Source: Peptococcaceae bacterium (GTDB lineage Bacteria > Bacillota > UBA994). Taken from it: DNA of 64,000 nt. A model generated the notes under the pieces. The model was not told the origin of the DNA, ran no database searches, and saw only the letters and a program-made list of their open reading frames with translations. The position numbers and the translations under genes were made by a program. This document shows positions 1 through 64,000 of the stretch, in pieces. Location: contig JAGXSS010000040.1 in NCBI GenBank assembly GCA_018334055.1, forward strand, positions 13,407 through 77,406, in the 5' to 3' direction. Position 1 is the first letter of the stretch, and each line of letters starts with the position of its first letter.

Positions 1-1281
1 ACCCATGGCGGGGGGTAATTTTGTCGATAAATCAACCATCTCTTCCGCCAGTTTCTTGACCCTTTCCCGAAGTTTAATGACGCAGTCCGTTTCATTGGCG
101 AGTCCGCGCACAATGTCCTCGGCCAGCGCTCGACAGTTTGGTGCTCCGCAAGCTCCGCAATCCAGTTCGGGGAGGGTGCTTAGGATCTTTTCTAGCTGCT
201 CCATGCGGCGTATGGCGGCCGAAACATCGCTGTCCAAAGGCAAGATAGGCCTTGGCTTGATGGTGTGGGCGAGATGTGCCAGGGACGAGATGTGGCCACA
301 CTCGACCACTATATTGGGGGTCATGTCCTGCATGAGCGTGCGCAGCCTGGCTTGCGCGACAAAACTATTGGCCACGGTCAACGGCCCACCTAGGCAGCCA
401 CCCGGGCAGGACTGCGCCTCGATATAGTGCACGCCCTCGAGGCGTCCCTGCTCTAGTTCCTCCAGCAAGACGCACACCTCATGGATGCCCGCTACACAAA
501 GTTGTGCACGTTCGGCCACGGCCAAGCCCTCTCCCCCCGGAAGTGCCCAGCCCAGGCCATGTCGACTGGCTTTAACGGGCGCGAGGGAGTCGCCGTTGGG
601 CAGGAGGTGCAACAATGGTCCGTAGATCTCGGCAATAGAGATAGTGCCATCCACGTGGGAGTTGTTGCCTTCCGGTTGGTACACGGCAGTGGTCTTGGCT
701 GGGCAGGGGGTGATAAAGAAGGCACCCACGCGCAATTTTTGTTTTGGCAATGTGGCGGCAGCCCTTGCCTTGGCCAGTTGTGCAGCGAGCTCCATAGGGG
801 TATCTAGCGGCAATAAATGGGTCAAGAGCTCTGGAAAACGCACTTGAATGAGGCGCACCACGGCTGGGCAGCTTGAGGAAATCCACGTTTGAAAAGGTTG
901 CTCGCTTAAGAAATTGCGCACAACACAGGTAAGGTAGTCCGCAGCCTCGGCTACCTCGTAGACATCGTCGAAGCCAGCCAGGTGGAGGGCCGCGATAATT
1001 TGTCCGGGTGAAGTGCCGTGCTTGAACTGCCCAAAGAGAGAAGGTGCGGGCAAAGCAATGCGGTAGTCGTAAGCAGTAAGCACAGCAAGACCGTCCCCGA
1101 ATGCCGTCTTGGCATTGTTCGGGCAGGTGCGAATGCATTCGCCGCAGTCGATGCATCTCTCCTCAATAATCACTGCCTTGCCGTCACGCACCCTGATGGC
1201 CTCGGTGGGACAACGCTTGATACAGTTGGTGCACCCCTTGCAGCGTTCGTGGTCTAGACGCACGGAATGAAAATAGCGCAT
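1..1281 (-). CDS. [FeFe]-hydrogenase-like Fe-S protein (group D/putative sensory type), 3' end truncated by window edge
   Basis: Manual translation from ATG at 1281 (RBS AGGAGG): MRYFHSVRLDHERCKGCTNCIKRCP...CIDCGECIRTCP (2x[4Fe-4S]), H-cluster-like motifs SSSCPAV, ITPCPAK, EAQSCPGGCLGG, C-terminal DCGACGAPNC...C; open to position 1, absent from ORF track because no stop is in the window. Confidence 0.85.
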   Translation of the reverse strand, partial: MRYFHSVRLDHERCKGCTNCIKRCPTEAIRVRDGKAVIIEERCIDCGECIRTCPNNAKTAFGDGLAVLTAYDYRIALPAPSLFGQFKHGTSPGQIIAALHLAGFDDVYEVAEAADYLTCVVRNFLSEQPFQTWISSSCPAVVRLIQVRFPELLTHLLPLDTPMELAAQLAKARAAATLPKQKLRVGAFFITPCPAKTTAVYQPEGNNSHVDGTISIAEIYGPLLHLLPNGDSLAPVKASRHGLGWALPGGEGLAVAERAQLCVAGIHEVCVLLEELEQGRLEGVHYIEAQSCPGGCLGGPLTVANSFVAQARLRTLMQDMTPNIVVECGHISSLAHLAHTIKPRPILPLDSDVSAAIRRMEQLEKILSTLPELDCGACGAPNCRALAEDIVRGLANETDCVIKLRERVKKLAEEMVDLSTKLPPAMG

Positions 1282-1521
1282 ACAGCACCTCCTATGGCTA
1301 GGGGAACTCGCTTACGATAAATATATCACAATTTGGGTTAAATATATTAACTAATAATTAAGACTTTAATAAGAGTCGAGCAGAGAAGCGAATGAGTGCA
1401 AGTGAAAAGAGTAACATTTATTCGTGAAAAATATCACCTAGGTTAAGACCACAGCTGGAGGATGGCGAAGTATACACTTTGTCCCAGCGGAGAAATATAT
1501 ATCAGAGGGTGGGTGGGGTGT

Positions 1522-3042
1522 ATGCAGAAAACCACACGCAAGATGCGAAAACCTGTGCCTGTAAGGGAGCTAACAAAGGCAGACATCGAGAAGGGCCAAT
1601 TCAGCGGCAATCTTAAGCAGGACTGCGACGCTCTCAGGGCGGTGCTCTCAGCCTCCGCTGACTTAAAGGAACGGACGATTAAGATGAGCGATGGAGCACC
1701 CTGTGCGGTGCTCTACTTTGCCAACCTCACTAATCTAGCCCTCATTAGTGAGTCGATTATTGAACCTCTGCAAAGACACGGCGGGGCACAAGGCATCCTG
1801 CATATAGCAGAGCAGGTGGTCCATGTGCCTGAGTACAAGGCCGAAGGTGATATATACCAGGTGGCCTGCGCTTTGTCCGCCGGGACAGTGGCCGTCCTCC
1901 TCGCAGGTGAGGCAGAGGCTCTGCTCCTGCCCCTCCTCGAACTGGAGCAGCGCCCGATAGAGCGTGCCATCCAAGAAGATATTTTGATTGGTCCGCATGA
2001 GAGTTTTAGCGAGAGCCTCGGAAAGAATCTCGCCATTTTGCGCCGGCGGGTCGGGTCGCCCGACCTGAAGATCAAGCAATTGATGGTCGGCCGTCGTTCT
2101 CGCACCACGGTCGCCATTATCTACTTGGCAGAGGTGGCGCAGCCCATACTTGTCGCGGAGATGGAAAAGCGTATCCAGCGCATCGACATAGACTTCACCT
2201 ACGGCATAAATTATCTGACCGATTTTTTAGATGATGAGCCCCACTCGGTGTTCCCGACCCTCAGATCAACGGAAATCCCGGTGCGGGTGGTAGCGGCTCT
2301 AATGGAAGGGCGCATTGCCGTCATGGCTGAGGGTGACGGGAGCGCGCTCATCGCCCCTACTTTTGCGCCTGAATTTTTGCAGGCTTCTGAGGATTACTTT
2401 GACCGGCCTCTCTCCGCTACCTTTTTTCGTTTTATTCGGATGGTGGGGCTAATGATTAGCGTCTTCCTCCCCGGAACGTGGTTAGCGCTAGTATCGTTTC
2501 ACCACGGCATCCTCCCCACGCCGCTCTTTAACTCCATTCAGTCTGGGCGGGAAGGGGTGCCGCTCCCTACGGTAGTAGAAATTTTTGTGCTCATCTTAGC
2601 TTTCGACCTCATTGTCGAGGCCAGTACCAGGATGCCTACCCGCATCGGCCAAGCCTTAGGCATTGTCGGCGGTATTATCCTCGGGCAGGCAGCAGTACAG
2701 GCAGGCTTAGTGAGCCCCGCCTTGGTCATTATTGCCGCCCTCACCGGCCTTGCTATCTTTACGCAACCCTCCATTACCTTCATTTCTGTCCTCAGACTTC
2801 TCAAGTACCCGGTGCTGATCGCCGGCAGCCTGCTCGGCATTTATGGTGTCGTCTGGGCGCTCATCTTTATGCTGATCACCGTTACCGCCATACGGTCCTT
2901 TGGCTACCCCTACATGTTTCCTGTCGCGCCGTTTAATTTGGAGGGGGAGCTGGATATCTTCATAGGGGTACCGAAGTTGTGGCATGCTAAGAGGCAAAAA
3001 TTTCTTTCGCCGCAGAATGAAAGGCGCCTTGACTATGAGTAA
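1522..3042 (+). CDS. Spore germination receptor subunit A (GerA/GerKA family)
   Basis: GP(H)ESF.E, N.A.LRRR, ALMEGRIAV, FLQASEDY, REGVP, IVGGIILGQAAVQAGLVSP motifs; start placed at ATG 1522. Confidence 0.93.
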   Translation: MQKTTRKMRKPVPVRELTKADIEKGQFSGNLKQDCDALRAVLSASADLKERTIKMSDGAPCAVLYFANLTNLALISESIIEPLQRHGGAQGILHIAEQVVHVPEYKAEGDIYQVACALSAGTVAVLLAGEAEALLLPLLELEQRPIERAIQEDILIGPHESFSESLGKNLAILRRRVGSPDLKIKQLMVGRRSRTTVAIIYLAEVAQPILVAEMEKRIQRIDIDFTYGINYLTDFLDDEPHSVFPTLRSTEIPVRVVAALMEGRIAVMAEGDGSALIAPTFAPEFLQASEDYFDRPLSATFFRFIRMVGLMISVFLPGTWLALVSFHHGILPTPLFNSIQSGREGVPLPTVVEIFVLILAFDLIVEASTRMPTRIGQALGIVGGIILGQAAVQAGLVSPALVIIAALTGLAIFTQPSITFISVLRLLKYPVLIAGSLLGIYGVVWALIFMLITVTAIRSFGYPYMFPVAPFNLEGELDIFIGVPKLWHAKRQKFLSPQNERRLDYE

Positions 3043-4117
3043 GGTCAGAGTTGGCCTAGCGCAGTCCACGCTCGCCTTGTTCGTCGTCACCATCGGCACG
3101 GTATTTTTCCCGGTGGCGGGGGTCGTCGTCCCCCTCGCCGGTGCCTCTGGCTGGGTCGCCGTGCTCCTCGCCTTTTTCATAGCACTGCCCTGGGTCTACA
3201 TGGCTACCTATGTAGCGGGTTCCGCCACGGCGCCTAATTGGGGACAGGCAGTCAAGGCATGGCTCGGGCCGTTCGTGGGGCGCATTTTTCTCATGTACTT
3301 TGCCTTTGTTTGGATGTGGCTGGGGGGGTTGTTGCTTGGGCAGGCGGGCCTGGTATTTCACGAAATGGCCATGCCCCGCACTCCTCCCATCGTGCTCTGT
3401 TTCGCCCTGCTCATATTAGTCATGCGGGTTGGATGGCATGGCCTTGAGGTCTTCGTGCGTACCATAGAAGCTCTGGCCATGTTCAGCATATTGGGACTGG
3501 TTGGTCTTCTGGTGGGGATGCTGCCGCTAGTAAGGATTGATCAATTGCGTCCACTTATTGACGCGCCCCCCGCTCTCATAGCTCATGCCGCCATGTTTTG
3601 CCTGCCCTGGGCTATGGAGGGGGTGCTCTTCGCCCTGTTCATCGGCGTGTATGCGCGCAAGCGCCTCGGTATGGGGGGTTACTTTGCCGCGGCGGTGGGG
3701 GCAGCGGGGTTTTCACTGGCCTTTCTCACCATGATGACCGTAGGAGTCTTGGGCCGCGGGGTCACCGAGAGCTACCTCTATCCCACAGCCATACTCATCC
3801 AAGTGGCGCTGCCGGGGTTCTTTCTTGAGGGGGTAGAGATGTTCATGTATCCGCTATGGGTGGTCGCTTCCTATTTTAAGGTAGGGGCCGCATTCATTAT
3901 GGTTTCGGAGAGCCTAGCCGGCGTATGGCAGGGTTTTAAGCAGCCCTACCGCACCCTCTTATTGGGAGGAGTGTTCATGTTCATCGCCACCCGGCCACGG
4001 AATATTTTTGAGTTGGTGGCCTCCATCGGCCGGGTGGACAATACTTTCTTTATGTCCTTTTATTTCATACTGCCGGCACTAGCCCTCTGGGTGAGGGTTA
4101 GTCGGCGCGAGGAGTGA
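3035..4117 (+). CDS. Spore germination receptor subunit B (GerAB/APC permease family)
   Basis: Polytopic membrane protein overlapping the gerA stop; GW.AVLL, E.F.R.IE and LE..M motifs; operon position. Confidence 0.85.
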   Translation: MSKVRVGLAQSTLALFVVTIGTVFFPVAGVVVPLAGASGWVAVLLAFFIALPWVYMATYVAGSATAPNWGQAVKAWLGPFVGRIFLMYFAFVWMWLGGLLLGQAGLVFHEMAMPRTPPIVLCFALLILVMRVGWHGLEVFVRTIEALAMFSILGLVGLLVGMLPLVRIDQLRPLIDAPPALIAHAAMFCLPWAMEGVLFALFIGVYARKRLGMGGYFAAAVGAAGFSLAFLTMMTVGVLGRGVTESYLYPTAILIQVALPGFFLEGVEMFMYPLWVVASYFKVGAAFIMVSESLAGVWQGFKQPYRTLLLGGVFMFIATRPRNIFELVASIGRVDNTFFMSFYFILPALALWVRVSRREE

Positions 4118-4121
4118 GAGT

Positions 4122-5324
4122 ATGACCTACGCCAAATGGGGCCTAGTGTTGATGATTAGCCTACTGCTGGTTGGCTGTTGGGACCAGCAAGAAATCACGG
4201 ACTTAGCCTCAATCGCAGGCCTTGGTTTTGACGTCGGGAGCTATCCCCATACAGTGAGAATGTCGTTTATGACTTCGCCGCCGCGGGCCGGCTTGGGAGG
4301 TGAGGGAGGTGACGGAAGCAGGCTGCGAGTCATGACGGTGGAGGCCGGGTCCTTTACGGAGGCTCTGATTTTGCTGCAAGGGCATATCCGCCGGCAGCCT
4401 TTCTTCTTGCACTTGGGCTTTATACTTTTTGGGGAGGAATTAGCCAAGAGCGGTCTAAATGGCCAAATCGCCGCTCTGCAGGGGAGGAGCACCATCCGCG
4501 GCTCCGTACCCATATTTGTGGCGCAAGGAACGGCAGAGGAGATTTTAACCGCTCGCTCCGGCATCGGGCACGCCCCAGGGCAAGACATAGCGGACTTGCT
4601 CGACAATCTTGCCGAAGCACCGCTGGGCCGCCCCACCACGATTCATAATGTACGCAATGTCCTTGGAGGTCTGGGGAGCGAAATCACAGCACCCATTCTG
4701 GAGCTTACCCCCCTGCGCCTACAGGCTGGTGATGAAAAACCGGAAGTCGGCCTAGGCTTGGCCAATGAACAGTTGCGGGAAGTTTTTGTGCGCCGCCTCG
4801 CCGTCTTCCGCCGTGACAGATGGGTGGCGGACTTTGACCAGTACCTTGTTCAGACCTTCGTTCTGCTGACCGGAACAACCAAAATGGGTAGTCTGAATAT
4901 CACTAATCCGGCTGATCCAAAAAGCATTATGGGCATAGCTATCGCCAACTTTCAAGCGCGGTTTGAGATTAAGATTGAGGGGGATAAAGTAGAGGTCGAG
5001 ATCTTGCCGCGAGTGAAAGCCATTGTGCGCGAAGTAAGCGGCAGTTACATCCTGCGGGACAGGGGTCTTGAACCCATTGCCCAAAATATAGAGCAAGAGG
5101 TTAACCGCCAGGTTATCGCCGTCATGTCCTTTTTACAGGAGCAGAAGGCCGATGCCCTAGGCATTGGCGACATGATTAGGCGGCAACAACCAGATGTTTG
5201 GGCGAGGCTTGAGCCGCGCTGGGGGCAGCTGTTCCCCCAAATAACGGTCAGCGTCAATACTGAGGCCGAAATCACCTCTACGGGCATGCTGGTGCGATTC
5301 TTTGAGATTAAGCGCGGGGAATGA
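4122..5324 (+). CDS. Ger(x)C family spore germination lipoprotein
   Basis: Lipobox LLVGC followed by WDQQEITDLASIAGLGFD; FFLHLGFILFGEELAK; C-terminal DALGIG...W. Confidence 0.92.
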   Translation: MTYAKWGLVLMISLLLVGCWDQQEITDLASIAGLGFDVGSYPHTVRMSFMTSPPRAGLGGEGGDGSRLRVMTVEAGSFTEALILLQGHIRRQPFFLHLGFILFGEELAKSGLNGQIAALQGRSTIRGSVPIFVAQGTAEEILTARSGIGHAPGQDIADLLDNLAEAPLGRPTTIHNVRNVLGGLGSEITAPILELTPLRLQAGDEKPEVGLGLANEQLREVFVRRLAVFRRDRWVADFDQYLVQTFVLLTGTTKMGSLNITNPADPKSIMGIAIANFQARFEIKIEGDKVEVEILPRVKAIVREVSGSYILRDRGLEPIAQNIEQEVNRQVIAVMSFLQEQKADALGIGDMIRRQQPDVWARLEPRWGQLFPQITVSVNTEAEITSTGMLVRFFEIKRGE

Positions 5325-5381
5325 GACTCCCCCTAAATAGACATAGACTATGCCCCCGCCGGATATACTCCCAGAGGGGGG

Positions 5382-5909
5382 GTGTATATCTTGCGGGGGC
5401 AGTCCTATTTTTATACTATGGTCATCACCGTTGCGGTTTTATTGTTTGTTGGCGCAGGGCTGTATTGGGCCTTCTTTTACACGCCCGCCGTGGGGACAGG
5501 TTCTCCTCGGTACTGGCTCTACTTTGCTAATCGCGAGGCTACAGAGGTGGTCGGCGAAAAAAGGGCGCAGAAAGGAGTGCTAACTGGCGAAACTATAATC
5601 GAGGAACTCATCAAGGGACCAAGAACCCAGAATCTGTGGCCCACACTGCCGCAGGGGACCCGGCTTCTTTCGTTTTTTGTCCAAGGCAGAATTGCCTATG
5701 TCGACTTTTCCCGCGAGGTCAAAGAGAATTTTGGTGGGGGTACGGCGAACGAACTGATGCTGGTATACTCGGTAATAGCCTCTCTGACCGAGCTTCCAGA
5801 AATAGCCGCCGTACAGTTCTTGGTGGAAGGTCAGGTGGAGGAGAGTATCTGGGGACATATTGATACCAGTAGCCCGCTCATGCCTGACGAGCAGTTTATA
5901 GCCAGATAA
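5382..5909 (+). CDS. GerMN domain protein
   Basis: N-terminal TM; LYFAN, ELIKGP, LPQGTRLLS, AYVDFS, YSVIASLTE, VQFLVEG. Confidence 0.85.
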   Translation: MYILRGQSYFYTMVITVAVLLFVGAGLYWAFFYTPAVGTGSPRYWLYFANREATEVVGEKRAQKGVLTGETIIEELIKGPRTQNLWPTLPQGTRLLSFFVQGRIAYVDFSREVKENFGGGTANELMLVYSVIASLTELPEIAAVQFLVEGQVEESIWGHIDTSSPLMPDEQFIAR

Positions 5910-7158
5910 ACCAAAGGAAGGCCGCTCCGATGGTGACTGCCACTATTGTCGTCGGGAGGCCAATTTTCATAAATTCACCAAAGGAAACATTGTACCCTTC
6001 GCGCCTGAGCATGCCGACCGCCACGACGTTGGCCGAAGCACCGATGGGAGTGATATTGCCCCCGAGGCTGGTGCTGAGGACGAAGGCAAACATAAAGAGC
6101 AGAGGGTTCACATCCATGCGCTCGGCAAGAAGTTGAGCCACCGGCAGCATGGCGATGGTATATGGGATATTGTCTACCAAGGCCGAGACTGCCACCGACA
6201 CAACAACTATGAGTAAGAAGGCGATGAGTAAGGAGTCGCCGGCCACGGCGGTCATCAGAGTGGCTATTTCGGTGATTACTCCGGTCACGGTAAGGCTGCT
6301 GATTAAGACAAAGAGTCCCGCTAATAAAAAGAAAGTCTGCCAGTCAAGTCTTGACAACTCCATGGCGAATAAATCGGTGCTGTGGTTCCAGAGGAGGGCG
6401 ATGAGACCTATGGTCACGGCGATTATCCCGGGCAAGAAGTCAACGCGACCGGGCACAAAGGAAGAGCCAGACAAGGTCACCACGAGCAGGAGGATAAGAA
6501 GTGACGGCGTCCAGGAATGGACCACGGGCAAAGCATTCTTGCTCGCGGTGCCCTTGGTATTACGCAATAATTTATAGACAATGACCATAGCCACGACAAA
6601 GCCAATTTGGACGGCGAAGAATATGCCGGGTCTGCCGTTCACCCAGAAGAAGTCAAGAAAGGTCAAATTGGCAGCAGTGGCCAACAAGATGCTCGGGGAA
6701 TCGCCGATCATGGTGGCCACCCCCTGCATGTTCGCGGCAATCGCCACCGAGATGAGCACCGGCACCGGCGAGGCCTTGACTTTGCGCGCTGTTTCTAAGG
6801 CCAAAGGGGCGACAATGAAGACGGTGGCCACATTCTCTACGACCGCGGACAGGAGGCCGGAAAAAATCACAATGGCGAGAAGTGAGAGCGCCGCGCTGCC
6901 CGAGGCGTTGACCATGCGGGTGGCCATATAGGCCGGAGCCCCGGAGGCCACAAACAGCTCGGCTAAAATCATGGTGCCGAAGAATAGCCCCAAGACATTC
7001 CAATTGAGGGCTTGCCACGCCTGCGGCAGGGAGATAATGCCGAGCAGTAATAGGAGTAGCGATGCCCCCCAAACGAAGTAGAGAGAACGCTCTCTGTTTA
7101 GAATAAGAAGAAGATAGGTCAGACCGAAAACTAATATGGCGATAGCTTGGTCGCTCAT
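5896..7158 (-). CDS. ArsB/NhaD/SLC13 (IT superfamily) ion permease
   Basis: About 12 TM helices; WNVLGLFFGTM, VENVATV, N.GG.AT.IGD.P, DNIPY, LGGN.T.IGASAN.V. Confidence 0.88.
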   Translation of the reverse strand: MSDQAIAILVFGLTYLLLILNRERSLYFVWGASLLLLLLGIISLPQAWQALNWNVLGLFFGTMILAELFVASGAPAYMATRMVNASGSAALSLLAIVIFSGLLSAVVENVATVFIVAPLALETARKVKASPVPVLISVAIAANMQGVATMIGDSPSILLATAANLTFLDFFWVNGRPGIFFAVQIGFVVAMVIVYKLLRNTKGTASKNALPVVHSWTPSLLILLLVVTLSGSSFVPGRVDFLPGIIAVTIGLIALLWNHSTDLFAMELSRLDWQTFFLLAGLFVLISSLTVTGVITEIATLMTAVAGDSLLIAFLLIVVVSVAVSALVDNIPYTIAMLPVAQLLAERMDVNPLLFMFAFVLSTSLGGNITPIGASANVVAVGMLRREGYNVSFGEFMKIGLPTTIVAVTIGAAFLWFIWL

Positions 7159-7189
7159 GTAGAACCTCCCATCATCAATCTAGGCAGAC

Positions 7190-7223
7190 AAAAAGACCTC
7201 TGCCCCATATAGGACAGAGGTCT
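7190..7223 (-). terminator. Intrinsic terminator (riboswitch expression platform)
   Basis: Minus strand AGACCTCTG-loop-CAGAGGTCT followed by UUUUU; 5' arm overlaps the aptamer 3' strand. Confidence 0.8.
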
Positions 7224-7302
7224 CGCTACAAAGTCGTACCTTGTGCAGAGCCGGCGCCAAGGCGCGTGATGACGACCCATGCATTACTAGCTACTCCCCT
7301 CG
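7215..7302 (-). ncRNA. yybP-ykoY (Mn2+-sensing) riboswitch
   Basis: Minus strand GAGGGGAGUAGC...GUCGUCAUCACG-hairpin-CCGGC...GCGAGACCUC matches the family hallmarks; lies between a sigmaA promoter and the permease. Confidence 0.85.
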
Positions 7303-7312
7303 TGTCTGTTTC

Positions 7313-7341
7313 AGTATAGCAGACCTACCTATTGACTTCAA
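7313..7341 (-). promoter_or_regulatory. SigA promoter for riboswitch-permease unit
   Basis: TTGAAG-N17-TATACT on minus strand, just upstream of aptamer. Confidence 0.7.
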
Positions 7342-7382
7342 CACTCCCGTGGTTTTGGCGGATCAAAGGGCGCGGCATCACA

Positions 7383-7411
7383 TTGACAAGCTAAGCAACT
7401 AGAACGATAAT
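7383..7411 (+). promoter_or_regulatory. SigA promoter for murA
   Basis: TTGACA-N17-GATAAT. Confidence 0.7.
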
Positions 7412-7442
7412 TGGGGGTATAGATGTAAGCGAGGGTGAGTGC

Positions 7443-8693
7443 ATGGGCTCGATATTGGTAAGAGGCGGAACACGTTTAAAGGGTGAAGTGCCCGTTAACG
7501 GGTCTAAATATGTAGCGCTCGCGGCTATCCCTGCCGCGCTTTTGGCCGATAGCCCGGTGGTTATTGAAAACCTACCTGACTTAAGCGATGTGCGGGTTTT
7601 TTGTGATATTTTACGGGGATTAGGGGCCACTGTTTCTTTTGCGGGTGGGGTTGCGACCATCGATCCGCATGGTTTCCGACCTGGGGTTCCCGCCCCGGCC
7701 TTAGTGAGGAAGTTGCGCGCTTCATATTACTTGCTTGGAGTAATGCTGGCTCGTTTCGGTGCCGCAGACGTAGCGCTGCCCGGCGGCGATGACATTGGGC
7801 CGCGACCCATCGATCAGCATGTCAAGGGCTTGTGTGCCCTAGGGGCAACCACGAGCATTGAGCATGGCCACATTAAAGCTACCTCCACCGGATTAAAGGG
7901 AACCACCATCTATCTTGATGTGGCCAGCGTCGGGGCGACAATAAATATTATGCTGGGCGCGGTGCTCGCAGAAGGGCAGACTTTGATTGTCAACGCTTAC
8001 CCTGCGCCGTGGATTATTGACCTCGCCAATATGTTAAACGCGATGGGCGCAAAGGTGTATGGTGCGGGCACCGAGACCATACGCATTCAGGGGGTAACGA
8101 AACTACACGGTTGCCAGCATGCCATTATCCCCGACCAAAGTGAAGCCGCCACCCTAATGATTGCCGCGACTCTCACGGGCGGCGATGTGACCCTGCACAA
8201 TATCATCCCGTTGCATCTAGGGGCGGTCATAGCCAAATTAAGGGAGACCGGGGCAGTAATTCTGCCTGCGGAAGATAGCGTTCGTCTTATCGGCCCGCGG
8301 CGTCCAACCGCGGTCAATGTCAAAACCTTGCCTTATCCCGGTTTCTTTACCGATTTTCAGGCCCCGATGAGCACGCTCTTGACCATGGCCGAGGGTACCA
8401 GCTTAGTTACCGAGACTATCTGGGAGGATAGATTCAAGCATCTTGAGGAGCTGGCGAAGATGGGGGCCAAAGTGCGCATTGAGGGGCGCACCGCCTTTAT
8501 TGAAGGGGTCTCTCAGTTGACCGGGGCCCAGGTGCGTGGCACGGACCTGCGAGCGAGTGCGTCTTTGGTCATGGCCGGTCTAGTCGCCGCCGGGACAACA
8601 GAGGTTGAGGGTATTGAACATATGGACCGGGGTTATGAACGATTCGATGCCAAACTGCAGCTTCTGGGTGCGGACGTAACTCGGACAGAATGA
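7443..8693 (+). CDS. murA: UDP-N-acetylglucosamine 1-carboxyvinyltransferase (Asp at the Cys115 position)
   Basis: LRASYYLLG, LPGGDDIGPRPIDQH, SVGATIN, DLRA, DRGYE motifs. Confidence 0.93.
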   Translation: MGSILVRGGTRLKGEVPVNGSKYVALAAIPAALLADSPVVIENLPDLSDVRVFCDILRGLGATVSFAGGVATIDPHGFRPGVPAPALVRKLRASYYLLGVMLARFGAADVALPGGDDIGPRPIDQHVKGLCALGATTSIEHGHIKATSTGLKGTTIYLDVASVGATINIMLGAVLAEGQTLIVNAYPAPWIIDLANMLNAMGAKVYGAGTETIRIQGVTKLHGCQHAIIPDQSEAATLMIAATLTGGDVTLHNIIPLHLGAVIAKLRETGAVILPAEDSVRLIGPRRPTAVNVKTLPYPGFFTDFQAPMSTLLTMAEGTSLVTETIWEDRFKHLEELAKMGAKVRIEGRTAFIEGVSQLTGAQVRGTDLRASASLVMAGLVAAGTTEVEGIEHMDRGYERFDAKLQLLGADVTRTE

Positions 8694-8796
8694 ATCCAAA
8701 AAATATGTAATAAAGCAAAATTATTACCCAACCAGAAAGGGATATGAGGGGTCTCTGCAGAATACCCATGTTGATGTGGCATGGAGGATGATGGCG

Positions 8797-10455
8797 ATGA
8801 CTGTAGGAAGACGGTGGGCGTACTTAAGTTTCGGAGCTCTGTTGGCACTCTGCTTGTCTGTGGCAGGGGCTTTCCTGTGGTATGCCCCTGAACTAACCGT
8901 TTCCCTAGCGGTATTGCTCCTCGCTGTAGGGGCCACCATCTATTATGGTTGGTGGGTCATGGGCATGGCCATCAAGGAAAGCGGCAAGCACCGTTTGAAA
9001 ATTTCGCGGCTGCAGATTGCGCTACGGCAGGCGCGGCGACTGGTCTCGGCCAGCGAGATAATTATGTCGCAACCCGATGCCTCGGCAGTGGTCGCCACGG
9101 CCGCACAACATGCCATGGAGGTTGTGCGCGGAACGGGAGTAGGCATCTGGTTTGAAAGCGGGGAGCGTTTTGAGCGGGCGGTAGCAACTCTGTGGCCCCA
9201 GAACATTTCATCGCGGAGTATTAGTGCCCGCAGTCATTTGGAGCAAGACTATTTTTATGAGGCGGGGCACAATGTCTTGCTGGTCTCTTTCGCCGTTCAG
9301 GAGGACAGGGGTTTGATTGCCGTTGCGGTTAAAGGCCCGCGGCGCAAGTACAAGGCCACTTTGGCGACCTTGTCCACTCTCGCCAAGGGTCTGCGCATTG
9401 CCCTGCTCAACAATAGAGCTATGGAATCACTGCGAGTGTCAGCAGAGCATATGTCGCTGCTCAATGAGCTGGGGCGACGCTTTTCGTCGAATTTAGGACT
9501 TGAGGACCTATTTAGTTCCATGTATCGCGAAGTGCGTCAAGCCATGGACGCCGAGGCCTTCTTTGTGGCGTTGTATGATGGTGACAAGTTAGAAATCGAC
9601 CTCCGCTATATCTTCGACCAGGGGGCTAGAGTGGCTCCTATGAGGTATATGCTCAATGATGGCCCTACCTCGCGTGCCGTCAAGACGCGCCAGCCCGTGC
9701 TCTACCATGCGGATGCCCGTCTTATTCCGGGGGTAACGATGCTAGGCAATATTGACACCGTTGTTCAGTCAGTATTGGTCGTGCCGGTGGTGTTTGATCA
9801 AAAGGTCATCGGGGCAATCTCCGCCCAGAGCTATAATCCTAATGCCTATTCAGACGACCATGTGCGGCTGCTGTCTATTATTGCCAGCCAAGCAGCCATG
9901 GCCATTGATAACGCGCAGCTTTACGAGCAGACGGTCGCCATGGCCATGACTGACGGCATGACGGGCTTAGCTAACGCTCGCTCGCTCCACGAGGCCCTAG
10001 CGAATATGCTAGAACAGGCCAAGGTCTATGACCGTGAGGTTTCCCTGCTTTTGCTCGATTCAGACTGTCTCAAGCAAATAAACGACCGGTTCGGCCACTT
10101 GGCCGGCGATGACCACATCTGTAGCTTAGCGGAGGCGCTAAGGACTAACGTCCGCCTAGGGGACTTGGTTGCTCGCTATGGAGGCGACGAATTTGTGGTG
10201 GCGCTGCCAAGCACCGGTGTTGACGAAGCCCGTACTATAGCCGCCCGTATTTTGAACACTGTGCGGCAAACAAGGCCGCAGTGGGGAGATGTCATCATAC
10301 CGGTGACGACGAGTGTAGGCGTGGCCACCTTTCCCTACGACGCCAATACTGTTGATGAACTCATCCGCGCCGCAGATGCCGCCATGTATCGTGCTAAGGA
10401 GGCAGGCAAGGATAGAGTTGTCTATATAGGGGACCCCACTACCGGGCCCGTCTAG
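8797..10455 (+). CDS. Membrane-anchored GAF-GGDEF diguanylate cyclase
   Basis: Two N-terminal TMs, GAF domains (VIGAISAQS...AY...LL.IIA.QAA.AI.NA.LY), intact RYGGDEF and RxxD I-site (RLGD); start uncertain (8776-8797). Confidence 0.9.
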   Translation: MTVGRRWAYLSFGALLALCLSVAGAFLWYAPELTVSLAVLLLAVGATIYYGWWVMGMAIKESGKHRLKISRLQIALRQARRLVSASEIIMSQPDASAVVATAAQHAMEVVRGTGVGIWFESGERFERAVATLWPQNISSRSISARSHLEQDYFYEAGHNVLLVSFAVQEDRGLIAVAVKGPRRKYKATLATLSTLAKGLRIALLNNRAMESLRVSAEHMSLLNELGRRFSSNLGLEDLFSSMYREVRQAMDAEAFFVALYDGDKLEIDLRYIFDQGARVAPMRYMLNDGPTSRAVKTRQPVLYHADARLIPGVTMLGNIDTVVQSVLVVPVVFDQKVIGAISAQSYNPNAYSDDHVRLLSIIASQAAMAIDNAQLYEQTVAMAMTDGMTGLANARSLHEALANMLEQAKVYDREVSLLLLDSDCLKQINDRFGHLAGDDHICSLAEALRTNVRLGDLVARYGGDEFVVALPSTGVDEARTIAARILNTVRQTRPQWGDVIIPVTTSVGVATFPYDANTVDELIRAADAAMYRAKEAGKDRVVYIGDPTTGPV

Positions 10456-10906
10456 CTTTGCCGCTGACACTCATAATGTCGATGGCGATGACCGTAGTCC
10501 TAGCCATCCCCGTGTGGGAAACAGGCGCAAATTCCCCCAAGGCGTGTTTTGCGGTGAGGGCGGTAAGAGCGAGGAACTTTTCGCTAGGTTCTTCCACAAA
10601 GCGTGCCACTCCGGTGATTAGGGTGCTACGGTAGAACGCGCCGTATTCACAGGCAGCACTGCCGCCACTGATGCCATCAAGAAAAGAAATGGCGAAGGAA
10701 CAAAGGGGATTCTTCCGCAGGATGTCAATTTTTCGCCCCTGTGGGGCACAATGAAAATAAACACTGTTCTCAAGCAAGACAAAGTTTAGTGGCACTATGT
10801 AGGGGACATTGTCCTCTGCTAGGGCTAGGTAGCCTACTTGGGCCTCCTGTAAATACTCTAGGGCTACTTTCTTTTCGACAGCGCGATCAAGACGTCGCAT
10901 TTCCAT
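10439..10906 (-). CDS. Pyridoxamine 5'-phosphate oxidase-like flavin-binding protein (NimA-like)
   Basis: MRRLDR, PYIVPLNF, YFHCA..GRK..IL..NP, YRSTLITG. Confidence 0.85.
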   Translation of the reverse strand: MEMRRLDRAVEKKVALEYLQEAQVGYLALAEDNVPYIVPLNFVLLENSVYFHCAPQGRKIDILRKNPLCSFAISFLDGISGGSAACEYGAFYRSTLITGVARFVEEPSEKFLALTALTAKHALGEFAPVSHTGMARTTVIAIDIMSVSGKARRAR

Positions 10907-10994
10907 GTGATTCCTCCTCTAGGCAAGCGTTTTTTCACCAAGTACTAGCTACATCTTAACGCAAATGCAGCGTTACGGAAAGGAAGGGATCTTA

Positions 10995-11207
10995 GTGGAG
11001 ATAGTGATCTGCCAACTCACCCTTGAAGCCGTGGATAGTAGCTTGAAGGGTTTTCTGGAGGAGCAGTGCCCAGCTGATACTATCCTGGTAGCTACATGTA
11101 TCGGATGCTGTGGGGAATGTGCCTCTACTTATGTTGTCTTGGTCGATGGTGACCCAGTCGTTGCGCCTAACCGGGAGAAGTTGTTGGAGCGTTTGCGAGC
11201 TTTATGA
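10995..11207 (+). CDS. Small Cys-rich protein, DUF1450/YuzB-like
   Basis: CIGCCGEC...VLVDGDPVVA..E.LL pattern; RBS GGAAGGGA. Confidence 0.65.
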   Translation: MEIVICQLTLEAVDSSLKGFLEEQCPADTILVATCIGCCGECASTYVVLVDGDPVVAPNREKLLERLRAL

Positions 11208-11220
11208 GGAGAGAATTGAG

Positions 11221-12117
11221 GTGGTCGCCGTGTGGGCGGATTTAGAGTGCTACTTGCGCTTTGACCCAAGCCGGCGCGGGTTTGCGGGTCTACTAAGGGC
11301 AGGTAGCCTCGAGCGCGTGGCGCGCCGGTTAGAGCAGACCAAGCGCGTTGCCATTGCTACAGGATTCTTCATCCCAGAAGCCCAGGCGGTAGAAAGTGAC
11401 GGCCCCTTGGGGGCTGTTTTTCTGGCTAGGGCGCTCCTAGGAACTGGGCAGGAAGTAGTCTTACTGTCTCCGGCAGCCGGCAGTCAAGCCTTAGAGTGTT
11501 CGCAGCGATTTTTAGGGCTCACGTGCCCTGTGGTGTTAAAGCCCCCAGGGCAGGTAGAAGAACAACTACTGGATGAACTACGGTGCGATGTCTTCGTCGC
11601 GATAGAGTACCCGGGCCAAGGTTCTGACGGGGAGTGCCGCAATATGCGCGGCCATTCGATATCGGCACATGTCCCGCTGCTGGATAGGGCCTTTAACTAC
11701 GCCAAAATACAGGGGGTCTTTACAGTGGCCATCGGCGACGGTGGCAATGAACTGGGCTGCGGGGCTCTGGCGAAAAGCGTGGCAGTGGCCCCGGATGGGA
11801 AGTCCATAAGAGCGGCGACAGAGGCAGAGGTGGTGCTCGCCGCCGGGGTCAGCAACTGGGGAGCCTATACCCTAGTAGCCGCCTTGTCGCTCTTGGCAGG
11901 CGTAAATTTCGTTCCCACTCCGCAGGAGGAGCGGTTGTTGCTTGAGCAACTCTGTGCTGTTGGGGTGGTAGATGGCTGTAGCGGCAGGTGCGAGCCAACC
12001 GTAGATGGTATTGGTGCTGAGCAGTTGAATGATTTTTTGCAGGGACTGTATAATTATGTGGCCGAGAACCTAGAGACACAGCGCAGTGTTGCGGCCACCT
12101 CGGGATCATCCGCATGA
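11221..12117 (+). CDS. DUF4392 / D-glutamate cyclase-like protein
   Basis: TGF...ESDGPLGA, IE.PG...G..RNMRG, IGDGGNELG, GVSNWG.Y, G..DG motifs. Confidence 0.82.
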   Translation: MVAVWADLECYLRFDPSRRGFAGLLRAGSLERVARRLEQTKRVAIATGFFIPEAQAVESDGPLGAVFLARALLGTGQEVVLLSPAAGSQALECSQRFLGLTCPVVLKPPGQVEEQLLDELRCDVFVAIEYPGQGSDGECRNMRGHSISAHVPLLDRAFNYAKIQGVFTVAIGDGGNELGCGALAKSVAVAPDGKSIRAATEAEVVLAAGVSNWGAYTLVAALSLLAGVNFVPTPQEERLLLEQLCAVGVVDGCSGRCEPTVDGIGAEQLNDFLQGLYNYVAENLETQRSVAATSGSSA

Positions 12118-12164
12118 GCGGCGTGGTCGACCCTCACTAAACCCATAAACACAAGGAGGTCAAA

Positions 12165-13358
12165 ATGCAAATCGCAGATCGCATAACCAGCATGCCGAAG
12201 TACTTGTTCGCGGAAATAGACAGACTGAAGTGGGAGGCCAAGGCGAAGGGTGTCGACCTCATTAACCTTGGCGTGGGCGACCCCGATGTCCCGACGCCGG
12301 ATTTCATCGTGGATGCCTTGGTAGACACCATCAAGCACAAACCGTCAACCCATCAGTATCCCGAATATGATGGTGACCCCGCTTTTCGGGCCAGTGCGGC
12401 GGCGTACTTAAAAAGACGCTTCGCGCTTGATATCCATGCCGATCGGGAACTAGTGGGGCTCATTGGCTCAAAGGAAGGCATCGCCCATTTCGCCCTGGCA
12501 GTAGCGAACCCGGGGGACGTAGTCCTAGTGCCGGACCCAGCTTACCCAGTCTACTTTATGTCTGCGGTTTTAGCGGGCGCAGAGCCATACCGCATGCCGC
12601 TATTGGAAAAAAACAGCTATTTACCGGACTTTTCGGCCATCCCGGCGGATGTTTTACGTCGTGCCCGCCTCATGTACTTGAACTACCCCAATAACCCCAC
12701 CTCTGCTGTGGCTGATATCGCGTTCTTTAGAGAGGCGGTGGCCTTCGCCAAGCAGCACAATATTGTCATTTGCCATGACAATGCCTATGCGGAGATTACG
12801 TTTGACGGCTTTGTCGCCCCGAGTATTTTGCAGGTAGAGGGAGCAAAGGAATGCTGTATCGAGCTTTATTCGCTCTCTAAACCTCTCAATATGACAGGGT
12901 GGCGTGTTGCTTTTGCCTATGGCCATGAACAACTGATCTCTGCCCTCAGGAAGGTGAAGACAGCTACGGACAGTGGCCAGTTCACGGCCATTCAGTTTGC
13001 CGCCATGGAAGGATTAGCCAGCCCAGATGAGACTATTGAGCGCATGCGTGGCATATACACGGCGCGCCGGGATCGTGTCGTGGCCATGCTCAATAATCTT
13101 GGACTGAAGTGTGAGCTGCCCCGGGCTTCCTTGTATGTCTGGCTTGGCATTCCCCCAGGGTTTGCCTCTTCGCAGGACTTTGCCATGGAGCTTCTCGCGA
13201 GCCAAGGGGTAATTGTTTCGCCGGGGGTCGGTTTCGGTCAATATGGTGAAGGGTATTTTCGCATCTCCCTCACCACCCCGGACCCGCGCCTAGACGAAGG
13301 ACTAGAGCGCATCCGTAGGTTCATCACAAGCCACAGGGTAGCGTACGGCGGCGTCTAA
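12165..13358 (+). CDS. dapL: LL-diaminopimelate aminotransferase
   Basis: YLFAEID, LGVGDPD, GSKEGIAH, NYPNNPT, HDNAY, SK..NMTGWR. Confidence 0.8.
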   Translation: MQIADRITSMPKYLFAEIDRLKWEAKAKGVDLINLGVGDPDVPTPDFIVDALVDTIKHKPSTHQYPEYDGDPAFRASAAAYLKRRFALDIHADRELVGLIGSKEGIAHFALAVANPGDVVLVPDPAYPVYFMSAVLAGAEPYRMPLLEKNSYLPDFSAIPADVLRRARLMYLNYPNNPTSAVADIAFFREAVAFAKQHNIVICHDNAYAEITFDGFVAPSILQVEGAKECCIELYSLSKPLNMTGWRVAFAYGHEQLISALRKVKTATDSGQFTAIQFAAMEGLASPDETIERMRGIYTARRDRVVAMLNNLGLKCELPRASLYVWLGIPPGFASSQDFAMELLASQGVIVSPGVGFGQYGEGYFRISLTTPDPRLDEGLERIRRFITSHRVAYGGV

Positions 13359-13482
13359 GAGCAGGCAGTCGCCCTTGTCCTCTATGCGCACCATGCCGAT
13401 CGGCAGGGACTTCCAAACGATGATGGAGCACTCGAAAGTGCTCCTTAATCTTCAGTTCTTTGCCGCGCGAAAAATCAGTCAT
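13324..13482 (-). CDS. Possible small hypothetical protein (52 aa)
   Basis: GGGAGGTG RBS before ATG 13482; MTDFSRGKELKIKEHF...; overlaps dapL 3' end; no recognisable family. Confidence 0.25.
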   Translation of the reverse strand: MTDFSRGKELKIKEHFRVLHHRLEVPADRHGAHRGQGRLPALRRRRTLPCGL

Positions 13483-13535
13483 AGCGCACCTCCCACCAAC
13501 AGTTTGTCCTCTGTCATTTTTCTTAGTAAATGGAC

Positions 13536-13564
13536 GCATAAGGTTGTCTAGGCTGAGAAAAATA
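13536..13564 (+). promoter_or_regulatory. Putative forespore SigF/SigG-type promoter
   Basis: GCATA-N14-GAGAAAAATA; -35 matches GYATA, -10 and spacing imperfect. Confidence 0.35.
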
Positions 13565-13608
13565 GCACTGTAGGCGATAGCCTGACAAACATCAAGGGAG
13601 GAAAGAAA

Positions 13609-14346
13609 ATGACAGATCATCAGCAAGCCAATCTCCCCGATTGGGCGCGGAGTAGCCACGCCATCGGCCCCGCTCAGTATGGAACAGGCTACGGCAATTT
13701 CAACCAAGGTCAAGGCGGCTATAGCCAAGGGCCTAGCTACACCAACTACAACAATCCCCAAGGTAGTGGCGGTGGCTACGGACAGCAGCAGTACAGTGGC
13801 GGCCAGGGTGGCAACTTGCCTAACTGGGCGTATGCGAACCCGCAGGGAACTAACCAGGGCAACACGGGCGGGGGCTATGGGCAACAGCAGGTAGGTGGTG
13901 GCAACTACAACAACCCTCAAGGCAGTGGCGGTGGTTTTGGACAGCAGCAGTACAGCGGCGGCAACTACAACAACCCCCAAGGCAGTGGCGGTGGTTTTGG
14001 ACAGCAGCAGTACAGCGGTGGTCAGGGTGGCAACTTACCTAACTGGGCGTATGCGAACCCGCAGGGAGCGAACCAGGGCAACACGGGCGGTGGCTATGGG
14101 CAGCAGCAGTACAGCGGCGGCAACTACAACAACCCCCAAGGCAGTGGCGGTGGCTATGGGCAGCAGCAGTACAGTGGTGGCCAGGGTGGCAACTTGCCTA
14201 ACTGGGCCTTTGCGAATCCGCAGGGAGGAAGCCAAGGCCATGTAGGGGGAGGCTTTAGCCAGGAGCAGGGAAACCGCAATTCCGGTCAGCATGGCCCTAG
14301 TTACACCGACTACAACACCTATACGCCGGGCACCGGCCCACGCTAA
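13609..14346 (+). CDS. Gly/Gln/Asn/Tyr-rich low-complexity repeat protein (prion-like, 245 aa)
   Basis: Strong RBS AGGGAGG, own terminator; repeats differ mostly at synonymous positions, supporting coding in this frame. Confidence 0.85.
   Translation: MTDHQQANLPDWARSSHAIGPAQYGTGYGNFNQGQGGYSQGPSYTNYNNPQGSGGGYGQQQYSGGQGGNLPNWAYANPQGTNQGNTGGGYGQQQVGGGNYNNPQGSGGGFGQQQYSGGNYNNPQGSGGGFGQQQYSGGQGGNLPNWAYANPQGANQGNTGGGYGQQQYSGGNYNNPQGSGGGYGQQQYSGGQGGNLPNWAFANPQGGSQGHVGGGFSQEQGNRNSGQHGPSYTDYNTYTPGTGPR
13744..14271 (+). repeat. In-frame mosaic tandem repeats A-B-A-A-B-A-B' (A=60 nt, B=99 nt)
   Basis: A=NYNNPQGSGGG(Y/F)GQQQYSGG x4; B=QGGNLPNWA(Y/F)ANPQG... x3. Confidence 0.95.
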
Positions 14347-14359
14347 CAATTGCGAAACC

Positions 14360-14389
14360 AAAAGTAAGCCCTGCGGGGCTTACTTTTTT
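14360..14389 (+). terminator. Intrinsic (bidirectional) terminator
   Basis: AAAAGTAAGCCC-TGCG-GGGCTTACTTTTTT. Confidence 0.9.
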
Positions 14390-14480
14390 GCGCCAAATTG
14401 CCTGTTGGGTCGGCAGGAATTGTTGGTCTTAGAGCGAAATAATTCTTAGCACAAACGAAATATCTAAAGGGGGTTAATAT

Positions 14481-15878
14481 GTGCTTGCCAAACCACTGCT
14501 GGAAGACATTTTGCTAGCCGGACTGAGCACTGGGGGGGATTTTGCCGAAGTATTCGTAGAAGATCGTTTTAGTACCATTCTTTCCATGATTGGGGGCAAG
14601 GTTGATAGTGGTGTTTCGGGGCGTGACTATGGCATAGGCGTGCGCATTCTCAAGGGAACGAACTATGTCTATGCCTATACCAATGATTACAGTAGAGACA
14701 ACCTTATCAAGGTGGCGAAAGAAGCGGCGGCGGCCATCTCGCCGGAGACCATCTCGCGCAACATAACTTTGAGCTTTATGAAAGACGAGCCACTGCACAT
14801 TAACCCCATCAGAATTTATCCGCATGAGATAGTCAAACAAGACAAAGTTTCCTTGATGGCTAGAGCTTATCATGCTGCCAAAGAATATGACCCGGTCATC
14901 TCGCAAGTTATGGTGCGTTACTTTGACGAGGACCAAAAAGTGCAAATCGCTAACTCCCTAGGACTTTATGTGGAGGACGAAAGAGTGCGCACGCGCACTG
15001 CGATTACCGCCATCGCCTCTAAAGGACCCGAAAAACAGTCCGGCACATATGCCCCGGGCGCCCATATGGGCTTTGAATTTTACGACAACATCAAAATTGA
15101 GGATTATGCCCAAGAGGCGGCGCGCATTGCGTCTACGATGATTCATGCCCCGTACGCGCCAAGCGGGCGCATCCCGGTGATCATCGACAACGAGTTTGGT
15201 GGGGTTATTTTCCATGAAGCCTGTGGTCACAGCCTTGAGGCGACGTCGGTAGCGAAAAAAACCTCTGTTTTTGCCGATAAACTAGGGGAGAAAATTGCGA
15301 GTAGCGTAGTGAGTGCGGTGGACGATGGCACCATCCCTAATGCGTGGGGCAGTTTGAATGTAGACGATGAGGGGCATGTATCTCAACGCAACCTTCTCAT
15401 CGAGGCCGGGGTGCTGAAGGGCTACATGGTCGATTTGTACAACGGTCGTCGCATGAATGTACCTGCTACCGGGAATTCCCGTCGCCAGTCCTACAAATTT
15501 GCTCCTACTTCACGCATGACTAACACCTTTATTTTGCCGGGGTCCCACACTCGCGAGGAGATTATAGCGAGTACGGAGTATGGTTTGTTTGCGCGCTACA
15601 TGGGTGGCGGCTCGGTGAATCCAGCCACCGGGGAGTTCAACTTTGCCGTAAACGAAGGATACATGGTCCGTAACGGCAAATTGGCGGAGCCGGTGCGAGG
15701 AGCGACGCTCATCGGGCAGGGTTCGGACGTGCTTCTGAAAATTGACATGGTGGCTGACAATTTAGCTTGTGGGCAGGGCATGTGTGGATCGATCAGCGGC
15801 TCCTTGCCGGCCGATGTAGGGCAACCCACTATTCGCGTCTCGGAGATGATCGTCGGTGGCAGAAAGGGGGACAAGTAA
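14481..15878 (+). CDS. tldD: TldD metalloprotease
   Basis: HEACGH (HExxGH) metal site, DDEG, RRQSY...RMTNT, C-terminal MCG...P..VGQP. Confidence 0.93.
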   Translation: MLAKPLLEDILLAGLSTGGDFAEVFVEDRFSTILSMIGGKVDSGVSGRDYGIGVRILKGTNYVYAYTNDYSRDNLIKVAKEAAAAISPETISRNITLSFMKDEPLHINPIRIYPHEIVKQDKVSLMARAYHAAKEYDPVISQVMVRYFDEDQKVQIANSLGLYVEDERVRTRTAITAIASKGPEKQSGTYAPGAHMGFEFYDNIKIEDYAQEAARIASTMIHAPYAPSGRIPVIIDNEFGGVIFHEACGHSLEATSVAKKTSVFADKLGEKIASSVVSAVDDGTIPNAWGSLNVDDEGHVSQRNLLIEAGVLKGYMVDLYNGRRMNVPATGNSRRQSYKFAPTSRMTNTFILPGSHTREEIIASTEYGLFARYMGGGSVNPATGEFNFAVNEGYMVRNGKLAEPVRGATLIGQGSDVLLKIDMVADNLACGQGMCGSISGSLPADVGQPTIRVSEMIVGGRKGDK

Positions 15879-15879
15879 A

Positions 15880-17226
15880 GTGGAAGTCAAAGTTTTTGCC
15901 GAAAAACTTTTCGCTGCAGGACGAGAAGTGGGGTTTGACGCGATGGAGGCCTATGTGGCCTCACGCAACCTCTTCCGCGTGGGGGTATTTAAGTCTGAAA
16001 TTGACAGCTACACTCTCGCCCAGTCACGCGGTCTGTCATTCCGCGGGCTCATCAATGGACGCATGGGATATTCATTCACCGAAAATCTCTCTGAAGACTC
16101 AGTGGCGCTACTTGTCGATGATGCGCGGGCTAATGCCGCCGTTATCGACAGCGAAGACCCAGAAGAAATCTTCGGGGGGTCCCCGGAAGCCACTTATGCA
16201 GATGTTTGCTCCTTTTCTCCTGCCCTAGAGCAAGTCTTGGCGGCGGAGAAAATAGCTTGGGTCAAGGAAGTTGAGCAACAGGCCTATGGGCTCGACGTTC
16301 GGGTGTCTACGGTGCAAGTGAGCCTAGGGAACAGCTCAGGAGAGACCATGCTTATGAACACCAAGGGGCTCAATCTTGCCCATCAGGGCAACTTCGCCGA
16401 CGGCTATGTGGCCGCGGTGGTCAAGGAGGGTGAAGACACCAAGTCTGCCTATGCCTTCTTTTCATCCCGTGACTTCAGCCGTTTTGACCCGGTCACCTTA
16501 TCAAAGGAGGCTGTAGACGAGGCTATTTCTCTCCTCGGAGCGGAAAGCATAGAATCAGGGCAGTACCCGGTGCTCCTTAGACATGATGTCGCCGGCGAGT
16601 TTCTGGCGACATTCGCCTCGTCCTTTTCGGCCGAGGCGGTACAAAAAGGCCTATCTTTGCTAAAAGATAAGCAGGGCGAGCAAATTATGAGCAGCAATGT
16701 AACCATCATTGACGATCCACACTTGCCGGAGAGGCCCAATTCCGCCCCCTTTGACGCCGAGGGTGTGGCCACCGCTTCTAAGGAAGTGGTTGCGGCAGGC
16801 AGGCTGATGACTCTTTTGCATAATTTGAAAACCGCCAAAAAAGACGGTGTAAACTCCACCGGCAATGCCTACAAGATGGCGTTTAATGCCCCGGTCACTG
16901 TTGCCCCCACTAATCTTTATATTCAACCGGGGAAAAGGGACTACGCAGATTTAGTGGCCCACATCGAGCATGGGCTAATCATCATCGCCGTGCAGGGGAC
17001 CCACTCCGGTGCGAACCCTGTCTCCGGAGATTTCTCACTCTCTGCCTACGGCTACCTAGTGCAGGGCGGCCAGGTGGTGAGGCCGGTCAACCAAGTGACC
17101 ATTGCCGGCAACTTCTTCAAGATGTTGTCCGATGTGCAAGAGGTGGGGAACGACCTGCATTTTAAGATGGGTTCTATCGCCGCACCATCTTTGCTTATCG
17201 GTTCCCTGGCGGTTTCTGGCAAGTAG
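15880..17226 (+). CDS. pmbA: PmbA/TldE, non-catalytic partner
   Basis: FDAEG, STGNA, HSG.NP.SGDFS, IAGNF motifs; lacks HExxGH; directly follows tldD. Confidence 0.92.
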   Translation: MEVKVFAEKLFAAGREVGFDAMEAYVASRNLFRVGVFKSEIDSYTLAQSRGLSFRGLINGRMGYSFTENLSEDSVALLVDDARANAAVIDSEDPEEIFGGSPEATYADVCSFSPALEQVLAAEKIAWVKEVEQQAYGLDVRVSTVQVSLGNSSGETMLMNTKGLNLAHQGNFADGYVAAVVKEGEDTKSAYAFFSSRDFSRFDPVTLSKEAVDEAISLLGAESIESGQYPVLLRHDVAGEFLATFASSFSAEAVQKGLSLLKDKQGEQIMSSNVTIIDDPHLPERPNSAPFDAEGVATASKEVVAAGRLMTLLHNLKTAKKDGVNSTGNAYKMAFNAPVTVAPTNLYIQPGKRDYADLVAHIEHGLIIIAVQGTHSGANPVSGDFSLSAYGYLVQGGQVVRPVNQVTIAGNFFKMLSDVQEVGNDLHFKMGSIAAPSLLIGSLAVSGK

Positions 17227-17244
17227 CTCTTCGCCCACACAAAA

Positions 17245-17278
17245 AAGAGGCTGGCTCAGTCGCATGAGTTAGCCTCTT
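17245..17278. terminator. Hairpin terminator between convergent pmbA and decarboxylase
   Basis: AAGAGGCTGGCTCA...TGAGTTAGCCTCTT with A-run on left side. Confidence 0.6.
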
Positions 17279-17301
17279 AGAGTAAACGGGCGCGAAGTTC
17301 A

Positions 17302-18789
17302 CTAGCGGATTATTTTAATGTGTTCGGCGGTGGGGTCTTCCGTGCCATAAATTTGGGCATCAGCTTTGCGCAACATGCGCACGTAATCAATTATGTCTTG
17401 GGTCAATATCTCTCCCGGGCAGATGAGCGGAATTCCTGGCGGGTAAGCCATGAGCATTTCAGCCACGATTTTTCCCTTGGCCTGCTCTAGGGGAACGCGT
17501 TTGCTCTCCGCATAGAAGGCCTCGCGCGGGAGGTAGGCTAGGGCGGGTAGGGGAGGGAGTTCTATAGGACTCTCCCGCACGTCTTGAACCGTGTATTTGC
17601 GTGCTATCTCCGAAAGGGCGTGGACGAGGGCGCGTACAGTCTCCTTGGTGTCGGCAATGGAGACCACGCAGAGTACATTGTAGAGATCAGATAGATCCAC
17701 CTGTATATGAAACCCTTGGCGCAGAATGCGTTCAATCTCAAAGCCCGAAACGCCCAGTGAGCGCACATTGATGCATAGCTTGGTGGGGTCGTAGTCATGA
17801 CAGCCCAGTTGCCCTACTAAGTCATTGCCGTAGACATAGAGCCCCGGGATAGTGTTGTTAATTTCATACCGCGCCCAGTTGGCGATGTTAATAGCATGGG
17901 TCAGCATCTCATCGCCGCGAAAAAACGCCTGTTTACGGGCCACGTCAATTGAAGCCAAGAGAGGGTACGAAGGGCTCGTTGTCTGCGCGAGGTTAAGTGT
18001 TGTTTTTGTGTAATCATGGTCGACAAAGTCACCTCGGGTCAAAAGGACGCTGCTCTGGGTCATTGAGCCGAGTAATTTGTGCGTGCTAAGCGCTGCCATA
18101 TCGGCCCCAGCCGCCATAGCGGAAATAGGCAGCCCTGGATTGAAACTGAGATGGGCTCCGTGTGCCTCGTCAACTAACACAGGTATCTCGTAATCTTCGG
18201 CTATTTCCACAATGCGTTCAAGCTCCGGGGCCATGCCATAGAAGGTGGTATTGATGAGGAAGATGGCCTTAGACTCGGGGTGCTGGCGCAGCGACTGCCT
18301 GACCTCGTCGGCGGTGATGGCCATGGCAATGCCGAGGTAGTTATCGACATAGGGCTGAATGTATACCGGCTCGGCACCGGTGAGGATGAGCGCCGAAACA
18401 ACCGATTTGTGGACATTGCGCGGCACGACGACTTTATCTCCGGGCTTTAGCGTAGCCATCATCATGCAGTGAATGCCCGCGGTAGTCCCGTTACTCAAAA
18501 AATGAGCATATTCTGCGCCAAAGGCCTCGGCCGCGAGTTCCTGTGCTTCACTAATCGGCCCGAGTGGCTTGTAAATGCTATCTAGGTCAGGCATGATGGT
18601 GAGATCAATGTTCATGATGTTCTTCCCTACAAAGCGGGTAAACTCGGGTAAGCCCTTGCCGTGTTTGTGGCCCGGCACATGAAAAGAAAGCGTGCCTTCT
18701 CGCACATAGTTGCGCAGGGCATCAAAGATAGGCGTTCGGCTCTGCCTGCGTTCAAGTGCCATGCGGGCTTGGTCTTTTCGATTGTTCAA
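17302..18789 (-). CDS. Orn/Lys/Arg decarboxylase (fold type I PLP)
   Basis: FHVPGHK, NGTT, RNVHKS, DEAHGAH, STHK (PLP Lys), TTSPSY, YPPGIP. Confidence 0.92.
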   Translation of the reverse strand: MNNRKDQARMALERRQSRTPIFDALRNYVREGTLSFHVPGHKHGKGLPEFTRFVGKNIMNIDLTIMPDLDSIYKPLGPISEAQELAAEAFGAEYAHFLSNGTTAGIHCMMMATLKPGDKVVVPRNVHKSVVSALILTGAEPVYIQPYVDNYLGIAMAITADEVRQSLRQHPESKAIFLINTTFYGMAPELERIVEIAEDYEIPVLVDEAHGAHLSFNPGLPISAMAAGADMAALSTHKLLGSMTQSSVLLTRGDFVDHDYTKTTLNLAQTTSPSYPLLASIDVARKQAFFRGDEMLTHAINIANWARYEINNTIPGLYVYGNDLVGQLGCHDYDPTKLCINVRSLGVSGFEIERILRQGFHIQVDLSDLYNVLCVVSIADTKETVRALVHALSEIARKYTVQDVRESPIELPPLPALAYLPREAFYAESKRVPLEQAKGKIVAEMLMAYPPGIPLICPGEILTQDIIDYVRMLRKADAQIYGTEDPTAEHIKIIR

Positions 18790-18953
18790 TGTGCCGCCTC
18801 CTACTCCCACCGCTAGCTCGACTTCTCAACTTGTTGTGAGTTCGGTGACTTTTGCGTATAACGTTATATTAAACTCATGGGGGACATTCTTCAATAGTTC
18901 TGGCACATACGGGACAGGAAATTTTCCAGAGGTCAAGTGAAGGAGGACTCAAG

Positions 18954-21428
18954 GTGGCAGTAAAACTTCTTTCTCCCGAGGAATATCTAGGATTCCCCGT
19001 TGGCGCTGACCGGTGTCTCGCGAATTGGGAACAAATTGCGGAGTATGCGAGGCTAGCTGCCACCAACAGCCCGAGAATTAGTGCTAATACACTGGGGGTG
19101 ACCACTGAAGGACGCCCATTTATCGCGCTGACCATTACATCTCCTGCCAACCACGAGCGACTAGCAGAAATAAGGGATATACAAAAGAGGCTGGCTAACC
19201 CGCGTGGGCGGAGCGCGGAGGAACTGGCTCGGCTGGTAGAAGCGGGAAAGACAGTCGTCCTCGTGACTTGCGGCATCCATGCCACCGAGGTGGGCGCGTC
19301 GCAGATGAGCATGCAACTGATTTACGAACTGGCGACCAGTGATACCCCCGAGACGCAGGAGATTCTTTGTAATACTGTTCTTCTCCTGGTGCCCTCTCTA
19401 AACCCTGATGGGCTCGATATGGTGGTCAGTTGGTACGAAAAAACTATTGGCACGCCTTACGAGGGCACGGCACCGCCTTTCTTGTACCACAAGTACGCGG
19501 GTCATGACAATAATCGTGACTGGTTTATGTTTACCCAACAGGAGACGCGTCTAGCTGTCGAAAAACTTCATAACTATTGGTGCCCACATATTGTCCTTGA
19601 TCAACACCAACAGAATTCGGACGGACCGCGCTTGGTGTTGCCCCCTTTTATCGACCCCTACGACCCAAATGTCGATCCAATCATCAGGCAGGGCGTGGCC
19701 TGGCTTGGCCAGGCTATAGCTATGGAGTTGACCGCGCAAGGGAAGACCGGAGTTATGACCAATGCCATTTACGATGCTTGGTCCCCAAGCCGGGCCTACC
19801 AGCACTATCATGGTGGAGTGCGCATTCTCTCTGAGGCGGCCAGCGTGCGTATCGCCACCCCGATCAACATAGACAGCAAAGATTTACAGGCCGGGAGGGG
19901 TCAAGACCCGAGGATTGCGAGCTGGAACCAACCCGAACCCTGGCCCGGGGGGCAATGGCGCCTGCAAGACATTATAGAGTATGACAAAATATGCGCCTGG
20001 GCTTGCCTGATGCACGCCGCAAAATATCGTCGCCAGTGGCTAAGAAATTTCTCGCTGGTGAGCAGGCGAGCGTTGTTAGTCAAGGATGGTGTTTACGGGT
20101 ACCTCATTCCTAAAGAACAAAGGGATGTCTTGGTCATGGTGGAACTGTTGGGGATTCTGATGTTTGCGGGCGTAGAGGTGCATGAGGCTCAAGGTGTCTT
20201 TACTGCCGACGGCATGGACTACGTTTCCGGCACTTTCGTCATCTTGTTGCACCAACCCTACGGTGCTTTTGCCAAGACGATGCTGGAAAAACAGCTTTAC
20301 CCGGAGCTACGCCTCTACCCTGGTGGTCCACCTAAGCGTCCCTATGATACAACCGCCCATAGCCTGCCCATGCAAATGGGCGTAACAGCCGTGGAGGTCA
20401 GAGCACCCTTTACAGCAGAGCTCCTCGAATTGACCAAGACCCCCTCTTTCTCTCGTCCAACCTTAAGTACGACTGATGACTCCTGGCTCTACATTCGCCC
20501 GGAAGCCAACCGCAGCTTCACAGCTTTTTTGAAGTTATGTGGGGCGGGTTTTGACGTCTACAGACTGCACCGGGCGAGAGATGGTGCCAGTCTGCCGCCC
20601 GGCACATTCTTGGTCAAAGCCTGTGCTACAGCATGTGCTTTGGTTATGGATTTGAGCGTGAAATATGGTCTGAAGGTAGGTGTGCTCGATGACCTCGACC
20701 AAGCGGCCATGGGGAGAGTCAAAGCGCCTAGGGTGGGAATCTATCAGAGCAGTGTGCCCAACCCGGATGAAGGTTGGTTGAGATTTGTGCTTGAGGAGCA
20801 TGGATTTCCATATGTATCCTTAAGCGATCGGGATATTAGGCGAGGGAATTTGTCGGCTGGCTACGATGTATTGGTTTTGCCCTCTGCGGAGCCTAATGTC
20901 ATGCTCGACGGTCACCCTCCGGGAACCTACCCGTCAGACTACACGGGGGGCTTAGGGGCAAGCGGGGCATCGGCCTTGAGAACCTTTGTCGATGAGGGCG
21001 GCACTCTCTTGGCCATAGATAAAGCCAGTGAATGGGCGATTCGCGAACTAAGTCTGCCGGTGAGCAATGTGGTTTCCGCCTGGCCCGAGACAGAGTTCTT
21101 TGTCCCCGGCTCCTTCTTGCGCGTGGTCATGGACACGAACCATCCTTTAGGATACGGCATGCCGCGGGAAACGGCAGTAGTTTTCTCTCATAGCCCTGCG
21201 TTTAGTACGGATGGCCAAGGTAGGGTGGTCGGGAAGTACCCGGTGGTTAATCCCCTGCTGTCCGGATGGATTTTGGGCGCCGAAAGGCTGTACGGGCGTG
21301 GAGCCTTGGTTCTGTGTGGCTATGGTGCGGGCAAGGTGGTGCTGGTCGGTTTTAGGCCATATTTCAGAGCCCAGGCGCGCGGGACATACAAGGTGCTCTT
21401 TAACGCTCTGCTTTATGCGACCAGCTAA
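18954..21428 (+). CDS. M14 zinc carboxypeptidase with C-terminal GATase-like domain
   Basis: IHATE (HxxE), NPDG, GHDNNRDW, LDQHQ; no signal peptide seen. Confidence 0.88.
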   Translation: MAVKLLSPEEYLGFPVGADRCLANWEQIAEYARLAATNSPRISANTLGVTTEGRPFIALTITSPANHERLAEIRDIQKRLANPRGRSAEELARLVEAGKTVVLVTCGIHATEVGASQMSMQLIYELATSDTPETQEILCNTVLLLVPSLNPDGLDMVVSWYEKTIGTPYEGTAPPFLYHKYAGHDNNRDWFMFTQQETRLAVEKLHNYWCPHIVLDQHQQNSDGPRLVLPPFIDPYDPNVDPIIRQGVAWLGQAIAMELTAQGKTGVMTNAIYDAWSPSRAYQHYHGGVRILSEAASVRIATPINIDSKDLQAGRGQDPRIASWNQPEPWPGGQWRLQDIIEYDKICAWACLMHAAKYRRQWLRNFSLVSRRALLVKDGVYGYLIPKEQRDVLVMVELLGILMFAGVEVHEAQGVFTADGMDYVSGTFVILLHQPYGAFAKTMLEKQLYPELRLYPGGPPKRPYDTTAHSLPMQMGVTAVEVRAPFTAELLELTKTPSFSRPTLSTTDDSWLYIRPEANRSFTAFLKLCGAGFDVYRLHRARDGASLPPGTFLVKACATACALVMDLSVKYGLKVGVLDDLDQAAMGRVKAPRVGIYQSSVPNPDEGWLRFVLEEHGFPYVSLSDRDIRRGNLSAGYDVLVLPSAEPNVMLDGHPPGTYPSDYTGGLGASGASALRTFVDEGGTLLAIDKASEWAIRELSLPVSNVVSAWPETEFFVPGSFLRVVMDTNHPLGYGMPRETAVVFSHSPAFSTDGQGRVVGKYPVVNPLLSGWILGAERLYGRGALVLCGYGAGKVVLVGFRPYFRAQARGTYKVLFNALLYATS

Positions 21429-22773
21429 TAATTTCGTCGCGGATGGAGGCAAATAGTATGTCGTCCTGCCCCTTAAGGAGGATCACTGAACCTTCTACCA
21501 CGTGGGCTTGCAACAAGGCAACGATTTCCTTGGGAGTGGCTGCCGTAGTGGCGTTTGGCAACTGTCGCGCCAACTTTTGTACTAATGGGCCAATCAAGAA
21601 TACTTGTTTTACGTCTAATGATAACAGGAGCAGAAGGAGTTCTTCATAATAGTGCAGAGTGAGCCCGCCTAGCTCTTGCATGTCCCCAATAACGGCCACT
21701 TTCTGCCTTGGGGCAATGGGGAGTGCGGTCAATGCTTGTAGCGCAGCGGCCAGGCTTAGGGGGTTAGAATTATAGCCATCATCTAGGAGGACTATATTCC
21801 CAAGGTGCATGGGGCGGAGGCGTTGCGTTGCGGGAGTAAACTGACTTAGGCGCGGAGACATCTCGGCGAGGGTAAAGCCGAAGTATAGACCTACAGCGAG
21901 GGCGGCGAGGGCGTTGTGCACTTGGAAATGTCCGTGGCAGGGCAAGGAAAAGTGGGTTTTCTGGCCGCCATAGCGAACTGAGAAGGTTAGGCCAGTCATA
22001 GCTTGTGCGAAGTTGTCCGCAACGAGTTCATTGTCGGCACCGTGTCCATAGTAAATAGTTTTTCCCGGATGTCTGCCCCCTAGCTCGCGGCACTCTCTGT
22101 CGTCTCCGTTGAGGATGGCTATGCCGCTGGATGCTATGGTTGGTAGTAGCGTCCCCTTTTCCCGGGCAATATTTTTTTGGGTGCCGTACTTGCCGATATG
22201 GCTCACCCCGATGTTGGTGATGACGCCGACATCGGGCCTGACGAGCTCGGCCGCTTTGGCTAGCGTGCCCGGCTCGCCCATGCCTATTTCGACAACGGCG
22301 AAGGCGTCATCGGCACAGAGTTTCCGCACCGTCAGGGGAACCCCGAGGAGGCCATTGTAATTGCGATAAGTCTTCAGGGTATTTGTGTAGCGTTGCCGCA
22401 GTAGAAAAGCGATCATGTCTTTACAGGTGGTCTTACCCGAACTGCCGGTCACAGCGATTATTTTGGCCGGGGAATTTAACCTAAACAAGTTTGCCAAGCG
22501 GTAAAGCTCCGCGATAGGGTCCTTAACGCAAATGAGGGTGATGTCCTGCCTGGCGAGTAACTCGGCAGGAAAGCTTGGCGCAACAAAAATTCGGCAGCCC
22601 CGCGCGAGGGCGCAGGCCAAACTATCGGCTCTTGCTAAATAAGTGCCTTCGAGGTGGAGGAAGAGACTGGTAGAACAGGCTTCGGCGCACGCTACCGCGA
22701 TTTTAGAAAACTCAGCACTCCTACATCCATGGATGTGTTCTTGTTCGTAACAGGCATTCACGAGGTAGCTCAT
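21400..22773 (-). CDS. MurF-like Mur ligase (divergent)
   Basis: AVTGSSGKTT, N..GVP, EIGM, TNIG.SH, LNGDD, DDGYNSNP, GDMQELG. Confidence 0.82.
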   Translation of the reverse strand: MSYLVNACYEQEHIHGCRSAEFSKIAVACAEACSTSLFLHLEGTYLARADSLACALARGCRIFVAPSFPAELLARQDITLICVKDPIAELYRLANLFRLNSPAKIIAVTGSSGKTTCKDMIAFLLRQRYTNTLKTYRNYNGLLGVPLTVRKLCADDAFAVVEIGMGEPGTLAKAAELVRPDVGVITNIGVSHIGKYGTQKNIAREKGTLLPTIASSGIAILNGDDRECRELGGRHPGKTIYYGHGADNELVADNFAQAMTGLTFSVRYGGQKTHFSLPCHGHFQVHNALAALAVGLYFGFTLAEMSPRLSQFTPATQRLRPMHLGNIVLLDDGYNSNPLSLAAALQALTALPIAPRQKVAVIGDMQELGGLTLHYYEELLLLLLSLDVKQVFLIGPLVQKLARQLPNATTAATPKEIVALLQAHVVEGSVILLKGQDDILFASIRDEIISWSHKAER

Positions 22774-22896
22774 AGTGTCCGTACTCCCATCTTGTGCGGA
22801 TATCGTAGTCTTAGTTACATTTTAAACACATATCATTTGCGAGGGAAGGCATCCTCTGATATTCTTAGAGCAGACGTAGAGCGGAGGGCAAAGAAA

Positions 22897-23271
22897 ATGG
22901 ATTATCGCAAAATTAAAGTGCAAGCAGTCATATTAAATGGGCAATATGTTCTCATGACGAGAATCCCCGGCGGTGTTTGGACACTTCCGGGTGGAGAGGT
23001 TGAAGAGGGTGAAACCCCCGATACCGCCCTCGAGCGTGTGGTCAATGAGGCTACCGGTTGTGCAATTAGAGTGACCAAGCACCTCACCCGTGAAAAAATA
23101 AACGAGGAGGACTGCCGATTGCGGCTGACCTTCTTAGCGGAGGGGTTGTCTAAGCAGTACGATCCCAAAGGGCATGGAGGACCGCTGCAGGTGGATTGGC
23201 GAAGTCTTCGTTCCCCAGAACTGAAGGAGCTAATTTACGATAAGCATCTAGCCGGCAAAGAGCGAGTATAA
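22897..23271 (+). CDS. NUDIX domain protein with degenerate Nudix box
   Basis: [27 protein letters not shown]; RBS GGAGG before ATG 22897. Confidence 0.75.
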
Positions 23272-23287
23272 GAAGGGGGGCATTGTA

Positions 23288-24466
23288 TTGTCAGAGAAAT
23301 TGCAGTTTACCGTGGATGTCATCGGCGACTTAAAAGCCAGCGGTTTGTACAATGACATCAAGGTCATAGGCAGCGCCCAAGGTGCTTGGATCGAGATAGA
23401 AGGCAGTAAGGTCCTCAATATGTGTTCCAACAACTACCTAGGGCTCGCCAACGACCCTAGGCTGCGTGAGGCGGCGAAGGACGCCATCGACACTTTTGGT
23501 GTCGGCCCCGCGGCAGTGCGCAGCATCGCCGGCACCACAGTCCTGCACGAGTCGCTTGATAAGCAGGTGGCTCGGTTTAAACGAGTAGAGGCGGCTTTGA
23601 CCCTGCAATCTGGGTTTATGGCGAATGTGGCCGTCATACCGGCCTTGGTAGGCAAGGGAGACACCATTGTTTCCGATGAGTTAAATCACGCCAGCATCAT
23701 TGACGGGTCGCGCTTAAGTCGGGCGGAGATTAAACCCTACAAGCATGCTGATCTCGCATCCTTAGAAGAGGTGTTAAGAGATGTAGAAGGCGGGCGTATT
23801 CTGGTCATCACCGACGGCGTCTTCAGTATGGATGGTGATATCGCCCCGCTACCTCAGATTGTCGACATAGCGAAACGCTTCGGCGCCATGACCATGGTCG
23901 ACGACGCCCATGGCGAAGGTGTACTCGGCGACAATGGCCGCGGTATAGTCGACCATTTCCATTTGCATGGCAAGGTGGATGTAGAGGTGGGCACATTTTC
24001 GAAGGCCATTGGGACCATCGGCGGTTTTGCCGCCGGCAGCGCCAGCCTAATCAGCTATCTTAAACAAAAGGCTCGACCATTCCTGTTTAGCTCGGCCCTG
24101 ACTCCGGCTGATGTCGCTTCTACGGCTAAAGCCATCGATATTTTGACGGCGAGCGGGGATCTCGTAACTAGGTTGTGGGATAATGCCGGTTACTTTAAGC
24201 AGGGCATGCGGCAGCTTGGGTTTAACATCGGCATCAGTCAAACCCCCATCACTCCTGTCATGCTAGGAGATGTGCAGCTCGCCACACAATTTAGTCGCCT
24301 GCTCTTCCAAAAAGGCATCTTTGCCACGAAAATTGGTTTCCCTACGGTTCCTCAAGGCAAGGCGCGCATCCGCGTGATGATCTCCGCTACCCATAGCCGG
24401 GAAGACCTCGACTTCGCCCTCGCTCAATTTGCTCTGGTGGGTCGCGACCTCGCCGTAATCTCTTGA
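23288..24466 (+). CDS. kbl: Glycine C-acetyltransferase (Kbl/BioF family)
   Basis: NNYLGLA, SVRSIAG-like [39 protein letters not shown]. Confidence 0.85.
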
Positions 24467-24484
24467 CTACTGAGGAGGCTTCGC

Positions 24485-25456
24485 TTGAAAAAAACATATG
24501 TAAAGGACCTCGCGGTGGGAATGCAGGTAAGAAGCCATTTTTTCGTAGTGGATAGGCGTCTTATCAACTACACCCGTGGTGGTGCTCCTGCCTGTGGGTT
24601 GGTTTTATCGCTCGCTGACAAGACCGGTAGGGCCCAAGCCGTGGCGTGGAACGAAGCCCTTGTCGCCGACAGCACGTACCGCAAAGATGATGTGGTGCTG
24701 GTGACGGGAAAGGTGCAAGACTACAAGGGTGAGAAACAAATTTATATTGAAGATATCGCTAAGGCCTGCCCTAGCGAGGTCAATGCGGAAGATTTTTGTG
24801 CCCCACCACCTCGCCCCATCGCCGGCATGTGGCAAGAGCTCGAGGCTCATATGGCCACTATTAGTAACCACTTTCTAAAAAAGCTATTAGAGACATGTTT
24901 CGCCGAGCCGGGGCAGCAATATGCATTTTGTCAGGCTCCAGCCGGGCGAGAAGTGCATCATGCTTATGTGGGGGGCTTGTTGCACCACACGTTAGAGGTG
25001 GTTCAATACGCTTTGCGGATGGTCGAGGTTCAGGGGACTTATCTTAACCGCGACCTACTATTGGCGGGGGCAGTCCTGCACGACATCTCCAAGGTAGAGG
25101 AGTATGAGCCGAGGGCGTTTGCCTTTGAGTTTACGGACCGTGGCCGGCTGCTTGGGCACGTGGTTCTAGGTGCAGAGAAAGTAGGGCGTCTTGCCGATGG
25201 TATCCCCGGATTTCCTCGCTTGTTGCGCGATGAGCTCCAGCACATGATTCTCAGCCACCATGGTCACCGGGAGTGGGGTTCGCCCGAGGAGCCCAAGACG
25301 GTTAATGCCGTGGCCCTTCATCTTGCCGACCTCACCAGTGGGAAGATTAATCAGGTGGAGAAGATCATTGCCGAAACAATCTCGTTAGGTGAGCGCTGGT
25401 CAGCGTGGGACAAACGCTTAGAGAGCTCTATTTTAGTTGCGAATTTAGGAGGTTAG
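24485..25456 (+). CDS. yhaM: OB-fold/HD 3'-5' exoribonuclease YhaM/Cbf1 family
   Basis: L.DKTG OB fold; HHAY.GGLL.HT, LHDISK, GHVVLG, H.ILSHHG..EWGSP. Confidence 0.88.
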   Translation: MKKTYVKDLAVGMQVRSHFFVVDRRLINYTRGGAPACGLVLSLADKTGRAQAVAWNEALVADSTYRKDDVVLVTGKVQDYKGEKQIYIEDIAKACPSEVNAEDFCAPPPRPIAGMWQELEAHMATISNHFLKKLLETCFAEPGQQYAFCQAPAGREVHHAYVGGLLHHTLEVVQYALRMVEVQGTYLNRDLLLAGAVLHDISKVEEYEPRAFAFEFTDRGRLLGHVVLGAEKVGRLADGIPGFPRLLRDELQHMILSHHGHREWGSPEEPKTVNAVALHLADLTSGKINQVEKIIAETISLGERWSAWDKRLESSILVANLGG

Positions 25457-25460
25457 TATC

Positions 25461-25874
25461 TTGAAGCGCTATTTAGCAATCCTATTGGTTGTGCTGGTCG
25501 GTGTCTCCGTATGGTTCTTAACTAGACCCACTGTGCCGGCGATTATCTCTGCCGAGCCGTACACAGAGTTTCACGCCGCTGTTGAGCGCGGGCGCCCCAT
25601 CTTCATCATGTTCACCAAGAAGGGTTGCCGGGCTTGTTTGGCGATGTATCCTCTGGTGGAAGAGCTCATCGCCCAATATCAGGACAGGGTGGCGATGATT
25701 GTCGCTGACCTAGCTGATGAGCAAACAATCGAGCTCGCTCGCAATTTTGAGTTTCGGGCGGTGCCGCATTTCATCATGATCGGCAGACAGGGTGAAACAA
25801 CAACACTGACTGGGCACGTAGCGAAGGAAGAGCTGCAATCCATGATTGAGGCAGGGCTAGTGTGGCAACCCTAG
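25461..25874 (+). CDS. Membrane-anchored thioredoxin-family protein
   Basis: N-terminal hydrophobic anchor, CRAC (CxxC), cis-Pro AVP. Confidence 0.82.
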   Translation: MKRYLAILLVVLVGVSVWFLTRPTVPAIISAEPYTEFHAAVERGRPIFIMFTKKGCRACLAMYPLVEELIAQYQDRVAMIVADLADEQTIELARNFEFRAVPHFIMIGRQGETTTLTGHVAKEELQSMIEAGLVWQP

Positions 25875-26539
25875 GTATTTTGCAAAATATGTTAATCGGC
25901 TCTTGGCCCCTGGCGGTGATAGCTTCTTTCGCCGCCGGTATCCTCACTAGTTTTTCCCCATGTGTCATGGCCATGACACCTTTAATGCTCGGCTATGTGG
26001 GTGCTTGGGGTGGGCATGACAAGTGGCGGAACCTTCTTCTCGTGTTATCCTTGGTCGCTGGCCTAGCGGGGGCATTTGCCATCTTAGGGCTAGTTGCGGC
26101 TTTTATTGGGGGGATATTTGGCCATTTCTCAACCACAGTCCCCTTGTTATTAGCAGCGGTATTGGTCGTCATGGGCCTAAGCCTCATGAAATTGGTGCAC
26201 TTACCGACCTGTGGCTTGAGCAAGTGGCCGCTTAAAATCGGCGGTAAGCGAGGGGCATTTTTGACTGGGCTCATGTTCGGTGTGGCGGCGTCGCCTTGCG
26301 CGACCGGATTTGTCGCCGTGATTATGAGCCTGGCCGCTGTTTCAGGGCAGCCCTTAGTGGGGGCCTCGTTGCTCTTCGCCTACGGGCTTGGTCACGGCGC
26401 ACCCTTGGTGGTGGTGGGCCTAGCGGCTGGGACCCTTAAGTCTTGGAGGCGTTTCAGCCAGTACTGGGATTACTTTTCCTTTGTTGCCGGCTTGCTTATA
26501 CTCGCCGTCGGTGTGTACCTCTTCGCCACCTGGCTTTAG
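25862..26539 (+). CDS. ccdA: CcdA/DsbD transmembrane thiol reductase
   Basis: FSPCV and ASPCA catalytic Cys motifs, six TMs. Confidence 0.88.
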   Translation: MATLGILQNMLIGSWPLAVIASFAAGILTSFSPCVMAMTPLMLGYVGAWGGHDKWRNLLLVLSLVAGLAGAFAILGLVAAFIGGIFGHFSTTVPLLLAAVLVVMGLSLMKLVHLPTCGLSKWPLKIGGKRGAFLTGLMFGVAASPCATGFVAVIMSLAAVSGQPLVGASLLFAYGLGHGAPLVVVGLAAGTLKSWRRFSQYWDYFSFVAGLLILAVGVYLFATWL

Positions 26540-26553
26540 AAACAAGCTTTTCT

Positions 26554-26580
26554 ACCTGTGAGTTTCTCACAGGTTTTTTT
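26554..26580 (+). terminator. Intrinsic terminator after ccdA
   Basis: ACCTGTGAG-TTT-CTCACAGGT + T run. Confidence 0.8.
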
Positions 26581-26595
26581 GCTTTGCATACTATG
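26569..26595 (+). promoter_or_regulatory. Putative SigK-type promoter
   Basis: AC-N16-CATACTATG upstream of CotSA-like gene. Confidence 0.35.
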
Positions 26596-26620
26596 ATAAA
26601 AAGCAAGGGGGTAATGAACT

Positions 26621-27733
26621 GTGCGGATATTGTTCGTTTTGCCCCCAACCTATAAAGGAACGGCGCTGTCCACAGTGGAGGCCTATGTGTATCGGCTAGC
26701 TGCGGCACTCGTTAAGCGGGGCATGAATATTTATGTGCTAGGGTCCCGCGATGTTGTGCCAAGAGAGGTACAGATGCAGGGTCTTTGCATTTTGCCCTGG
26801 CCTGCATGCGCAGAGCATGTCCTCCGGGGCATCATTAGGGACATCCGCCCTCATGTCGTCCAGGTTGAGAACCGCCCCGCCCTGATACGTGGCATTCGCC
26901 ACGTATTTAATGGGCAATTGGTGCTCAATTTGCACAACCTGACGCATCTCTCCGGCGACAGTATCTCCCGCAGCGAGTTGCGGGTAGCACTGTGCCTAGT
27001 GGACAATATCGTTTTGGGAAATTACTATCAAAAAAGCCTGTTTTTAGGTAGATTTTTTGGTTTGCGGGGGAGGGCCCATGTCATCTACCCCGGTGTCGAT
27101 AGAGAGGTTTTTCGCCCATACTATGGTGACCAAACTTTGGAGAGAACGCGTCATCAAAAGCGCCATGGCCTTGGTTTGACCGGTCGCGACTTCGTAATTT
27201 TAGTAGTGTCATCCATTGCGGGAGGTGATGGTATCGACACGCTAGAAAATGCGGTGAGTTTGGCAGCGGGGGCGCCAATGAAGATGGTGCTCGTCAGTAC
27301 GTATGAGGATGAATTTGCCTTCGGGGGAAGGCTCCTCGCTCAAGAGGGGCGGACAGACGGGATTAACGCAGAAGACTTGCCCGCATTGTATCGGGCGGCA
27401 GATGTCTGTGCCCTTCATGGCTGGGGGAGAGTATCCCAGGCCATGATAGGGTTAGAGGCGCAGGCCTCCGGACTCCCTGTAGTGACCAACCTGCGCGGCG
27501 GCATTGTGGAAACTGTCGACAAGGGGTCGGCCTTTTTATTGAGGAGTTATGACGAGGTAACTGCGTGGACTAGGTCCTTGGAAGTTTTGGCCAAGGATGA
27601 ACCCCTGCGGCGCAAAATGGGGCAAGTAGGAAGGGGGTTCACCGCACGGTTTAACTGGGAGCAGTGTGCAGTGCGTTTCCTGTCTGTTTACAGCGCTGTC
27701 TCGCCGCCGCGCGCCTTCGGCATCAGCTTGTAA
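26621..27733 (+). CDS. GT4 glycosyltransferase, CotSA-like spore coat protein
   Basis: QVENRP, LNLHN, VIYPGVD..F.P, LY.AADV, EAQASGLPVV...GGI.E. Confidence 0.8.
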   Translation: MRILFVLPPTYKGTALSTVEAYVYRLAAALVKRGMNIYVLGSRDVVPREVQMQGLCILPWPACAEHVLRGIIRDIRPHVVQVENRPALIRGIRHVFNGQLVLNLHNLTHLSGDSISRSELRVALCLVDNIVLGNYYQKSLFLGRFFGLRGRAHVIYPGVDREVFRPYYGDQTLERTRHQKRHGLGLTGRDFVILVVSSIAGGDGIDTLENAVSLAAGAPMKMVLVSTYEDEFAFGGRLLAQEGRTDGINAEDLPALYRAADVCALHGWGRVSQAMIGLEAQASGLPVVTNLRGGIVETVDKGSAFLLRSYDEVTAWTRSLEVLAKDEPLRRKMGQVGRGFTARFNWEQCAVRFLSVYSAVSPPRAFGISL

Positions 27734-27772
27734 ACAGCAAAAAATGCTGCGAATTGTGTCGAAAAGCAATGC

Positions 27773-27801
27773 TTGTATTCAATAGCATTTTTTACTATAA
27801 T
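27773..27801 (+). promoter_or_regulatory. SigA promoter for 89-aa ORF
   Basis: TTGTAT-N17-TATAAT. Confidence 0.65.
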
Positions 27802-27827
27802 TATAGCAAAAATAGGGAGGAGTTGTC

Positions 27828-28097
27828 GTGTTTGTCACTCTAATTCGCGAAGACAAGCAAGTCGCCGCTTTCGTCAGGCTGAGAGATGACAACACCGTAG
27901 AAATTAACGCCGCGCCAAGTAAACTCATGGGCCAGTTGCAGCAAATCTACCGCCCAATGATGACCCCGATAGAGTTTGCCCAAGCAAATTTTAACCTAAC
28001 CCGTTTACGTCGGCACGGGTTCACTTGGGAGCTCATGTTGATCAAGGATTATCTAGAGTTGTCGGCCATTGATCATCCCAGAGCAACCGACCTCTAA
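27828..28097 (+). CDS. Hypothetical protein (89 aa)
   Basis: RBS AGGGAGGAG, promoter upstream, hairpin downstream; no family recognised. Confidence 0.65.
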   Translation: MFVTLIREDKQVAAFVRLRDDNTVEINAAPSKLMGQLQQIYRPMMTPIEFAQANFNLTRLRRHGFTWELMLIKDYLELSAIDHPRATDL

Positions 28098-28102
28098 AAA
28101 CG

Positions 28103-28149
28103 ACCGTGCAGGGAGCCGAGGACGTATAGTCCGCGGCTCCCTGCACGGT
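28103..28149. repeat. Long GC-rich inverted repeat/hairpin
   Basis: ACCGTGCAGGGAGCCG...CGGCTCCCTGCACGGT perfect 16 bp plus inner GGAC/GTCC. Confidence 0.85.
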
Positions 28150-28234
28150 AACTGGGAGTTTAGCTATGAGTATGGTGAGAAGGCCTTAAGTGTGGTAGAA
28201 TGGGCAACGTAGAGTGTGACCATGGAGGGTGCAT

Positions 28235-29059
28235 ATGCGGGACATTTTGAAGCTTAGTCTTATCTTGGCGATTATCTGTGCGGTGGCTGGGGCTGCTCTA
28301 GCGGCCACATATTCGGTCACCAGTGAAGTGATTGTGGCGAGACAGAAAGCCGAGTTGGAGGCTCGCTTACAGGAACTACTGCCTATGGCTGACGCCTTTA
28401 CGGAGGTTGACGCCGATGGTGTTGTTCACTACCTTGCCAAGCGAGGCGGGCAGCTCGTTGGTGCCATTATGGTGGCCAGTGGACGGGGGCATGTGGGTCC
28501 CATCGAACTCCTAGTCTCTTTTGATGTGTCTGGGAAAGTTTTGGGCGTTAAAGTAACCGGTCATCGTGAAACGGCCGGCATTGGGCACAAGGTTGAAGAT
28601 CAAGGTTTCTTGCGTCAGTTTGTTGGCAAGGAGCAGGGTGATGCGGTTGCCATCGGGCAGGACATTGTCGCGGTGAGCGGTGCCACTACTTCCGCCCGCG
28701 GAGTTGCGGGGGGAGTGCGGCAGGCCATCGCTAATTTTAACGTTCATGTGATGCGCGCCCCGCCTGAGCCGGTTCTCGACATCAGCGCCGTGGCCGACGG
28801 TGAGTATGAGGGCGAAGGCGAGGGGCTGCTAGGTCCTATTAAAGTGCGGATGACTGTCAGAGGCGGTAAAATCGTCAACATCGCTGTCTTGTCACACAGC
28901 GAGACGCCAGATTACGCTGCCAGGGCTATTCCTGAAATCAGTCGGGCGGTTATCGAAAAGCAGACGGTGGATGTCGACGTCGTAAGCGGGGCTACAGGTG
29001 CCAGCGAAGGGCTGATTGCTGCTCTCAAGCAGGCTCTAAAGGAGGCACCGCTCAAGTAA
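28235..29059 (+). CDS. RnfG-like membrane-anchored protein with two FMN-binding domains
   Basis: RnfG-type N-terminus (LAIICAVAGAALA.TY.VT), H.ETAG.G, SGAT at 28676-28687 and second domain H.ETP.Y...DVVSGAT at 28985-28996. Confidence 0.88.
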   Translation: MRDILKLSLILAIICAVAGAALAATYSVTSEVIVARQKAELEARLQELLPMADAFTEVDADGVVHYLAKRGGQLVGAIMVASGRGHVGPIELLVSFDVSGKVLGVKVTGHRETAGIGHKVEDQGFLRQFVGKEQGDAVAIGQDIVAVSGATTSARGVAGGVRQAIANFNVHVMRAPPEPVLDISAVADGEYEGEGEGLLGPIKVRMTVRGGKIVNIAVLSHSETPDYAARAIPEISRAVIEKQTVDVDVVSGATGASEGLIAALKQALKEAPLK

Positions 29060-29075
29060 TTTGGAGGTGGCATTC

Positions 29076-29573
29076 GTGCCCAGTTGGAGTCGCAGAGTGG
29101 GTTGGACCTTGGTCCTTTTTATAGTATGGATTTTATTCGCTCAGAGTTTTCATTGGCAATCGCTCATCACCGGCATATTGGTAGCCTTTTTGGTAGCAAT
29201 GTTCAACGACGATTTGCTGCTAAGCCTAAGTAACGACCTGCACATCGATCGGCGGTCGTTATTTCCTTGGCTTGTGTTTTTTTACTGGCTGATAATTGAT
29301 ATCTGCAAGGCTGCCTGGGGGGTAGCTGTAGTGGCCTGCGCGTGGCGCATGGACCTAAAGCCTCAATTTGTAGTGCATCCCATTAAACTTGATGAAACAA
29401 CCATGCGGGTGGTCCTCGCCAATAGCATCACCCTCACCCCAGGCACACTGACGGTAGAAGCGCCGCAGTCTGGGGCCTTTGTGGTGCATGCCTTAAATGA
29501 CGCCGCCGCCGCAGGGCTCACCGACTGGCACATAGAAAATCGCTTGGTGGCCATCGAGAGGAGGTGCTGTTAA
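29076..29573 (+). CDS. mnhE: Na+/H+ antiporter subunit E
   Basis: LANSITLTPGTLTV motif. Confidence 0.9.
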   Translation: MPSWSRRVGWTLVLFIVWILFAQSFHWQSLITGILVAFLVAMFNDDLLLSLSNDLHIDRRSLFPWLVFFYWLIIDICKAAWGVAVVACAWRMDLKPQFVVHPIKLDETTMRVVLANSITLTPGTLTVEAPQSGAFVVHALNDAAAAGLTDWHIENRLVAIERRCC

Positions 29574-29842
29574 TGGTTTTAGCTGCACTGTTAGTTTCTT
29601 GTCTAGTCCTAGTCTTGCTCACTTTTGCGGCACTTTATCGGGCTATCGCCGGTCCGACTCCGGCTGATCGTGTTGTCGCCATCAATGTTATCGGTACCAA
29701 GACAATGGTCGTTCTCGTGCTCATCGGCTATATCTTCCACGAGGCGCCTTTCTACATCGACGTGGCCATGGTATATGCGCTCATTAGTTTCTTGTTGACC
29801 ATCGGTGTGGCACGTTACTTAGAGAGAGGAACCATCGTGTGA
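29573..29842 (+). CDS. mnhF: Na+/H+ antiporter subunit F
   Basis: GPT.ADRVVA.N, DVA.VYAL.SF. Confidence 0.9.
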   Translation: MVLAALLVSCLVLVLLTFAALYRAIAGPTPADRVVAINVIGTKTMVVLVLIGYIFHEAPFYIDVAMVYALISFLLTIGVARYLERGTIV

Positions 29843-29857
29843 AGGGGGCTGGAATGT

Positions 29858-30172
29858 ATGCTAGAAATAATCGTTCATGGTGTTGGTGTTGTCTTTATTC
29901 TGGCGGGGCTGTTCTTCTTTGCGGCTGGCACGCTCGGCCTTATACGCTTTCCTGATGTTTTGACCCGCATGCATGCCACGACTAAGTGCGACACCTTAGG
30001 TGCCGGTCTCATCCTCGTGGGGCTCATGTTTTTCCCAGGCACGGTTTATTTGCGATTGAAGCTAGCCGTTATTATAGTCTTTCTGTGGATTGCTAACCCC
30101 ACTGCCGCCCATTACATGGCGCGTGCCGTCTATCGCACCGAGAAGGGGGATGGCGATGCTACAGGCAGTTAA
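29858..30172 (+). CDS. mnhG: Na+/H+ antiporter subunit G
   Basis: GL.RFPD..TRMHA.TK.DTLG, NP.AAH..ARA. Confidence 0.92.
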   Translation: MLEIIVHGVGVVFILAGLFFFAAGTLGLIRFPDVLTRMHATTKCDTLGAGLILVGLMFFPGTVYLRLKLAVIIVFLWIANPTAAHYMARAVYRTEKGDGDATGS

Positions 30173-30398
30173 CATTTTGTTACTGGTGTTCTTGGTGGTT
30201 TGTGCCGTTGTCGTGGCGCGCACCAAGGACCTGCTCAGTGCGGTGATAATTTTTGGTGCTTACAGTATGGTTATGTCCATTATCTGGCAACAGCTACACT
30301 CGCCGGATATTGCTATAACGGAGGCAGCCATTGGCGCCGGCGCTACTTCGTTGCTATTTTTGGCAGCCATCAGTCGCACGAGGAGGCATGAAGAGTGA
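30156..30398 (+). CDS. DUF4040/MrpA C-terminal-like small membrane subunit
   Basis: DLLSAVI.F, PDIAITEAAIGAG. Confidence 0.85.
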   Translation: MLQAVNILLLVFLVVCAVVVARTKDLLSAVIIFGAYSMVMSIIWQQLHSPDIAITEAAIGAGATSLLFLAAISRTRRHEE

Positions 30399-30676
30399 AA
30401 AAAGTTCTTCCGGTGCTCGTTCTGGCGGCCATAGGGATGCTCTTGGTCTTGACAGTGGCGGAAATGCCAACTTTTGGTGACGGACAGGCCCCCGCCCATC
30501 GGGGCGTCATGGACAAATATCTTCGCGATAGCGCCCAAGATACGGGGGCTATTAATACCATCGCCGCCATCATTTTAGATTATCGAGCGTACGACACTTT
30601 AGGAGAGGCTACGGTGCTGTTTGTGGCTGTTTTGGCAGTTTCGGCGGCTCTGTACCAAGGTGAACACCATGCATGA
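30395..30676 (+). CDS. MbhE/MnhB N-terminal-like subunit
   Basis: N.IAAIILDYRAYDTLGE..VLF. Confidence 0.85.
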   Translation: MKKVLPVLVLAAIGMLLVLTVAEMPTFGDGQAPAHRGVMDKYLRDSAQDTGAINTIAAIILDYRAYDTLGEATVLFVAVLAVSAALYQGEHHA

Positions 30677-31109
30677 TATGGTTTTAGAGGTAGTAAACCG
30701 TTTGCTTCTGCCCTTTATCCAGCTTTTTGGCATGTACATTCTCTTTCATGGCCATCTCTCCCCTGGGGGCGGTTTTTCGGGGGGCGCGGTCATCGGGGCA
30801 AGTCTTATTCTCTATAGCCTGACCTTCCGCTTCGCTAGAGTAAAACATCGCCTGGATCATGATACATCGGTCTTCTTTGAAGCAGCCGGGGCCCTCATTT
30901 ACGTAGCCATTGGCTTTGTCGGGCTATTTTTTGGCTATAATTTTCTCACTAACAGGGGCGTGTTCCCACTCGGCGTGCCGGGACAATTGTGGAGTAGCGG
31001 CATGATTCTCATCATTACGCTCGCGCTCGGGGCAAAGGTCAGTGGGACTATTTTGTCTTTGTTCCAAGAACTCTTGGAAGGGGGGAGTGATGAGCATGGA
31101 AATCCTTGA
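30669..31109 (+). CDS. mnhB: Na+/H+ antiporter subunit B
   Basis: GHLSPGGGFSGG motif. Confidence 0.88.
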   Translation: MHDMVLEVVNRLLLPFIQLFGMYILFHGHLSPGGGFSGGAVIGASLILYSLTFRFARVKHRLDHDTSVFFEAAGALIYVAIGFVGLFFGYNFLTNRGVFPLGVPGQLWSSGMILIITLALGAKVSGTILSLFQELLEGGSDEHGNP

Positions 31110-31467
31110 GCGACTTTACGGGAACATCTATTATCTGACATCGGTTATCCTCTTTGTCATTGGATTTCATACGATGCTCACCCATCGCAACCTCATCAAA
31201 AAACTGATGGCTCTCAACATCATGGATACCGCCATTTTTCTTTTTTTTGTCGCCATTGGTTACCGGCAGGGTGGACAAGCGCCGATACTGCTTCCCGGAG
31301 TCACAAGCTTTGTCAATCCTGTGCCCTCGGCCCTCATCCTTACCGGCATTGTCATCTCAGTGAGTTTTACCGCCTTCGCCCTGGCCTTGGTGGTCCTACT
31401 ATACAAGCATTACGGCACCCTCGATTCTGATGAAATCATTGCGATTAGAGGCAAGAAACATGTTTAG
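31096..31467 (+). CDS. mnhC: Na+/H+ antiporter subunit C
   Basis: NL.KK..AL.I, NP.P.AL.LTGIVI. Confidence 0.9.
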   Translation: MEILERLYGNIYYLTSVILFVIGFHTMLTHRNLIKKLMALNIMDTAIFLFFVAIGYRQGGQAPILLPGVTSFVNPVPSALILTGIVISVSFTAFALALVVLLYKHYGTLDSDEIIAIRGKKHV

Positions 31468-32926
31468 TCTAACTCATGCCCCAATTCTCATGGTGGTTAT
31501 CTTGCTCACCGCAGCCTTCATCGTGCCCCTGCTGCGCAAACATCTGCTAGTGGCCAAAGCGCTCTTTCTTGGTGCCGGCCTGTTGGTGACTATACTGTCT
31601 TTCTTAGTCGCCTGGAATGTCCTCGAAAACGGTACCATGGTCTATAATGTTGGGGGATGGGCCGCTCCGCATGGTATCGCCTTAGTGGTAGATGCCTTTG
31701 CAGCCTATGTGTCCTTGGTAATATCAGTAATCTCGTTGGTCATCTTCTGGTTTGCCGTTTTTGCGCCGCGGGAAGTTAAGCATGAGGTTGGCTACTATGC
31801 CCTCATACTCCTGTTAACTGCTGCCATGCACGGCATCGTCATGGCGGGAGATATCTTCAACCTATTTGTATTCGTGGAAATCAGTTCGTTAGCGGCGGTG
31901 GCCATTATTGCCGTTAAGGGTACAAAGGAGAGCATTGAGGCCAGCTTTCGATACCTAATCTTAAGTGCTCTCGGCTCGGGGGGGCTGCTCTTTAGCATCG
32001 CCCTCCTCTTTATGGTTACCGGACACTTGAACATGGACCTTATGAGGCAGACCCTAGAGGTAACGGCGGGGCAATACCCCTTGAATGTGCTGACCGCACT
32101 CGCTTTTATGGTCGTAGGGCTAGGGGTCAAGTCGGCACTCTTCCCCTTGCATATTTGGTTGCCCGATGCCCATGCGAACGCTCCCACCGCTTCTAGTGCC
32201 TTGCTCAGCGGCCTCGTGGTCAAGGTTTACATCGTGGCCCTCATGCGCATAGCCTATATGACTTTGGGCATGGAACTGTTTTACCTCCTGCCAATACGCC
32301 AAATTTTGCTTGTCATGGCTTCCTTGGCGATTGTGGCCGGGTCAGTCTTTGCCATAGTTCAAGATAACATTAAGCGCCTCCTGGCCTTTTCCACAGTCGC
32401 GCAAGTAGGATATATCTTCCTCGGCTTTTCCTTGTTGAGCGCGAGGGCAGTGGAGGGCGCGGTATGGCATATTCTCATTCATGCTATCATGAAGACCTTG
32501 CTGTTTTTGGCGGTGGGCGTAGTAATACACCAAAGCGGCTATAAGAAGATCTCGCAACTGCATGGTCTGGGCAGGCGGATGCCCTTGACTTTTGCCTGCA
32601 TCACCTTGGGGGCACTGTCTATGGTAGGCATTCCCGGCACAGCGGGGTTCATTTCCAAGCTCTACCTTGCACTTGGTGCACTTGATGCGGGTCAGGCCAT
32701 CTTTGCTGTGCTCATATTATTAAGCAGCCTGCTCTCTGCGGTCTACTACTTTCCGCTAATCATTACCGCTTACTTTGGGCACGATGCTTCGCCTACGGTG
32801 GTCGAGCCCTCACTCGCCGTGCAACTGCCCCTTGTGGTGTTAGCAATTGCAGTGTTGTTCTATGGGCTCATGCCCTCAATACTCCTGCCGTTAGTGCGTC
32901 AAACCGCCTTGTTGATAACGCGTTAA
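31460..32926 (+). CDS. mnhD: MrpD/NuoM-like proton-conducting subunit 1
   Basis: DIFNLFVF.EI, K.ALFPLH.WLP.AH, IKRLLA.ST..Q.GY, H...K..LF. Confidence 0.9.
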   Translation: MFSLTHAPILMVVILLTAAFIVPLLRKHLLVAKALFLGAGLLVTILSFLVAWNVLENGTMVYNVGGWAAPHGIALVVDAFAAYVSLVISVISLVIFWFAVFAPREVKHEVGYYALILLLTAAMHGIVMAGDIFNLFVFVEISSLAAVAIIAVKGTKESIEASFRYLILSALGSGGLLFSIALLFMVTGHLNMDLMRQTLEVTAGQYPLNVLTALAFMVVGLGVKSALFPLHIWLPDAHANAPTASSALLSGLVVKVYIVALMRIAYMTLGMELFYLLPIRQILLVMASLAIVAGSVFAIVQDNIKRLLAFSTVAQVGYIFLGFSLLSARAVEGAVWHILIHAIMKTLLFLAVGVVIHQSGYKKISQLHGLGRRMPLTFACITLGALSMVGIPGTAGFISKLYLALGALDAGQAIFAVLILLSSLLSAVYYFPLIITAYFGHDASPTVVEPSLAVQLPLVVLAIAVLFYGLMPSILLPLVRQTALLITR

Positions 32927-32942
32927 ATTTGGAGGGTTTGTC

Positions 32943-34424
32943 ATGTTTATGTTTCTTCAAACGCCAGTCTTGGCAGTTATCATCCCCATGGTGTTGTTTG
33001 CCGTCATCTACCTCGTTGAGCGGCGTTCCTGGCGGTTGCGCAATGCGCTTGCTGTCCTGGCCCCACTGATTTCGTTCTTGCTGCTACTCGGCAGTTATCC
33101 CCAAGTAATTGCCGGGGAAAGAGTATTTATTGAATTTCCTGCCATTTTGCCGCCGCTCGGGATGTCTTTTAGTATTGACTATTTGTCCCTCCTCGTGGGG
33201 CTAGTGGTTTCTTTCGTGTGGTTACTGGTTACCATCTACGCCACGGAATACATGGTCAAAGAACATGCCAAGAATCGCTACTATCCTTTTTCAACGTTAA
33301 CTCTGGCGGGTACTATGGGGGTCATATTGAGTGGTGACCTCTTTACCTTTTTTCTGTTCTTTGAGCTGATGTCACTTTCCGCATATGTTCTGATTGTGCA
33401 TGAGGAAACGCCCGAGGCCATGCGGGCCGGTTACAAGTACTTGGTCCTTACCATTGCAGGTGGTTTGGCTCTGTTCTTCGCGACAATTGCAGTTTTCGAG
33501 ATTGCCGGTACGGTTTCATTTGCTCCGGGCGGTTTTATCGCCGAAGTGAGCGGGTTGGCCATAATGGCTTTCTATGCGTTCTTAATCGGCTTCGGTATCA
33601 AGGCGGGCATTGTTCCACTTCATGTCTGGTTACCTGAGGCTCATCCGGTTGCGCCGAGCCCAGCCAGCGCCCTGCTCTCGGGCGTAATGTTGAAGACTGG
33701 TGCTTACGGCATGATACGCGTGGTATTCAACGTCTTCGGATACGAAGGTATCCGCGGGGCTGGTCTCGACAATTCCATGCTGGTTCTTGCGGCCATCACG
33801 ATATTCCTCGGCTCTGCCGTCGCTATTTCGCAAGAAGATATTAAGCGGCGCCTTGCCTATTCGAGCGTCGGGCAGATGGGGTACATTTTGCTTGGCATTG
33901 GACTGCTCCAAGAGCGCGCCCTAATTGGTGCTATTTTCCATATTTTTGCTCACGCGGTCATGAAGTCCAGTCTCTTCTTGGCAGCTGGCGCGGTCATTCA
34001 CAAGACGGGAAAGAGACGCATCTCCGAATGGAATGGCCTTGGCCAAGAAATGACGGTTACCATGCTGGTGTTTACCGTCGCAGCCCTGTCCATGGTCGGC
34101 ATTCCGCCCTTGGTGGGCTTCGTGTCTAAGTGGGAATTAGCGTTGGGTTCACTCGATGCGGGAAACTGGGGTTTTGTCCTACTGCTGCTCCTTAGTTCCA
34201 TGATGAACTTTATTTACTACTTCCCTCTTATTCAAAATACCCTCTTCGGCAAGCAGCAGGCCGCCGAGGGTCAGGCGTCTAATTCTCCTGAGTTGCCATG
34301 GAAGATGCTCGCGCCGATGGTTGTGCTGGCGTTAATTATTGTTTTGATTGATCTCTTCCCCCAAAACCCCGCTTTAGATCTTGCTAAAAGGGCGGCCGGG
34401 GCATTATTCCTGGGCGTTCATTAA
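32943..34424 (+). CDS. MrpD/NuoM-like proton-conducting subunit 2
   Basis: DLFTFFLFFELM, K.G.VPLH.WLP.AHP.AP, K.RLAYSS..Q.GY, GIPP..GF.SK. Confidence 0.9.
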   Translation: MFMFLQTPVLAVIIPMVLFAVIYLVERRSWRLRNALAVLAPLISFLLLLGSYPQVIAGERVFIEFPAILPPLGMSFSIDYLSLLVGLVVSFVWLLVTIYATEYMVKEHAKNRYYPFSTLTLAGTMGVILSGDLFTFFLFFELMSLSAYVLIVHEETPEAMRAGYKYLVLTIAGGLALFFATIAVFEIAGTVSFAPGGFIAEVSGLAIMAFYAFLIGFGIKAGIVPLHVWLPEAHPVAPSPASALLSGVMLKTGAYGMIRVVFNVFGYEGIRGAGLDNSMLVLAAITIFLGSAVAISQEDIKRRLAYSSVGQMGYILLGIGLLQERALIGAIFHIFAHAVMKSSLFLAAGAVIHKTGKRRISEWNGLGQEMTVTMLVFTVAALSMVGIPPLVGFVSKWELALGSLDAGNWGFVLLLLLSSMMNFIYYFPLIQNTLFGKQQAAEGQASNSPELPWKMLAPMVVLALIIVLIDLFPQNPALDLAKRAAGALFLGVH

Positions 34425-34435
34425 GGGGTGAGTTG

Positions 34436-36610
34436 ATGTTTACTCGCGATATACTCCTCCTACTGCCTATTTTAGCGCCCATACTGGGTGCGCTCCTCCT
34501 TCTGCTTAATCCAGCGCGCTCCTGGTTATGGCCGCGTGTCGTAGCTGTACTTGCGGCCTTCTTCTCCTTGGTCGCCTTGGTGGTGGTGTTTAATTTGCGT
34601 CAGGCTGGAACTATACTGCAGCTTAATCTTCTCCATGTTGTTGATTACGGCCTGAGCTTTCGACCATCATTTCTTGGCGTGACGCTTGCGGTGGCTGTCG
34701 CTGCATTATGGTTTTTAGCCAGCATCTTTGCCGTATCATTCCTGAAAAGCACTCATTCTCCGCGCAGGTTTTTTGCTTCTTTCCTTTTAAGTATGGGTGG
34801 GTGTGTGGGTGTCTTCTTGGCCAACGACTACTTCACTTTTTTTGTTTTTTTTGAATTGATGACCTTTGCGGCTTACCCACTTGTCGTTCATGCCGAGAGT
34901 GATCATGCTCGCCGGGCTGGGGATATCTACCTCTATATGAGTGTCGCGGGGGGGCTGGTACTGCTCTTTGGCATATTGCTCTTGGTTTGGGCCACCGGCA
35001 CCGCGGAAATCGCCCCCAAGCTCCATGTTCTTCTGGAGAGGGGGGTCAACCCATATATCCTCGCCTTTATGTTTCTAGTCGGCTTCGGCCTAAAAATGGG
35101 TTTAGTGCCCCTCCACATCTGGCTGCCTTATACCTATGTTTCTGCCCCAGCGCCAGCTACAGCCATGCTTTCGGGGGCCATGAACAAGACCGGCGTGTAT
35201 GGACTGGTTGTTTTCCTGACCGTTACATTAGCTAACAAGAGTGAGACACTTGCTCCAGCGGCTACTTTGGTGCAAGAAAATATCGGTCTAATATTACTGG
35301 GGCTGGGCTTGGTGACCATGCTGATGGGTGGTTTTCTCGCGCTTATGCAGAGCAACATTAAGCGATTACTGGCATATTCGAGTATAAGCCAGATGGGATA
35401 TATTGTACTTGCGCTGGCATCGGCCATGTACCTCACCAAGGAAGGGGGGCTGGCCCATACTGCGGCAATATTTCATGCGTTTAATCACGCTTTGTTTAGC
35501 ACAACCCTGTTCCTCTTAGGAGGGGTGATTTACATGTATGCTGGGAGCTTACTCTTTGATCGCTTGGGTGGGTTGGCGCGTTTTCTGCCCTTTACGGCGA
35601 TTGCCGCCCTCATCGCCTCATTATCGGTCTTGGGCTTGCCTGGTTTCGCTGGTTTTGGCAGTAAAACCTTGATTCATAAGGCCTTAGTTGCCGTAGCGGA
35701 GCATGGTGACAGTTGGTGGTTACTGATGACCGAAAAACTGTTTGTCCTTGGCAGTGCCATAACCGCGGCCTACTTTATTAAATTGTATCTAGGCATATTT
35801 TTCGGCAAGTTTAAGGGTGCTGAATTGCGCTATCGGCAAGAAGGCTGGCTGATGAGGACAGTCCTTGGCGTTTTGTGTTGCGGAATGCTACTCGTTGGCA
35901 TGTTCCCTGGGTTAGCCATGCGCTTTTTCAGTTTGGCGGCGGAGGGTACTTTCGTGAATATAACCTACCTAGTTAAAAAACTAGCCACGGTAGATTTTTG
36001 GACGGCCTATGCCTATGGCGGCGTGTTTTGGCCCTTTGCCTTGGGCATTATTGTGTTTGTCATCGCCAAGTACTGCCGGTTTTTCGCATGGAAATACCCG
36101 AAATGGCTATCCGTTGAGGCGCTTGTCTTTCGCCCAGCCTATAACTTCTTTCTGATGCTGTGCTGCTTGTATGCGACCAAGGCTGATGGCGGCATCTGTG
36201 ATGTCTATGACCGCGGCGGCACCATTTCTGGGCGTCTTTTGCGGCAGGTCAAGCGCTTTGATGACCTCATTGACGAGGGCTACGAGGCAGTCGGACATGG
36301 GACATCACAAATTGTTGAGCAGGCGAGACAGTTAGACCAAGGTGTGAATAAAGCGTATCAGGATGTTGGCGGGCATGCACACTCTGTGGCGCACGGCATG
36401 AGCATGGTTGATACGGCTGCAGATGAAGCTTACGCGCTAGTAGGGAAGGCGGCTACCCGAGTTCCGGAGGGCCTGAACAAGTTGGAGGGGATAGGAAGCA
36501 CGGCGAGCACTTTCAGCCTGCAGAATGTTACCATTGGTTCGCTCATCGTGGCGGTTATACTGCTGATGATACTAACAATCATGTACATTTATGGTGGACA
36601 AGTGCTATAA
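34436..36610 (+). CDS. MrpD/MrpA(NuoL)-like subunit 3 with long C-terminal helical extension
   Basis: FFVFFELM, K.G.VPLH.WLP, IKRLLAYSS.SQ.GY; soluble repeat region then final TM. Confidence 0.88.
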   Translation: MFTRDILLLLPILAPILGALLLLLNPARSWLWPRVVAVLAAFFSLVALVVVFNLRQAGTILQLNLLHVVDYGLSFRPSFLGVTLAVAVAALWFLASIFAVSFLKSTHSPRRFFASFLLSMGGCVGVFLANDYFTFFVFFELMTFAAYPLVVHAESDHARRAGDIYLYMSVAGGLVLLFGILLLVWATGTAEIAPKLHVLLERGVNPYILAFMFLVGFGLKMGLVPLHIWLPYTYVSAPAPATAMLSGAMNKTGVYGLVVFLTVTLANKSETLAPAATLVQENIGLILLGLGLVTMLMGGFLALMQSNIKRLLAYSSISQMGYIVLALASAMYLTKEGGLAHTAAIFHAFNHALFSTTLFLLGGVIYMYAGSLLFDRLGGLARFLPFTAIAALIASLSVLGLPGFAGFGSKTLIHKALVAVAEHGDSWWLLMTEKLFVLGSAITAAYFIKLYLGIFFGKFKGAELRYRQEGWLMRTVLGVLCCGMLLVGMFPGLAMRFFSLAAEGTFVNITYLVKKLATVDFWTAYAYGGVFWPFALGIIVFVIAKYCRFFAWKYPKWLSVEALVFRPAYNFFLMLCCLYATKADGGICDVYDRGGTISGRLLRQVKRFDDLIDEGYEAVGHGTSQIVEQARQLDQGVNKAYQDVGGHAHSVAHGMSMVDTAADEAYALVGKAATRVPEGLNKLEGIGSTASTFSLQNVTIGSLIVAVILLMILTIMYIYGGQVL
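36182..36481 (+). repeat. Four tandem 25-aa amphipathic helix repeats
   Basis: ADGGICDVYDRGG.. / FDDLIDEGYEAVG.. / LDQGVNKAYQDVG.. / VDTAADEAYALVG..; D at position 2, Y at 9, G at 13 in all four. Confidence 0.75.
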
Positions 36611-36626
36611 GGGGGGCGATGCTACT

Positions 36627-36983
36627 GTGACCTCGATGGACAAAAAAATAGCAGTAATTGTACTGCTACTGGCGGTGCTGATGGGGGTCGGGGTTCTTTA
36701 TTGGCGCTACGTCACGCCCTCCGGGCAGCAGGCTACCATTTTGGTGGACAACAGGCCGGTCGAGACCGTGGTCCTCGACCCTGCATTGGGGATGAGGCAG
36801 GTCGTGGTGCAAGGCGTACGCGGGGAGACCGTCATAGAAATCGATGGTCCTTCGATACGTATCATAGCCTCAGACTGTCCGGACAAACTATGCATTAAGA
36901 TGGGTCGTAAGAGTAGACCGGGCGAGGTCATAGTCTGCCTGCCCAATCGAGTTGTAATTAGAATTGATGGCAACGAGCAATAG
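36627..36983 (+). CDS. NusG domain II-containing membrane protein
   Basis: N-terminal TM; I..SDCPDKLC.K.G...PGE.IVCLPNRVVI. Confidence 0.9.
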   Translation: MTSMDKKIAVIVLLLAVLMGVGVLYWRYVTPSGQQATILVDNRPVETVVLDPALGMRQVVVQGVRGETVIEIDGPSIRIIASDCPDKLCIKMGRKSRPGEVIVCLPNRVVIRIDGNEQ

Positions 36984-38181
36984 CTTGTGCGGCCACAAAC
37001 CCACTGGCGAAGGCCCAGTGTAGATTGTAGCCTCCACATCGTCCGTGGACGTCGAGGATCTCCCCCGCGAAGAAGATTCCCGGCTGGCGGTGCGAGGTGA
37101 GGGTCGCAGGTTCGACTTCATTTAGCGGGATTCCGCCCCAGGTTGTTTGGGCCTGCTCCCAGGTATTGAGTCCAATAATCGGAAAATACCACGACCAGAG
37201 CAAACTGCATAAGCGAGCGATACATTCTTCAGGCAACTGCCCCGCTAAGGTCTTGGGGGCGAGGCTGATTTCCCGCAGTACGGGCACAATGAGTTGTTGG
37301 GGAAGGTACCCTGCTAGGGCCTCATCTACATATTTATGAGCGAGGCGCTTACTGCGCTCTCGCCAAAATTGCCGGAGCAGAACCTCATTCTGCTCCTCGT
37401 AGGCGAGTCTCAAGCGCAAGGTTAAATCTTGGCGATGGCCAATCTGTCGAGTGAGGTCAAATACCGGAATGCCAGACAAGCCGTAGTCGGTAAATATTAT
37501 CTCGCCTCGCTCGGACAGACTAAGCTCGGGGATGGAAACCTCAGCCCTGATCCTTAATCCGGATAGTGCTTTACGATACGGAGACTTAATTTTAAGACCG
37601 ACGAGAGTAGGCGATGGTGGCGATATACTGTGTCCGCAGGCCTTTGCTAGCGCGTAGCCGTCTCCGGAACAGCCTAGTTGCGGTGCGGCCATGCCGCCTG
37701 TAGCCAGCAGAACCCGCCTGGCCATCTTCGTGCCAGCTTCATGGGTCAAAGTAAAGCCTGTATCGGAGGCAGCGATGGTTTGGACTGGCGAATTAATAGC
37801 CACCTCCACTCGCAGTCGCCTAAGTTCTTGCTGTAGCACCTCGAGGACGCTTGACGCCTGCTTTGTGCGTGGATACCGGCGGCCTTCCTCGCTGACTAGA
37901 ACAAGTCCAAGTTCAGCAAAAAACTGCGCAGCTTCCCTTGCGCCAAATTGCTCGAGGACCTGTTTTGCCACTCCCAAGTCGGGGCAAACAAAATTGTCCA
38001 GACTTAGGTTGTCATTGCCTAAATTGCAGCGACCATTCCCAGTTGCAAGCAGTTTCTTGCCAATTTTCTCGTTTTTCTCCAGGATGAGAACGCTTACGCC
38101 TGTTCTCGCCGCCACGATGGCCGCCACTATCCCGGCAGCGCCACCACCTACAACCACCAAATCGTATAACACCACAGTCAC
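36958..38181 (-). CDS. HI0933/BaiN family FAD-dependent oxidoreductase
   Basis: GGGAAG, GKKLLATGNGRCN, ATGG...P..G..GDGY, GEILDV.G.CGGYNL. Confidence 0.92.
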   Translation of the reverse strand: MTVVLYDLVVVGGGAAGIVAAIVAARTGVSVLILEKNEKIGKKLLATGNGRCNLGNDNLSLDNFVCPDLGVAKQVLEQFGAREAAQFFAELGLVLVSEEGRRYPRTKQASSVLEVLQQELRRLRVEVAINSPVQTIAASDTGFTLTHEAGTKMARRVLLATGGMAAPQLGCSGDGYALAKACGHSISPPSPTLVGLKIKSPYRKALSGLRIRAEVSIPELSLSERGEIIFTDYGLSGIPVFDLTRQIGHRQDLTLRLRLAYEEQNEVLLRQFWRERSKRLAHKYVDEALAGYLPQQLIVPVLREISLAPKTLAGQLPEECIARLCSLLWSWYFPIIGLNTWEQAQTTWGGIPLNEVEPATLTSHRQPGIFFAGEILDVHGRCGGYNLHWAFASGFVAAQAIARCHQF

Positions 38182-38262
38182 CCTTTCTTTAGGAACAGAG
38201 GGGACGGTTCATTTTGTTCCGAGGCCACCCCGATTGGCATGAACAAGTAAGGAGCGATAGCC

Positions 38263-39036
38263 ATGCGTTCTCTAGTACAAGGCTTTATTCTTGGGTTAGT
38301 CGTTATTTTGCCCGGCATGAGCGGCGGAACAGTGTTTCTCATCATGGGTTTGTATGAAAAGATGATTGCCGACTTGGTGCGTCTGAACTTAAAGCCCTAC
38401 GTACCCATCTTTGGCGGCATGGTCGTAGGGATTTTCCTTGGGGGCACAGTTTTTGCCCTCATTTTTGAACGCTTTCGCGACATCACGGTGGCTTTTCTTC
38501 TGGGTAGTTTAGTCGCCTCGGTACGCTCGGTGCTAAGCGATGGACCAAGGCCAAATATGGCGAGGGTACTATGCCTAGGCATTGGCCTGACCCTTGGCGT
38601 ACTCTTTGGAGCTGAGCCACTCGTTATTGAGCCTGGTTCCGCTCCGGTAGGTGCAGTAGCGCTGCTCATCGGTGGAGCACTGAGTACAGCCGCCATGGTC
38701 TTGCCGGGAGTGCCGGGGAGTTCGGTGCTCATTATTATGGGTATATACGACACGATGCTCTACTATATCAAGGAAATGGCAGTCGGGCAGCTCTTGATCT
38801 TCGCCTTGGGCAGCGTGGCTGGTTTGTTCTTGCTCGCCTATGTGCTCGATAAGCTCTATGCCCGCTATCGGGACCTCTTATCGTACTTCTTCGCCGGCCT
38901 CATCCTAGGCTCCACCCGAGCTCTCGTGCCCACCGAGTTCAGTGGGTTTATTTTGTTAAGCATGGTCGTGGGATTTATAACTGTATGGTATTTCAGTGGT
39001 CGGCGCGGCAGAGTAGCAGATGGAGCGGTTTCCTAG
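38263..39036 (+). CDS. DUF368 membrane protein (undecaprenyl-phosphate translocase family)
   Basis: Duplicated LPG.SG motif (ILPGMSGGT; VLPGVPGSS), G.Y...I. Confidence 0.85.
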   Translation: MRSLVQGFILGLVVILPGMSGGTVFLIMGLYEKMIADLVRLNLKPYVPIFGGMVVGIFLGGTVFALIFERFRDITVAFLLGSLVASVRSVLSDGPRPNMARVLCLGIGLTLGVLFGAEPLVIEPGSAPVGAVALLIGGALSTAAMVLPGVPGSSVLIIMGIYDTMLYYIKEMAVGQLLIFALGSVAGLFLLAYVLDKLYARYRDLLSYFFAGLILGSTRALVPTEFSGFILLSMVVGFITVWYFSGRRGRVADGAVS

Positions 39037-39812
39037 ATTGGTATTAACGAAATCTGCGGGATACCCGCACTCGGGTGCATGAATACGCTAACTTGACAGC
39101 CGTAGACGGCTTCGATCAGTCTTGGTTGCAGCACCTCAGCTGGTGTTCCGGAGGCATATAGTTCACCTGCCGCCATGACCAAGAGTCTTTGGCAGTATAA
39201 CGCGGCTAAGTTTATGTCATGAAGAACGGCAATGATGGTCATACCTCCCTGGGCCAGTGAACGTAGGAGGGTGAGTAATTCCATCTGATGCCTGATATCA
39301 AGATGAGTGGTCGGTTCATCTAGAATTAGGACCGGACAATTCTGGGCCAAGGCGGTGGCAATGCGCGCCCTTTGCTTCTCACCGCCGCTCAGCTTGCTGA
39401 GGAGGCGGTCTTGTAGGTCAGAGAGGCCCGCTTTGCTTAAGGCCTGCTCGATACTGGCCTTGTCTTCGGCGTTCTCATGCTGCAAGAGGGACTGATGGGG
39501 CAGACGCCCGAGGCTCACTAACTCTCGCACCGTTAGGTCAATACCATGAATACTTTCCTGTTCAACCACTGCCAGGGCACGGGCCATTTGTTGGTGCGAT
39601 AGCTGTGCAGTGGTTTTGCCATTAAGCCATACTTGACCTCTCTCGGGTGTTAACCAGCGGGCGATCACTTTCACCAAGGTTGACTTCCCTGAGCCATTCG
39701 GACCTATTATGCCGGTAAAGCTACCCTGGGGAAAATGAGCGGTGATATTCTTTAAGATCGGTCGCTCGGCATAGCTAAAACAAAGTCCAACAATGTCTAG
39801 TGGATGCATCAT
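39033..39812 (-). CDS. btuD: Cobalamin/iron-chelate ABC ATPase
   Basis: GPNGSGKS, LSGGE.QR, LDEPT.HLD. Confidence 0.85.
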   Translation of the reverse strand: MMHPLDIVGLCFSYAERPILKNITAHFPQGSFTGIIGPNGSGKSTLVKVIARWLTPERGQVWLNGKTTAQLSHQQMARALAVVEQESIHGIDLTVRELVSLGRLPHQSLLQHENAEDKASIEQALSKAGLSDLQDRLLSKLSGGEKQRARIATALAQNCPVLILDEPTTHLDIRHQMELLTLLRSLAQGGMTIIAVLHDINLAALYCQRLLVMAAGELYASGTPAEVLQPRLIEAVYGCQVSVFMHPSAGIPQISLIPI

Positions 39813-40849
39813 ATCATCGCCTTTCGGCTTCTGGCAAGCAAGTAAAGGAAGAAAGGCCCTCCTGCCAGCGCAGTGATTATGCCCACCGGAAGTTCAGTAG
39901 GTCGCAGCATCACCCGAGCTAGAATGTCAGCCAAGGTCAGAAATATTGCTCCTAGTAGTGCTGAATAGGGCAGCAGACGACGGTAGTTTTCTCCTCCAAG
40001 TAGACGCGCCACATGAGGGGTCATCAGTCCGACAAAGCCTATGACACCGCTAACCGCCACGCAGGCGGCAGTGAGCAAGGCGGTGGAACATAGCAAAACG
40101 AGACGGATCTTCTCGACGTTCACCCCAAGATGGTGAGCGGTCATGTCGCCAAGGCTGATGGCCGTAAGGTAGCGGTGATAGAAAAAAGCCAGAGCATAAC
40201 CGGCAAGTAGGTAGGGGCTGGCCAGCGCAACATGTTGCCAGCCACGCCCGGCAAAGCTGCCCATCAGCCAGAAGAGTAAGGGTTGAATGCGGTTGCCACT
40301 AAAATATACTAAGAGGGAAACCAAAGCAGAGAGAAAACTGCTCATGGCAATGCCGGCGAGCAACAACCCTAAAGTGGAGCTACCGGCTACACGGCGAGCG
40401 ATGATAATGACTACAACCAAGGTCGCTACCGCTCCGAGGAAGGCCATGGGAGTAATAGCGCCAAGACCAAAAAAAGTGAAACGCAAACCCAAAAGCATAG
40501 CTACAGCGGCTCCAAGGCTGGCACCGGAAGAAACTCCTAGGATGTGCGCATCGGCCAAGCCGTTGTGCAAAAGACCCTGTAAAATAGCGCCCGCAGTGGC
40601 TAACCCCGCACCCACCATCGCCGCGAGGATAACCCGGGGGAGTCGCAAACGGAACAAAACAATGGTTTCATAATCCCATTCGGCAAGCGGAACAGTGAAG
40701 AGTTGGCCTAGCGAGTGGCCGAGACGGGTGGGGGAGATGTCCACTGCCCCAACCGCCAGTCCCAGAAGCAATGCCACCGCCAAGGCCAAGGAGAGGGTGA
40801 CTGTCAGTCTCCCTCTCCTTACGCTCGTCAAAACCTTGACTAACGCCAT
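39809..40849 (-). CDS. btuC: FecCD-family cobalamin ABC permease
   Basis: RLPRV, N.LA...LGVSSGA, G.IGFVGL..PH, ELPVG..TA..G.PFF. Confidence 0.87.
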   Translation of the reverse strand: MALVKVLTSVRRGRLTVTLSLALAVALLLGLAVGAVDISPTRLGHSLGQLFTVPLAEWDYETIVLFRLRLPRVILAAMVGAGLATAGAILQGLLHNGLADAHILGVSSGASLGAAVAMLLGLRFTFFGLGAITPMAFLGAVATLVVVIIIARRVAGSSTLGLLLAGIAMSSFLSALVSLLVYFSGNRIQPLLFWLMGSFAGRGWQHVALASPYLLAGYALAFFYHRYLTAISLGDMTAHHLGVNVEKIRLVLLCSTALLTAACVAVSGVIGFVGLMTPHVARLLGGENYRRLLPYSALLGAIFLTLADILARVMLRPTELPVGIITALAGGPFFLYLLARSRKAMI

Positions 40850-41742
40850 AGTCCTGGGTGCAGACGCTGAGCAATGTCGAGCAGGCCAAGAACAATGCGC
40901 GGACCGGGGCGCAGCACCAGGTCCTCATTGACCAAGTAGACTCTGTTGTTAGCGATGGCGGGGATAGTTCCCCAATCAGTGCGGGCGCTAATTTCCTCGA
41001 CCGTCAGTGTACCATGACCGCGGAACATGACCGCTGGTCTTTGGGCGAGGATGTCCTCTAGGGACAGATTAGGCCAGTCTGTGGCGGCCCCGGCAGCGAG
41101 GTTTTTGCCACCACCCCTAGTAATGAGTTCGTGGATAAACGTGTTAGGTCCGGCACTCATTATGGGGTCATGCCAAATCTCAAAATAGACGAGTGGTTTG
41201 GCGATCTCGGCCAAAGCCTTGGTTTTTTCCTCCACTTGCCGTAGCGTAGCATTCATCTCTTTTACTAAGCTCTCCGCCTGCCTGGTCGCGCCGGTTGCCC
41301 GGCCGAGTAAAATGGCATTGTCCATTATCTGCCGGATGTTTCTTGGGTTCAGTGCGATTACTGGGATGTTAAGCTGGGCCAGCTGCTCGAGTACGCTTTG
41401 GTGCAAGCTGGCGGCGACTACGAGGTCGGGTTTGACGCTGACGATTTTTTCAACTGAAGGTGCGCCAAACCCGCCCACCTTGTCCTTCGCTTGCGCCTCG
41501 GCAGGGTAGTTGCAAAATTCGGTCACACCAACGACCTTGTCACCTAAGCCGAGAGCGAATAGCATTTCCGTGTTGCTGGGCACGAGGGAGACAATGCGCA
41601 CCGCAGGTTTTGGCAGGGTTACTTCCCGACCGTAATCATCGGTAAGGACTATGTTGCGTTGTAAAAGTGCCGTGATGGGGGCACAGCCGGTGGCGATTAG
41701 AGATACTAGGACCACCAAAGTCAGGATGAACAATTTTTTCAT
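40840..41742 (-). CDS. btuF: Cobalamin-binding lipoprotein
   Basis: Lipobox IATGC, RIVSL.PS.TE..FALG, RPGPR; downstream of B12 riboswitch. Confidence 0.88.
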   Translation of the reverse strand: MKKLFILTLVVLVSLIATGCAPITALLQRNIVLTDDYGREVTLPKPAVRIVSLVPSNTEMLFALGLGDKVVGVTEFCNYPAEAQAKDKVGGFGAPSVEKIVSVKPDLVVAASLHQSVLEQLAQLNIPVIALNPRNIRQIMDNAILLGRATGATRQAESLVKEMNATLRQVEEKTKALAEIAKPLVYFEIWHDPIMSAGPNTFIHELITRGGGKNLAAGAATDWPNLSLEDILAQRPAVMFRGHGTLTVEEISARTDWGTIPAIANNRVYLVNEDLVLRPGPRIVLGLLDIAQRLHPGLWR

Positions 41743-41821
41743 GGCTCGACCTCCTTTAAAGTTGCGCTTGTTTACAGGGGTGAGTTACGCCAAGGACATG
41801 TGCTGCATGTACTTCCCCCTC

Positions 41822-41856
41822 AAAAAAATTTAAATCCCCAACCTACTGGTTGAGGA
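41822..41856 (-). terminator. Attenuator terminator of btu riboswitch
   Basis: ATCCTCAACC-AGTA-GGTTGGGGAT then TTAAATTTTTTT on minus strand. Confidence 0.65.
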
Positions 41857-41924
41857 TCGGTAGAGCAAAAGGGCACCCCAATGGCTCTGACCTTGTCCCC
41901 TCGACCGAAGGACATGTCTTCATT

Positions 41925-42092
41925 GTGGGGCAGGTTTCCTGACTTCGGGATTGGCGCGTCCGGCTCCTTCCCATCTGCCAACGCAGACAGTGGCTTATGC
42001 CGGTTGCTACCCGATACAGTGGCGGGACCGTTCAGGCTTGTAACCTGATTCCCTTTTAATCCCCAGTTTGGGGAACCCTCACAAAGGCTATT
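41925..42092 (-). ncRNA. Cobalamin riboswitch (btuFCD)
   Basis: AAAAGGGAAUCAGGU...CGGUCCCGCCACUGU...GCCACUG...GGGAAG...GUCAGGAAACCUGCC. Confidence 0.95.
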
Positions 42093-42169
42093 TAGTTACA
42101 GGAACAGTATAGCACGGGGAACCTAAAATATAAAGGGCACATGAAGAACGTCAACGTCAGCTAGGCTTG

Positions 42170-42745
42170 TCAGTATGAATGAAGTTGCCATCCCTGGCAG
42201 GTGGGCAGTAGGAGTAGCTCGAAGCATTGACCTGGTCTTGATTGGGACGCTACAAAGGAACGACCTGATGCCTCACTTAACAATAGGTCGCACACACCTC
42301 CATGGGTGTATAAAGCCACAACCTTATGGTTCTTGCGGACAAGCATCGACAGGAATGAATGCACTCGTTGCTGTAGGGCAGACAAGCTCTCACCTTGCGG
42401 TGGGAAGCTATGCTCCCAGTCGTCGTACCAGCTTCGTACTTCTTGTGGGTAGGCGTTTAATGCTTCTACGTAAGTCATGAAATCAAAAACCCCAAAATCA
42501 AGTTCACGCAGCCGGCTGTCTTTGATTACAGGTATACCTATGTTTCGAGATAAAAAAGAGGCACTGGCAATCGAGCGGGCGAGGTCGCTGGAGTAGATGC
42601 CTGTTATCCCTTCTGTTTTAAGTCGCGTGGCCACATGGCGTACCTGAGTAGTGCCCGCTTCTGTGAGAGGGCTATCGCTGTGCCCAAGGTAGCGTTTAGC
42701 GAGGTTTGCTTCGGTTTCGCCGTGTCTGACTACAAATAATTTCAT
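42170..42745 (-). CDS. cobC: Alpha-ribazole phosphatase (histidine phosphatase)
   Basis: RHGET, SSDL.R, RELDFG, HGG; cob operon context. Confidence 0.82.
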   Translation of the reverse strand: MKLFVVRHGETEANLAKRYLGHSDSPLTEAGTTQVRHVATRLKTEGITGIYSSDLARSIASASFLSRNIGIPVIKDSRLRELDFGVFDFMTYVEALNAYPQEVRSWYDDWEHSFPPQGESLSALQQRVHSFLSMLVRKNHKVVALYTHGGVCDLLLSEASGRSFVASQSRPGQCFELLLLPTCQGWQLHSY

Positions 42746-43824
42746 AATATTGCTCTCTCCAGCGCTTCGATTAGGCGCAGGTTTTCTTTATGGGTACGTA
42801 CGGCCACTCGAACGTAGTCTTCACCTAAGTGGGCAAAGGTATTGCAATTTCGCACCAGCATACCCTGTGCAAAGAGCCTGTTACAGAGCAGCGTAGCTGT
42901 AATCTGCGCTGCTCTCAAGCTAACGAGCAAAAAGTTGGCTTCACCTGAGACTACTGTGAACGGCGTGCGCAGGGGCACGTTTTGGCGCAGATACTGGTTT
43001 TCGGTGGCAATTAGCGTTCGGGTTGTTTCGATATACTTGCTCAAAAAAGGGTAGACCTTCGCAGCCTCAAGGGCTAAGGCATTAACACTCCACGGGTCCC
43101 TCACGGAGCGAAGTTTGGCGGCGATGTCTGCCTGTGCTCTAGCGTACCCCAGGCGTAGTCCTGGCAGGGCTACAATCTTGGTGAGGCTACGTACCACAAC
43201 TACGTGGGACGGCATTTGCGGCACGGCGATATATGAGCCCAGAGCTACAGTCGAGGGGAGAAAGTCATAGAAAGACTCATCTAGCACGAGAAATGCGCCT
43301 TTGCCTGCCGTTAATTCGACTAAAAAGTCGAATTGCGCCCTAGTTAGGGAGCGACCGGTGGGATTATTAGGGGAACATAGAAAGAGCATATCCCGAGGCT
43401 CAACAACATCACCTAGGTGCCTTACCTGAGGCTCGCACCAAGGGTCCTGTACCAGAGGGACGTAAGGAATGCCAGATAGGTGGGCGGCGAAAGCATAACC
43501 CGAGTAAGTGGGTTCAAGGGCGAGAATTCGGCGTGGTTTAAGACTGAGGCATATTAGCTGGAATATCTCGGCAGCACCATTGCCGACCGTGACCTCATCC
43601 ACTTCGCAATCATGGTGCTTTGCTAACGCCTGTCGTGCATCCAGACACTCAGGGTCGGGGTAATGCTCGAGGCGCCAGAAACTGTTAGCCAGACAAGCGC
43701 TTAACTCCTGCGGCAGGCCCAAAGGGTTAATATTAGCGCTAAAGTCAAGCACCCGCTGTGGGTTGATAGCAAGGGAACGCGCAGCCTGGTGAATGTTTCC
43801 GCCATGGATAAACCGCTGACTCAT
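42742..43824 (-). CDS. cobD: Threonine-phosphate decarboxylase
   Basis: HGGN, DFSANINPLG, GNGAAE, PNNPTG, RSLTK...PGLRLGY. Confidence 0.9.
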   Translation of the reverse strand: MSQRFIHGGNIHQAARSLAINPQRVLDFSANINPLGLPQELSACLANSFWRLEHYPDPECLDARQALAKHHDCEVDEVTVGNGAAEIFQLICLSLKPRRILALEPTYSGYAFAAHLSGIPYVPLVQDPWCEPQVRHLGDVVEPRDMLFLCSPNNPTGRSLTRAQFDFLVELTAGKGAFLVLDESFYDFLPSTVALGSYIAVPQMPSHVVVVRSLTKIVALPGLRLGYARAQADIAAKLRSVRDPWSVNALALEAAKVYPFLSKYIETTRTLIATENQYLRQNVPLRTPFTVVSGEANFLLVSLRAAQITATLLCNRLFAQGMLVRNCNTFAHLGEDYVRVAVRTHKENLRLIEALERAIL

Positions 43825-44555
43825 ATGGTCACCCGAGCGAAGACGACCAGCAAGAACACGAGTTCTACAAGCTCGTTGACCGCCCCGTAGCTGTCCCCCG
43901 TAAGTCCTCCGAATTTCCTAGAGAGGGTGCGAGCCCACGCCAGCCCGACCATAAGGGAGACAGCTAGGGCGATTAGACCAGGCAGTCTGAGGAAAGCTAT
44001 GGTCGGAACTATGGCGACACCTAAGGAAAGAAACCACCCCCTGAGCTGCATTGGTTTTGTCAGAGCCTGTCCTAGGCCCTTTTCGCGCCCATAGGGAAAC
44101 GCTTGGGTTGCCAAAACGACCCCAACTTTGCCTACAGCAGGGGCGATGACTAGGGCGGTGATTGTGGAAACAGAGACAATGAGGAGCGACCACTTCAGCC
44201 CCAACAACAGTAAGGCCGCCGTTGTCCCAACGGCACCGATGCGACTGTCCTTCATAATTTCCAGCATTTCACTCCTGCTCTTGCGTGAGCCCAGAGCGTC
44301 AAAGGTGTCCATCCAGCCGTCTAAGTGTAGAGCACCAGTGATGATGGCGTTGCTAATCAGCCATAGCCACGCAGCAATTTGCGGTGACCATAGTCTCACG
44401 CCTACGAGGAATAGCCCCGCGTTGACCAGTCCGACGAGTAGGCCAACTAGGGGAAAGAATCCCAGAGTGGCATTCATCTCCTCGTCCGAGGCTATTCCAA
44501 CGCGGGGCATGGGTATAATTGTGAGAAAGGATAGTGCTAGGACAAAAGTTCTCAT
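43821..44555 (-). CDS. cobS: Adenosylcobinamide-GDP ribazoletransferase
   Basis: TGALHLDG..DT.D, IMKDSR.G, FGGLTGD.YG. Confidence 0.93.
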   Translation of the reverse strand: MRTFVLALSFLTIIPMPRVGIASDEEMNATLGFFPLVGLLVGLVNAGLFLVGVRLWSPQIAAWLWLISNAIITGALHLDGWMDTFDALGSRKSRSEMLEIMKDSRIGAVGTTAALLLLGLKWSLLIVSVSTITALVIAPAVGKVGVVLATQAFPYGREKGLGQALTKPMQLRGWFLSLGVAIVPTIAFLRLPGLIALAVSLMVGLAWARTLSRKFGGLTGDSYGAVNELVELVFLLVVFARVTI

Positions 44556-45487
44556 ACCCCGAAATACCTCCTGAAAGCGAACTGCAGTAACATCCCACCT
44601 ATGAGGAAAATAGCGCTAGCAGTGAACATCAACCGTGTAGTTAGTAGAATATCCGTAACCTCCAACTCGCGCCTTGGGTCACCGAGTAATGCGGCACAGT
44701 GAGGTTCTCCATCGTAGTAGTTTATTCCACCCAAAGACACGCCTAAAGCGCCGGCTACGCCAGCTTCGGGAATGCCGGCGTTAGGGCTACTGTGTTTGCC
44801 AGCATCCCTAAGGATTGTCTGCCGGCACCTGCGGTAATTGAGCGACAAAGCCCTGCTTGCAGCCACTAACGCCATACCGGTAAGACGTGCCGGGAGGTAA
44901 TTGGCTACATCGTCTAGCCGCGCTGCGGCCCAGCCGAAGCTGAAATAGCGGTCATCCTTGTGCCCTAGCATCGAGTCCATGGTGTTAATAGCCTTGTACA
45001 TAATGGCAAGCGGAGCTCCACCCAACAAGGCGTAGAACAGCGGGGCAGTCACGCCATCGACTAGATTCTCCGCCACAGTTTCGACGGTAGCACGAACTAT
45101 CTCTCGCTCATCCAGCGCTGCGGTATCACGCCCTACGATTTCTGCGAGATGTTGTCGGGCGGTCTCTAGATTTTTGCCCTGTAGTGCAACCTGTACCTTC
45201 ATCCCTGAATCATACAAGCCTCTGGCTGCTAGTGCAGTTGAGAGGAGCCACAGCTCCAGTAGTATTCTGTATTGACCGAATAGGACTATGAGATAGTGGG
45301 TAGAGGCATAAGCCACAGCGCATACGGCAATAACCAAAACAGCGCCCCGCAGCCGCGAGGCCTGCCGGTAGAGGACGCGTTCCATCAGTTTGACGAGTTT
45401 GCCAATTAGTACAACGGGATGCATGAATACTAGAGGAGCGGGATCACCTACTAGAAGGTCTAAGAGAAAGGCTACGGCCACCATCAC
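44552..45487 (-). CDS. cbiB: Adenosylcobinamide-phosphate synthase
   Basis: GDP...HPV, E...EN..DG, NT.DSM.G, DD..N..PAR, SPNAG.PE. Confidence 0.93.
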   Translation of the reverse strand: MMVAVAFLLDLLVGDPAPLVFMHPVVLIGKLVKLMERVLYRQASRLRGAVLVIAVCAVAYASTHYLIVLFGQYRILLELWLLSTALAARGLYDSGMKVQVALQGKNLETARQHLAEIVGRDTAALDEREIVRATVETVAENLVDGVTAPLFYALLGGAPLAIMYKAINTMDSMLGHKDDRYFSFGWAAARLDDVANYLPARLTGMALVAASRALSLNYRRCRQTILRDAGKHSSPNAGIPEAGVAGALGVSLGGINYYDGEPHCAALLGDPRRELEVTDILLTTRLMFTASAIFLIGGMLLQFAFRRYFGV

Positions 45488-46968
45488 CGCAGCCCTGTGA
45501 GTTGCATAATTTTGTCTATGTCCAAGTGTTTGCGTACGTGGCTAGCTAGACGGTCTAGCTCCGCCTCACGGTGGTCCCGGTAACGCACACCCTCAGGCAA
45601 AGGGCAGAACCCCTTGGCCTCCCGCACAGAGTTTATGAGCGCCCACCGAAATTCATCGTTATCAAAGACACCGTGGATGTAGGTTCCCCATATAGTACCA
45701 GCTTCATTAATACACCCATCAAGATGCGTACTGTCATCTTCTATCTCAAAAGCGGATGCCCCCGTAACCACTGAATTTCCCATGTGGATTTCGTAGCCTG
45801 ATATCGACCCTGAATAAAAGGGGAGCTTGCTTATAGCTTGGCAGCGTACGGTAGTCTTAGTGGGGCGAAAGGTTGTAGTAATCGGCAATAGTCCTAAGCC
45901 TACGGCCGCTTTCATATCAGTCTCTACGCCTAGGGGATCCAAAATATCGTGGCCAAGCAATTGATAGCCCCCACAAATGCCGATAATCTTGCGCCCTTGG
46001 CGGGCGGCAATCAGAAGTGCATCCGCCAGGCCTGTCTCTCGCAAAAATACCAGGTCAGCCACAGTGTTTTTGGTGCCTGGTATGATAACCACGTCGGCGG
46101 CCAAAACTTCGTCAAATGAGGTGGTGTAGAACAATCTAACTCCCGCCTCACAGGCTAGTGGGGCAAAGTCTGTGAAGTTAGAGATGCGCGGCAGTTTAAG
46201 GACGGCGATGTTAATATCGGCAGGGGTAGTTTGATGCCAGTTATCAAGGGAGACAGAGTCTTCTTCGTCCAAATCTAGATTGAAGAGATAGGGGATTACT
46301 CCTAAGACCGGCTTGTGGGTTAAGTCTTCGAGCATCTTTATTCCATCGGTAAAAAGGGATAGATCCCCCCTAAACTTGTTGACGATGAGGCCCACAACTA
46401 GGTCCCTTTCGTCTGGCGGCAGTAAGCTGACGGTACCATAGAGTGAGGCAAAGATACCGCCTCTGTCAATGTCTCCAACCATCAGAACGGGTGCTTGGGC
46501 GAGTTTAGCGGCTGCCATGTTGACGATATCCCGATCTTTGAGGTTGAGCTCCACAGGGCTGCCTGCACCTTCCATCACAACCACATCATAACGCCCTAGG
46601 AGCTCATCCAGCGCCTGTTTTACAATGGGTATAGCATTATCCAGGTAATTATCTCTGTACTCGCGGGCGGTCATGTTAGCCAGAGGCTTGCCCATAACCA
46701 CCACTTGGGCGCTCAGTTCTCCAGTGGGCTTCAGCAAAATGGGGTTCATGGCTACCTCTGGCTCTATGCCGCAGGCCTCAGCCTGGAGCGCTTGTGCTCG
46801 GCCAATCTCTAGGCCGTCGGGCGTAACATAGGAATTGAGGGCCATGTTTTGCGACTTGAATGGGGCTACAGAAAACCCCTCTTGCCTAAGTATTCGGCAC
46901 AAAGCAGCAGTCAGTATGCTTTTACCCACGTGGGATGCTGTGCCTTGCACCATAATAGCCTTACCCAT
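45484..46968 (-). CDS. cbiP: Cobyric acid synthase
   Basis: QGT.S..GKS, PFKSQNMALNS, EGAGSP.E.NL, GICGGYQ, GTYIHG.F. Confidence 0.95.
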   Translation of the reverse strand: MGKAIMVQGTASHVGKSILTAALCRILRQEGFSVAPFKSQNMALNSYVTPDGLEIGRAQALQAEACGIEPEVAMNPILLKPTGELSAQVVVMGKPLANMTAREYRDNYLDNAIPIVKQALDELLGRYDVVVMEGAGSPVELNLKDRDIVNMAAAKLAQAPVLMVGDIDRGGIFASLYGTVSLLPPDERDLVVGLIVNKFRGDLSLFTDGIKMLEDLTHKPVLGVIPYLFNLDLDEEDSVSLDNWHQTTPADINIAVLKLPRISNFTDFAPLACEAGVRLFYTTSFDEVLAADVVIIPGTKNTVADLVFLRETGLADALLIAARQGRKIIGICGGYQLLGHDILDPLGVETDMKAAVGLGLLPITTTFRPTKTTVRCQAISKLPFYSGSISGYEIHMGNSVVTGASAFEIEDDSTHLDGCINEAGTIWGTYIHGVFDNDEFRWALINSVREAKGFCPLPEGVRYRDHREAELDRLASHVRKHLDIDKIMQLTGLR

Positions 46969-47524
46969 GTAAAATCAATCCCTCCCGTTTTAAGCACAAG
47001 GGAATGCTTGCGGTGCAGAGATACAATTCGTCGGCCTGTTGAGCGAGCAGGCAGTTAACGCGACCTAGGGCGTCACGGAATACTCGCCCCACCTTGTAGG
47101 GCGGGACAAGGCCTAAGCCGACTTCATTGGTCACAATTATAGCGGGCCCGGTGCGCTGGCGCAGCATCGCGACCAGTTCGGAGGCCTTATCCTCCATAGT
47201 AGAAATGAAGGCCTGCGGATTTGCGAGAGCCATGGTTTCGTCCCTTAGCAGATGATTGCTAACCCATAAACCAAGGCAATCGATAACTAAGCATGCATCT
47301 GGCAACAGACTGTCGAGCCTACTTGCCAACTGAAGTGGCTCCTCCATCGTTTGCCAGTGGAGCGGCCGTCTACTTTGGTGTGCGCTAATGCGCTCCGTCA
47401 TTTCTTCATCTAAGGCTTCACCGGTAGCAATATAGGCGACTTGCGGATAATTAGCAGCATAATTCTCGGCGTAAGCACTTTTTCCACTACGCACGCCACC
47501 GGTGATTAATACTATTTTATTCAC
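46961..47524 (-). CDS. cobU: Bifunctional adenosylcobinamide kinase/guanylyltransferase
   Basis: GG.RSGKS..AE, ERI..H..RR, VTNEVG.G..P, FRD..G..N. Confidence 0.93.
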   Translation of the reverse strand: MNKIVLITGGVRSGKSAYAENYAANYPQVAYIATGEALDEEMTERISAHQSRRPLHWQTMEEPLQLASRLDSLLPDACLVIDCLGLWVSNHLLRDETMALANPQAFISTMEDKASELVAMLRQRTGPAIIVTNEVGLGLVPPYKVGRVFRDALGRVNCLLAQQADELYLCTASIPLCLKREGLILHG

Positions 47525-47620
47525 TATTTGGACCTCCTTAAACAACTAGCGCCTTCAAACAGAGCAATCTGAGGAACTTGGTACACAGGGTGCGACTTGC
47601 ATCCATCTTGCAACTCCAAT

Positions 47621-48358
47621 TCATGTATTTGCACCCTCCTTAAATACACCAATAGCAACTAGGTTAGCGAAAGTGTCCTCAATCGTGGCAACAGCTGCAG
47701 GGTCACAACTAAATGCAATCGCAGTAGCAGGCCCAGCAGATTTGTGCAAGATAGAACTGTCACTGGAGCATTGCAAACGGAGCTTTGCGGCCTCGGCCAT
47801 GGCCTGAGCCTCGTACAATATGCCTTTAGACCCTGCCGGAGCAACGTCTCTTATCCCGGGCTGAGCGAGTAGTCTCCTGAGTAGGGGGATGTCTGCAATC
47901 TCCGTGTCAGTGAGTTTGACCAGAGCGCCCACTTTAGGATTACCAACGGCAAGAACAACGTCGCCTATCCGAGATAAACCGGTGCGTACCCCATCCTTGG
48001 CTTTACCTATGCAGGTAATGCCTACACCCGTCTGTACAGTGGGTATATTTTTCTCGGTAGTAACAATCGTGATTCTTTCGGGGTAGGGGTGAACATGCCG
48101 AGCCTCAGCAAACACCCCTTTGAGAATGGGCGCAGCATCCTGTTCATTGATGGCAAAAGTGCAGGAAAGGGCAACTAGTTCCCCGCCTGCAGCCAAGAGT
48201 TCCATTAAGGCTACCCGTGCTAAGAAGTGTCCAACTACGGACGGGTCCACGCTCAAGAAGTCGCCAGAAAGGCCCCCAATGCCACCAATGGAGTCACAGG
48301 TGATGACGATATCATCTTCCTGCCCGTTCGGCACAACTAGGAAGTCTCTACCGGACAT
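47621..48358 (-). CDS. cblS: Alpha-ribazole kinase (AIR-synthase-like)
   Basis: RD......CDS.GGIG...D, TE.N..T.QTG.G.T, GSKGI..E. Confidence 0.8.
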   Translation of the reverse strand: MSGRDFLVVPNGQEDDIVITCDSIGGIGGLSGDFLSVDPSVVGHFLARVALMELLAAGGELVALSCTFAINEQDAAPILKGVFAEARHVHPYPERITIVTTEKNIPTVQTGVGITCIGKAKDGVRTGLSRIGDVVLAVGNPKVGALVKLTDTEIADIPLLRRLLAQPGIRDVAPAGSKGILYEAQAMAEAAKLRLQCSSDSSILHKSAGPATAIAFSCDPAAVATIEDTFANLVAIGVFKEGANT

Positions 48359-48830
48359 ATGTAGCTTTTCTTAAGCTCGGTACCGCGTGGAGCATAGTTG
48401 CCAGAGCTACATTTAGTAGCGAGGCCACCATAATAGAGGGAGTAGCTGCTAAGAAGAAGGGCATGCCGAAAGCCGGGATCACAATAAATAGGGCCGGCAA
48501 TATCAGACCATTGATTAGAATGCCTGCTGTAGCGCCGAGGTAAAGACTGCGCTTTGCCAATAGGCCTGCACACAAAGCCGAAGCGGCCATGCCCAGGGAC
48601 ACTAGGGCATGGATTGGAATCCCCAGAGGAAATCCGCTTACAGCCGCCGTAGCCATGTGCCCTAGACTAGCTACAGTCGCCCCTAGCGCCGGGGAAATAC
48701 AAAGTGCGGCGAAGTAACCGGGGACAGCGTCAAGAGCCAGGCTACCGACCATGCTGGGGATTTTGATATAGGAGCCTACCACACTGAGAGCTAGGAGCAT
48801 GCTGAACTGAGCTAGTTGTCTGATGTTCAA
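48348..48830 (-). CDS. cblT: Alpha-ribazole transporter (ECF S-component)
   Basis: IKIPS..GS.ALD..PGYF, GH.ATA..SGFPL..P.H; first gene after B12 riboswitch, adjacent to cblS. Confidence 0.8.
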   Translation of the reverse strand: MNIRQLAQFSMLLALSVVGSYIKIPSMVGSLALDAVPGYFAALCISPALGATVASLGHMATAAVSGFPLGIPIHALVSLGMAASALCAGLLAKRSLYLGATAGILINGLILPALFIVIPAFGMPFFLAATPSIMVASLLNVALATMLHAVPSLRKATYVR

Positions 48831-48855
48831 GGAAACAACCCCCTTTCAGTTAATT

Positions 48856-48880
48856 AAAAAACCTCAGCTTTTGGCTGAGG
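48856..48880 (-). terminator. Attenuator terminator of cblT riboswitch
   Basis: CCTCAGC-CAAAA-GCTGAGG-TTTTTT on minus strand. Confidence 0.75.
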
Positions 48881-48946
48881 AGGACAAAGCTAGGTAACCC
48901 AAAGCTTTGACCCAGTCCCCTCGACCGCAGGACGGCGTCGTATACG

Positions 48947-49110
48947 GCATGGCAGGTCTCCTGGCTTAGGGATAAACGCGCCTAGCACCTTCCCATTTGC
49001 GCGAGCAAACAGTGGTTGTTGCTAAGTACTACCCTATACAGTGGCGGGACCGCTCAGGATTTTAACCTGATTCCCTTTTAACCCTTGTTACCCAAGGGCA
49101 CCATGCAGTT
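48947..49110 (-). ncRNA. Cobalamin riboswitch (cblTS-cob operon)
   Basis: AAAAGGGAAUCAGGU...CGGUCCCGCCACUGU...CCACUG...GGGAAG...GCCAGGAGACCUGCC. Confidence 0.95.
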
Positions 49111-49218
49111 TATTCAGTTCAGTCCTGAGTATAGCGCATAGAGTGTAAGTGCGCAATGTGCGCAATCACTCATAAAATCCAACCAAAGGACAAATGGCTC
49201 ACGCTAGGAATTCCAGCC

Positions 49219-49557
49219 TCATCTGCCGTGATGGGGGCAGTATACCAGATGAAATTCGTTGTAGATGTATGGAATGTCCCACACTGGGCAACGGGGTATG
49301 CGGTCTAAGTACCAAGGATAGAGTTCGCTCATGTTCAAAGGGTACCTCCCATGGATGATGCCAAAATACTCAGTTGCGTTTTGTACTACGTTTTGATTAA
49401 ATCTACATGTGGCTAGTTCCCAATCCGTGGGCTCCGCTAGGGGATTGCCGGTGATGGCACCGACATCGAGGATATTGGTGACGCTTATTAAGATGGCGGA
49501 CAAAATGGCGACAACTATGAGTAGCTCAAGTAGCGAAAAACCATTTTTTTGGCGCAA
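49219..49557 (-). CDS. Prepilin (type IV pilin/ComGC-like)
   Basis: Class III signal RQKNG|FSLLELLIVVAIL; C-terminal CP...CPHHG; TTG start after AAGGGGG. Confidence 0.85.
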   Translation of the reverse strand: MRQKNGFSLLELLIVVAILSAILISVTNILDVGAITGNPLAEPTDWELATCRFNQNVVQNATEYFGIIHGRYPLNMSELYPWYLDRIPRCPVWDIPYIYNEFHLVYCPHHGR

Positions 49558-49675
49558 GGCGAGCACCCCCTTGCAAGGAGTGTGCCCATTTTTGGAGTGG
49601 ACAAAACCTGTAACGATGCCGTTATACTTGTAGGAGCGGAAATACAACAACGAGAAAAATGTGGGGTGAGCAAAA

Positions 49676-51076
49676 GTGTTACGCCGGTTGACTGAGTTGA
49701 CCTTTCGTTTTCCGATATATGTCGTCGGCGGGGCGGTGCGGGATATCATTCTCGGCCGTGGGAGTAATGACTATGATTTGCTCATTCCAAAGCAGGATTT
49801 CCCGTCTCACCTCGCACAGATGACTGCACTGCTGGGAAAGAAGCCTTTTGTCCTGCACGAGGAGAGTGATATTTGGCGCTACCTATGCGATGAAACGGTT
49901 ATAGATGTGGCACCCCTCCACGGAACACTCGCGGAGGACCTCGAGCGGCGCGACTTCACTGTTAACTCCATGGCCATGGAACTGAAGGATTTTGTCGCCG
50001 AGGACCATGGGGCGATCATCGACTACCATCGTGGTCGAGAACATCTAGCCGAGCAAAGCCTCGTCTTGACTGGTTCCACCGCGCTTTCTGCTGACGCCTT
50101 GCGGATACTGCGTGCCGGACGCCTGATAGCGGAATTAGGGTTTTCACCGAGCAGTGAACTCCATGCCAAGGCGCTTCTTTCAGCACCACTTTTGCGCCAG
50201 TGCCCGGGAGAGAGAGTATGGTCTGAGCTCACTCGCCTGACGGTCGCGCCCTTCGCCTCATCTGCCTACACTTGGCTCGAAAAGGTCGGGGCCTTGGCAG
50301 TGCTCTTCCCCGAGTTTGCCGCGGAGCGTGGGGTACTGCAAAATCAGTATCACAGTTTTTGTGTCTACGAGCATTCGTGGAGAGCTTTTTTAGGTTACCT
50401 TGAAGTATGGGCATCCCCGAAATTCGCCGCAAGCGCAGTGCGCGAGCGATTGACACAGGAGCTCGCGCAGTTGCCTGCTAATATAGAGACAGTGTGTAAA
50501 CTCGGGGCCTTGCTCCACGACATCGGCAAGCCTCGCTCTAAGGGGCTCCGCCTTGATGGCAAAGTTACTTTTTATCGCCATGAGCAAATCGGGGTGGAAA
50601 TGCTGCCGCCGCTCACGCAACGCTTGCGTCTATCGAGTATGGAAGCCAAACTCTTGACCCGCTTTGTGCGGTGGCACACGTACCTAGCCCAACTGGCGCG
50701 CCAACCCCGCCTGCATGAAGGGCATCTCTACCGCATGGCGCGGCGTATGGGCACCTATTCTGTGCCGCTTTCCCTTTTTAGTGTGGCCGATCTCCTGGCT
50801 AAGGGAGAGGAGATGTGGACGGACCCGGCTTACACCGCAATCGTGACCACGCTCAACCAGTTTCTCACTGCTTGGTACTTCCGTCACGACGAAATCATTC
50901 AGCCCACACTGCCACTTAGTCCCCTGGTATTGGCCGAGGAACTAGGGCTTACGCCCGGGCGGTGGCTGCAGGAAAGTGTGACATTCTTGGAGGAGCAGGC
51001 GGCTCGGGGTAAAGTCAAGAGTAAAGAGCAGATGATCTTACTCGCCAGACAGTACTATGCCAATATGGATAAATAG
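49676..51076 (+). CDS. Class II tRNA nucleotidyltransferase with HD domain (probably CC-adding)
   Basis: VGGAVRD, DYD, EDL.RRDFTVN, DALR, H...LLHDIGK; short segment between the third carboxylate and RRD. Confidence 0.85.
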   Translation: MLRRLTELTFRFPIYVVGGAVRDIILGRGSNDYDLLIPKQDFPSHLAQMTALLGKKPFVLHEESDIWRYLCDETVIDVAPLHGTLAEDLERRDFTVNSMAMELKDFVAEDHGAIIDYHRGREHLAEQSLVLTGSTALSADALRILRAGRLIAELGFSPSSELHAKALLSAPLLRQCPGERVWSELTRLTVAPFASSAYTWLEKVGALAVLFPEFAAERGVLQNQYHSFCVYEHSWRAFLGYLEVWASPKFAASAVRERLTQELAQLPANIETVCKLGALLHDIGKPRSKGLRLDGKVTFYRHEQIGVEMLPPLTQRLRLSSMEAKLLTRFVRWHTYLAQLARQPRLHEGHLYRMARRMGTYSVPLSLFSVADLLAKGEEMWTDPAYTAIVTTLNQFLTAWYFRHDEIIQPTLPLSPLVLAEELGLTPGRWLQESVTFLEEQAARGKVKSKEQMILLARQYYANMDK

Positions 51077-51080
51077 GCCA

Positions 51081-52832
51081 CTACCTGATGCGCGTCTGAC
51101 CTTGGTAGACAAGACCACGCTCTCCGTCGATGGTGACAACTTGTCCGTCCTTGAGGATGCTGGTAGCGCCATTGATGCCTACGATGGTGGCTTTGTTTAA
51201 ATTTAGCCCGACTATGGCGCCGTGCGAGGTCAGGCCGCCCTCCTCGGTGATGATGCCTGCGGCTCTTTCCATCGCCGCGATGTACTCGCTGTCGGTGGCT
51301 AAGGTGACGAGAATATCCCCATCCTTTGTCTTGGCATTAGCCTCAGCGGCACTTCTGGCAACGCAAATTTTGCCTTCTGCGCTCTTGGCACCGATGCCCG
51401 TGCCCCGAGCGAGGACGTCTCCCACTACATGCACCTTGAGCACATTGGTGGTGCCGGGGACTCCTACAGGGATGCCCGCCGTTATGACGACTAGATCGCC
51501 ATTCTTGATCAAATTACCCTGCAAGGCGCGTTTTACAGAGCCTTCAATTAGGTCATCCGTCGTGGTGATAGGCGTGCCCACAATGGGGATAACTCCCCAA
51601 AGCAAGTTGAGGCGGCGGGCGACGACGGCGCTGGTCGTGATGGCAATTACCGGTGCTTGCGGGCGGTGTTTGGCGACCATGCGCGCTGTCCAACCCGAAT
51701 GGGTAGGCGTGATGATGGCAGCGGCCTCAAGCTCGGTGGCTACCTGCACGGTGGCATGGCTGATGGCGTCTGTGACGGTAGCACTTCTCACCTGACAGGC
51801 ATCGGCGGTAGATGTTCCGAGAGTTAGCGCTTGCTCTGTTCTCGCGGCAATGCGGGCCATGGTCAGGACGGACTCAAGGGGGTACTTCCCGCTGGCGGTC
51901 TCGCCGGATAGCATGATGGCATCGGTGCCGTCGAAAATTGCATTGGCGATGTCACTTGCTTCAGCCCTAGTGGGGCGGGGGTTGCGCATCATGGAATCCA
52001 GCATTTGCGTGGCGGTAATTACCGGCTTACCTAGAGCATTGCCCCTCCTGATCATCTCTTTTTGAATCAGGGGAACTTCTTCCGCTGGGAACTCTACCCC
52101 CATGTCGCCGCGGGCAACCATCAACCCATCGGCTACTTTCAAGATAGCCTCAAGATTGTCTACGCCCTCTTTGTTTTCTATTTTGGCAATAATGGGGATA
52201 TCGGCCCCCAGACCTTCAAGAAAGCGGCGTACTGCGTAAACATCATTGGCGGAACGCATGAATGATGCGGCTATGTAGTCAACGCCCTGTTCGACTCCGA
52301 ACTTCAGATCAGCTTCATCTTGAGGCGACAACGCCGGCAGACTGAGGGTCTTGCCGGGCACATTGACGCCTTTACGGTTGCTGAGCGGGCCTCCGACTAT
52401 TACCCGACAAACCACGGTACTGGCGGTCGTTTGCTCCACCTTCAGTTCAAGCAGGCCATCGTCAAGTAGCAAGCGGTCTCCGGGGATCACCTCGCGTGGC
52501 AGATTTATGTAAGTTACACTTACCTGCTCAGATGTTCCAGGTACAATCTGGGTGGTGAGAGTAAATAGACTGCCCGGGATGAGCTCGATGGGACCGTTGG
52601 CGAATGTCCCGATGCGTATCTCAGGGCCTTTGGTATCAAGCATGATGGCAACATGCTTGCCTTCCGCCTCCGCAGCGGCCCTCACTTTGGCAATGCGCAC
52701 GAGGTGCTCGTCATGTGTGCCATGGGAAAAATTATGTCGCGCGACGTCAAGTCCGGCCCTCACTAAGGCGCGCAATTGTTCCGGGCTATCACTTGCGGGC
52801 CCTATGGTGCAGACAATTTTTGTTTTCCTCAT
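51081..52832 (-). CDS. pyk: Pyruvate kinase with C-terminal PEP-utiliser swivel domain
   Basis: KTKIVCTIGP, LDTKGPEIR, IAKIEN, MVARGDMGVE, TATQML.SM, TSHGAIVG. Confidence 0.97.
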   Translation of the reverse strand: MRKTKIVCTIGPASDSPEQLRALVRAGLDVARHNFSHGTHDEHLVRIAKVRAAAEAEGKHVAIMLDTKGPEIRIGTFANGPIELIPGSLFTLTTQIVPGTSEQVSVTYINLPREVIPGDRLLLDDGLLELKVEQTTASTVVCRVIVGGPLSNRKGVNVPGKTLSLPALSPQDEADLKFGVEQGVDYIAASFMRSANDVYAVRRFLEGLGADIPIIAKIENKEGVDNLEAILKVADGLMVARGDMGVEFPAEEVPLIQKEMIRRGNALGKPVITATQMLDSMMRNPRPTRAEASDIANAIFDGTDAIMLSGETASGKYPLESVLTMARIAARTEQALTLGTSTADACQVRSATVTDAISHATVQVATELEAAAIITPTHSGWTARMVAKHRPQAPVIAITTSAVVARRLNLLWGVIPIVGTPITTTDDLIEGSVKRALQGNLIKNGDLVVITAGIPVGVPGTTNVLKVHVVGDVLARGTGIGAKSAEGKICVARSAAEANAKTKDGDILVTLATDSEYIAAMERAAGIITEEGGLTSHGAIVGLNLNKATIVGINGATSILKDGQVVTIDGERGLVYQGQTRIR

Positions 52833-52898
52833 CTTCGGTTCTCCCTCCAACATGTTCTTCTATTACATAAATTCCCTAATTTTTGCACATAATTAAGA

Positions 52899-53564
52899 TT
52901 AACTTGCGGCGCGGCTCTTTATCGGTACAGCGATCACCGCTCGGGTGGTGCTGTTCAGGCGGCCAAGCCAGTGAAAAATTTTAAAGGAGTTTTCTATGGC
53001 AGGACCGAGGCTAAAGGTGAGCACTATGGTACCTAGGCCAACAGGCCCACCCATGAGCCAACCAAAAATAAGGACGGTCAGCTCCATAACAGTACGCATC
53101 TTGCCCACCGGCCAGCCGGTACGCGCTGTCAGCGCCAACATGAGGCTGTCTCTCGGCCCAGCCCCGAGGCCGGCACTCATGTACATGGCACCTCCGAAGC
53201 CAAAAATCAGCGTACTTCCTGCGAGATACAGTAAAGATTGCAACTGAGATGACGCCGGCGGGATCAGGGCATATCCCACTGAGATATCAAAAAACCAGCC
53301 GATAAGCACCATATTCATAACCGTACCTAGAGCAGGCTTCACACCGAGAAAAAAACTAGCCGCAATTATACATAAACCCACCAATTGACTAACTTGGCCT
53401 TGGGTGAGCCCCACGTAGTTGGCGACGCCAAGGTGAAACACCGTCCATGAACCTACGCCCAAGGCGGCCTTGATCGAGATATCGATGCCGACCCCAATAA
53501 TGGCAAAAGCAAGGGTGATATACAGGCAGCGCAAGGTGAGCAGTCGTAGTCGAGACATAGACAC
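52899..53564 (-). CDS. YczE/YyaS/YitT family membrane protein
   Basis: LG..SW.VFH.G, GT..N...IG.F.D, G.GPRD.LM, GG..GLGT. Confidence 0.85.
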   Translation of the reverse strand: MSMSRLRLLTLRCLYITLAFAIIGVGIDISIKAALGVGSWTVFHLGVANYVGLTQGQVSQLVGLCIIAASFFLGVKPALGTVMNMVLIGWFFDISVGYALIPPASSQLQSLLYLAGSTLIFGFGGAMYMSAGLGAGPRDSLMLALTARTGWPVGKMRTVMELTVLIFGWLMGGPVGLGTIVLTFSLGPAIENSFKIFHWLGRLNSTTRAVIAVPIKSRAAS

Positions 53565-53574
53565 CCTTCTCTTC

Positions 53575-54093
53575 TCAAAAAATGATGACGCCGGCGATTC
53601 CTGCCCCGATGAGTAACAGGATGGGGTTTAGTTTGGTCCGTAGCATGAGGGTTAGCGCCAAGACAGCAATCCCTGCGCTCTTAAAGTCAAGAATTGTCTG
53701 TCTGCCGACGGTTACAGCTGCCATGAAAATAAGAACCACAACGACCGGGCGAACAGCGGCTAAAGCACTTTTTAATAGGGGTGCACCCTGAAAACGCTGA
53801 ACAATGTAGGCCATGGTCATTACTGCCATGAGCGAAGGCACCACAATGCCTAGGTTGGCGGCAATGCCGCCGAGCAAGCCGCTCACTTTGTATCCAGCGA
53901 ATGTCGCCGCGTTAATGGCCACGGGACCCGGGGTAATTTCGGCGATAGCTAAGATATCGATAAATTGTTGTGCGGTCAGCCAGGCTTGATTGCGTACCAA
54001 TTCACGTTCAATGAGGGGGATCATTGCATAACCGCCCCCAAAACTAAAGGCGCCAATCGTGAAGAAGCTTATAAAAAGCTCAAGGTAGATCAT
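53575..54093 (-). CDS. Short-chain chromate transporter (ChrA half)
   Basis: F..IGAFSFGGGY, AE.TPGP.A.N. Confidence 0.88.
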   Translation of the reverse strand: MIYLELFISFFTIGAFSFGGGYAMIPLIERELVRNQAWLTAQQFIDILAIAEITPGPVAINAATFAGYKVSGLLGGIAANLGIVVPSLMAVMTMAYIVQRFQGAPLLKSALAAVRPVVVVLIFMAAVTVGRQTILDFKSAGIAVLALTLMLRTKLNPILLLIGAGIAGVIIF

Positions 54094-54662
54094 GGCCTAA
54101 CCCCCCGCCGCGACAGGAGTTGCTGGTGTAGGTAGCCAAAGAGAGCCGCGCCAGCAATGAGTATAGCCGGATGTATGTTGCTAACAAGGCTCACTCCCAG
54201 CGCCACCGCGGCGAGCATGATGTTAAAACGGTCAATGAGCACATTCCTGCCTATCCCTATGGCCGCAGCGAGGATGAGAGCGACCACTGCCGGACGAATG
54301 CCAAGGAAGAATTTAGTCAGGAGGAGAGGAGGCTCGGCAGCGGTGAGAGTGGCGGCCAGCACCGTGATTATGAGAAAAGATGGCAATACCACTCCGGCAA
54401 TAGCCACCGCTACCCCCGGTACACCGAGAAGTTTGTAGCCGGTAAAAATCGCGGTGTTGATGGCGATAGCACCCGGACTCGATTGGGCAATGGCTAGGAC
54501 GTCGACAAATTCATGTTCGCTTTGCCAACCCTGCCGATCCACAATTTCTCTCTGCATGACAGGCAACATGGCCAGACCGCCACCAAAGGTAAAAGCACCT
54601 ACTCTAAAAAAGCTCCAAAAAAGTGTGCTAAGGGTAGGGTTGCGAGGTGCAGGCAAGACCAT
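54090..54662 (-). CDS. Short-chain chromate transporter (ChrA half)
   Basis: F..GAFTFGGG.A, AQS.PG..A.N; start moved to ATG 54662 after AAGGAG. Confidence 0.88.
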   Translation of the reverse strand: MVLPAPRNPTLSTLFWSFFRVGAFTFGGGLAMLPVMQREIVDRQGWQSEHEFVDVLAIAQSSPGAIAINTAIFTGYKLLGVPGVAVAIAGVVLPSFLIITVLAATLTAAEPPLLLTKFFLGIRPAVVALILAAAIGIGRNVLIDRFNIMLAAVALGVSLVSNIHPAILIAGAALFGYLHQQLLSRRGVRP

Positions 54663-54790
54663 CACTCTCCTTAAATACATGCCCATTATAGCACATAGGG
54701 AGCGATTGACGTGAATTTTGGCTGGTAGCGGCAGGACTATGACCTTGTCCGGAGAACACATTACTTTAAGGAAACAAGAGGAGGGTATTT

Positions 54791-55642
54791 ATGGAGATTA
54801 AAAAAATAATGGTTGTCGGTGCAGGGCAAATGGGGAGTGGAATTGCGCAAGTTGCTGCCCAGAGCGGCTATGAGGTACTACTCTGCGATCTATCAGGGGA
54901 GGCTCTTACCCGTGCCCAAGCTGGTATAGCGAGACTCCTAGGTAAGGCGGTAGAAAAGGGCAGTCTTTCTAATGAGGAAAAGGGTGCTGTGCTATCACGC
55001 CTTACTGTGACCACGGAATTAGACAGGGCGGTGGAGGCTGACCTCGTCATCGAGGCGATAAACGAGAACGTCGATGTGAAAAAGGGTGTATTTTTAGAGC
55101 TCGATAAAACCTGTGCGCCACACACGATCCTGGCGAGCAACACCTCTAGTTTGTCATTGACACAGATAGGGGCTTTCACAAAGCGCCCACAAAAAGTCAT
55201 CGGGCTGCACTTCATGAACCCAGTGCCAATTATGCAGCTGGTTGAGGTCATCCGGGGCCATGCAACCAGCGACGAGACCGTAGCCGTAGCCAGGGAAGTA
55301 GTGCGCCGCCTAGGGAAGACGGGCATCCTTGTCAGCGACTACCCGGGCTTTGTGGTCAATAGATTGCTCCTGCCGATGATCAACGAGGCAGTCTTCAGTC
55401 TGCAGGATGGTGTAGCCAAGGCTGAAGACATTGACGCGGTCATGAAACTTGGCGCCCACCACCCGATTGGGCCACTCAGCCTCGCCGACCTTATCGGCCT
55501 TGATGTCTGCTTGGCCATCATGGAGGTGCTGCATCGCTCGCTTGGTGACAAGTATCGCCCCGCGCCTCTGCTGCGCAAGATGGTGCTTGCCGGTCACCTC
55601 GGGCGCAAGACCGGAAGGGGTTTCTTTAGTTACAGCAATTAG
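54791..55642 (+). CDS. hbd: 3-hydroxybutyryl-CoA dehydrogenase
   Basis: [48 protein letters not shown]. Confidence 0.93.
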
Positions 55643-55673
55643 TAGCCGCCAGCGAGAATTTGGGGGAGATTTT

Positions 55674-57056
55674 TTGGCATTGACAGTAGAGTCCCTGCGA
55701 GGGAAGCGAGCGGCGGTGATGGGCATCGGACTAAGGAGCGGCGTGCCTCTCATCCGCTTCTTGGTGGATCGCGGCGCGAGGGTAACTGCTTGCGACCAGA
55801 AGACGCGCGAACAGTTGCATGATGCTCTCGATGCCCTCGGCGAGAGGGATGTCGAGTATATTTTAGGTGGCGAATACCTGGGTCGTTTGGAAGGGTTCGA
55901 CTTGCTGTTTAGAACCCCGGTCATGCGACCAGATTTACCTGAGATTGTAAAAGCGGTAGCCAAAGGTGCCTTGCTGACAAGTGAGACGGAGCTGGTCTTT
56001 GACTTGGCCAAAGCTCCGATTATTGCCGTCACCGGCAGTGATGGCAAGACGACTACCACATCATTGATTTTCGCGATACTGAGTGAGGCGGGCTACATGA
56101 CCTACTTGGGTGGGAACATTGGCCAATCCTTGGTTGAACAAGTAGAGGACATTCCGCCTTCGGCCCGCATAGTCTTAGAGTTATCTAGTTTTCAGCTCCT
56201 GCCCATGACCCAAAGCCCGGCTGTGGCCGTTGTTACTAATATTTCGCCTAATCACCTTGACGTTCATGCGAGCTACGCGGAATACATATCCGCCAAGGCC
56301 AATATTTGGCGTCATCAGGGCAGTGAGGACTACGTCATCTTGAATTATGATGACCTAACAACGCGTGCCATGGCCGGACATGTTCCCGGCAAGGTGGTTT
56401 TTTTCAGTCGCCGCGAGGCAGTCCCCTGTGGTGTGTTTGTGCGCGGCAGTAGTCTCGTGGCGCGGTGGCAAGGTGCAGAAGTACAGATTTGTGACATCAC
56501 CGGTCTCAGGCTCTTGGGGGGGCATAATATTGAAAACGTTGCGGCTGCAGCGGCGGTTGGTCTGGTTCAAGGCGTAGATCCAAGGATCATTGCGAGCGCA
56601 GTAACTTCATTTACACCGGTGGAGCACCGCTTAGAGTTAGTGCGTGAGCTTGATGGAGTGCGCTATTACAATGATTCAATCGCTTCAAGCCCTACTCGCA
56701 CTCTGGCAGGGTTAAGAGCCATTGGGGGGGATATCTTGCTTATCGCGGGGGGCAGTGATAAAAACGTACCTTTTGACGAGCTAGCCCTTGAGTTGGTCGA
56801 AAGGGTGCGGGCGGTGGCCCTTATAGGCTCTACCGCAGACAAACTTGCCATGGCCATTAAAGATGCCGAAAGAAAAAAGGGTAAAAAGGTAAAAAAAATC
56901 AACTTGCCCACCCTCCAGGCGGCAGTGGAATGGTGCAGGAGGCAAGCCGAACCAGGTTCTAGCATCATGCTATCCCCAGCTTGCGCCAGTTTTGACATGT
57001 TTCGCGATTTTGAAGACCGCGGTCGTAAATTTAAGAATATTGTAAAAGCGCTCTAG
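55674..57056 (+). CDS. murD: UDP-N-acetylmuramoyl-L-alanine--D-glutamate ligase
   Basis: VTGSDGKTTT, GGNIG, ELSSFQL, N.SPNHLD.H, HRLE, NDS, LSPACASFD.F. Confidence 0.93.
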   Translation: MALTVESLRGKRAAVMGIGLRSGVPLIRFLVDRGARVTACDQKTREQLHDALDALGERDVEYILGGEYLGRLEGFDLLFRTPVMRPDLPEIVKAVAKGALLTSETELVFDLAKAPIIAVTGSDGKTTTTSLIFAILSEAGYMTYLGGNIGQSLVEQVEDIPPSARIVLELSSFQLLPMTQSPAVAVVTNISPNHLDVHASYAEYISAKANIWRHQGSEDYVILNYDDLTTRAMAGHVPGKVVFFSRREAVPCGVFVRGSSLVARWQGAEVQICDITGLRLLGGHNIENVAAAAAVGLVQGVDPRIIASAVTSFTPVEHRLELVRELDGVRYYNDSIASSPTRTLAGLRAIGGDILLIAGGSDKNVPFDELALELVERVRAVALIGSTADKLAMAIKDAERKKGKKVKKINLPTLQAAVEWCRRQAEPGSSIMLSPACASFDMFRDFEDRGRKFKNIVKAL

Positions 57057-57080
57057 GCTTAGGATTTGTTTCATTTGCCA

Positions 57081-57109
57081 TTGCATTTGCTCTGCCAAGG
57101 CGCTATAAT
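57081..57109 (+). promoter_or_regulatory. SigA promoter for tRNA-Arg
   Basis: TTGCAT-N17-TATAAT. Confidence 0.7.
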
Positions 57110-57124
57110 GATTAAGTATCCTCT

Positions 57125-57199
57125 GCGCCCGTAGCTCAGTGGATAGAGCGCCGGACTCCGGATCCGGGTGCGGAGGTTCGATTCCTCTCGGGCGTACCA
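57125..57199 (+). tRNA. tRNA-Arg(CCG)
   Basis: Cloverleaf, anticodon loop CT-CCG-GA, TTCG, encoded CCA. Confidence 0.95.
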
Positions 57200-57246
57200 T
57201 GTCTAGATGTCAGAGGGCAGAGGTTGAAAATTAGTTGGCCAAGTGG

Positions 57247-57275
57247 TTGACGGACTGCTCCTCAACAGGTATACT
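57247..57275 (+). promoter_or_regulatory. SigA promoter for tRNA operon
   Basis: TTGACG-N17-TATACT. Confidence 0.75.
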
Positions 57276-57286
57276 ACTAAATGCGC

Positions 57287-57362
57287 GGGAGCATAGCTCA
57301 GCTGGGAGAGCACCTGCCTTACAAGCAGGGGGTCATAGGTTCGAACCCTATTGCTCCCACCA
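57287..57362 (+). tRNA. tRNA-Val(TAC)
   Basis: Cloverleaf, CT-TAC-AA loop, CCA. Confidence 0.97.
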
Positions 57363-57367
57363 CCTAT

Positions 57368-57443
57368 GGAGTCGTGGTGTAGCGGTAAACATGCCGGCCT
57401 GTCACGCCGGAGATCGCGGGTTCGATTCCCGTCGACTCCGCCA
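57368..57443 (+). tRNA. tRNA-Asp(GTC)
   Basis: Cloverleaf, CT-GTC-AC loop, CCA. Confidence 0.97.
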
Positions 57444-57454
57444 TTTAGCAAGAT

Positions 57455-57530
<76 letters not shown>

Positions 57531-57564
57531 TCCTTGTAGCTAAATAGCGGGATACCATTAACAA

Positions 57565-57639
57565 GCGGAAGTAGCTCAGCGGTAGAGCATCGCCTTGCCA
57601 AGGCGAGGGTCGAGAGTTCGAATCTCTTCTTCCGCTCCA
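57565..57639 (+). tRNA. tRNA-Gly(GCC)
   Basis: Cloverleaf, TT-GCC-AA loop, CCA. Confidence 0.97.
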
Positions 57640-57689
57640 TAAGTTCTTGGTCCCAGCTGCCGCCATGGCGGTTGGGGTTTTGATTTCGA

Positions 57690-57764
57690 GGCGGCATAGC
57701 CAAGCGGTAAGGCAGAGGTCTGCAAAACCTCTATTCCCCAGTTCAAGTCTGGGTGCCGCCTCCA
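57690..57764 (+). tRNA. tRNA-Cys(GCA)
   Basis: Cloverleaf, CT-GCA-AA loop, CCA. Confidence 0.96.
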
Positions 57765-57787
57765 AACTTTTATTAACTTTTATTTAT

Positions 57788-57876
57788 GCCGAAGTGGCGA
57801 AATTGGCAGACGCAAGGGACTTAAAATCCCTCGGTTCGTGAGGACCGTGCCGGTTCGATTCCGGCCTTCGGCACCA
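57788..57876 (+). tRNA. tRNA-Leu(TAA)
   Basis: Long variable arm, CT-TAA-AA loop, CCA. Confidence 0.96.
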
Positions 57877-57906
57877 CTATTATCAAGGCTTTTGGGCCTT
57901 CTAGGG

Positions 57907-57929
57907 AACCACCGAAAAGGTGGTTTTTT
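57907..57929 (+). terminator. Terminator of tRNA operon
   Basis: AACCACC-GAAAA-GGTGGTT-TTTT. Confidence 0.75.
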
Positions 57930-58057
57930 AGTTTTGGTTACCCGCTAGTTGCCCGTCTATCGTGGCGGGTGTGCGTTTCGGGAGAGAAGAAAAGAGGGAA
58001 AAGTAATGGGAAGGGAGAAGTAGTGGGTAACCTGCTTCTTAGAAGGGACGGTTTCAG

Positions 58058-60817
58058 GTGAACATACTTGAGTATAGCGACATTGACTATTCAAAAGTGA
58101 AGCGACAATACGAGAAGGTTGCCAGATGCCTAGAAAGGGATGACTTTCGCTCCGCTGCCGTAAAGAAGCTGTCGGAGCATGGGCTATACAGTGCTAGGCT
58201 CGATGATTCTAACCGCCTCATATTTAAGCTGGTTCAATATCAAGAGATGCGCTATGCCTTGTTGTTAGAGGTGGTTCTTAATCACGCCTACGACAAGTCC
58301 AAGTTTTTAAGGGGAGCCAAAGTCGACGAGGCGAAGATACCGCTCATTGAGTGCGAAGCAGAAATAGAAACGCAGTCTTTGCCGCAAGTTACCTATGTCA
58401 ATCCGGCAGATAAGCGCTTTCATTTCTTAGATAAGATAGTATCCTTCGACCCCGAGCAGCAAAACGTATACAATGCGCCTTTCCCGCTTATTCTGATCGG
58501 GCCTGCCGGTAGTGGTAAGACTGTCCTGACGCTCGAGAAGATGAAGCTGTTTCATGGGGAAGGTCTGTATGTCACCCTGTCGCCGTATCTTGCCGAAAGC
58601 GCGAGGAACCTCTATTACAGCAACCATTACGAAAATAAAGAGCAGGACATTTTTTTCCTCTCCTTCAGGGAATACTTGGAGACGATACGCGTGCCGGACG
58701 GCAGAGAGCTGAGCTATAGAACGTTCGCCGAGTGGCTGTCGCGATTCCCGAAACAGCAACGAGTGACAGACGCACATCGCCTCTATGAAGAGTTTCGCGG
58801 GGTGATCACGGGCTCTACCGTGGACAAGCCATACTTGAGCCGCGAGGACTACATCAATCTCGGCGTTAGGCAGTCCATCTACCTTGATACCGAGCGCGAA
58901 TTAGTCTACGGCCTCTTTGAAAAGTACCTAGTGCTGCTGCGGGACAACGGCCTTTATGACCCCAACATTCTTGCGCACGGGTACATCGGGGATGTTAAGC
59001 AGCAATACGATTTTGTAGTGGTCGATGAAGTCCAAGATATTACAAACATCCAACTTCAGCTTATCTTAAAGAGCCTTAAGAACCCTGCCCATTTTATGCT
59101 CTGTGGCGATTCCAACCAGATTGTCCACCCCAACTTCTTTTCCTGGAGCGGGTTAAAGTCTATGCTCTACAACAGCGCAGAACTTGAGAGCAAGAGAGTA
59201 ACGAGAGTCCTGCAGTCGAACTTCCGTAATTCCAGGGCTATAACCGACCTAGCGAACAGGCTTGTCCGGATCAAACAGAAGCGCTTTGGTTCCATTGATA
59301 AAGAGAGCACTTATCTTATGAACAGCCACGATGAAAAGTTGGGCGAAGTAGTGTTTCTGCGCGACACCGACAAGGTTAAGAGCCAAATGAACAACAGTAT
59401 AAGGCGTTCTGCTAAAGTTGCCGTAATTGTGATGCGCAATGAAGATAAGGATTTAGCCCGTAAGCACCTCGATACCCCTCTCTTGTTCACCGTGCAGGAG
59501 GCCAAGGGGCTAGAGTACGAGAAGGTTGTGCTGTTTAATTTTGTTTCCGGGGAGCGGCAGAGCTTTCAAGAGATAATCCGTGGGGTGGCCGAAGCAGACA
59601 TGGAAGGGGATATCCTCTACATGCGGGCTGCGGACAAAACGGACAAATCCCTAGAAATCTACAAGTTTTTCATTAATTCCTTGTATGTTGCCGTCACCCG
59701 TGCCGTTAACAAGCTTTATATAATCGAAAGCGATGCTGGACACCGGATGCTGCAGGTGCTCGGACTAGAGCGCCCCCTTGACCAACTAACCATGACCACA
59801 GAGCAGTCCACCAATGAAGAGTGGCAGGCGGAAGCCCGCAAGTTAGAGCTTCAGGGCAAGCAGGAGCAAGCCGATGAGATAAAACGCTCCATCTTAAAGA
59901 CACAACCGGTACCTTGGGAGTCTTTTACTGGCCAGCGAGTCATAGAGTTAGTCGCGCAGATATGCACGGCCAAAGATAATCCGCAAAGACCTCGCAAAGC
60001 TCTTTTTGAGTATGCTCTCTTTTACGATGCGCCTGCGCTCATTCGCTTCCTAAGCGCACACAACTATGACAAAGCACGGCTGATCTACTCGGTGCGTGAA
60101 GGAATGCCATTTTTCAACCTGCCCTTATATGAACAGCAAAAGGCGAATCTTGACGCCAAGCTTCTCCCGAAATACGCAGGGCATCTAGATAAAGAAGTTG
60201 TCAAGCAGTGTGGGGTCTACGGCATCGACCACCGCACGGAGCTTAACGTCACACCGTTAATGCTTGCCGCAAGGGCCGGCAATGCAGCCTTGGTTAAAAT
60301 GTTGTTGTCCGCAGGGGCCAACACGGATCTCACGGATAACTATGGGATGACGGCATGGCAAATTGCCCTACTCAGGACAATAACCAAGAAGGACTATGAA
60401 CCATCAAGGTTCTTCCAGATTAACGGCTTGCTTTCATTTTCTAGCGTAAGCCTCAAGGTTGAAGAAAAGCTGACCAAACTAAGCAACAATCAGGGTGAGT
60501 TTCTGCTCTTTCACGTTCTGTTTGTGTTGGTAATGCCTAAAATCAACCCGAAGCATCTAGGGCAGGTCACTATTAGCGCTGCTCACCTTGCTAAATACAT
60601 AGAGGCCTTGCCTGACAGCGTCATTGCCGACTACAGAAAGAAGCGGCAATACATATCAGGGCTTCTCTCCAAGAACGAGGTCAGCTCCGAGAATCCATAC
60701 AACAGAAAGCTCTTTACACGCGTACGACAAGGCTACTACATTCTAAACCCAGCGCTTTCGGTTCGCCACGGAGACGAATGGCTGCCTATTTACAGCTTCG
60801 CCGGCGCTGAGCTCTAG
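58058..60817 (+). CDS. Multidomain protein: RelE-like N-terminus, UvrD-like SF1 helicase, ankyrin repeat, probable C-terminal winged helix
   Basis: GPAGSGKT, VVDEVQD, GDSNQ, NFRNS, EAKGLEY, LYVAVTRA; TPLMLAARAGNAALVKMLLSAGAN; N-terminal VKKL...YSARLDDSNRLIF. Confidence 0.88.
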   Translation: MNILEYSDIDYSKVKRQYEKVARCLERDDFRSAAVKKLSEHGLYSARLDDSNRLIFKLVQYQEMRYALLLEVVLNHAYDKSKFLRGAKVDEAKIPLIECEAEIETQSLPQVTYVNPADKRFHFLDKIVSFDPEQQNVYNAPFPLILIGPAGSGKTVLTLEKMKLFHGEGLYVTLSPYLAESARNLYYSNHYENKEQDIFFLSFREYLETIRVPDGRELSYRTFAEWLSRFPKQQRVTDAHRLYEEFRGVITGSTVDKPYLSREDYINLGVRQSIYLDTERELVYGLFEKYLVLLRDNGLYDPNILAHGYIGDVKQQYDFVVVDEVQDITNIQLQLILKSLKNPAHFMLCGDSNQIVHPNFFSWSGLKSMLYNSAELESKRVTRVLQSNFRNSRAITDLANRLVRIKQKRFGSIDKESTYLMNSHDEKLGEVVFLRDTDKVKSQMNNSIRRSAKVAVIVMRNEDKDLARKHLDTPLLFTVQEAKGLEYEKVVLFNFVSGERQSFQEIIRGVAEADMEGDILYMRAADKTDKSLEIYKFFINSLYVAVTRAVNKLYIIESDAGHRMLQVLGLERPLDQLTMTTEQSTNEEWQAEARKLELQGKQEQADEIKRSILKTQPVPWESFTGQRVIELVAQICTAKDNPQRPRKALFEYALFYDAPALIRFLSAHNYDKARLIYSVREGMPFFNLPLYEQQKANLDAKLLPKYAGHLDKEVVKQCGVYGIDHRTELNVTPLMLAARAGNAALVKMLLSAGANTDLTDNYGMTAWQIALLRTITKKDYEPSRFFQINGLLSFSSVSLKVEEKLTKLSNNQGEFLLFHVLFVLVMPKINPKHLGQVTISAAHLAKYIEALPDSVIADYRKKRQYISGLLSKNEVSSENPYNRKLFTRVRQGYYILNPALSVRHGDEWLPIYSFAGAEL

Positions 60818-60861
60818 CAGTATGCCCTGTACCCTCTGGGGACCCGTTTTCTTTTTCTTTA

Positions 60862-60888
60862 GCAGGATTTTGCCAGTAGTTAAAGAAT
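60862..60888 (+). promoter_or_regulatory. SigH-type promoter
   Basis: GCAGGATTT-N11-AAAGAAT matches RnAGGAwWW-N11/12-RnnGAAT. Confidence 0.6.
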
Positions 60889-60932
60889 CATTGTCATTGT
60901 CATGGACTAGGTAAGTTAGAGGAGGTCCTATT

Positions 60933-62636
60933 ATGGCGGAGCGTGTGCCCATCAAGTTTGATAAGTATCATCTTTATGCCGAGTTGACCGATTATCTCCA
61001 CCAATATGCTCTGTTGTATCCTGATTTCTTGACGCTAGAATCTATCGGCAAGAGCCATGAGGGGCGTGAGGTGTGGGCAGCTACGATCACGAACAAGGCG
61101 ACGGGAAGCGAAGGCGAGAAGCCCGCGCTTTATGTTGATGCCAATATACACGCGGGGGAAGTAACTGGGGGAGCGGCTGCACTGTACCTCATCGACTACT
61201 TACTGACCAATTACTCAGTCAAGCGGGAGATTAAGGAACTACTTGACACGCGGACATTTTACATTTTGCCTCGCATCAACCCGGATGGAGTCGAGCTTTA
61301 CTTGACGACACCCAAACTCCTACGCAGTAGCGTGCGCCCATATCCAGATTTCCGTCAACATGAAGACCCGCCGGGTCTTTGTGAGGAGGATTTTAATCAC
61401 GATGGGCAAATTCTGCGGATGCGTTTGCGTGATGATAGACGCGGGGCTTGGCGCGCAGATTATGAAGACGCGCGCCTGATGGTGGAGCGTTCCCCCCTTG
61501 ATGTTTCGGGACCATTCTACCATTTGTTCTCTGAAGGAGTAGTTCGCGACCACCTTGGTAACTTAGTGGAGAAAGTTGAGTTGCCGTTTCCTCTTGTTCC
61601 GACTAAGTATGGCCTTGACCTTAACCGCAATTTTCCTTCAGGGTACAGCCCCCTAACCGCCGGCTCAGGTCCATTCCCGCTGTCCGAGCCAGAAACGCGC
61701 AATCAGGTGGAGTTTGTTAATAAGCATAAGAACATCGCCGGTGTCATCCTCTATCACACCTGGGGCGGCGTGCTGTTCAGGCCGCACAGTACCATACCAG
61801 ACAAGGATTTTGCCGGTGAGGACATCGCCCTGTATGAGGCCGTAGGAAAACTTGGCACTGATACGACCGGATATCCAGTGGTCTGTTGCTATGGTGATGT
61901 TTTTTCCGGTGTTTTTGATGATTGGTGCTTTGAGCAGCTTGGCTTGCTGGCGTATACGCCCGAATTATGGGACCCAATCGGCAGGGCAGCCCCTGATATG
62001 AAGGTCGATCCTCTCCAGAGGAAGAGTAAGGCAGACTGGCGCAAGATGGAGCTAAAACTTTTGCAGTGGAGTGATCGCGAACTGTGGGGCGAGGGCTTTG
62101 TCCCGTGGCACGAAGTTGATCACCCTCAATTCGGTAAAGTAGAGCTCGGTGGATGGCGGGTTAAGGAGTGTAGGCAGAACGCGCCATTACACCTGCTCAA
62201 AAGCGAATGCCACCGTATGACCTTGTTCTCACTCGCCTATGCTCGCGCACTCCCCGAGGTGCAGATTGACGAAATCAAGGTGGAGAAGTTGGCCGAGAAT
62301 ATGTTCAGCGTGCATGCAGTCGTCTCCAACCATAGCTACCTGTCTACTAATATCACGGAGCAGGCTAAGAAGCAGAGAGCGGTACGGGCGGACATTGTTC
62401 GCTTGGACTATCCTCCGCAGGTCGAGCTCATTAATTCGGAGCATCAGTATGAAATCGGCCATTTGCAGGGTTACCATGCCGGACAGCAGGTGTGGTACTA
62501 CCATGCGGCCCCGCCACAGAAAGGCATGGCTCGGGTCAGATGGAACCTGCGCACTGCGGGGAGCAGAGCGGAGGTCACGGTGACTTTAGTTTCCCAAAGA
62601 GGTGGCACTCGTAGGCAGACAGTAACGCTCTATTAA
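60933..62636 (+). CDS. M14 zinc carboxypeptidase
   Basis: NIHAGE (HxxE), NPDG.E, DLNRNFP, YHT.GG; no signal peptide seen. Confidence 0.9.
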   Translation: MAERVPIKFDKYHLYAELTDYLHQYALLYPDFLTLESIGKSHEGREVWAATITNKATGSEGEKPALYVDANIHAGEVTGGAAALYLIDYLLTNYSVKREIKELLDTRTFYILPRINPDGVELYLTTPKLLRSSVRPYPDFRQHEDPPGLCEEDFNHDGQILRMRLRDDRRGAWRADYEDARLMVERSPLDVSGPFYHLFSEGVVRDHLGNLVEKVELPFPLVPTKYGLDLNRNFPSGYSPLTAGSGPFPLSEPETRNQVEFVNKHKNIAGVILYHTWGGVLFRPHSTIPDKDFAGEDIALYEAVGKLGTDTTGYPVVCCYGDVFSGVFDDWCFEQLGLLAYTPELWDPIGRAAPDMKVDPLQRKSKADWRKMELKLLQWSDRELWGEGFVPWHEVDHPQFGKVELGGWRVKECRQNAPLHLLKSECHRMTLFSLAYARALPEVQIDEIKVEKLAENMFSVHAVVSNHSYLSTNITEQAKKQRAVRADIVRLDYPPQVELINSEHQYEIGHLQGYHAGQQVWYYHAAPPQKGMARVRWNLRTAGSRAEVTVTLVSQRGGTRRQTVTLY

Positions 62637-62711
62637 TTGGAATTGTCCTGCCGTATAGGCCATTTTGACGTCACATATACTACTTCTGAGCAAGAAGGGA
62701 GTGTGACGATC

Positions 62712-63605
62712 GTGGAAATTCTTTCAATTGGCATCACAGCTCCCACTGCTTCCCTGCGCCAAAGACTTGCGCGAGGGCTCAGGTCCTTCCTGGAAAAGGG
62801 AATTGCGGTGGAGATAAATGAAGTTGATGGAAAACCGTTTAATATCGTGACGCTCTCTTTGACAGCCCCAAATTGTAGCGCTTTCACCCAGCCAGATTTA
62901 TCTGAAATAGGGCGTCAATTCGCTGCACCTGTCTTAGCAGATTACTTGATTGAGGAGTGGTCGCTAGTCCTTCTGAAGCGCTTGATTGAAAAAGACTTCA
63001 GGTATTTTTCGCCAGATGAACAAGGTAAAATCATGTCGCTTGCCTATAGCCTGCTAAACTGCGAGAACATGTTGCAGTTGTCTCGGCAGAGCACCTTGCG
63101 TGAGCGCCTTACGGAGTTTATGGCGGACAACCGCCACATCAATCCAGAAGGTTTTTTGCGTTTTCGCCTGCCAGACTATTCGTCAGTATTGCGAGACGCC
63201 CTAGCTCAGGCGGTAGAAGAGTACTTGACCGAAAAGGAATATCAAGAGTTCGTGCGCCTCTTGCGGTATTTTGTTGAGATTCAAGAGCCTAAGCTTCCGC
63301 TAGTGCATGTGGTGATTGACACGGAAGGTTTTTGTCAGATCTATGACCGGAACTATTGCCCGTTGTATCATGAATACCTAGGAGGCTTTGATGAGGGCGA
63401 GGACCGTGAAGCAAGCTACGAAGACCTCGTTATCAGCGCCTTGATTACCCTCGCGCCGCACAAGGTAATTTTACATCGCGATGGGCGTAATCGGGCCGAC
63501 ATGTACAGCACTATTCGCCAAATATTTGAATCTAGAGTGGCGGATTGTCTCTCTTGCGATTTTTGCCATCGCACGACGGTTCTGCCTGGTGGTTACTTTA
63601 AATAG
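62712..63605 (+). CDS. ytxC: Putative sporulation protein YtxC
   Basis: EGFLRFRL..Y, E.EYQEFV.LL.YFV..QEPK, DL.IS.LIT.AP..V.LH, TI..IFE.RV..C..C. Confidence 0.88.
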   Translation: MEILSIGITAPTASLRQRLARGLRSFLEKGIAVEINEVDGKPFNIVTLSLTAPNCSAFTQPDLSEIGRQFAAPVLADYLIEEWSLVLLKRLIEKDFRYFSPDEQGKIMSLAYSLLNCENMLQLSRQSTLRERLTEFMADNRHINPEGFLRFRLPDYSSVLRDALAQAVEEYLTEKEYQEFVRLLRYFVEIQEPKLPLVHVVIDTEGFCQIYDRNYCPLYHEYLGGFDEGEDREASYEDLVISALITLAPHKVILHRDGRNRADMYSTIRQIFESRVADCLSCDFCHRTTVLPGGYFK

Positions 63606-63656
63606 TCGTGTAGCAAATGGAATTATAAGTCGCTAGACTAGTTGTGGAGGCTCATT

Positions 63657-64000
63657 GTGCCCAAATTGCCAAGAGATTTATGGATAATTTATGGCTCATT
63701 ACTTTTTTTTGCCTTCGGACTTGGACTATATACGGTTATTATGCCCGCTTATATTCGCGATCTTGGGGCCACCGCGGTTCAACTTGGATTTCTAGGCTCT
63801 CTGGCGATGGCTGTGAGCACCATGGCGGCTATCCCAGGCGGCATGTGGGCGGACCGCTTCGAGAGGCGAAAACTCATGATCATAGGATGGGCCATAGCCA
63901 TACCGGTTCCTCTTATTTTTGCCCTAGCTGACCACTGGTTGTGGCTTATCCCTGGTTTTGTGTTGTTCAATCTATCCATGTTTAGCAATGCCGCGATGCA
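63657..64000 (+). CDS. MFS transporter, truncated by right edge
   Basis: Manual translation from GTG 63657 (RBS GGAGG): MPKLPRDLWIIY...GMWADRFERRK (MFS motif A); not in ORF track. Confidence 0.85.
   Translation, partial: MPKLPRDLWIIYGSLLFFAFGLGLYTVIMPAYIRDLGATAVQLGFLGSLAMAVSTMAAIPGGMWADRFERRKLMIIGWAIAIPVPLIFALADHWLWLIPGFVLFNLSMFSNAAM

Follow-up and report, generated by a model that had tools for sequence, protein, structure and literature searches.

Bacterial prion-like or low-complexity regions are usually appended to folded proteins, for example Rho, SSB and RNase E. Sup35 carries an oligopeptide repeat with the sequence PQGGYQQYN, and elastomeric proteins have a G/Q/Y/P/S repeat composition with regularly spaced Tyr. 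Two coat proteins of B. subtilis also have a biased composition: YeeK is rich in Gly, Tyr and His, GerQ is rich in Gln, and the mother cell makes both (sigma-K or sigma-E). Prion-like proteins are frequently predicted in bacteria (PMC6400439). In Bacillales spores the Q/N-rich repeat protein SspE serves for storage; clostridia lack it, and YeeK is listed as Bacilli-specific (PMC3533761). GerG of C. difficile is a lineage-specific spore protein with Asn-rich repeats that form a gel in vitro (PMC5241399).

The repeat protein and its family

The protein described here is encoded in a stretch of DNA of 64,000 nucleotides (the window), at 13609-14346 on the plus strand, stop codon included. It has 245 amino acids and is a nearly uncharged low-complexity repeat protein. 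Its main residues are G (70, 28.6%), Q (40, 16%), N (31, 13%), Y (22, 9%), S (17) and P (16), with His at 1.6%. There is no Lys and no Cys, the charged residues number seven (3 D, 1 E and 3 R; 2.9%), and I, L, V and M total only 8, including 4 L and one Met. Measured against the proteins of the same window, N+Q is in excess (29%, binomial P = 1e-28) and charge is depleted (P = 3e-14).

These residues are organized into motifs and repeats. The first copy of a Trp motif with the general form [LMIV]PxWA is NLPDWA at 13630-13647 (aa 8-13); in all, NLP[ND]WA begins at aa 8, 69, 142 and 195, and the last three copies, all NLPNWA, lie within a repeat array. GPSYTNYN occurs at 13729-13752 (aa 41-48), and GPSYT[ND]YN copies begin at aa 41 and 229. 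The array occupies 13744-14250 (aa 46-214) and has the order A-B-A-A-B-A-B'. Unit A, NYNNPQGSGGG[YF]GQQQYSGG, begins at aa 46, 99, 119 and 172, and unit B, QGGNLPNWA[YF]ANPQG.NQGNTGGGYGQQQ, at aa 66, 139 and 192. At the DNA level the array has periods of 60, 159 and 219 nt with 86-91% identity (TRF). The tail, GPSYTDYNTYTPGTGPR, is at 14293-14343 (aa 229-245). A direct count of residues and motifs thus bears out the composition, motifs and repeat order that an earlier note on this DNA had given.

The same note had claimed that there is no signal peptide and no folded domain, and we concur. The N-terminus has no hydrophobic stretch, and searches of Pfam and NCBIfam with the 245-aa protein gave no meaningful family match. 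AlphaFold2 predicted zero secondary structure at a mean pLDDT of 42, from an alignment only three sequences deep, and the charge-hydropathy relation also classes the protein as disordered. Several other classes were considered and rejected. A secreted or cell-wall protein is ruled out by the lack of both a signal peptide and a hydrophobic segment, an RGG-type RNA-binding protein by the presence of just three Arg, and a His-rich metal-binding protein by the low His content, which varies among relatives. A hidden repeat fold such as a beta-solenoid found no support, since AlphaFold2 gave no structure, with the same three-sequence alignment.

Judged by its pattern of substitution, 13609-14346 is a complete, real gene under selection at the protein level. 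The pairs of unit A copies show 28 synonymous versus 4 non-synonymous differences; since the repeat copies differ mostly synonymously, the reading frame is real. The C-terminus differs from that of the orthologue at locus L001 by 7 synonymous changes and 1 non-synonymous change, and three contigs, obtained from ENA and JGI as independent sources, encode the identical 245-aa protein. The sequence GGGAGG at 13596-13601 (+), 7 nt 5′ of the ATG, reads as a ribosome binding site, and orthologues have a purine-rich one at the equivalent position. An intrinsic terminator is predicted at 14360-14389 (+), with a 12-bp stem, a UGCG loop and a T-run; its folding energy is -23.1 kcal/mol (z -4.2), and 0 of 200 shuffled sequences fold as well. 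Both signals agree with the earlier proposal that the gene has its own. Codon usage is more biased than that of adjacent genes (AAC 84% versus 49%, CAG 75% versus 52%), which fits high expression of the gene. This bias, like the aromatic spacing considered below, is partly an automatic result of recent repeat duplication.

We found eight full-length and three partial family members, all in one narrow clade of uncultured endospore-forming Bacillota that is represented by MAGs. When 1.84 billion representative proteins were searched with a HMMER profile, and in word-indexed searches, only P0001, P0002 and the 69-aa P0003 were retrieved; the remaining members were located via the conserved neighbouring gene. 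Gene callers often choose the wrong frame or strand in the repeat (for example in L014 and L016), so that such families are under-represented in protein databases. A literature search for SYTNYN, SHTNYN, LPNWA and YTDYN gave irrelevant matches only.

The full-length relatives have 175-293 aa and share both termini, which upholds the view that the protein stands alone and is not a fragment of a larger one. Their conserved core consists of two motifs, GPS[YH]TNYN and [LMIV]PxWA, and a C-terminal tail, HGPSYTDYN[NTS]Y[TR]PG[PT]GPR. This tail is near-identical in 8 of the 9 members whose C-terminus is known (P0002 ends differently), and all members with an N-terminus have [LMIV]PxWA at residue 8-9. 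Orthologues have 4-8 copies of the GPSYTNYN motif against 2 in the 245-aa protein, and contain 10-13% Q, 14-23% G and more S, T and H. The Q-rich unit that resembles Sup35 and FUS is a feature of the window lineage only. Of the NLPNWA pattern singled out earlier, the [LMIV]PxWA part is family-wide, and repeat number does vary between lineages. Family-wide conservation makes the suggested role of the Trp motif in partner binding or recognition a fair reading. A possible 69-aa allele (P0003, in DRR093101) is without the repeat array; if it is real, the array may be dispensable.

Genomic context and upstream region

Germinant-receptor genes (GerA, GerB and GerC) and a Germane-domain gene are located at 1462-5909 of the window, from which it follows that the host is a spore former. 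Neighbouring genes also include an aminotransferase and a D-glutamate-cyclase-like protein. In most related lineages a divergently transcribed partner gene is intact and encodes a small protein of 95-118 aa. This protein has a confident AlphaFold2 model with weak ACT-like similarity only, and comparison of the model with PDB folds gave no significant match. In the window, a decayed copy of the partner gene is present at 13326-13482 on the minus strand in two frames: residues 1-26 are in one frame (13482-13405), a gap of approximately 37 codons follows, and a different frame encodes the C-terminal part (IGMVR..LLLDAAVRYP).

On the other side, the next genes downstream in the window and six other loci (L001, L004, L005, L006, L007 and L016) are tldD-pmbA, in the same orientation. 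In L017, three unrelated genes intervene, and in L011 rsmF directly follows the repeat-protein gene and tldD/pmbA is absent from that place. Because all these lineages are close relatives, the gene order is probably inherited, and the adjacency probably reflects ancestral order rather than an operon.

Upstream of the gene is a conserved promoter-like element, GCATA-N14-GAGAAAAATA, at 13536-13564 (+), which resembles the -35 and -10 elements of forespore sigma-F promoters. In eight aligned loci the GCAT and G.G.A.A.TA bases are invariant and the spacer is variable. Of 16 loci, 13 have the pattern GCATn-N14/15-GnGnAnAnTA exactly once, always 5′ of the gene, and two more have a GCATG variant. The power of such footprinting is limited by the closeness of the lineages, whose TldD proteins are 80-81% identical.

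Compared with the sigma-F consensus GYATA / GGnnAnAHTR (Wang 2006 as quoted in bioRxiv 10.1101/2023.12.01.569620), which is uncalibrated for the host clade, the motif matches 4-5 of the 5 specified bases in the first element and 6 of the 7 in the second; its -10 element lacks the second G. The motif is closer to the sigma-F than to the sigma-G consensus. Sites with at most one mismatch to sigma-F occur 5 times in the window against 2.2 expected, and the other one-mismatch site examined, at 36862, falls within an ORF. Scans of the window for exact sigma-F and sigma-G consensus sequences revealed no further site, and looking for the consensus strings in the literature gave only noise. The region upstream of the gerA operon has a similar -10-like sequence, GTGAAAAATA, with no matching -35. 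An alpha/beta-type SASP signature, sought in all six frames of the window as a source of a calibrating forespore promoter, was not found. No usable sigma-A promoter was found on the plus strand upstream of the gene. On the minus strand, the conserved bases also spell a sigma-A-like TTGTCA-18-TATTTT, a weak candidate promoter of the sigma-A type for the divergent partner gene.

Between the promoter-like element and the ribosome binding site, where the mRNA is predicted to begin, there is a conserved inverted repeat, UAGGC-GAUA-GCCUG (13571-13584, +). In eight loci AGGC...GCCT followed by ACA is invariant and the loop is variable. Among four orthologues, three have a predicted leader hairpin of -6.8 to -8.4 kcal/mol with the ribosome binding site left unpaired; in the fourth, L006, the minimum-energy fold of the leader pairs otherwise. 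A search of Rfam with the leader gave no match. The repeat could be either a 5′-terminal stem-loop or an operator.

Candidate roles

The germinant-receptor operon and the sigma-F-like promoter, neither of which the earlier note had recognized, make a dormancy protein more likely than a vegetative scaffold. Tentatively, we favour a self-associating matrix or storage protein that is made at sporulation time and built to outlast dormancy, a role that the sequence evidence makes quite possible. We infer the sigma factor, when and where the gene is expressed, that the protein self-assembles, that it serves in protection or storage, and that it is degraded.

Two properties of the family bear on this role. 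The first is the distribution of aromatic residues, which are evenly spaced (gap CV of 0.36-0.61 versus 0.89 in shuffled sequences); only one adjacent aromatic pair occurs among six family members tested. Together with G/S/Q/N spacers and very few charges, this is the pattern expected of FUS-type sticker-and-spacer proteins. A review links even aromatic spacing to liquid-like assembly (PMC7865556). Family members have a GRAVY of -1.2 to -1.5 and a net charge of approximately 0. The second is chemical. The family has 0 Lys in 2,282 residues and 1 Cys, and Asn-Gly is seen once against approximately 62 expected; Gly-Asn is common. Avoidance of Asn-Gly could reflect a conformational constraint rather than one on chemical stability.

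For such a dormancy protein, we envisage the following sequence of events. The protein would be an abundant, disordered and essentially uncharged sticker-and-spacer protein that is part of the endospore programme in this narrow clade of uncultured Bacillota. Its gene would be transcribed as its own unit from the conserved promoter, which appears to be of a non-sigma-A, forespore sigma-F/sigma-G-like type, and the mRNA would start with a small stem-loop and carry a strong ribosome binding site. The product would remain unfolded, with evenly spaced Tyr, Phe and Trp acting as stickers among G/Q/N/S spacers. At high concentration in the dehydrating spore, self-association might give a gel, a condensate or a glass-like matrix. 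[LMIV]PxWA and GPS[YH]TNYN could be sites at which a partner or a protease binds or recognizes the protein, and the absence of Lys and Cys and near-absence of Asn-Gly might keep the protein chemically intact through a long dormancy. At germination the protein would be dissolved, and its probable degradation would release Gln, Asn and Gly, as with gamma-type SASPs in Bacillales. A more specific version is doubtful: a stand-alone protein made in the forespore that gels or vitrifies as the core dehydrates, a bacterial analogue of protectants such as tardigrade CAHS or plant LEA-type proteins, whose chemistry free of Lys, Cys and Asn-Gly was selected for dormancy lasting years, and in which the two motifs are handles for dissolution or degradation at germination.

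A somewhat unlikely alternative is a structural protein of the spore coat or outer layer, akin to YeeK or GerQ, made in the mother cell and cross-linked through its tyrosine (approximately 9-12%) as dityrosine, or through glutamine as a transglutaminase acyl donor. The sigma-E consensus is kmATATT / CATACAnT and that of sigma-K is AC / CATAnnnTA; neither fits the conserved upstream motif, which is closer to sigma-F. The protein is rich in Tyr and Gln and its host is a spore former, both of which are compatible with a coat protein; being free of Lys, it could donate Gln only and could not cross-link to itself. Low complexity and lineage specificity are typical of coat proteins (PMC3533761). On the other hand, no coat-protein family in Pfam or NCBIfam matches, and no laccase or transglutaminase gene is nearby among the annotated ORFs.

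About equally unlikely is a vegetative prion-like protein unrelated to sporulation, either a dedicated functional amyloid or a scaffold for aggregates or condensates that can be inherited or switched. The N+Q content, the scarcity of charged and aliphatic residues and the lack of predicted structure are as expected of such a protein, and its YNNPQGSGGGYGQQQY unit is akin to the Sup35 oligopeptide repeat. By a criterion attributed to Michelitsch and Weissman, such a region should have 30 or more Q+N within a stretch of 80 residues. The highest count is 29 in the 245-aa protein, a narrow miss, and only 21-24 in three orthologues. The Q-rich unit is not conserved among orthologues. By the definition of NQID proteins, a strong N/Q bias (P < 1e-10) with intrinsic disorder (PMC6400439), the 245-aa protein does qualify, given its P of 1e-28, from a simple binomial and not fLPS, and its pLDDT of 42. 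A phmmer search of all PDB chain sequences, including FUS and Sup35 fibrils, returned nothing at E <= 10. The resemblance to Sup35 and FUS noted earlier therefore holds for composition and for the unit itself, but extends neither to the family nor to homology with solved structures. High Gly and Pro, dispersed aromatics and the single adjacent aromatic pair disfavour a strong amyloid core; the evenly spaced aromatics, 14-29% Gly and 6-7% Pro point to a sticker-and-spacer gel or condensate over an amyloid prion. A vegetative role is also at odds with a spore-forming host in which a sporulation-type motif is conserved and no sigma-A-type promoter was found. The term "prion-like" applies to composition alone.

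It is improbable that the protein is a partner of TldD/PmbA, whether as a dedicated unfolded substrate, a decoy, a regulator or a microcin B17-like precursor processed by TldD/E. Ghilarov et al. are said to have found in 2017 that TldD/E breaks down unfolded peptides, and tldD-pmbA is immediately downstream on the same strand in seven loci including the window. Nevertheless, a strong terminator separates the two, the adjacency is broken in L017 and L011, and in these close relatives the order is probably inherited. Microcin B17-type peptides processed by TldD/E have a Gly/Ser/Cys-rich core, heterocycle synthetase neighbours and co-transcription with or dependence on TldD/E, and our locus does not have this combination. 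A RiPP or microcin-type product was rejected, as there is no Cys, no modification enzyme gene and no leader/core architecture, and the terminator precedes tldD.

Least probable, by a slight degree, is a fast-evolving orphan ORF in which a low-complexity expansion is tolerated without specific function: restriction to one clade, rapid divergence (36% identity where TldD keeps 81%), varying repeat number and the possible array-less allele would suit it, but synonymous changes predominate, the termini, motifs, promoter element and ribosome binding site are kept across all lineages, Lys and Asn-Gly are systematically excluded, and the gene stayed intact in the window lineage while its partner gene decayed.

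A conserved protein that is entirely of low complexity and has an apparently developmental promoter would be a clean system for studying the role of such sequences in bacteria. If it is a spore component, it bears on the origin of gel- or glass-like immobility inside the dormant spore, and on amino-acid storage in clostridial-type lineages without gamma-type SASPs. The near-total exclusion of Asn-Gly and Lys may be a simple signature of selection for long-term chemical stability that could be used to seek other dormancy proteins.

Comparison with known systems

The Sup35 N-domain and FUS-type domains share with the repeat protein an uncharged G/Q/N/Y/S composition, aromatic stickers in polar spacers and the lack of a predicted fold, and the YNNPQG..GYGQQQY unit is near PQGGYQQYN. 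However, there is no homology, and the 245-aa protein is a whole bacterial protein and not a domain fused to a folded module. In addition, its Q-rich unit is lineage-specific, it has conserved linear motifs containing Trp and Pro, and its assembly is a prediction. Resilin, spider MaSp2 (GPGQQ/GPGGY) and HMW glutenin also have G/Q/Y/P/S repeats with regular Tyr spacing. These are eukaryotic secreted proteins, whereas ours is without a signal peptide, and the likeness is compositional only.

YeeK and GerQ are, like our protein, small, of low complexity, lineage-specific and rich in Gly/Tyr or Gln. They are not homologous to it, and cross-linking of GerQ needs Lys, of which the repeat-protein family has none. 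GerG resembles it in lineage restriction, low-complexity repeats of variable number and predicted disorder. The two share no homology, however. GerG is produced in the mother cell under sigma-E, it abounds in Met and Pro (GMPNNMSNNMNSNM), and it has functional regions outside the repeats. The 245-aa protein has one Met and no similar repeat, and its upstream motif is not sigma-E-like.

SspE, the gamma-type SASP of Bacillales, is also Q/N/G-rich, repetitive, unstructured and stand-alone, and its hosts form spores. Sigma-G drives its expression in the forespore, and it serves as an amino-acid reserve, whereas the promoter of our gene is a putative one. The two proteins have no sequence similarity, and ours is approximately three times larger, without Lys and rich in Tyr and Trp. 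The cleavage motif of the GPR protease is E-[FIY]-[AG]-S-E-[FT]; the 245-aa protein, with one Glu, has no motif of this type, and LPNWA and GPSYTNYN are repeated instead. By analogy, the absence of SspE from clostridial lineages may leave a vacant niche that such a protein could occupy.

A stand-alone low-complexity gene and its reading frame

The repeat protein is encoded at window positions 13609-14346 (+), a gene of 245 codons with an ATG start. Its product is rich in Gly (28.6%), Gln (16.3%), Asn (12.7%), Tyr (9.0%), Ser (6.9%) and Pro (6.5%), and has no Lys or Cys, 3 Asp, 1 Glu, 3 Arg and 4 Leu. Measured against 26 long ORFs of the same window, the protein is extreme both in its surplus of Asn plus Gln (P = 1e-28) and in its shortage of charged residues (P = 3e-14). 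The motif NLP[ND]WA occurs at residues 8, 69, 142 and 195, and GPSYT[ND]YN at residues 41 and 229. Two repeat units are arranged in the order A-B-A-A-B-A-B', and Tandem Repeats Finder detects DNA periods of 60, 159 and 219 nt, with identities of 86-91%. An RBS (GGGAGG) can be read on the same strand 7 nt 5′ of the ATG, and a terminator at 14360-14389 (+), with a 12-bp stem and a T-run, follows the stop codon (-23.1 kcal/mol, z = -4.2). Direct reading thus bears out every detail that the earlier note had described for the ORF, its composition, motifs, repeat order, RBS and terminator.

Long ORFs also run through other frames of this gene and along the opposite strand, where its composition leaves no stop codons. 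Nonetheless, codon comparisons show that selection works on the G/Q/N/Y frame: all pairs among the four copies of unit A give 28 synonymous versus 4 non-synonymous codon changes, and of the differences from one orthologue in the C-terminal 17 codons, 7 are synonymous and 1 is non-synonymous. The identical protein is encoded on three contigs, drawn from two sources that are independent of each other, ENA and JGI. Codon bias exceeds that of the neighbouring genes (AAC 84% vs 49%, CAG 75% vs 52%). This would fit a highly expressed gene, but the figures are inflated because the repeats were duplicated recently.

The earlier note had also seen no folded domain, and structure prediction agrees. AlphaFold2 gave no secondary structure, a mean pLDDT of 42 and a pTM of 0.13, with confidence slightly raised only at the LPxWA motifs; the alignment behind it being shallow (three sequences), the model fits a disordered protein but is no proof of one. 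By charge and hydropathy the protein (mean hydropathy 0.35, net charge zero) also falls on the disordered side, the boundary being at 0.415.

A narrowly distributed family with a conserved core

The family is undescribed: Pfam and NCBIfam, searched with the repeat protein, have no matching model, and a literature search for the family motifs gave no match. In word-indexed searches of 5.8 billion proteins and a full HMMER profile search of 1.84 billion representatives, the sole matches were P0001 (175 aa), P0002 (234 aa) and P0003 (69 aa). Scans of genomic and metagenomic contigs added L004, a partial copy in “MAG: Bacillota bacterium isolate BS524”, and L005 (266 aa). Further copies were found through a conserved neighbouring small gene: L009/L017 (266 aa), L011 (293 aa), L014 (258 aa, NCBI MAG GCA_030696355.1) and L016 (292 aa), as well as the partial copies L013 and L015. 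The public gene call at L014 238-1066 is in the wrong frame (a 232-aa V/T/A-rich product) and that at L016 4124-5158 is on the wrong strand (159 aa). The composition keeps every other frame free of stops, and the miscalls explain in part why the family is scarce in protein databases.

All full-length members stand alone, are 175-293 aa long and have matching ends, namely an N-terminal x5-7-LP[DEGSA]WA and, in each except P0002, a C-terminal HGPSYTDYN[NTS]Y[TR]PG[PT]GPR. This excludes the alternative that the protein is a fragment of a larger one. The 69-aa P0003 (L007 1322-1531, Logan DRR093101) joins the N-terminal 34 and C-terminal 35 residues in frame, and differs from the window by a 528-nt deletion at a 7-nt microhomology (CCAAGG); it is either a real array-less allele or an assembly artefact. 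The lineages are closely related: between them TldD, encoded nearby, is 80-81% identical, yet the repeat protein only about 36%. The latter is a fast-evolving orphan limited to roughly one family-level clade.

The conserved core comprises both termini, GPS[YH]TNYN (2 copies in the window protein, 4-8 in other members) and [LMIV]PxWA followed by A[GN][QP][GQ], in 3-5 copies that are 32-85 residues apart. The Trp motif is therefore kept family-wide with variation in copy number, as the earlier note had asked to be checked. By contrast, the Sup35-like repeats to which that note drew attention are present in the window protein but absent from orthologues, NYNNPQGSGGG[YF]GQQQYSGG being confined to the window lineage. 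Orthologues have 10-13% Gln and 14-23% Gly, and more Ser, Thr and His than the window protein.

Other compositional features hold throughout the family. In the window copy (13609-14346) and those of L001, L005, L006, L009, L011, L014 and L016, 2,282 residues include no Lys and 1 Cys, with a net charge of about zero. Asn-Gly was seen once, versus about 62 occurrences expected from composition, and Gly-Asn occurs 69 times; the four members first analysed contain 45 distinct Asn contexts. The near-absence of Asn-Gly and the lack of Lys may reflect selection against deamidation and Lys chemistry. The spacing of aromatic residues is even (gap coefficient of variation 0.36-0.61, vs 0.89 in shuffles), with one adjacent aromatic pair in six members.

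Gene neighbourhood and the conserved upstream element

The window has a GerA / Spore_permease / GerAC operon, encoding a germinant receptor, and after it a Germane-domain gene (1462-5909, +), so its organism is an endospore former. Upstream of the repeat-protein gene lie genes for a DUF1450 protein, a D-glutamate-cyclase-like protein and a class I/II aminotransferase; downstream lie tldD and pmbA. This pair comes directly after the gene not only here but also at six related loci (L001, L004, L005, L006, L007 and L016). The adjacency does not reflect functional coupling, given the strong terminator, the three unrelated genes (DUF4829-like, Amidase_6-like and a 117-aa ORF) inserted between the repeat-protein gene and tldD at L017 6087-8665(-), and L011, where rsmF comes directly after the repeat-protein gene. 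We read the adjacency as inherited gene order. Amidase_6 is the domain found in YhbB, a sporulation protein of B. subtilis.

A partner gene of 95-118 aa (MxDFSRVxELESREYFRVIHHRL...), transcribed divergently, is the constant neighbour. Its product belongs to no Pfam family. Residues 1-85 are modelled confidently by AlphaFold2 as beta-beta-alpha-alpha-beta-beta, and comparison with PDB folds gave no significant match, only a weak ACT-like similarity. Although intact in most related loci, the gene is a pseudogene in the window lineage (13326-13482, -), with codons 1-26 intact, about 37 codons deleted, the remainder frameshifted and the 3′ remnant overlapping the end of the aminotransferase gene. 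The repeat protein is therefore not dependent on it.

Aligning eight loci revealed three invariant islands amid diverged DNA upstream of the repeat-protein gene. The first is GCAT[AT]; the second, 14-15 nt downstream, is TGnGnAnAnTA; the third, 6-7 nt further on and before the RBS, is an inverted repeat, AGGC-loop-GCCT, then ACA. The first two islands form the promoter-like element (13536-13564, +), and GCATW-N14/15-GNGNANANTA occurs exactly once per locus in 13 loci, always before the repeat-protein gene; L014 and L015 have GCATG in its place.

For sigma-F of B. subtilis the consensus is GYATA and GGnnAnAHTR, separated by 14 bp in the example given (Wang et al. 2006, quoted in bioRxiv 10.1101/2023.12.01.569620). 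The window site, GCATA-N14-GAGAAAAATA, fits 5/5 and 6/7 specified positions of this consensus, which is uncalibrated for the clade of the host. Invariant and variable alignment columns coincide with its specified and “n” positions, the one exception being the second G, shifted by one position. With up to one mismatch, the two strands (128 kb together) contained 5 matches vs 2.2 expected, hence a prior probability of about 0.002 for a match in the 125-nt intergenic region. No usable sigma-A-type promoter was found on the + strand upstream of the gene, the sole match overlapping the start codon. The invariant bases presumably also misfit the sigma-E, sigma-K, sigma-H and sigma-B consensus sequences. 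We call the element forespore sigma-F/G type because C. difficile SASP genes combine sigma-F-like promoters with dependence on both forespore sigma factors (PMC7438776). The sequence tips the balance, slightly, towards a promoter of this type. On the minus strand, the same bases can be read as TTGTCA-18-TATTTT, a weak sigma-A-like promoter from which the partner gene could be transcribed; this reading leaves the GCAT box and two invariant G's unexplained. A similar -10-like GTGAAAAATA lies upstream of the gerA operon, without a -35.

The inverted repeat (13571-13584, +; AGGC-N4-6-GCCT, then ACA), located 3′ of the promoter-like element and 5′ of the RBS, is also present at orthologous positions. 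It is predicted to fold at -6.8 kcal/mol with the RBS left free, and transcription is predicted to start (+1) at the base of this hairpin, an arrangement known from 5′-terminal mRNA stabilisers in Bacillus. It could be a 5′ mRNA stem-loop or, equally, an operator or other regulator binding site, since in L015 it is a perfect 12-nt palindrome (AGGCAATTGCCT).

Elsewhere, the window has two cobalamin riboswitches (41912-42096(-), 121 bits, and 48934-49120(-), 102 bits), each before a minus-strand gene block, and a cluster of seven tRNAs (57125-57876, +; Arg-CCG, Val-TAC, Asp, Phe, Gly-GCC, Cys and Leu-TAA). A 919-aa UvrD/SF1-type helicase (58058-60817, +) has ankyrin repeats near residues 713-771, an unusual pairing in a bacterium. 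There are two large Peptidase_M14 (zinc carboxypeptidase) genes, at 18954-21428(+), encoding 824 aa with a long C-terminal extension, and at 60933-62636(+).

A possible spore matrix or storage protein

The repeat-protein gene is real, stands alone and is under selection. Its product has an uncharged sticker-and-spacer composition with conserved short linear motifs and no predicted fold, and in this spore former the gene is preceded by a conserved promoter-like element of a type other than sigma-A. We tentatively propose a spore matrix or storage protein, a reading that as a whole we hold to be possible but short of probable, and whose functional steps we infer throughout. The protein would be produced during sporulation, most likely in the forespore, and would reach a high concentration, where its evenly spaced aromatics would drive self-association into a gel, condensate or glass-like matrix. 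Free of labile chemistries (Asn-Gly deamidation, Lys glycation or acylation, Cys or Met oxidation), it could outlast dormancy; at germination it would be dissolved and degraded, returning Gln, Asn and Gly.

The earlier note had envisaged an amyloid or condensate scaffold. Uniformly spaced aromatics and Gly favour liquid-like assemblies, whereas Gln and Ser make these harder and Asn promotes amyloid (PMC7865556). The pattern seen here therefore favours a tunable gel, and points away from a classical amyloid prion. A prion-like scaffold of vegetative cells is unlikely, composition being the one feature that fits it. We likewise doubt a coat protein made in the mother cell and cross-linked via Tyr or Gln: composition and spore context would suit it, but the promoter motif does not. 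A partner or substrate of TldD/PmbA is highly improbable given that the idea derives from inherited gene order, and a functionless orphan, contradicted by the selection signals, is about equally improbable.

The family, whose hosts are uncultured organisms, stands out from ordinary hypothetical proteins: the whole protein is low-complexity sequence, its promoter is apparently developmental and its chemical-stability signature is striking. In kind, it resembles disordered proteins already known as low-complexity, prion-like or spore-associated. GerG of C. difficile is a lineage-specific spore protein whose Asn-rich repeats gel in vitro and vary in number (PMC5241399), and SspE, a gamma-type SASP, is a lineage-specific low-complexity spore protein found only in Bacilli and absent from clostridia (PMC3533761). 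Both are precedents, although neither is homologous to the family described here.

Follow-up and report, generated by a model that had tools for sequence, protein, structure and literature searches.

Is the gene cluster at positions 28235-36983 of the 64-kb window (the whole stretch of DNA analysed), in which Mrp-type antiporter genes are enclosed by an RnfG-like gene and a NusG_II gene, a new redox-driven ion pump or a known system in a changed order? The locus looks like a rearranged known system rather than a new pump of this kind, and we favour, with modest confidence, its interpretation as a composite operon that unites a conventional antiporter, an rnf-derived flavoprotein and a maturation accessory. 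The host, according to the same interpretation, is an uncultured, spore-forming, alkaliphile-type Firmicute, a relative of Dethiobacter.

Layout of the run and its antiporter cassette

ORF and Pfam analyses indicate 12 closely packed genes on the plus strand (Table 1), and the same-strand order given in the original prediction was confirmed: a double-FMN_bind RnfG-like gene with two SGAT sites, ten mrp genes (E-F-G-MbhD-MbhE-B-C-D-D-D) and a NusG_II gene. With the start codons backed by homologues, neighbouring genes of the run overlap by up to 17 nt or lie at most 16 nt apart, and a 16-nt gap flanks the mrp cassette on either side. The terminator-like matches found within it are weak, intragenic and of background frequency (21 versus 15.8 +/- 4.1 in shuffled sequences), in agreement with the earlier statement that no terminator was noticed there. 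The operon is likely to start at the promoter-like element listed in Table 1, 3' of which a ribosome-binding site, GGAGGG, lies at 28224-29; the GTGTGGTAGAATGGGCAA block recurs upstream of the orthologous flavoprotein gene of a related locus, L001, and a hairpin with a T-run terminator is located between the upstream small ORF and the flavoprotein gene in L001, L004 and L006. The run is best read, with the same modest confidence as the explanation as a whole, as one compact operon composed of two modules with different jobs.

Table 1. Features of the 12-gene run and of its probable start (window coordinates)
Feature	Coordinates	Strand	Evidence
Extended -10 element, promoter-like (TGgTAGAAT)	28193..28201	+	Read from sequence; putative function
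Membrane-anchored extracytoplasmic flavoprotein (predicted): N-terminal helix, RnfG-type FMN domain, second FMN_bind domain	28235..29059	+	Pfam FMN_bind 2e-30, two stretches
MrpE (MnhE)	29076..29573	+	Pfam MNHE 6.6e-28; start per gene calls on identical contigs
MrpF	29573..29842	+	Pfam MrpF_PhaF 6.7e-18
MrpG (MnhG)	29858..30172	+	Pfam PhaG_MnhG_YufB 6.1e-29
MbhD-type (MrpA C-terminal domain, piece one; former DUF4040)	30156..30398	+	Pfam MbhD 1e-20; homologues 79-80 aa
MbhE-type (MrpA C-terminal domain, piece two)	30395..30676	+	Pfam MbhE 3.5e-9
MrpB (MnhB)	30669..31109	+	Pfam MnhB 7e-29; homologues 146 aa
MrpC (NuoK-like)	31096..31467	+	Pfam Oxidored_q2 3.8e-25; homologues 123 aa
Antiporter-like subunit 1 (MrpD/NuoN-like), 488 aa	31460..32926	+	Pfam Proton_antipo_M 2.2e-65
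Antiporter-like subunit 2 (MrpD-like), 493 aa	32943..34424	+	Pfam Proton_antipo_M 1.5e-68, Proton_antipo_N 6e-9
Antiporter-like subunit 3 (MrpA-N/NuoL equivalent), 724 aa	34436..36610	+	Pfam Proton_antipo_M 7.9e-51
EetA-type protein (N-terminal TM helix + NusG_II domain)	36627..36983	+	Pfam NusG_II 2.6e-25

Judging from its gene content, the mrp cassette is complete by itself, with all Mrp parts present. In the translation of subunit 1, the Glu motif of TM5 and the Lys motifs of TM7, TM8 and TM12 are recognizable. The AlphaFold 2 model of subunit 3 has a core with pLDDT above 90, followed by tail helices (561-631, 641-684) and a TM helix (701-724) predicted with low confidence; as modelled, the protein corresponds to MrpA-N/NuoL, and its C-terminal part forms a long lateral helix that ends in a TM anchor. 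A Foldseek search with this model ranked MrpA chains (7qru_A, 6z16_A) first and NuoL/NdhF next, in alignments of over 600 columns; chains of Mbs and Mbh (6u8y_X, 6cfw_H) are among the closest sequence matches, and the canonical channel residues E141, K221, K252, H348 and K411 do not vary among 40 homologues. The first module would comprise MrpE, F, G, B and C, two MrpD-like subunits and an MrpA split into MbhD, MbhE and the 724-aa MrpA-N/NuoL-like subunit, in an Mbh-like gene order; it would act as a secondary cation/proton antiporter, exchanging Na+ (or K+) for H+ on the membrane potential like other Mrp systems, and would take no redox input.

The original prediction had proposed, as one of two possibilities, a redox-coupled or redox-gated Na+/H+ pump with a flavinylated extracytoplasmic subunit, as a candidate new membrane complex. 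In such a complex the flavoprotein and the EetA-type protein would be true subunits alongside Mrp, and cation/proton exchange would be driven or gated by the redox state of the covalent flavins; more broadly, Rnf and Mrp of Dethiobacteria could form a physical supercomplex bridged by an extended RnfG. The very tight packing, with 16 nt on either side of the cassette, is compatible with such a complex, and Mbh, Mbs and complex I are established cases in which Mrp modules are reused together with redox ones. However, Pfam and phmmer searches of the window revealed no NuoH/NuoB/NuoD-like coupling module, and the cassette is accompanied neither by a coupling subunit (NuoH/MbhM-like, NuoB/NuoD-like) nor by an electron donor/acceptor module. 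Clusters starting with E-F-G, followed by B, C and MrpD-like genes, were found in 80 metagenome loci; where upstream DNA was available, an FMN_bind gene preceded the cassette in 0/58 and rnf genes were present in 1/58, so that cassettes of this type are widespread with no flavoprotein gene before them. L092 carries rnfA-rnfB immediately 5' of MnhE. The absence of rnfC/D/E/A, hydrogenase and NuoB/C/D/H/I genes noted earlier holds for the whole 64-kb window (phmmer, and Pfam on all large ORFs), as it does for apbE and eetB; the sole phmmer match to an Rnf query is a weak one to RnfB (6e-12), in an unannotated minus-strand frame at the left window edge.

The two flanking genes

HMM and PDB searches relate the first gene to RnfG and to multi-flavin proteins: residues 7-171 match RnfG 7zc6_G (1.3e-20), the multi-flavin domain 8p2b aligns with residues 193-273 (1.1e-13), and the NCBIfam rnfG model TIGR01947 yields 97.7 bits, just under its cut-off of 102. 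The AlphaFold 2 model (pLDDT 87) consists of a helix (3-50) and two domains (56-173 and 191-272). The SGAT threonines, T151 (AVSGAT) in the RnfG-type domain and T254 (VVSGAT) in the second domain (numbering from the ATG at 28235), are invariant across 14 homologues, and the orthologues of some lineages have gained a third FMN domain. The best conserved segment is the N-terminal helix (68-88% identity within the clade), which is 65% identical to that of the D. alkaliphilus RnfG, while the rest of domain 1 is only 27-29% identical. Neighbour-joining analysis grouped the orphan flavoproteins in 286/300 bootstrap replicates, and these with Dethiobacteria RnfGs in 193/300; the sequences thus point to a relationship between the orphan flavoprotein and the double-FMN Dethiobacteria RnfGs, and the invariant threonines and conserved helix indicate that the gene is under selection.

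The product of the last gene matches Lin0431 (PDB 3ld7, 2.4e-10), and its CPDxxC...C motif is conserved, with C96, C101 and C116 invariant. PF07009 (NusG_II) carries the label EetA in Data Set S1 of a study where PF07456 corresponds to the FAD-exporting EetB, eetA and eetB are colocalised in 3,328 genomes, and eetB accompanies Rnf genes in 572 genomes of Clostridia (PMC9973259). In line with this, and with the earlier statement that NusG-II genes accompany rnf, apbE or extracellular electron transfer loci, PF07456 directly follows NusG_II in 67 of 76 unrelated NusG_II loci (median gap 2 nt); of the 76, rnf genes occur in 33, apbE in 25 and mrp in none. This documented association of EetA with EetB/ApbE, together with the lack of an electron-transfer phenotype upon eetA deletion in Listeria (PMC9973259), speaks against a role of the protein as an Mrp subunit, as does the anchor helix of the flavoprotein, which is still RnfG-like and not adapted to a new partner. 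The second module would instead consist of a single-helix-anchored RnfG-type protein, in which ApbE would flavinylate one threonine in the RnfG domain and one in the extra FMN_bind domain, and of EetA, the usual companion of EetB.

Related loci and the origin of the arrangement

The synteny search proposed together with the original prediction found that the flavoprotein - mrp - NusG_II order is not unique: it is present in at least seven distinct loci from uncultured relatives, Firmicutes of the Dethiobacteria type (L001/L002, L004/L005, L006, L007, L008 = L012, L009 and L010), whose FMN proteins are 51-64% identical to that of the window, and the adjacency is not due to chance. Its retention down to about 50% protein identity could be taken as a sign of a redox-linked Mrp complex, but in other members of the clade 60-100 nt separate mrpE from the flavoprotein gene. 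Moreover, the neighbouring housekeeping genes also keep their order in most relatives, so conservation within the clade is weak evidence either way on a functional link.

It might be supposed that an rnf locus has decayed here and that the flanking genes, no longer functional, are what has not yet been lost of it. The rnf core genes are locally absent, and in L007 the flavoprotein gene is broken into ORFs of 182 aa and 77 aa; MrpD2 of L007 is split too, however, so these breaks resemble assembly or frameshift errors of a draft genome. The ORFs are otherwise full-length, the flavinylation threonines and EetA cysteines stay invariant down to about 50% identity, a third FMN domain was gained in some lineages, and the flanking genes change about as fast as MnhE and MrpD3 (orphan flavoproteins are 37-42% identical to Dethiobacteria RnfGs, MnhE likewise 37-42% and MrpD3 34-36%). 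We consider such decay highly improbable.

Sister loci with an intact rnf cluster suggest where the flanking genes came from. The order rnfCDGEAB-(moaC)-mrp-apbE-eetB, with a double-FMN RnfG of 268-283 aa, was found in Dethiobacter alkaliphilus (L003) and in L089 and L091; L090 has the same layout, but a single-domain RnfG, and L174 possesses rnfCDG(2xFMN)EAB-moaC-apbE-eetB and lacks mrp. The D. alkaliphilus clade has apbE-eetB without eetA. In D. alkaliphilus, rnfB is set apart from moaC-mrp by a strong hairpin and by a promoter-like site, and rnf and mrp may be separate transcripts even there. The second possibility raised initially, an mrp operon that replaced the core of an rnf locus, stands in part: comparison with L003, L089 and L091 supports an rnf-locus origin of both flanking genes, which would have stayed or moved together with the mrp cassette, but the rnf core was not replaced by mrp, because sister lineages hold mrp beside a whole rnf locus and L174 has rnf without mrp. 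That two clades which diverged deeply (MrpD3 34-36% identical) both have such a cassette beside rnf or flavinylation genes would also suit a redox-linked Mrp complex; L174, which retains its rnf locus without mrp, does not. On balance, no positive evidence for the redox-coupled or redox-gated pump was obtained; the proposal is not supported and appears distinctly improbable.

The flavoprotein could also be an Rnf-independent extracytoplasmic electron carrier, matured with the aid of EetA, resembling Listeria PplA and other multi-flavinylated proteins and merely co-transcribed with the antiporter; it would pass electrons from a non-Rnf donor to some acceptor. The lack of rnf core genes in the window and the clade loci, the second and third domains, which are of the free-standing FMN_bind type of multi-flavin proteins (8p2b), and the three-domain flavoproteins of some lineages agree with this suggestion. 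A candidate donor is the pair of CcdA/DsbD (DsbD_TM) and a membrane-anchored thioredoxin (CxxC) just upstream, conserved in those loci from L001 to L009 that reach far enough, and DsbD-linked flavinylation systems have been proposed; the systems described, however, employ DUF3570 and not FMN_bind (PMC8238504). In addition, a strong terminator (26554-26574) and two other genes stand between DsbD and the operon in the window, the adjacency has little weight as the housekeeping neighbours are equally syntenic, and the RnfG signature in the best-conserved N-terminal helix suggests a membrane partner of the RnfD/E type. A carrier of this kind seems rather unlikely.

The composite operon remains the preferred explanation, in which both flanking genes derive from an rnf locus and the window's clade would have kept only rnfG and eetA beside mrp. 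Most likely, the flavoprotein would still dock through its N-terminal helix onto the RnfD/RnfE subunits of an Rnf complex whose genes lie elsewhere, serving as the sole or an alternative RnfG of that complex, and the second flavin could provide an extra-membrane side port for electrons. Co-transcription with mrp would place a Na+-pumping redox enzyme and a Na+/H+ exchanger under joint regulation, as parts of an alkaliphile ion cycle. Several points count against this explanation: the retention of exactly two extracytoplasmic rnf-locus genes, tightly packed around mrp, is not explained by drift alone, the flavoprotein falls slightly short of the rnfG cut-off, rnf and mrp of D. alkaliphilus are possibly transcribed apart, and no rnf core (rnfC/D/E/A/B), apbE or eetB genes occur within +/-10 kb of the mrp operon in the related loci, the window itself having been described above.

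Comparison with known systems

The cassette, like the Mrp/Mnh/Pha/Sha antiporters of the CPA3 family (6Z16, Anoxybacillus flavithermus; 7QRU, Bacillus pseudofirmus), has all seven functions A-G, the common Glu/Lys/His residues and an MrpA-type lateral helix, and MrpA chains rank first among the structural matches to subunit 3. It differs in its E-F-G-first order, as in archaeal Mbh/Mrp clusters, in the distribution of MrpA over three genes (MbhD, MbhE and the 724-aa N-terminal part, placed last) and in the presence of three antiporter-like subunits, not two, a layout that is itself common in metagenomes. An Mrp-type membrane module is also shared with Mbh, Mbs/Mbx, formate hydrogenlyase and complex I, but the window contains no NuoH/MbhM-type subunit, NuoB/NuoD/NiFe-type module or iron-sulfur protein, and its outward single-helix flavoprotein has no counterpart in those complexes.

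PplA of the Listeria extracellular electron transfer system is an extracytoplasmic, membrane-tethered protein with two ApbE-type FMN_bind domains. The window flavoprotein shares the two domains and the tether, but its first domain and anchor are RnfG-like, it lacks a lipobox, and ndh2/dmk genes are absent from its surroundings. With RnfG it has in common the anchor-helix signature, the RnfG-type FMN domain and the SGAT threonine, and with the D. alkaliphilus RnfG, encoded inside rnfCDGEAB, also the extra FMN_bind domain; unlike rnfG, the window gene has no adjacent rnfC/D/E/A/B, and some orthologues contain three FMN domains. Multi-flavinylated RnfGs within RNF clusters have been described previously (Meheust et al. 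2021, PMC8238504). The EetA/EetB pair of Firmicutes (Rivera-Lugo et al. 2023, PMC9973259) shares with the last gene PF07009, the N-terminal TM helix and the cysteine motif; the window has eetA without a downstream eetB (PF07456), and the D. alkaliphilus clade shows the reverse. Methanosarcina acetivorans has both an Mrp antiporter and an Rnf that pumps Na+, and the two are co-induced (PMC2838876), which fits a shared ion cycle; the rnf and mrp clusters are separate in that archaeon, adjacent in Dethiobacteria, and reduced to rnfG alone beside mrp in the clade of the window.

Organisation of the operon and its surroundings

The original prediction described a tightly packed same-strand run leading from an RnfG-like gene through an Mrp module to a NusG-II gene. 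ORF calling and Pfam searches bear out every observed point, including the packing, the gene order and the two SGAT sites. Neighbouring genes overlap by no more than 17 nt or are separated by no more than 16 nt, with start codons chosen according to homologue lengths and the gene calls on identical contigs. No terminator had been noticed inside the run, and this also holds; 21 terminator-like matches were found versus 15.8 ± 4.1 in shuffled sequence, all of them weak and intragenic. The 3' end of the NusG_II gene is overlapped by a convergent gene for an HI0933-like flavoprotein.

Coordinates of the operon and of other features of the window
Feature	Coordinates	Strand	Details
GerA/GerB (spore permease)/GerC germination operon and Germane-domain protein	1462-5909		
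Membrane-anchored thioredoxin (CxxC) and DsbD_TM/CcdA-type protein	25461-26574		
Strong terminator	26554-26574		
Small ORF	27828-28097		89 aa
Perfect 16-bp hairpin	28103-28149		folding z-score -6.4; without T-run
Extended -10-like element	28193-28201		TGgTAGAAT
Operon	28235-36983	+	12 genes (ORF calling, Pfam)
FMN_bind x2 protein (the flavoprotein)	28235-29059	+	274 aa; Pfam 2e-30, two stretches
MNHE, MrpF_PhaF, PhaG_MnhG_YufB, then MbhD (formerly DUF4040), MbhE, MnhB, Oxidored_q2 (MrpC/NuoK)		+	Pfam
Proton_antipo_M x3		+	488, 493, 724 aa; Pfam
NusG_II protein, last gene of the operon		+	Pfam 2.6e-25
BtuFCD-like ABC importer	39033-41742		
Cobalamin riboswitch	41912-42096	-	121 bits
ECF-S component, cobU, cobQ, cobD, cobS	42170-48830		
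Cobalamin riboswitch	48934-49120	-	102 bits
Cluster of seven tRNA genes	57125-57873	+	
Protein with helicase matches and ankyrin repeats	58058-60817		919 aa

A good promoter match (TTGTAT-17-TATAAT) lies 5' of the small ORF that precedes the flavoprotein gene. This ORF has counterparts of 76-82 aa in the homologous loci L001, L004, L006 and L007; searches of Pfam and NCBIfam gave no match for it. The window has a hairpin 3' of this ORF, and L001, L004 and L006 have a classic hairpin with a T-run terminator at that position. The -10-like element, located inside a block that is also found in L001, is followed by the RBS GGAGGG. Taken together, the hairpins, the -10-like element and the RBS make it most likely that the predicted transcription unit starts at the flavoprotein gene. 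An Rfam search of 27700-28300 for a riboswitch or leader revealed no significant match.

The thioredoxin-DsbD pair is kept upstream of the operon in those loci of the window's clade (related uncultured Dethiobacteria-type Firmicutes with the same gene order) that are long enough, and it adjoins the flavoprotein gene in L008, L009 and L012. The pair could be an extracytoplasmic source of reductant or a mere case of conserved gene order. As for the rest of the window, the GerA/B/C genes indicate that the organism is a spore-forming Firmicute. One of the two cobalamin riboswitches precedes the BtuFCD-like importer, the other the ECF-S component and the cob genes. In the 919-aa protein, ankyrin repeats occur together with weak matches to UvrD/superfamily-1 helicases, an unusual pairing for a Firmicute.

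The double-flavin RnfG-like protein and EetA

Residues 7-171 of the flavoprotein match RnfG of the Clostridium tetanomorphum Rnf structure (7zc6_G, 1.3e-20), and residues 193-273 match a domain from a characterised multi-flavin protein (8p2b). In the AF2 model (pLDDT 87), a long helix at the N-terminus leads into the RnfG domain, which a short linker connects to the second domain. The protein scores 97.7 bits with TIGR01947, the NCBI RnfG model, against a cut-off of 102; its N-terminal helix and SGAT motif fall inside the range of operon-encoded RnfGs, and the domain-1 motif is within the variation of the latter. With two FMN_bind stretches, a motif in each (T151 and T254) and an anchored extracytoplasmic location, it has the features of the multi-FMN proteins of Meheust (2021) and is predicted to be flavinylated. 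The 25 homologues found all belong to Dethiobacter or uncultured Firmicutes, and 14 homologues all retain the flavinylation threonines. In alignment A2, orthologues of about 366 aa (P0002, P0008, P0012, P0014 and P0020) possess a third FMN_bind domain, placed between the two or at the C-terminus; the last site of P0012 is SEAT, not SGAT, and the first site of P0016 is TNAT.

The N-terminal helix is the best conserved segment of the flavoprotein (68-88% identity within the clade) and retains the general RnfG signature; it is 65% identical to that of Dethiobacter alkaliphilus RnfG, with 27-29% identity in the rest of domain 1. Since a plain anchor would drift and a re-fitted anchor would diverge from RnfG, this conservation suggests a partner that remains RnfD/RnfE-like, and an Rnf encoded elsewhere in the genome would therefore be needed. 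The alternative, in which the flavoprotein is an Rnf-independent extracytoplasmic electron carrier with the upstream CcdA/thioredoxin pair as its possible donor, appears rather doubtful.

The last gene encodes PF07009 (NusG_II) behind a single TM helix, with a Pfam score of 89 bits versus a cut-off of 29.6, and three of its cysteines are invariant. A study by Rivera-Lugo et al. (PMC9973259) labels PF07009 as EetA in its Data Set S1 and shows PF07456 to be EetB, which binds the substrate in an ECF-type FAD exporter feeding ApbE; eetB colocalises with eetA in 3,328 genomes and, in 572 genomes of Clostridia, with Rnf genes, and deletion of eetA in Listeria gave no electron-transfer phenotype (PMC9973259). 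A genome scan with the NusG_II profile yielded 80 loci, 76 of which lie outside the window's clade. Among these 76, PF07456 is directly downstream of NusG_II in 67 (median gap 2 nt), rnf membrane genes occur within 10 kb in 33, mostly as rnfCDGEAB directly upstream, apbE is present in 25 and mrp in none. No eetB adjoins the eetA of the window, the convergent HI0933-like flavoprotein gene being located there instead. EetA and EetB are split by clade, since L089, L090, L091 and L174, all related loci outside the window's clade, have apbE-eetB without eetA, and the window's clade has eetA without a nearby eetB. The homology and contexts of the flanking genes indicate that the operon is bracketed by a flavinylation substrate and an accessory of flavinylation trafficking.

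Identity between the window's clade and the sister clade of D. alkaliphilus type is 37-42% for the flavoprotein, 37-42% for MnhE and 34-36% for antiporter-like subunit 3; EetA and the flavoprotein evolve at roughly the pace of MnhE and MrpD3. This pace, the invariant threonines, the invariant EetA cysteines and the gains of a third domain indicate that the flavoprotein is under selection; the reading of the flanking genes as a decaying remnant is very improbable. The draft locus L007 (GCA_018725535.1) has its flavoprotein gene (10001-10845) and second MrpD-like gene (14781-15353) each divided into two ORFs, probably through frameshift or assembly errors, not decay.

The Mrp cassette and the search for redox modules

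All parts of a CPA3 antiporter are encoded (MrpA C-terminal domain, MrpB, MrpC, MrpD, MrpE, MrpF and MrpG), with MbhD, MbhE, MnhB, Oxidored_q2, the three Proton_antipo_M, MNHE, MrpF_PhaF and PhaG_MnhG_YufB all above the Pfam gathering cut-offs. In the AF2 model of subunit 3, made from 40 homologues, a core of 14-15 helices of high confidence is followed by a C-terminal extension of 225 residues, modelled with low pLDDT as helices 561-631 and 641-684 and a terminal TM helix 701-724. Foldseek searches placed MrpA of Bacillus pseudofirmus and Anoxybacillus (7qru_A and 6z16_A) at the top and NuoL/NdhF chains next, in alignments of over 600 columns; thus, the model resembles the MrpA N-terminal antiporter-like domain with its lateral helix and terminal TM. 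Within the channel of subunit 3, residues E141, K221, K252, H348 and K411 are invariant in the 40 homologues, and the translations of subunits 1 and 2 contain equivalent FxE, GxK, K-T/V and SK motifs, so the charged channel residues (TM5 Glu; TM7, TM8 and TM12 Lys) are present in the antiporter-like subunits. The cassette is thus predicted to encode every canonical Mrp function plus one additional MrpD-like subunit, MbhD/MbhE replacing the MrpA C-terminal domain.

For a background set, a metagenome scan with the MnhE profile gave 80 loci, all distant (at most 41% identity) and none from the window's clade; wherever the contigs are long enough, they have the E-F-G ... B-C-D-D(-D) layout. Upstream DNA of 1 kb or more was available for 58 loci; an FMN_bind gene lies 5' of mrpE in none of them and rnf genes in one, which indicates that cassettes of this type usually stand alone.

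The absence of other redox genes from the run, stated in the original prediction, is confirmed. Of the D. alkaliphilus Rnf proteins used as phmmer queries, RnfC, D, E and A had no match in the 64 kb of the window; RnfB had a weak one (6e-12), in an unannotated frame at the left edge. Pfam searches covering every large ORF in the window detected neither hydrogenase nor Nuo, ApbE or EetB, and no family of a NuoH/MbhM-like coupling subunit or a NuoB/NuoD-type redox module occurs in the operon or the whole window. Likewise, the loci of the window's clade have no rnf core genes within 10 kb on either side and no ApbE homologue; apbE stands beside mrp in the sister clade. Among the 'Dethiobacter sp.' matches to D. 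alkaliphilus RnfD, the one candidate for an Rnf of the clade, MBS4022963, belongs to another genome, its accession number lying some 30,000 from those of the clade's flavoproteins (MBS4053750, MBS3889034 and MBS3873344). The NPL-UPA2 genome 'Unc8' (PMC6305446), considered because L009 is labelled NPL-UPA2, encodes rnfCDGEA and apbE elsewhere in the genome and has a different arrangement, in which fhs, not a flavoprotein gene, precedes mrp; it was left out of the evidence.

History, predicted function and comparison with known systems

The synteny search proposed with the original prediction found the FMN-mrp-NusG_II order again in L001/L002, L004/L005, L006, L007, L008 (equal to L012), L009 and L010; L011 ends at mrpE. 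Assemblies with this order include GCA_018333655.1, GCA_002292025.1 (UBA994), GCA_018725535.1, QLUB01 (isolate GPS119) and CAYGHR01. Upstream neighbours in this clade include an HD hydrolase, thioredoxin, DsbD and a glycosyltransferase. In the sister layout, an orthologous mrp cassette directly follows rnfCDGEAB in D. alkaliphilus (L003, which ends within the third MrpD-like gene, its downstream part being outside the sequence), L089, L090 and L091, with moaC in between in the first three and none in L091; apbE-eetB-maf-radC lies 3' of the cassette in L089, L090 and L091. Three of these four loci have an RnfG of 268-283 aa with two flavinylation sites. The junction in L092 is rnfA-rnfB-mrpE. 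In L003, moaC overlaps mrpE by 14 nt, and such translational coupling of a molybdenum-cofactor gene to an antiporter operon is odd. In this region of D. alkaliphilus (L003:12822-13962), rnfB and moaC are set apart by a TTGACA-17-TACACT site and a GC-rich hairpin of 12 bp (12829-12855); because of this hairpin and promoter-like site, the adjacency of rnf and mrp need not mean one transcript.

Locus L174 (Dethiobacteria) has at 8648-16353 rnfCDGEAB, with an RnfG of 271 aa and two FMN_bind domains, and moaC-apbE-eetB, then radC-mreBCD and no mrp. Judging by gene order, it is an 'empty site', the D. alkaliphilus locus minus the ten mrp genes; the mrp cassette thus behaves like a block open to insertion or deletion. 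In an NJ tree of the RnfG domain, with outlier P0020 left out and L174 added, the clade of orphan flavoproteins (those without adjacent rnf core genes) received 286/300 bootstraps and its grouping with Dethiobacteria RnfGs 193/300; in an earlier tree including P0020, the mrp-linked group had 28/100 and the orphan clade 0/100. In the simplest history, a double-FMN RnfG would have arisen inside an rnf locus, the mrp cassette would then have been linked to it, and in the window's clade a derivative keeping rnfG, mrp and eetA would have settled at another chromosomal site.

One alternative in the original prediction was a redox-linked Mrp complex, and the tight packing and the repeated linkage of mrp to rnf, seen in two clades with a deep split between them, speak for it; however, coupling and donor modules are lacking, 58 cassettes stand alone, the rnf locus of L174 has no mrp and the anchor helix is RnfG-like, which leaves such a complex improbable. 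A variant in which the RnfG-derived flavoprotein, possibly with EetA, is an accessory Mrp subunit gating or driving Na+/H+ exchange by extracytoplasmic redox state or, more broadly, an extended RnfG bridges an Rnf-Mrp supercomplex, the window's clade being a stripped-down form without the Rnf core, is distinctly improbable. The most likely reading, itself somewhat probable, is that of a conventional antiporter of Na+(K+) and H+ together with an RnfG-type subunit and an EetA serving an Rnf/flavinylation system. The antiporter module would exchange cations for protons driven by the membrane potential, the second flavin may be an extracytoplasmic side port for electrons, already proposed for multi-flavinylated RnfGs (PMC8238504), and through co-expression the Na+ pump and the Na+/H+ exchanger would be supplied in step. 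A precedent for the pairing is Methanosarcina acetivorans, which has both rnf and mrp and induces them together (PMC2838876).

If this ordinary reading is true, the value of the operon lies chiefly in annotation and evolution; an 'RnfG' beside mrp in these genomes is evidence neither for a complete Rnf nor for a new pump, and the NusG_II gene is better named EetA. If these genomes have no Rnf at all, the flavoprotein would be the first demonstrated case of an RnfG-type flavoprotein recruited to another role. The repeated linkage of mrp with rnf/apbE/eetB in Dethiobacteria is a modest new point, and it fits a co-managed Na+ cycle at very high pH, where Rnf pumps Na+ and Mrp trades Na+ for H+. 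The literature searched gave no description of an mrp cassette embedded in or adjoining a Dethiobacteria rnf-apbE-eetB locus, nor of the reduced form with mrp, orphan rnfG and eetA. In the genome papers on D. alkaliphilus, mrp is mentioned solely as an antiporter, and the accessible parts of the supplementary tables of PMC8238504 and PMC9973259 make no mention of Dethiobacter, UBA994 or Mrp families.

Every part of the operon belongs to a known family, and the colocalisation of EetA/EetB with Rnf is already described. The cassette shares its order with the Mbh-order Mrp clusters described earlier, and the flavoprotein is of a described kind, the multi-flavinylated RnfG (PMC8238504), from which it differs in lacking neighbouring Rnf genes.
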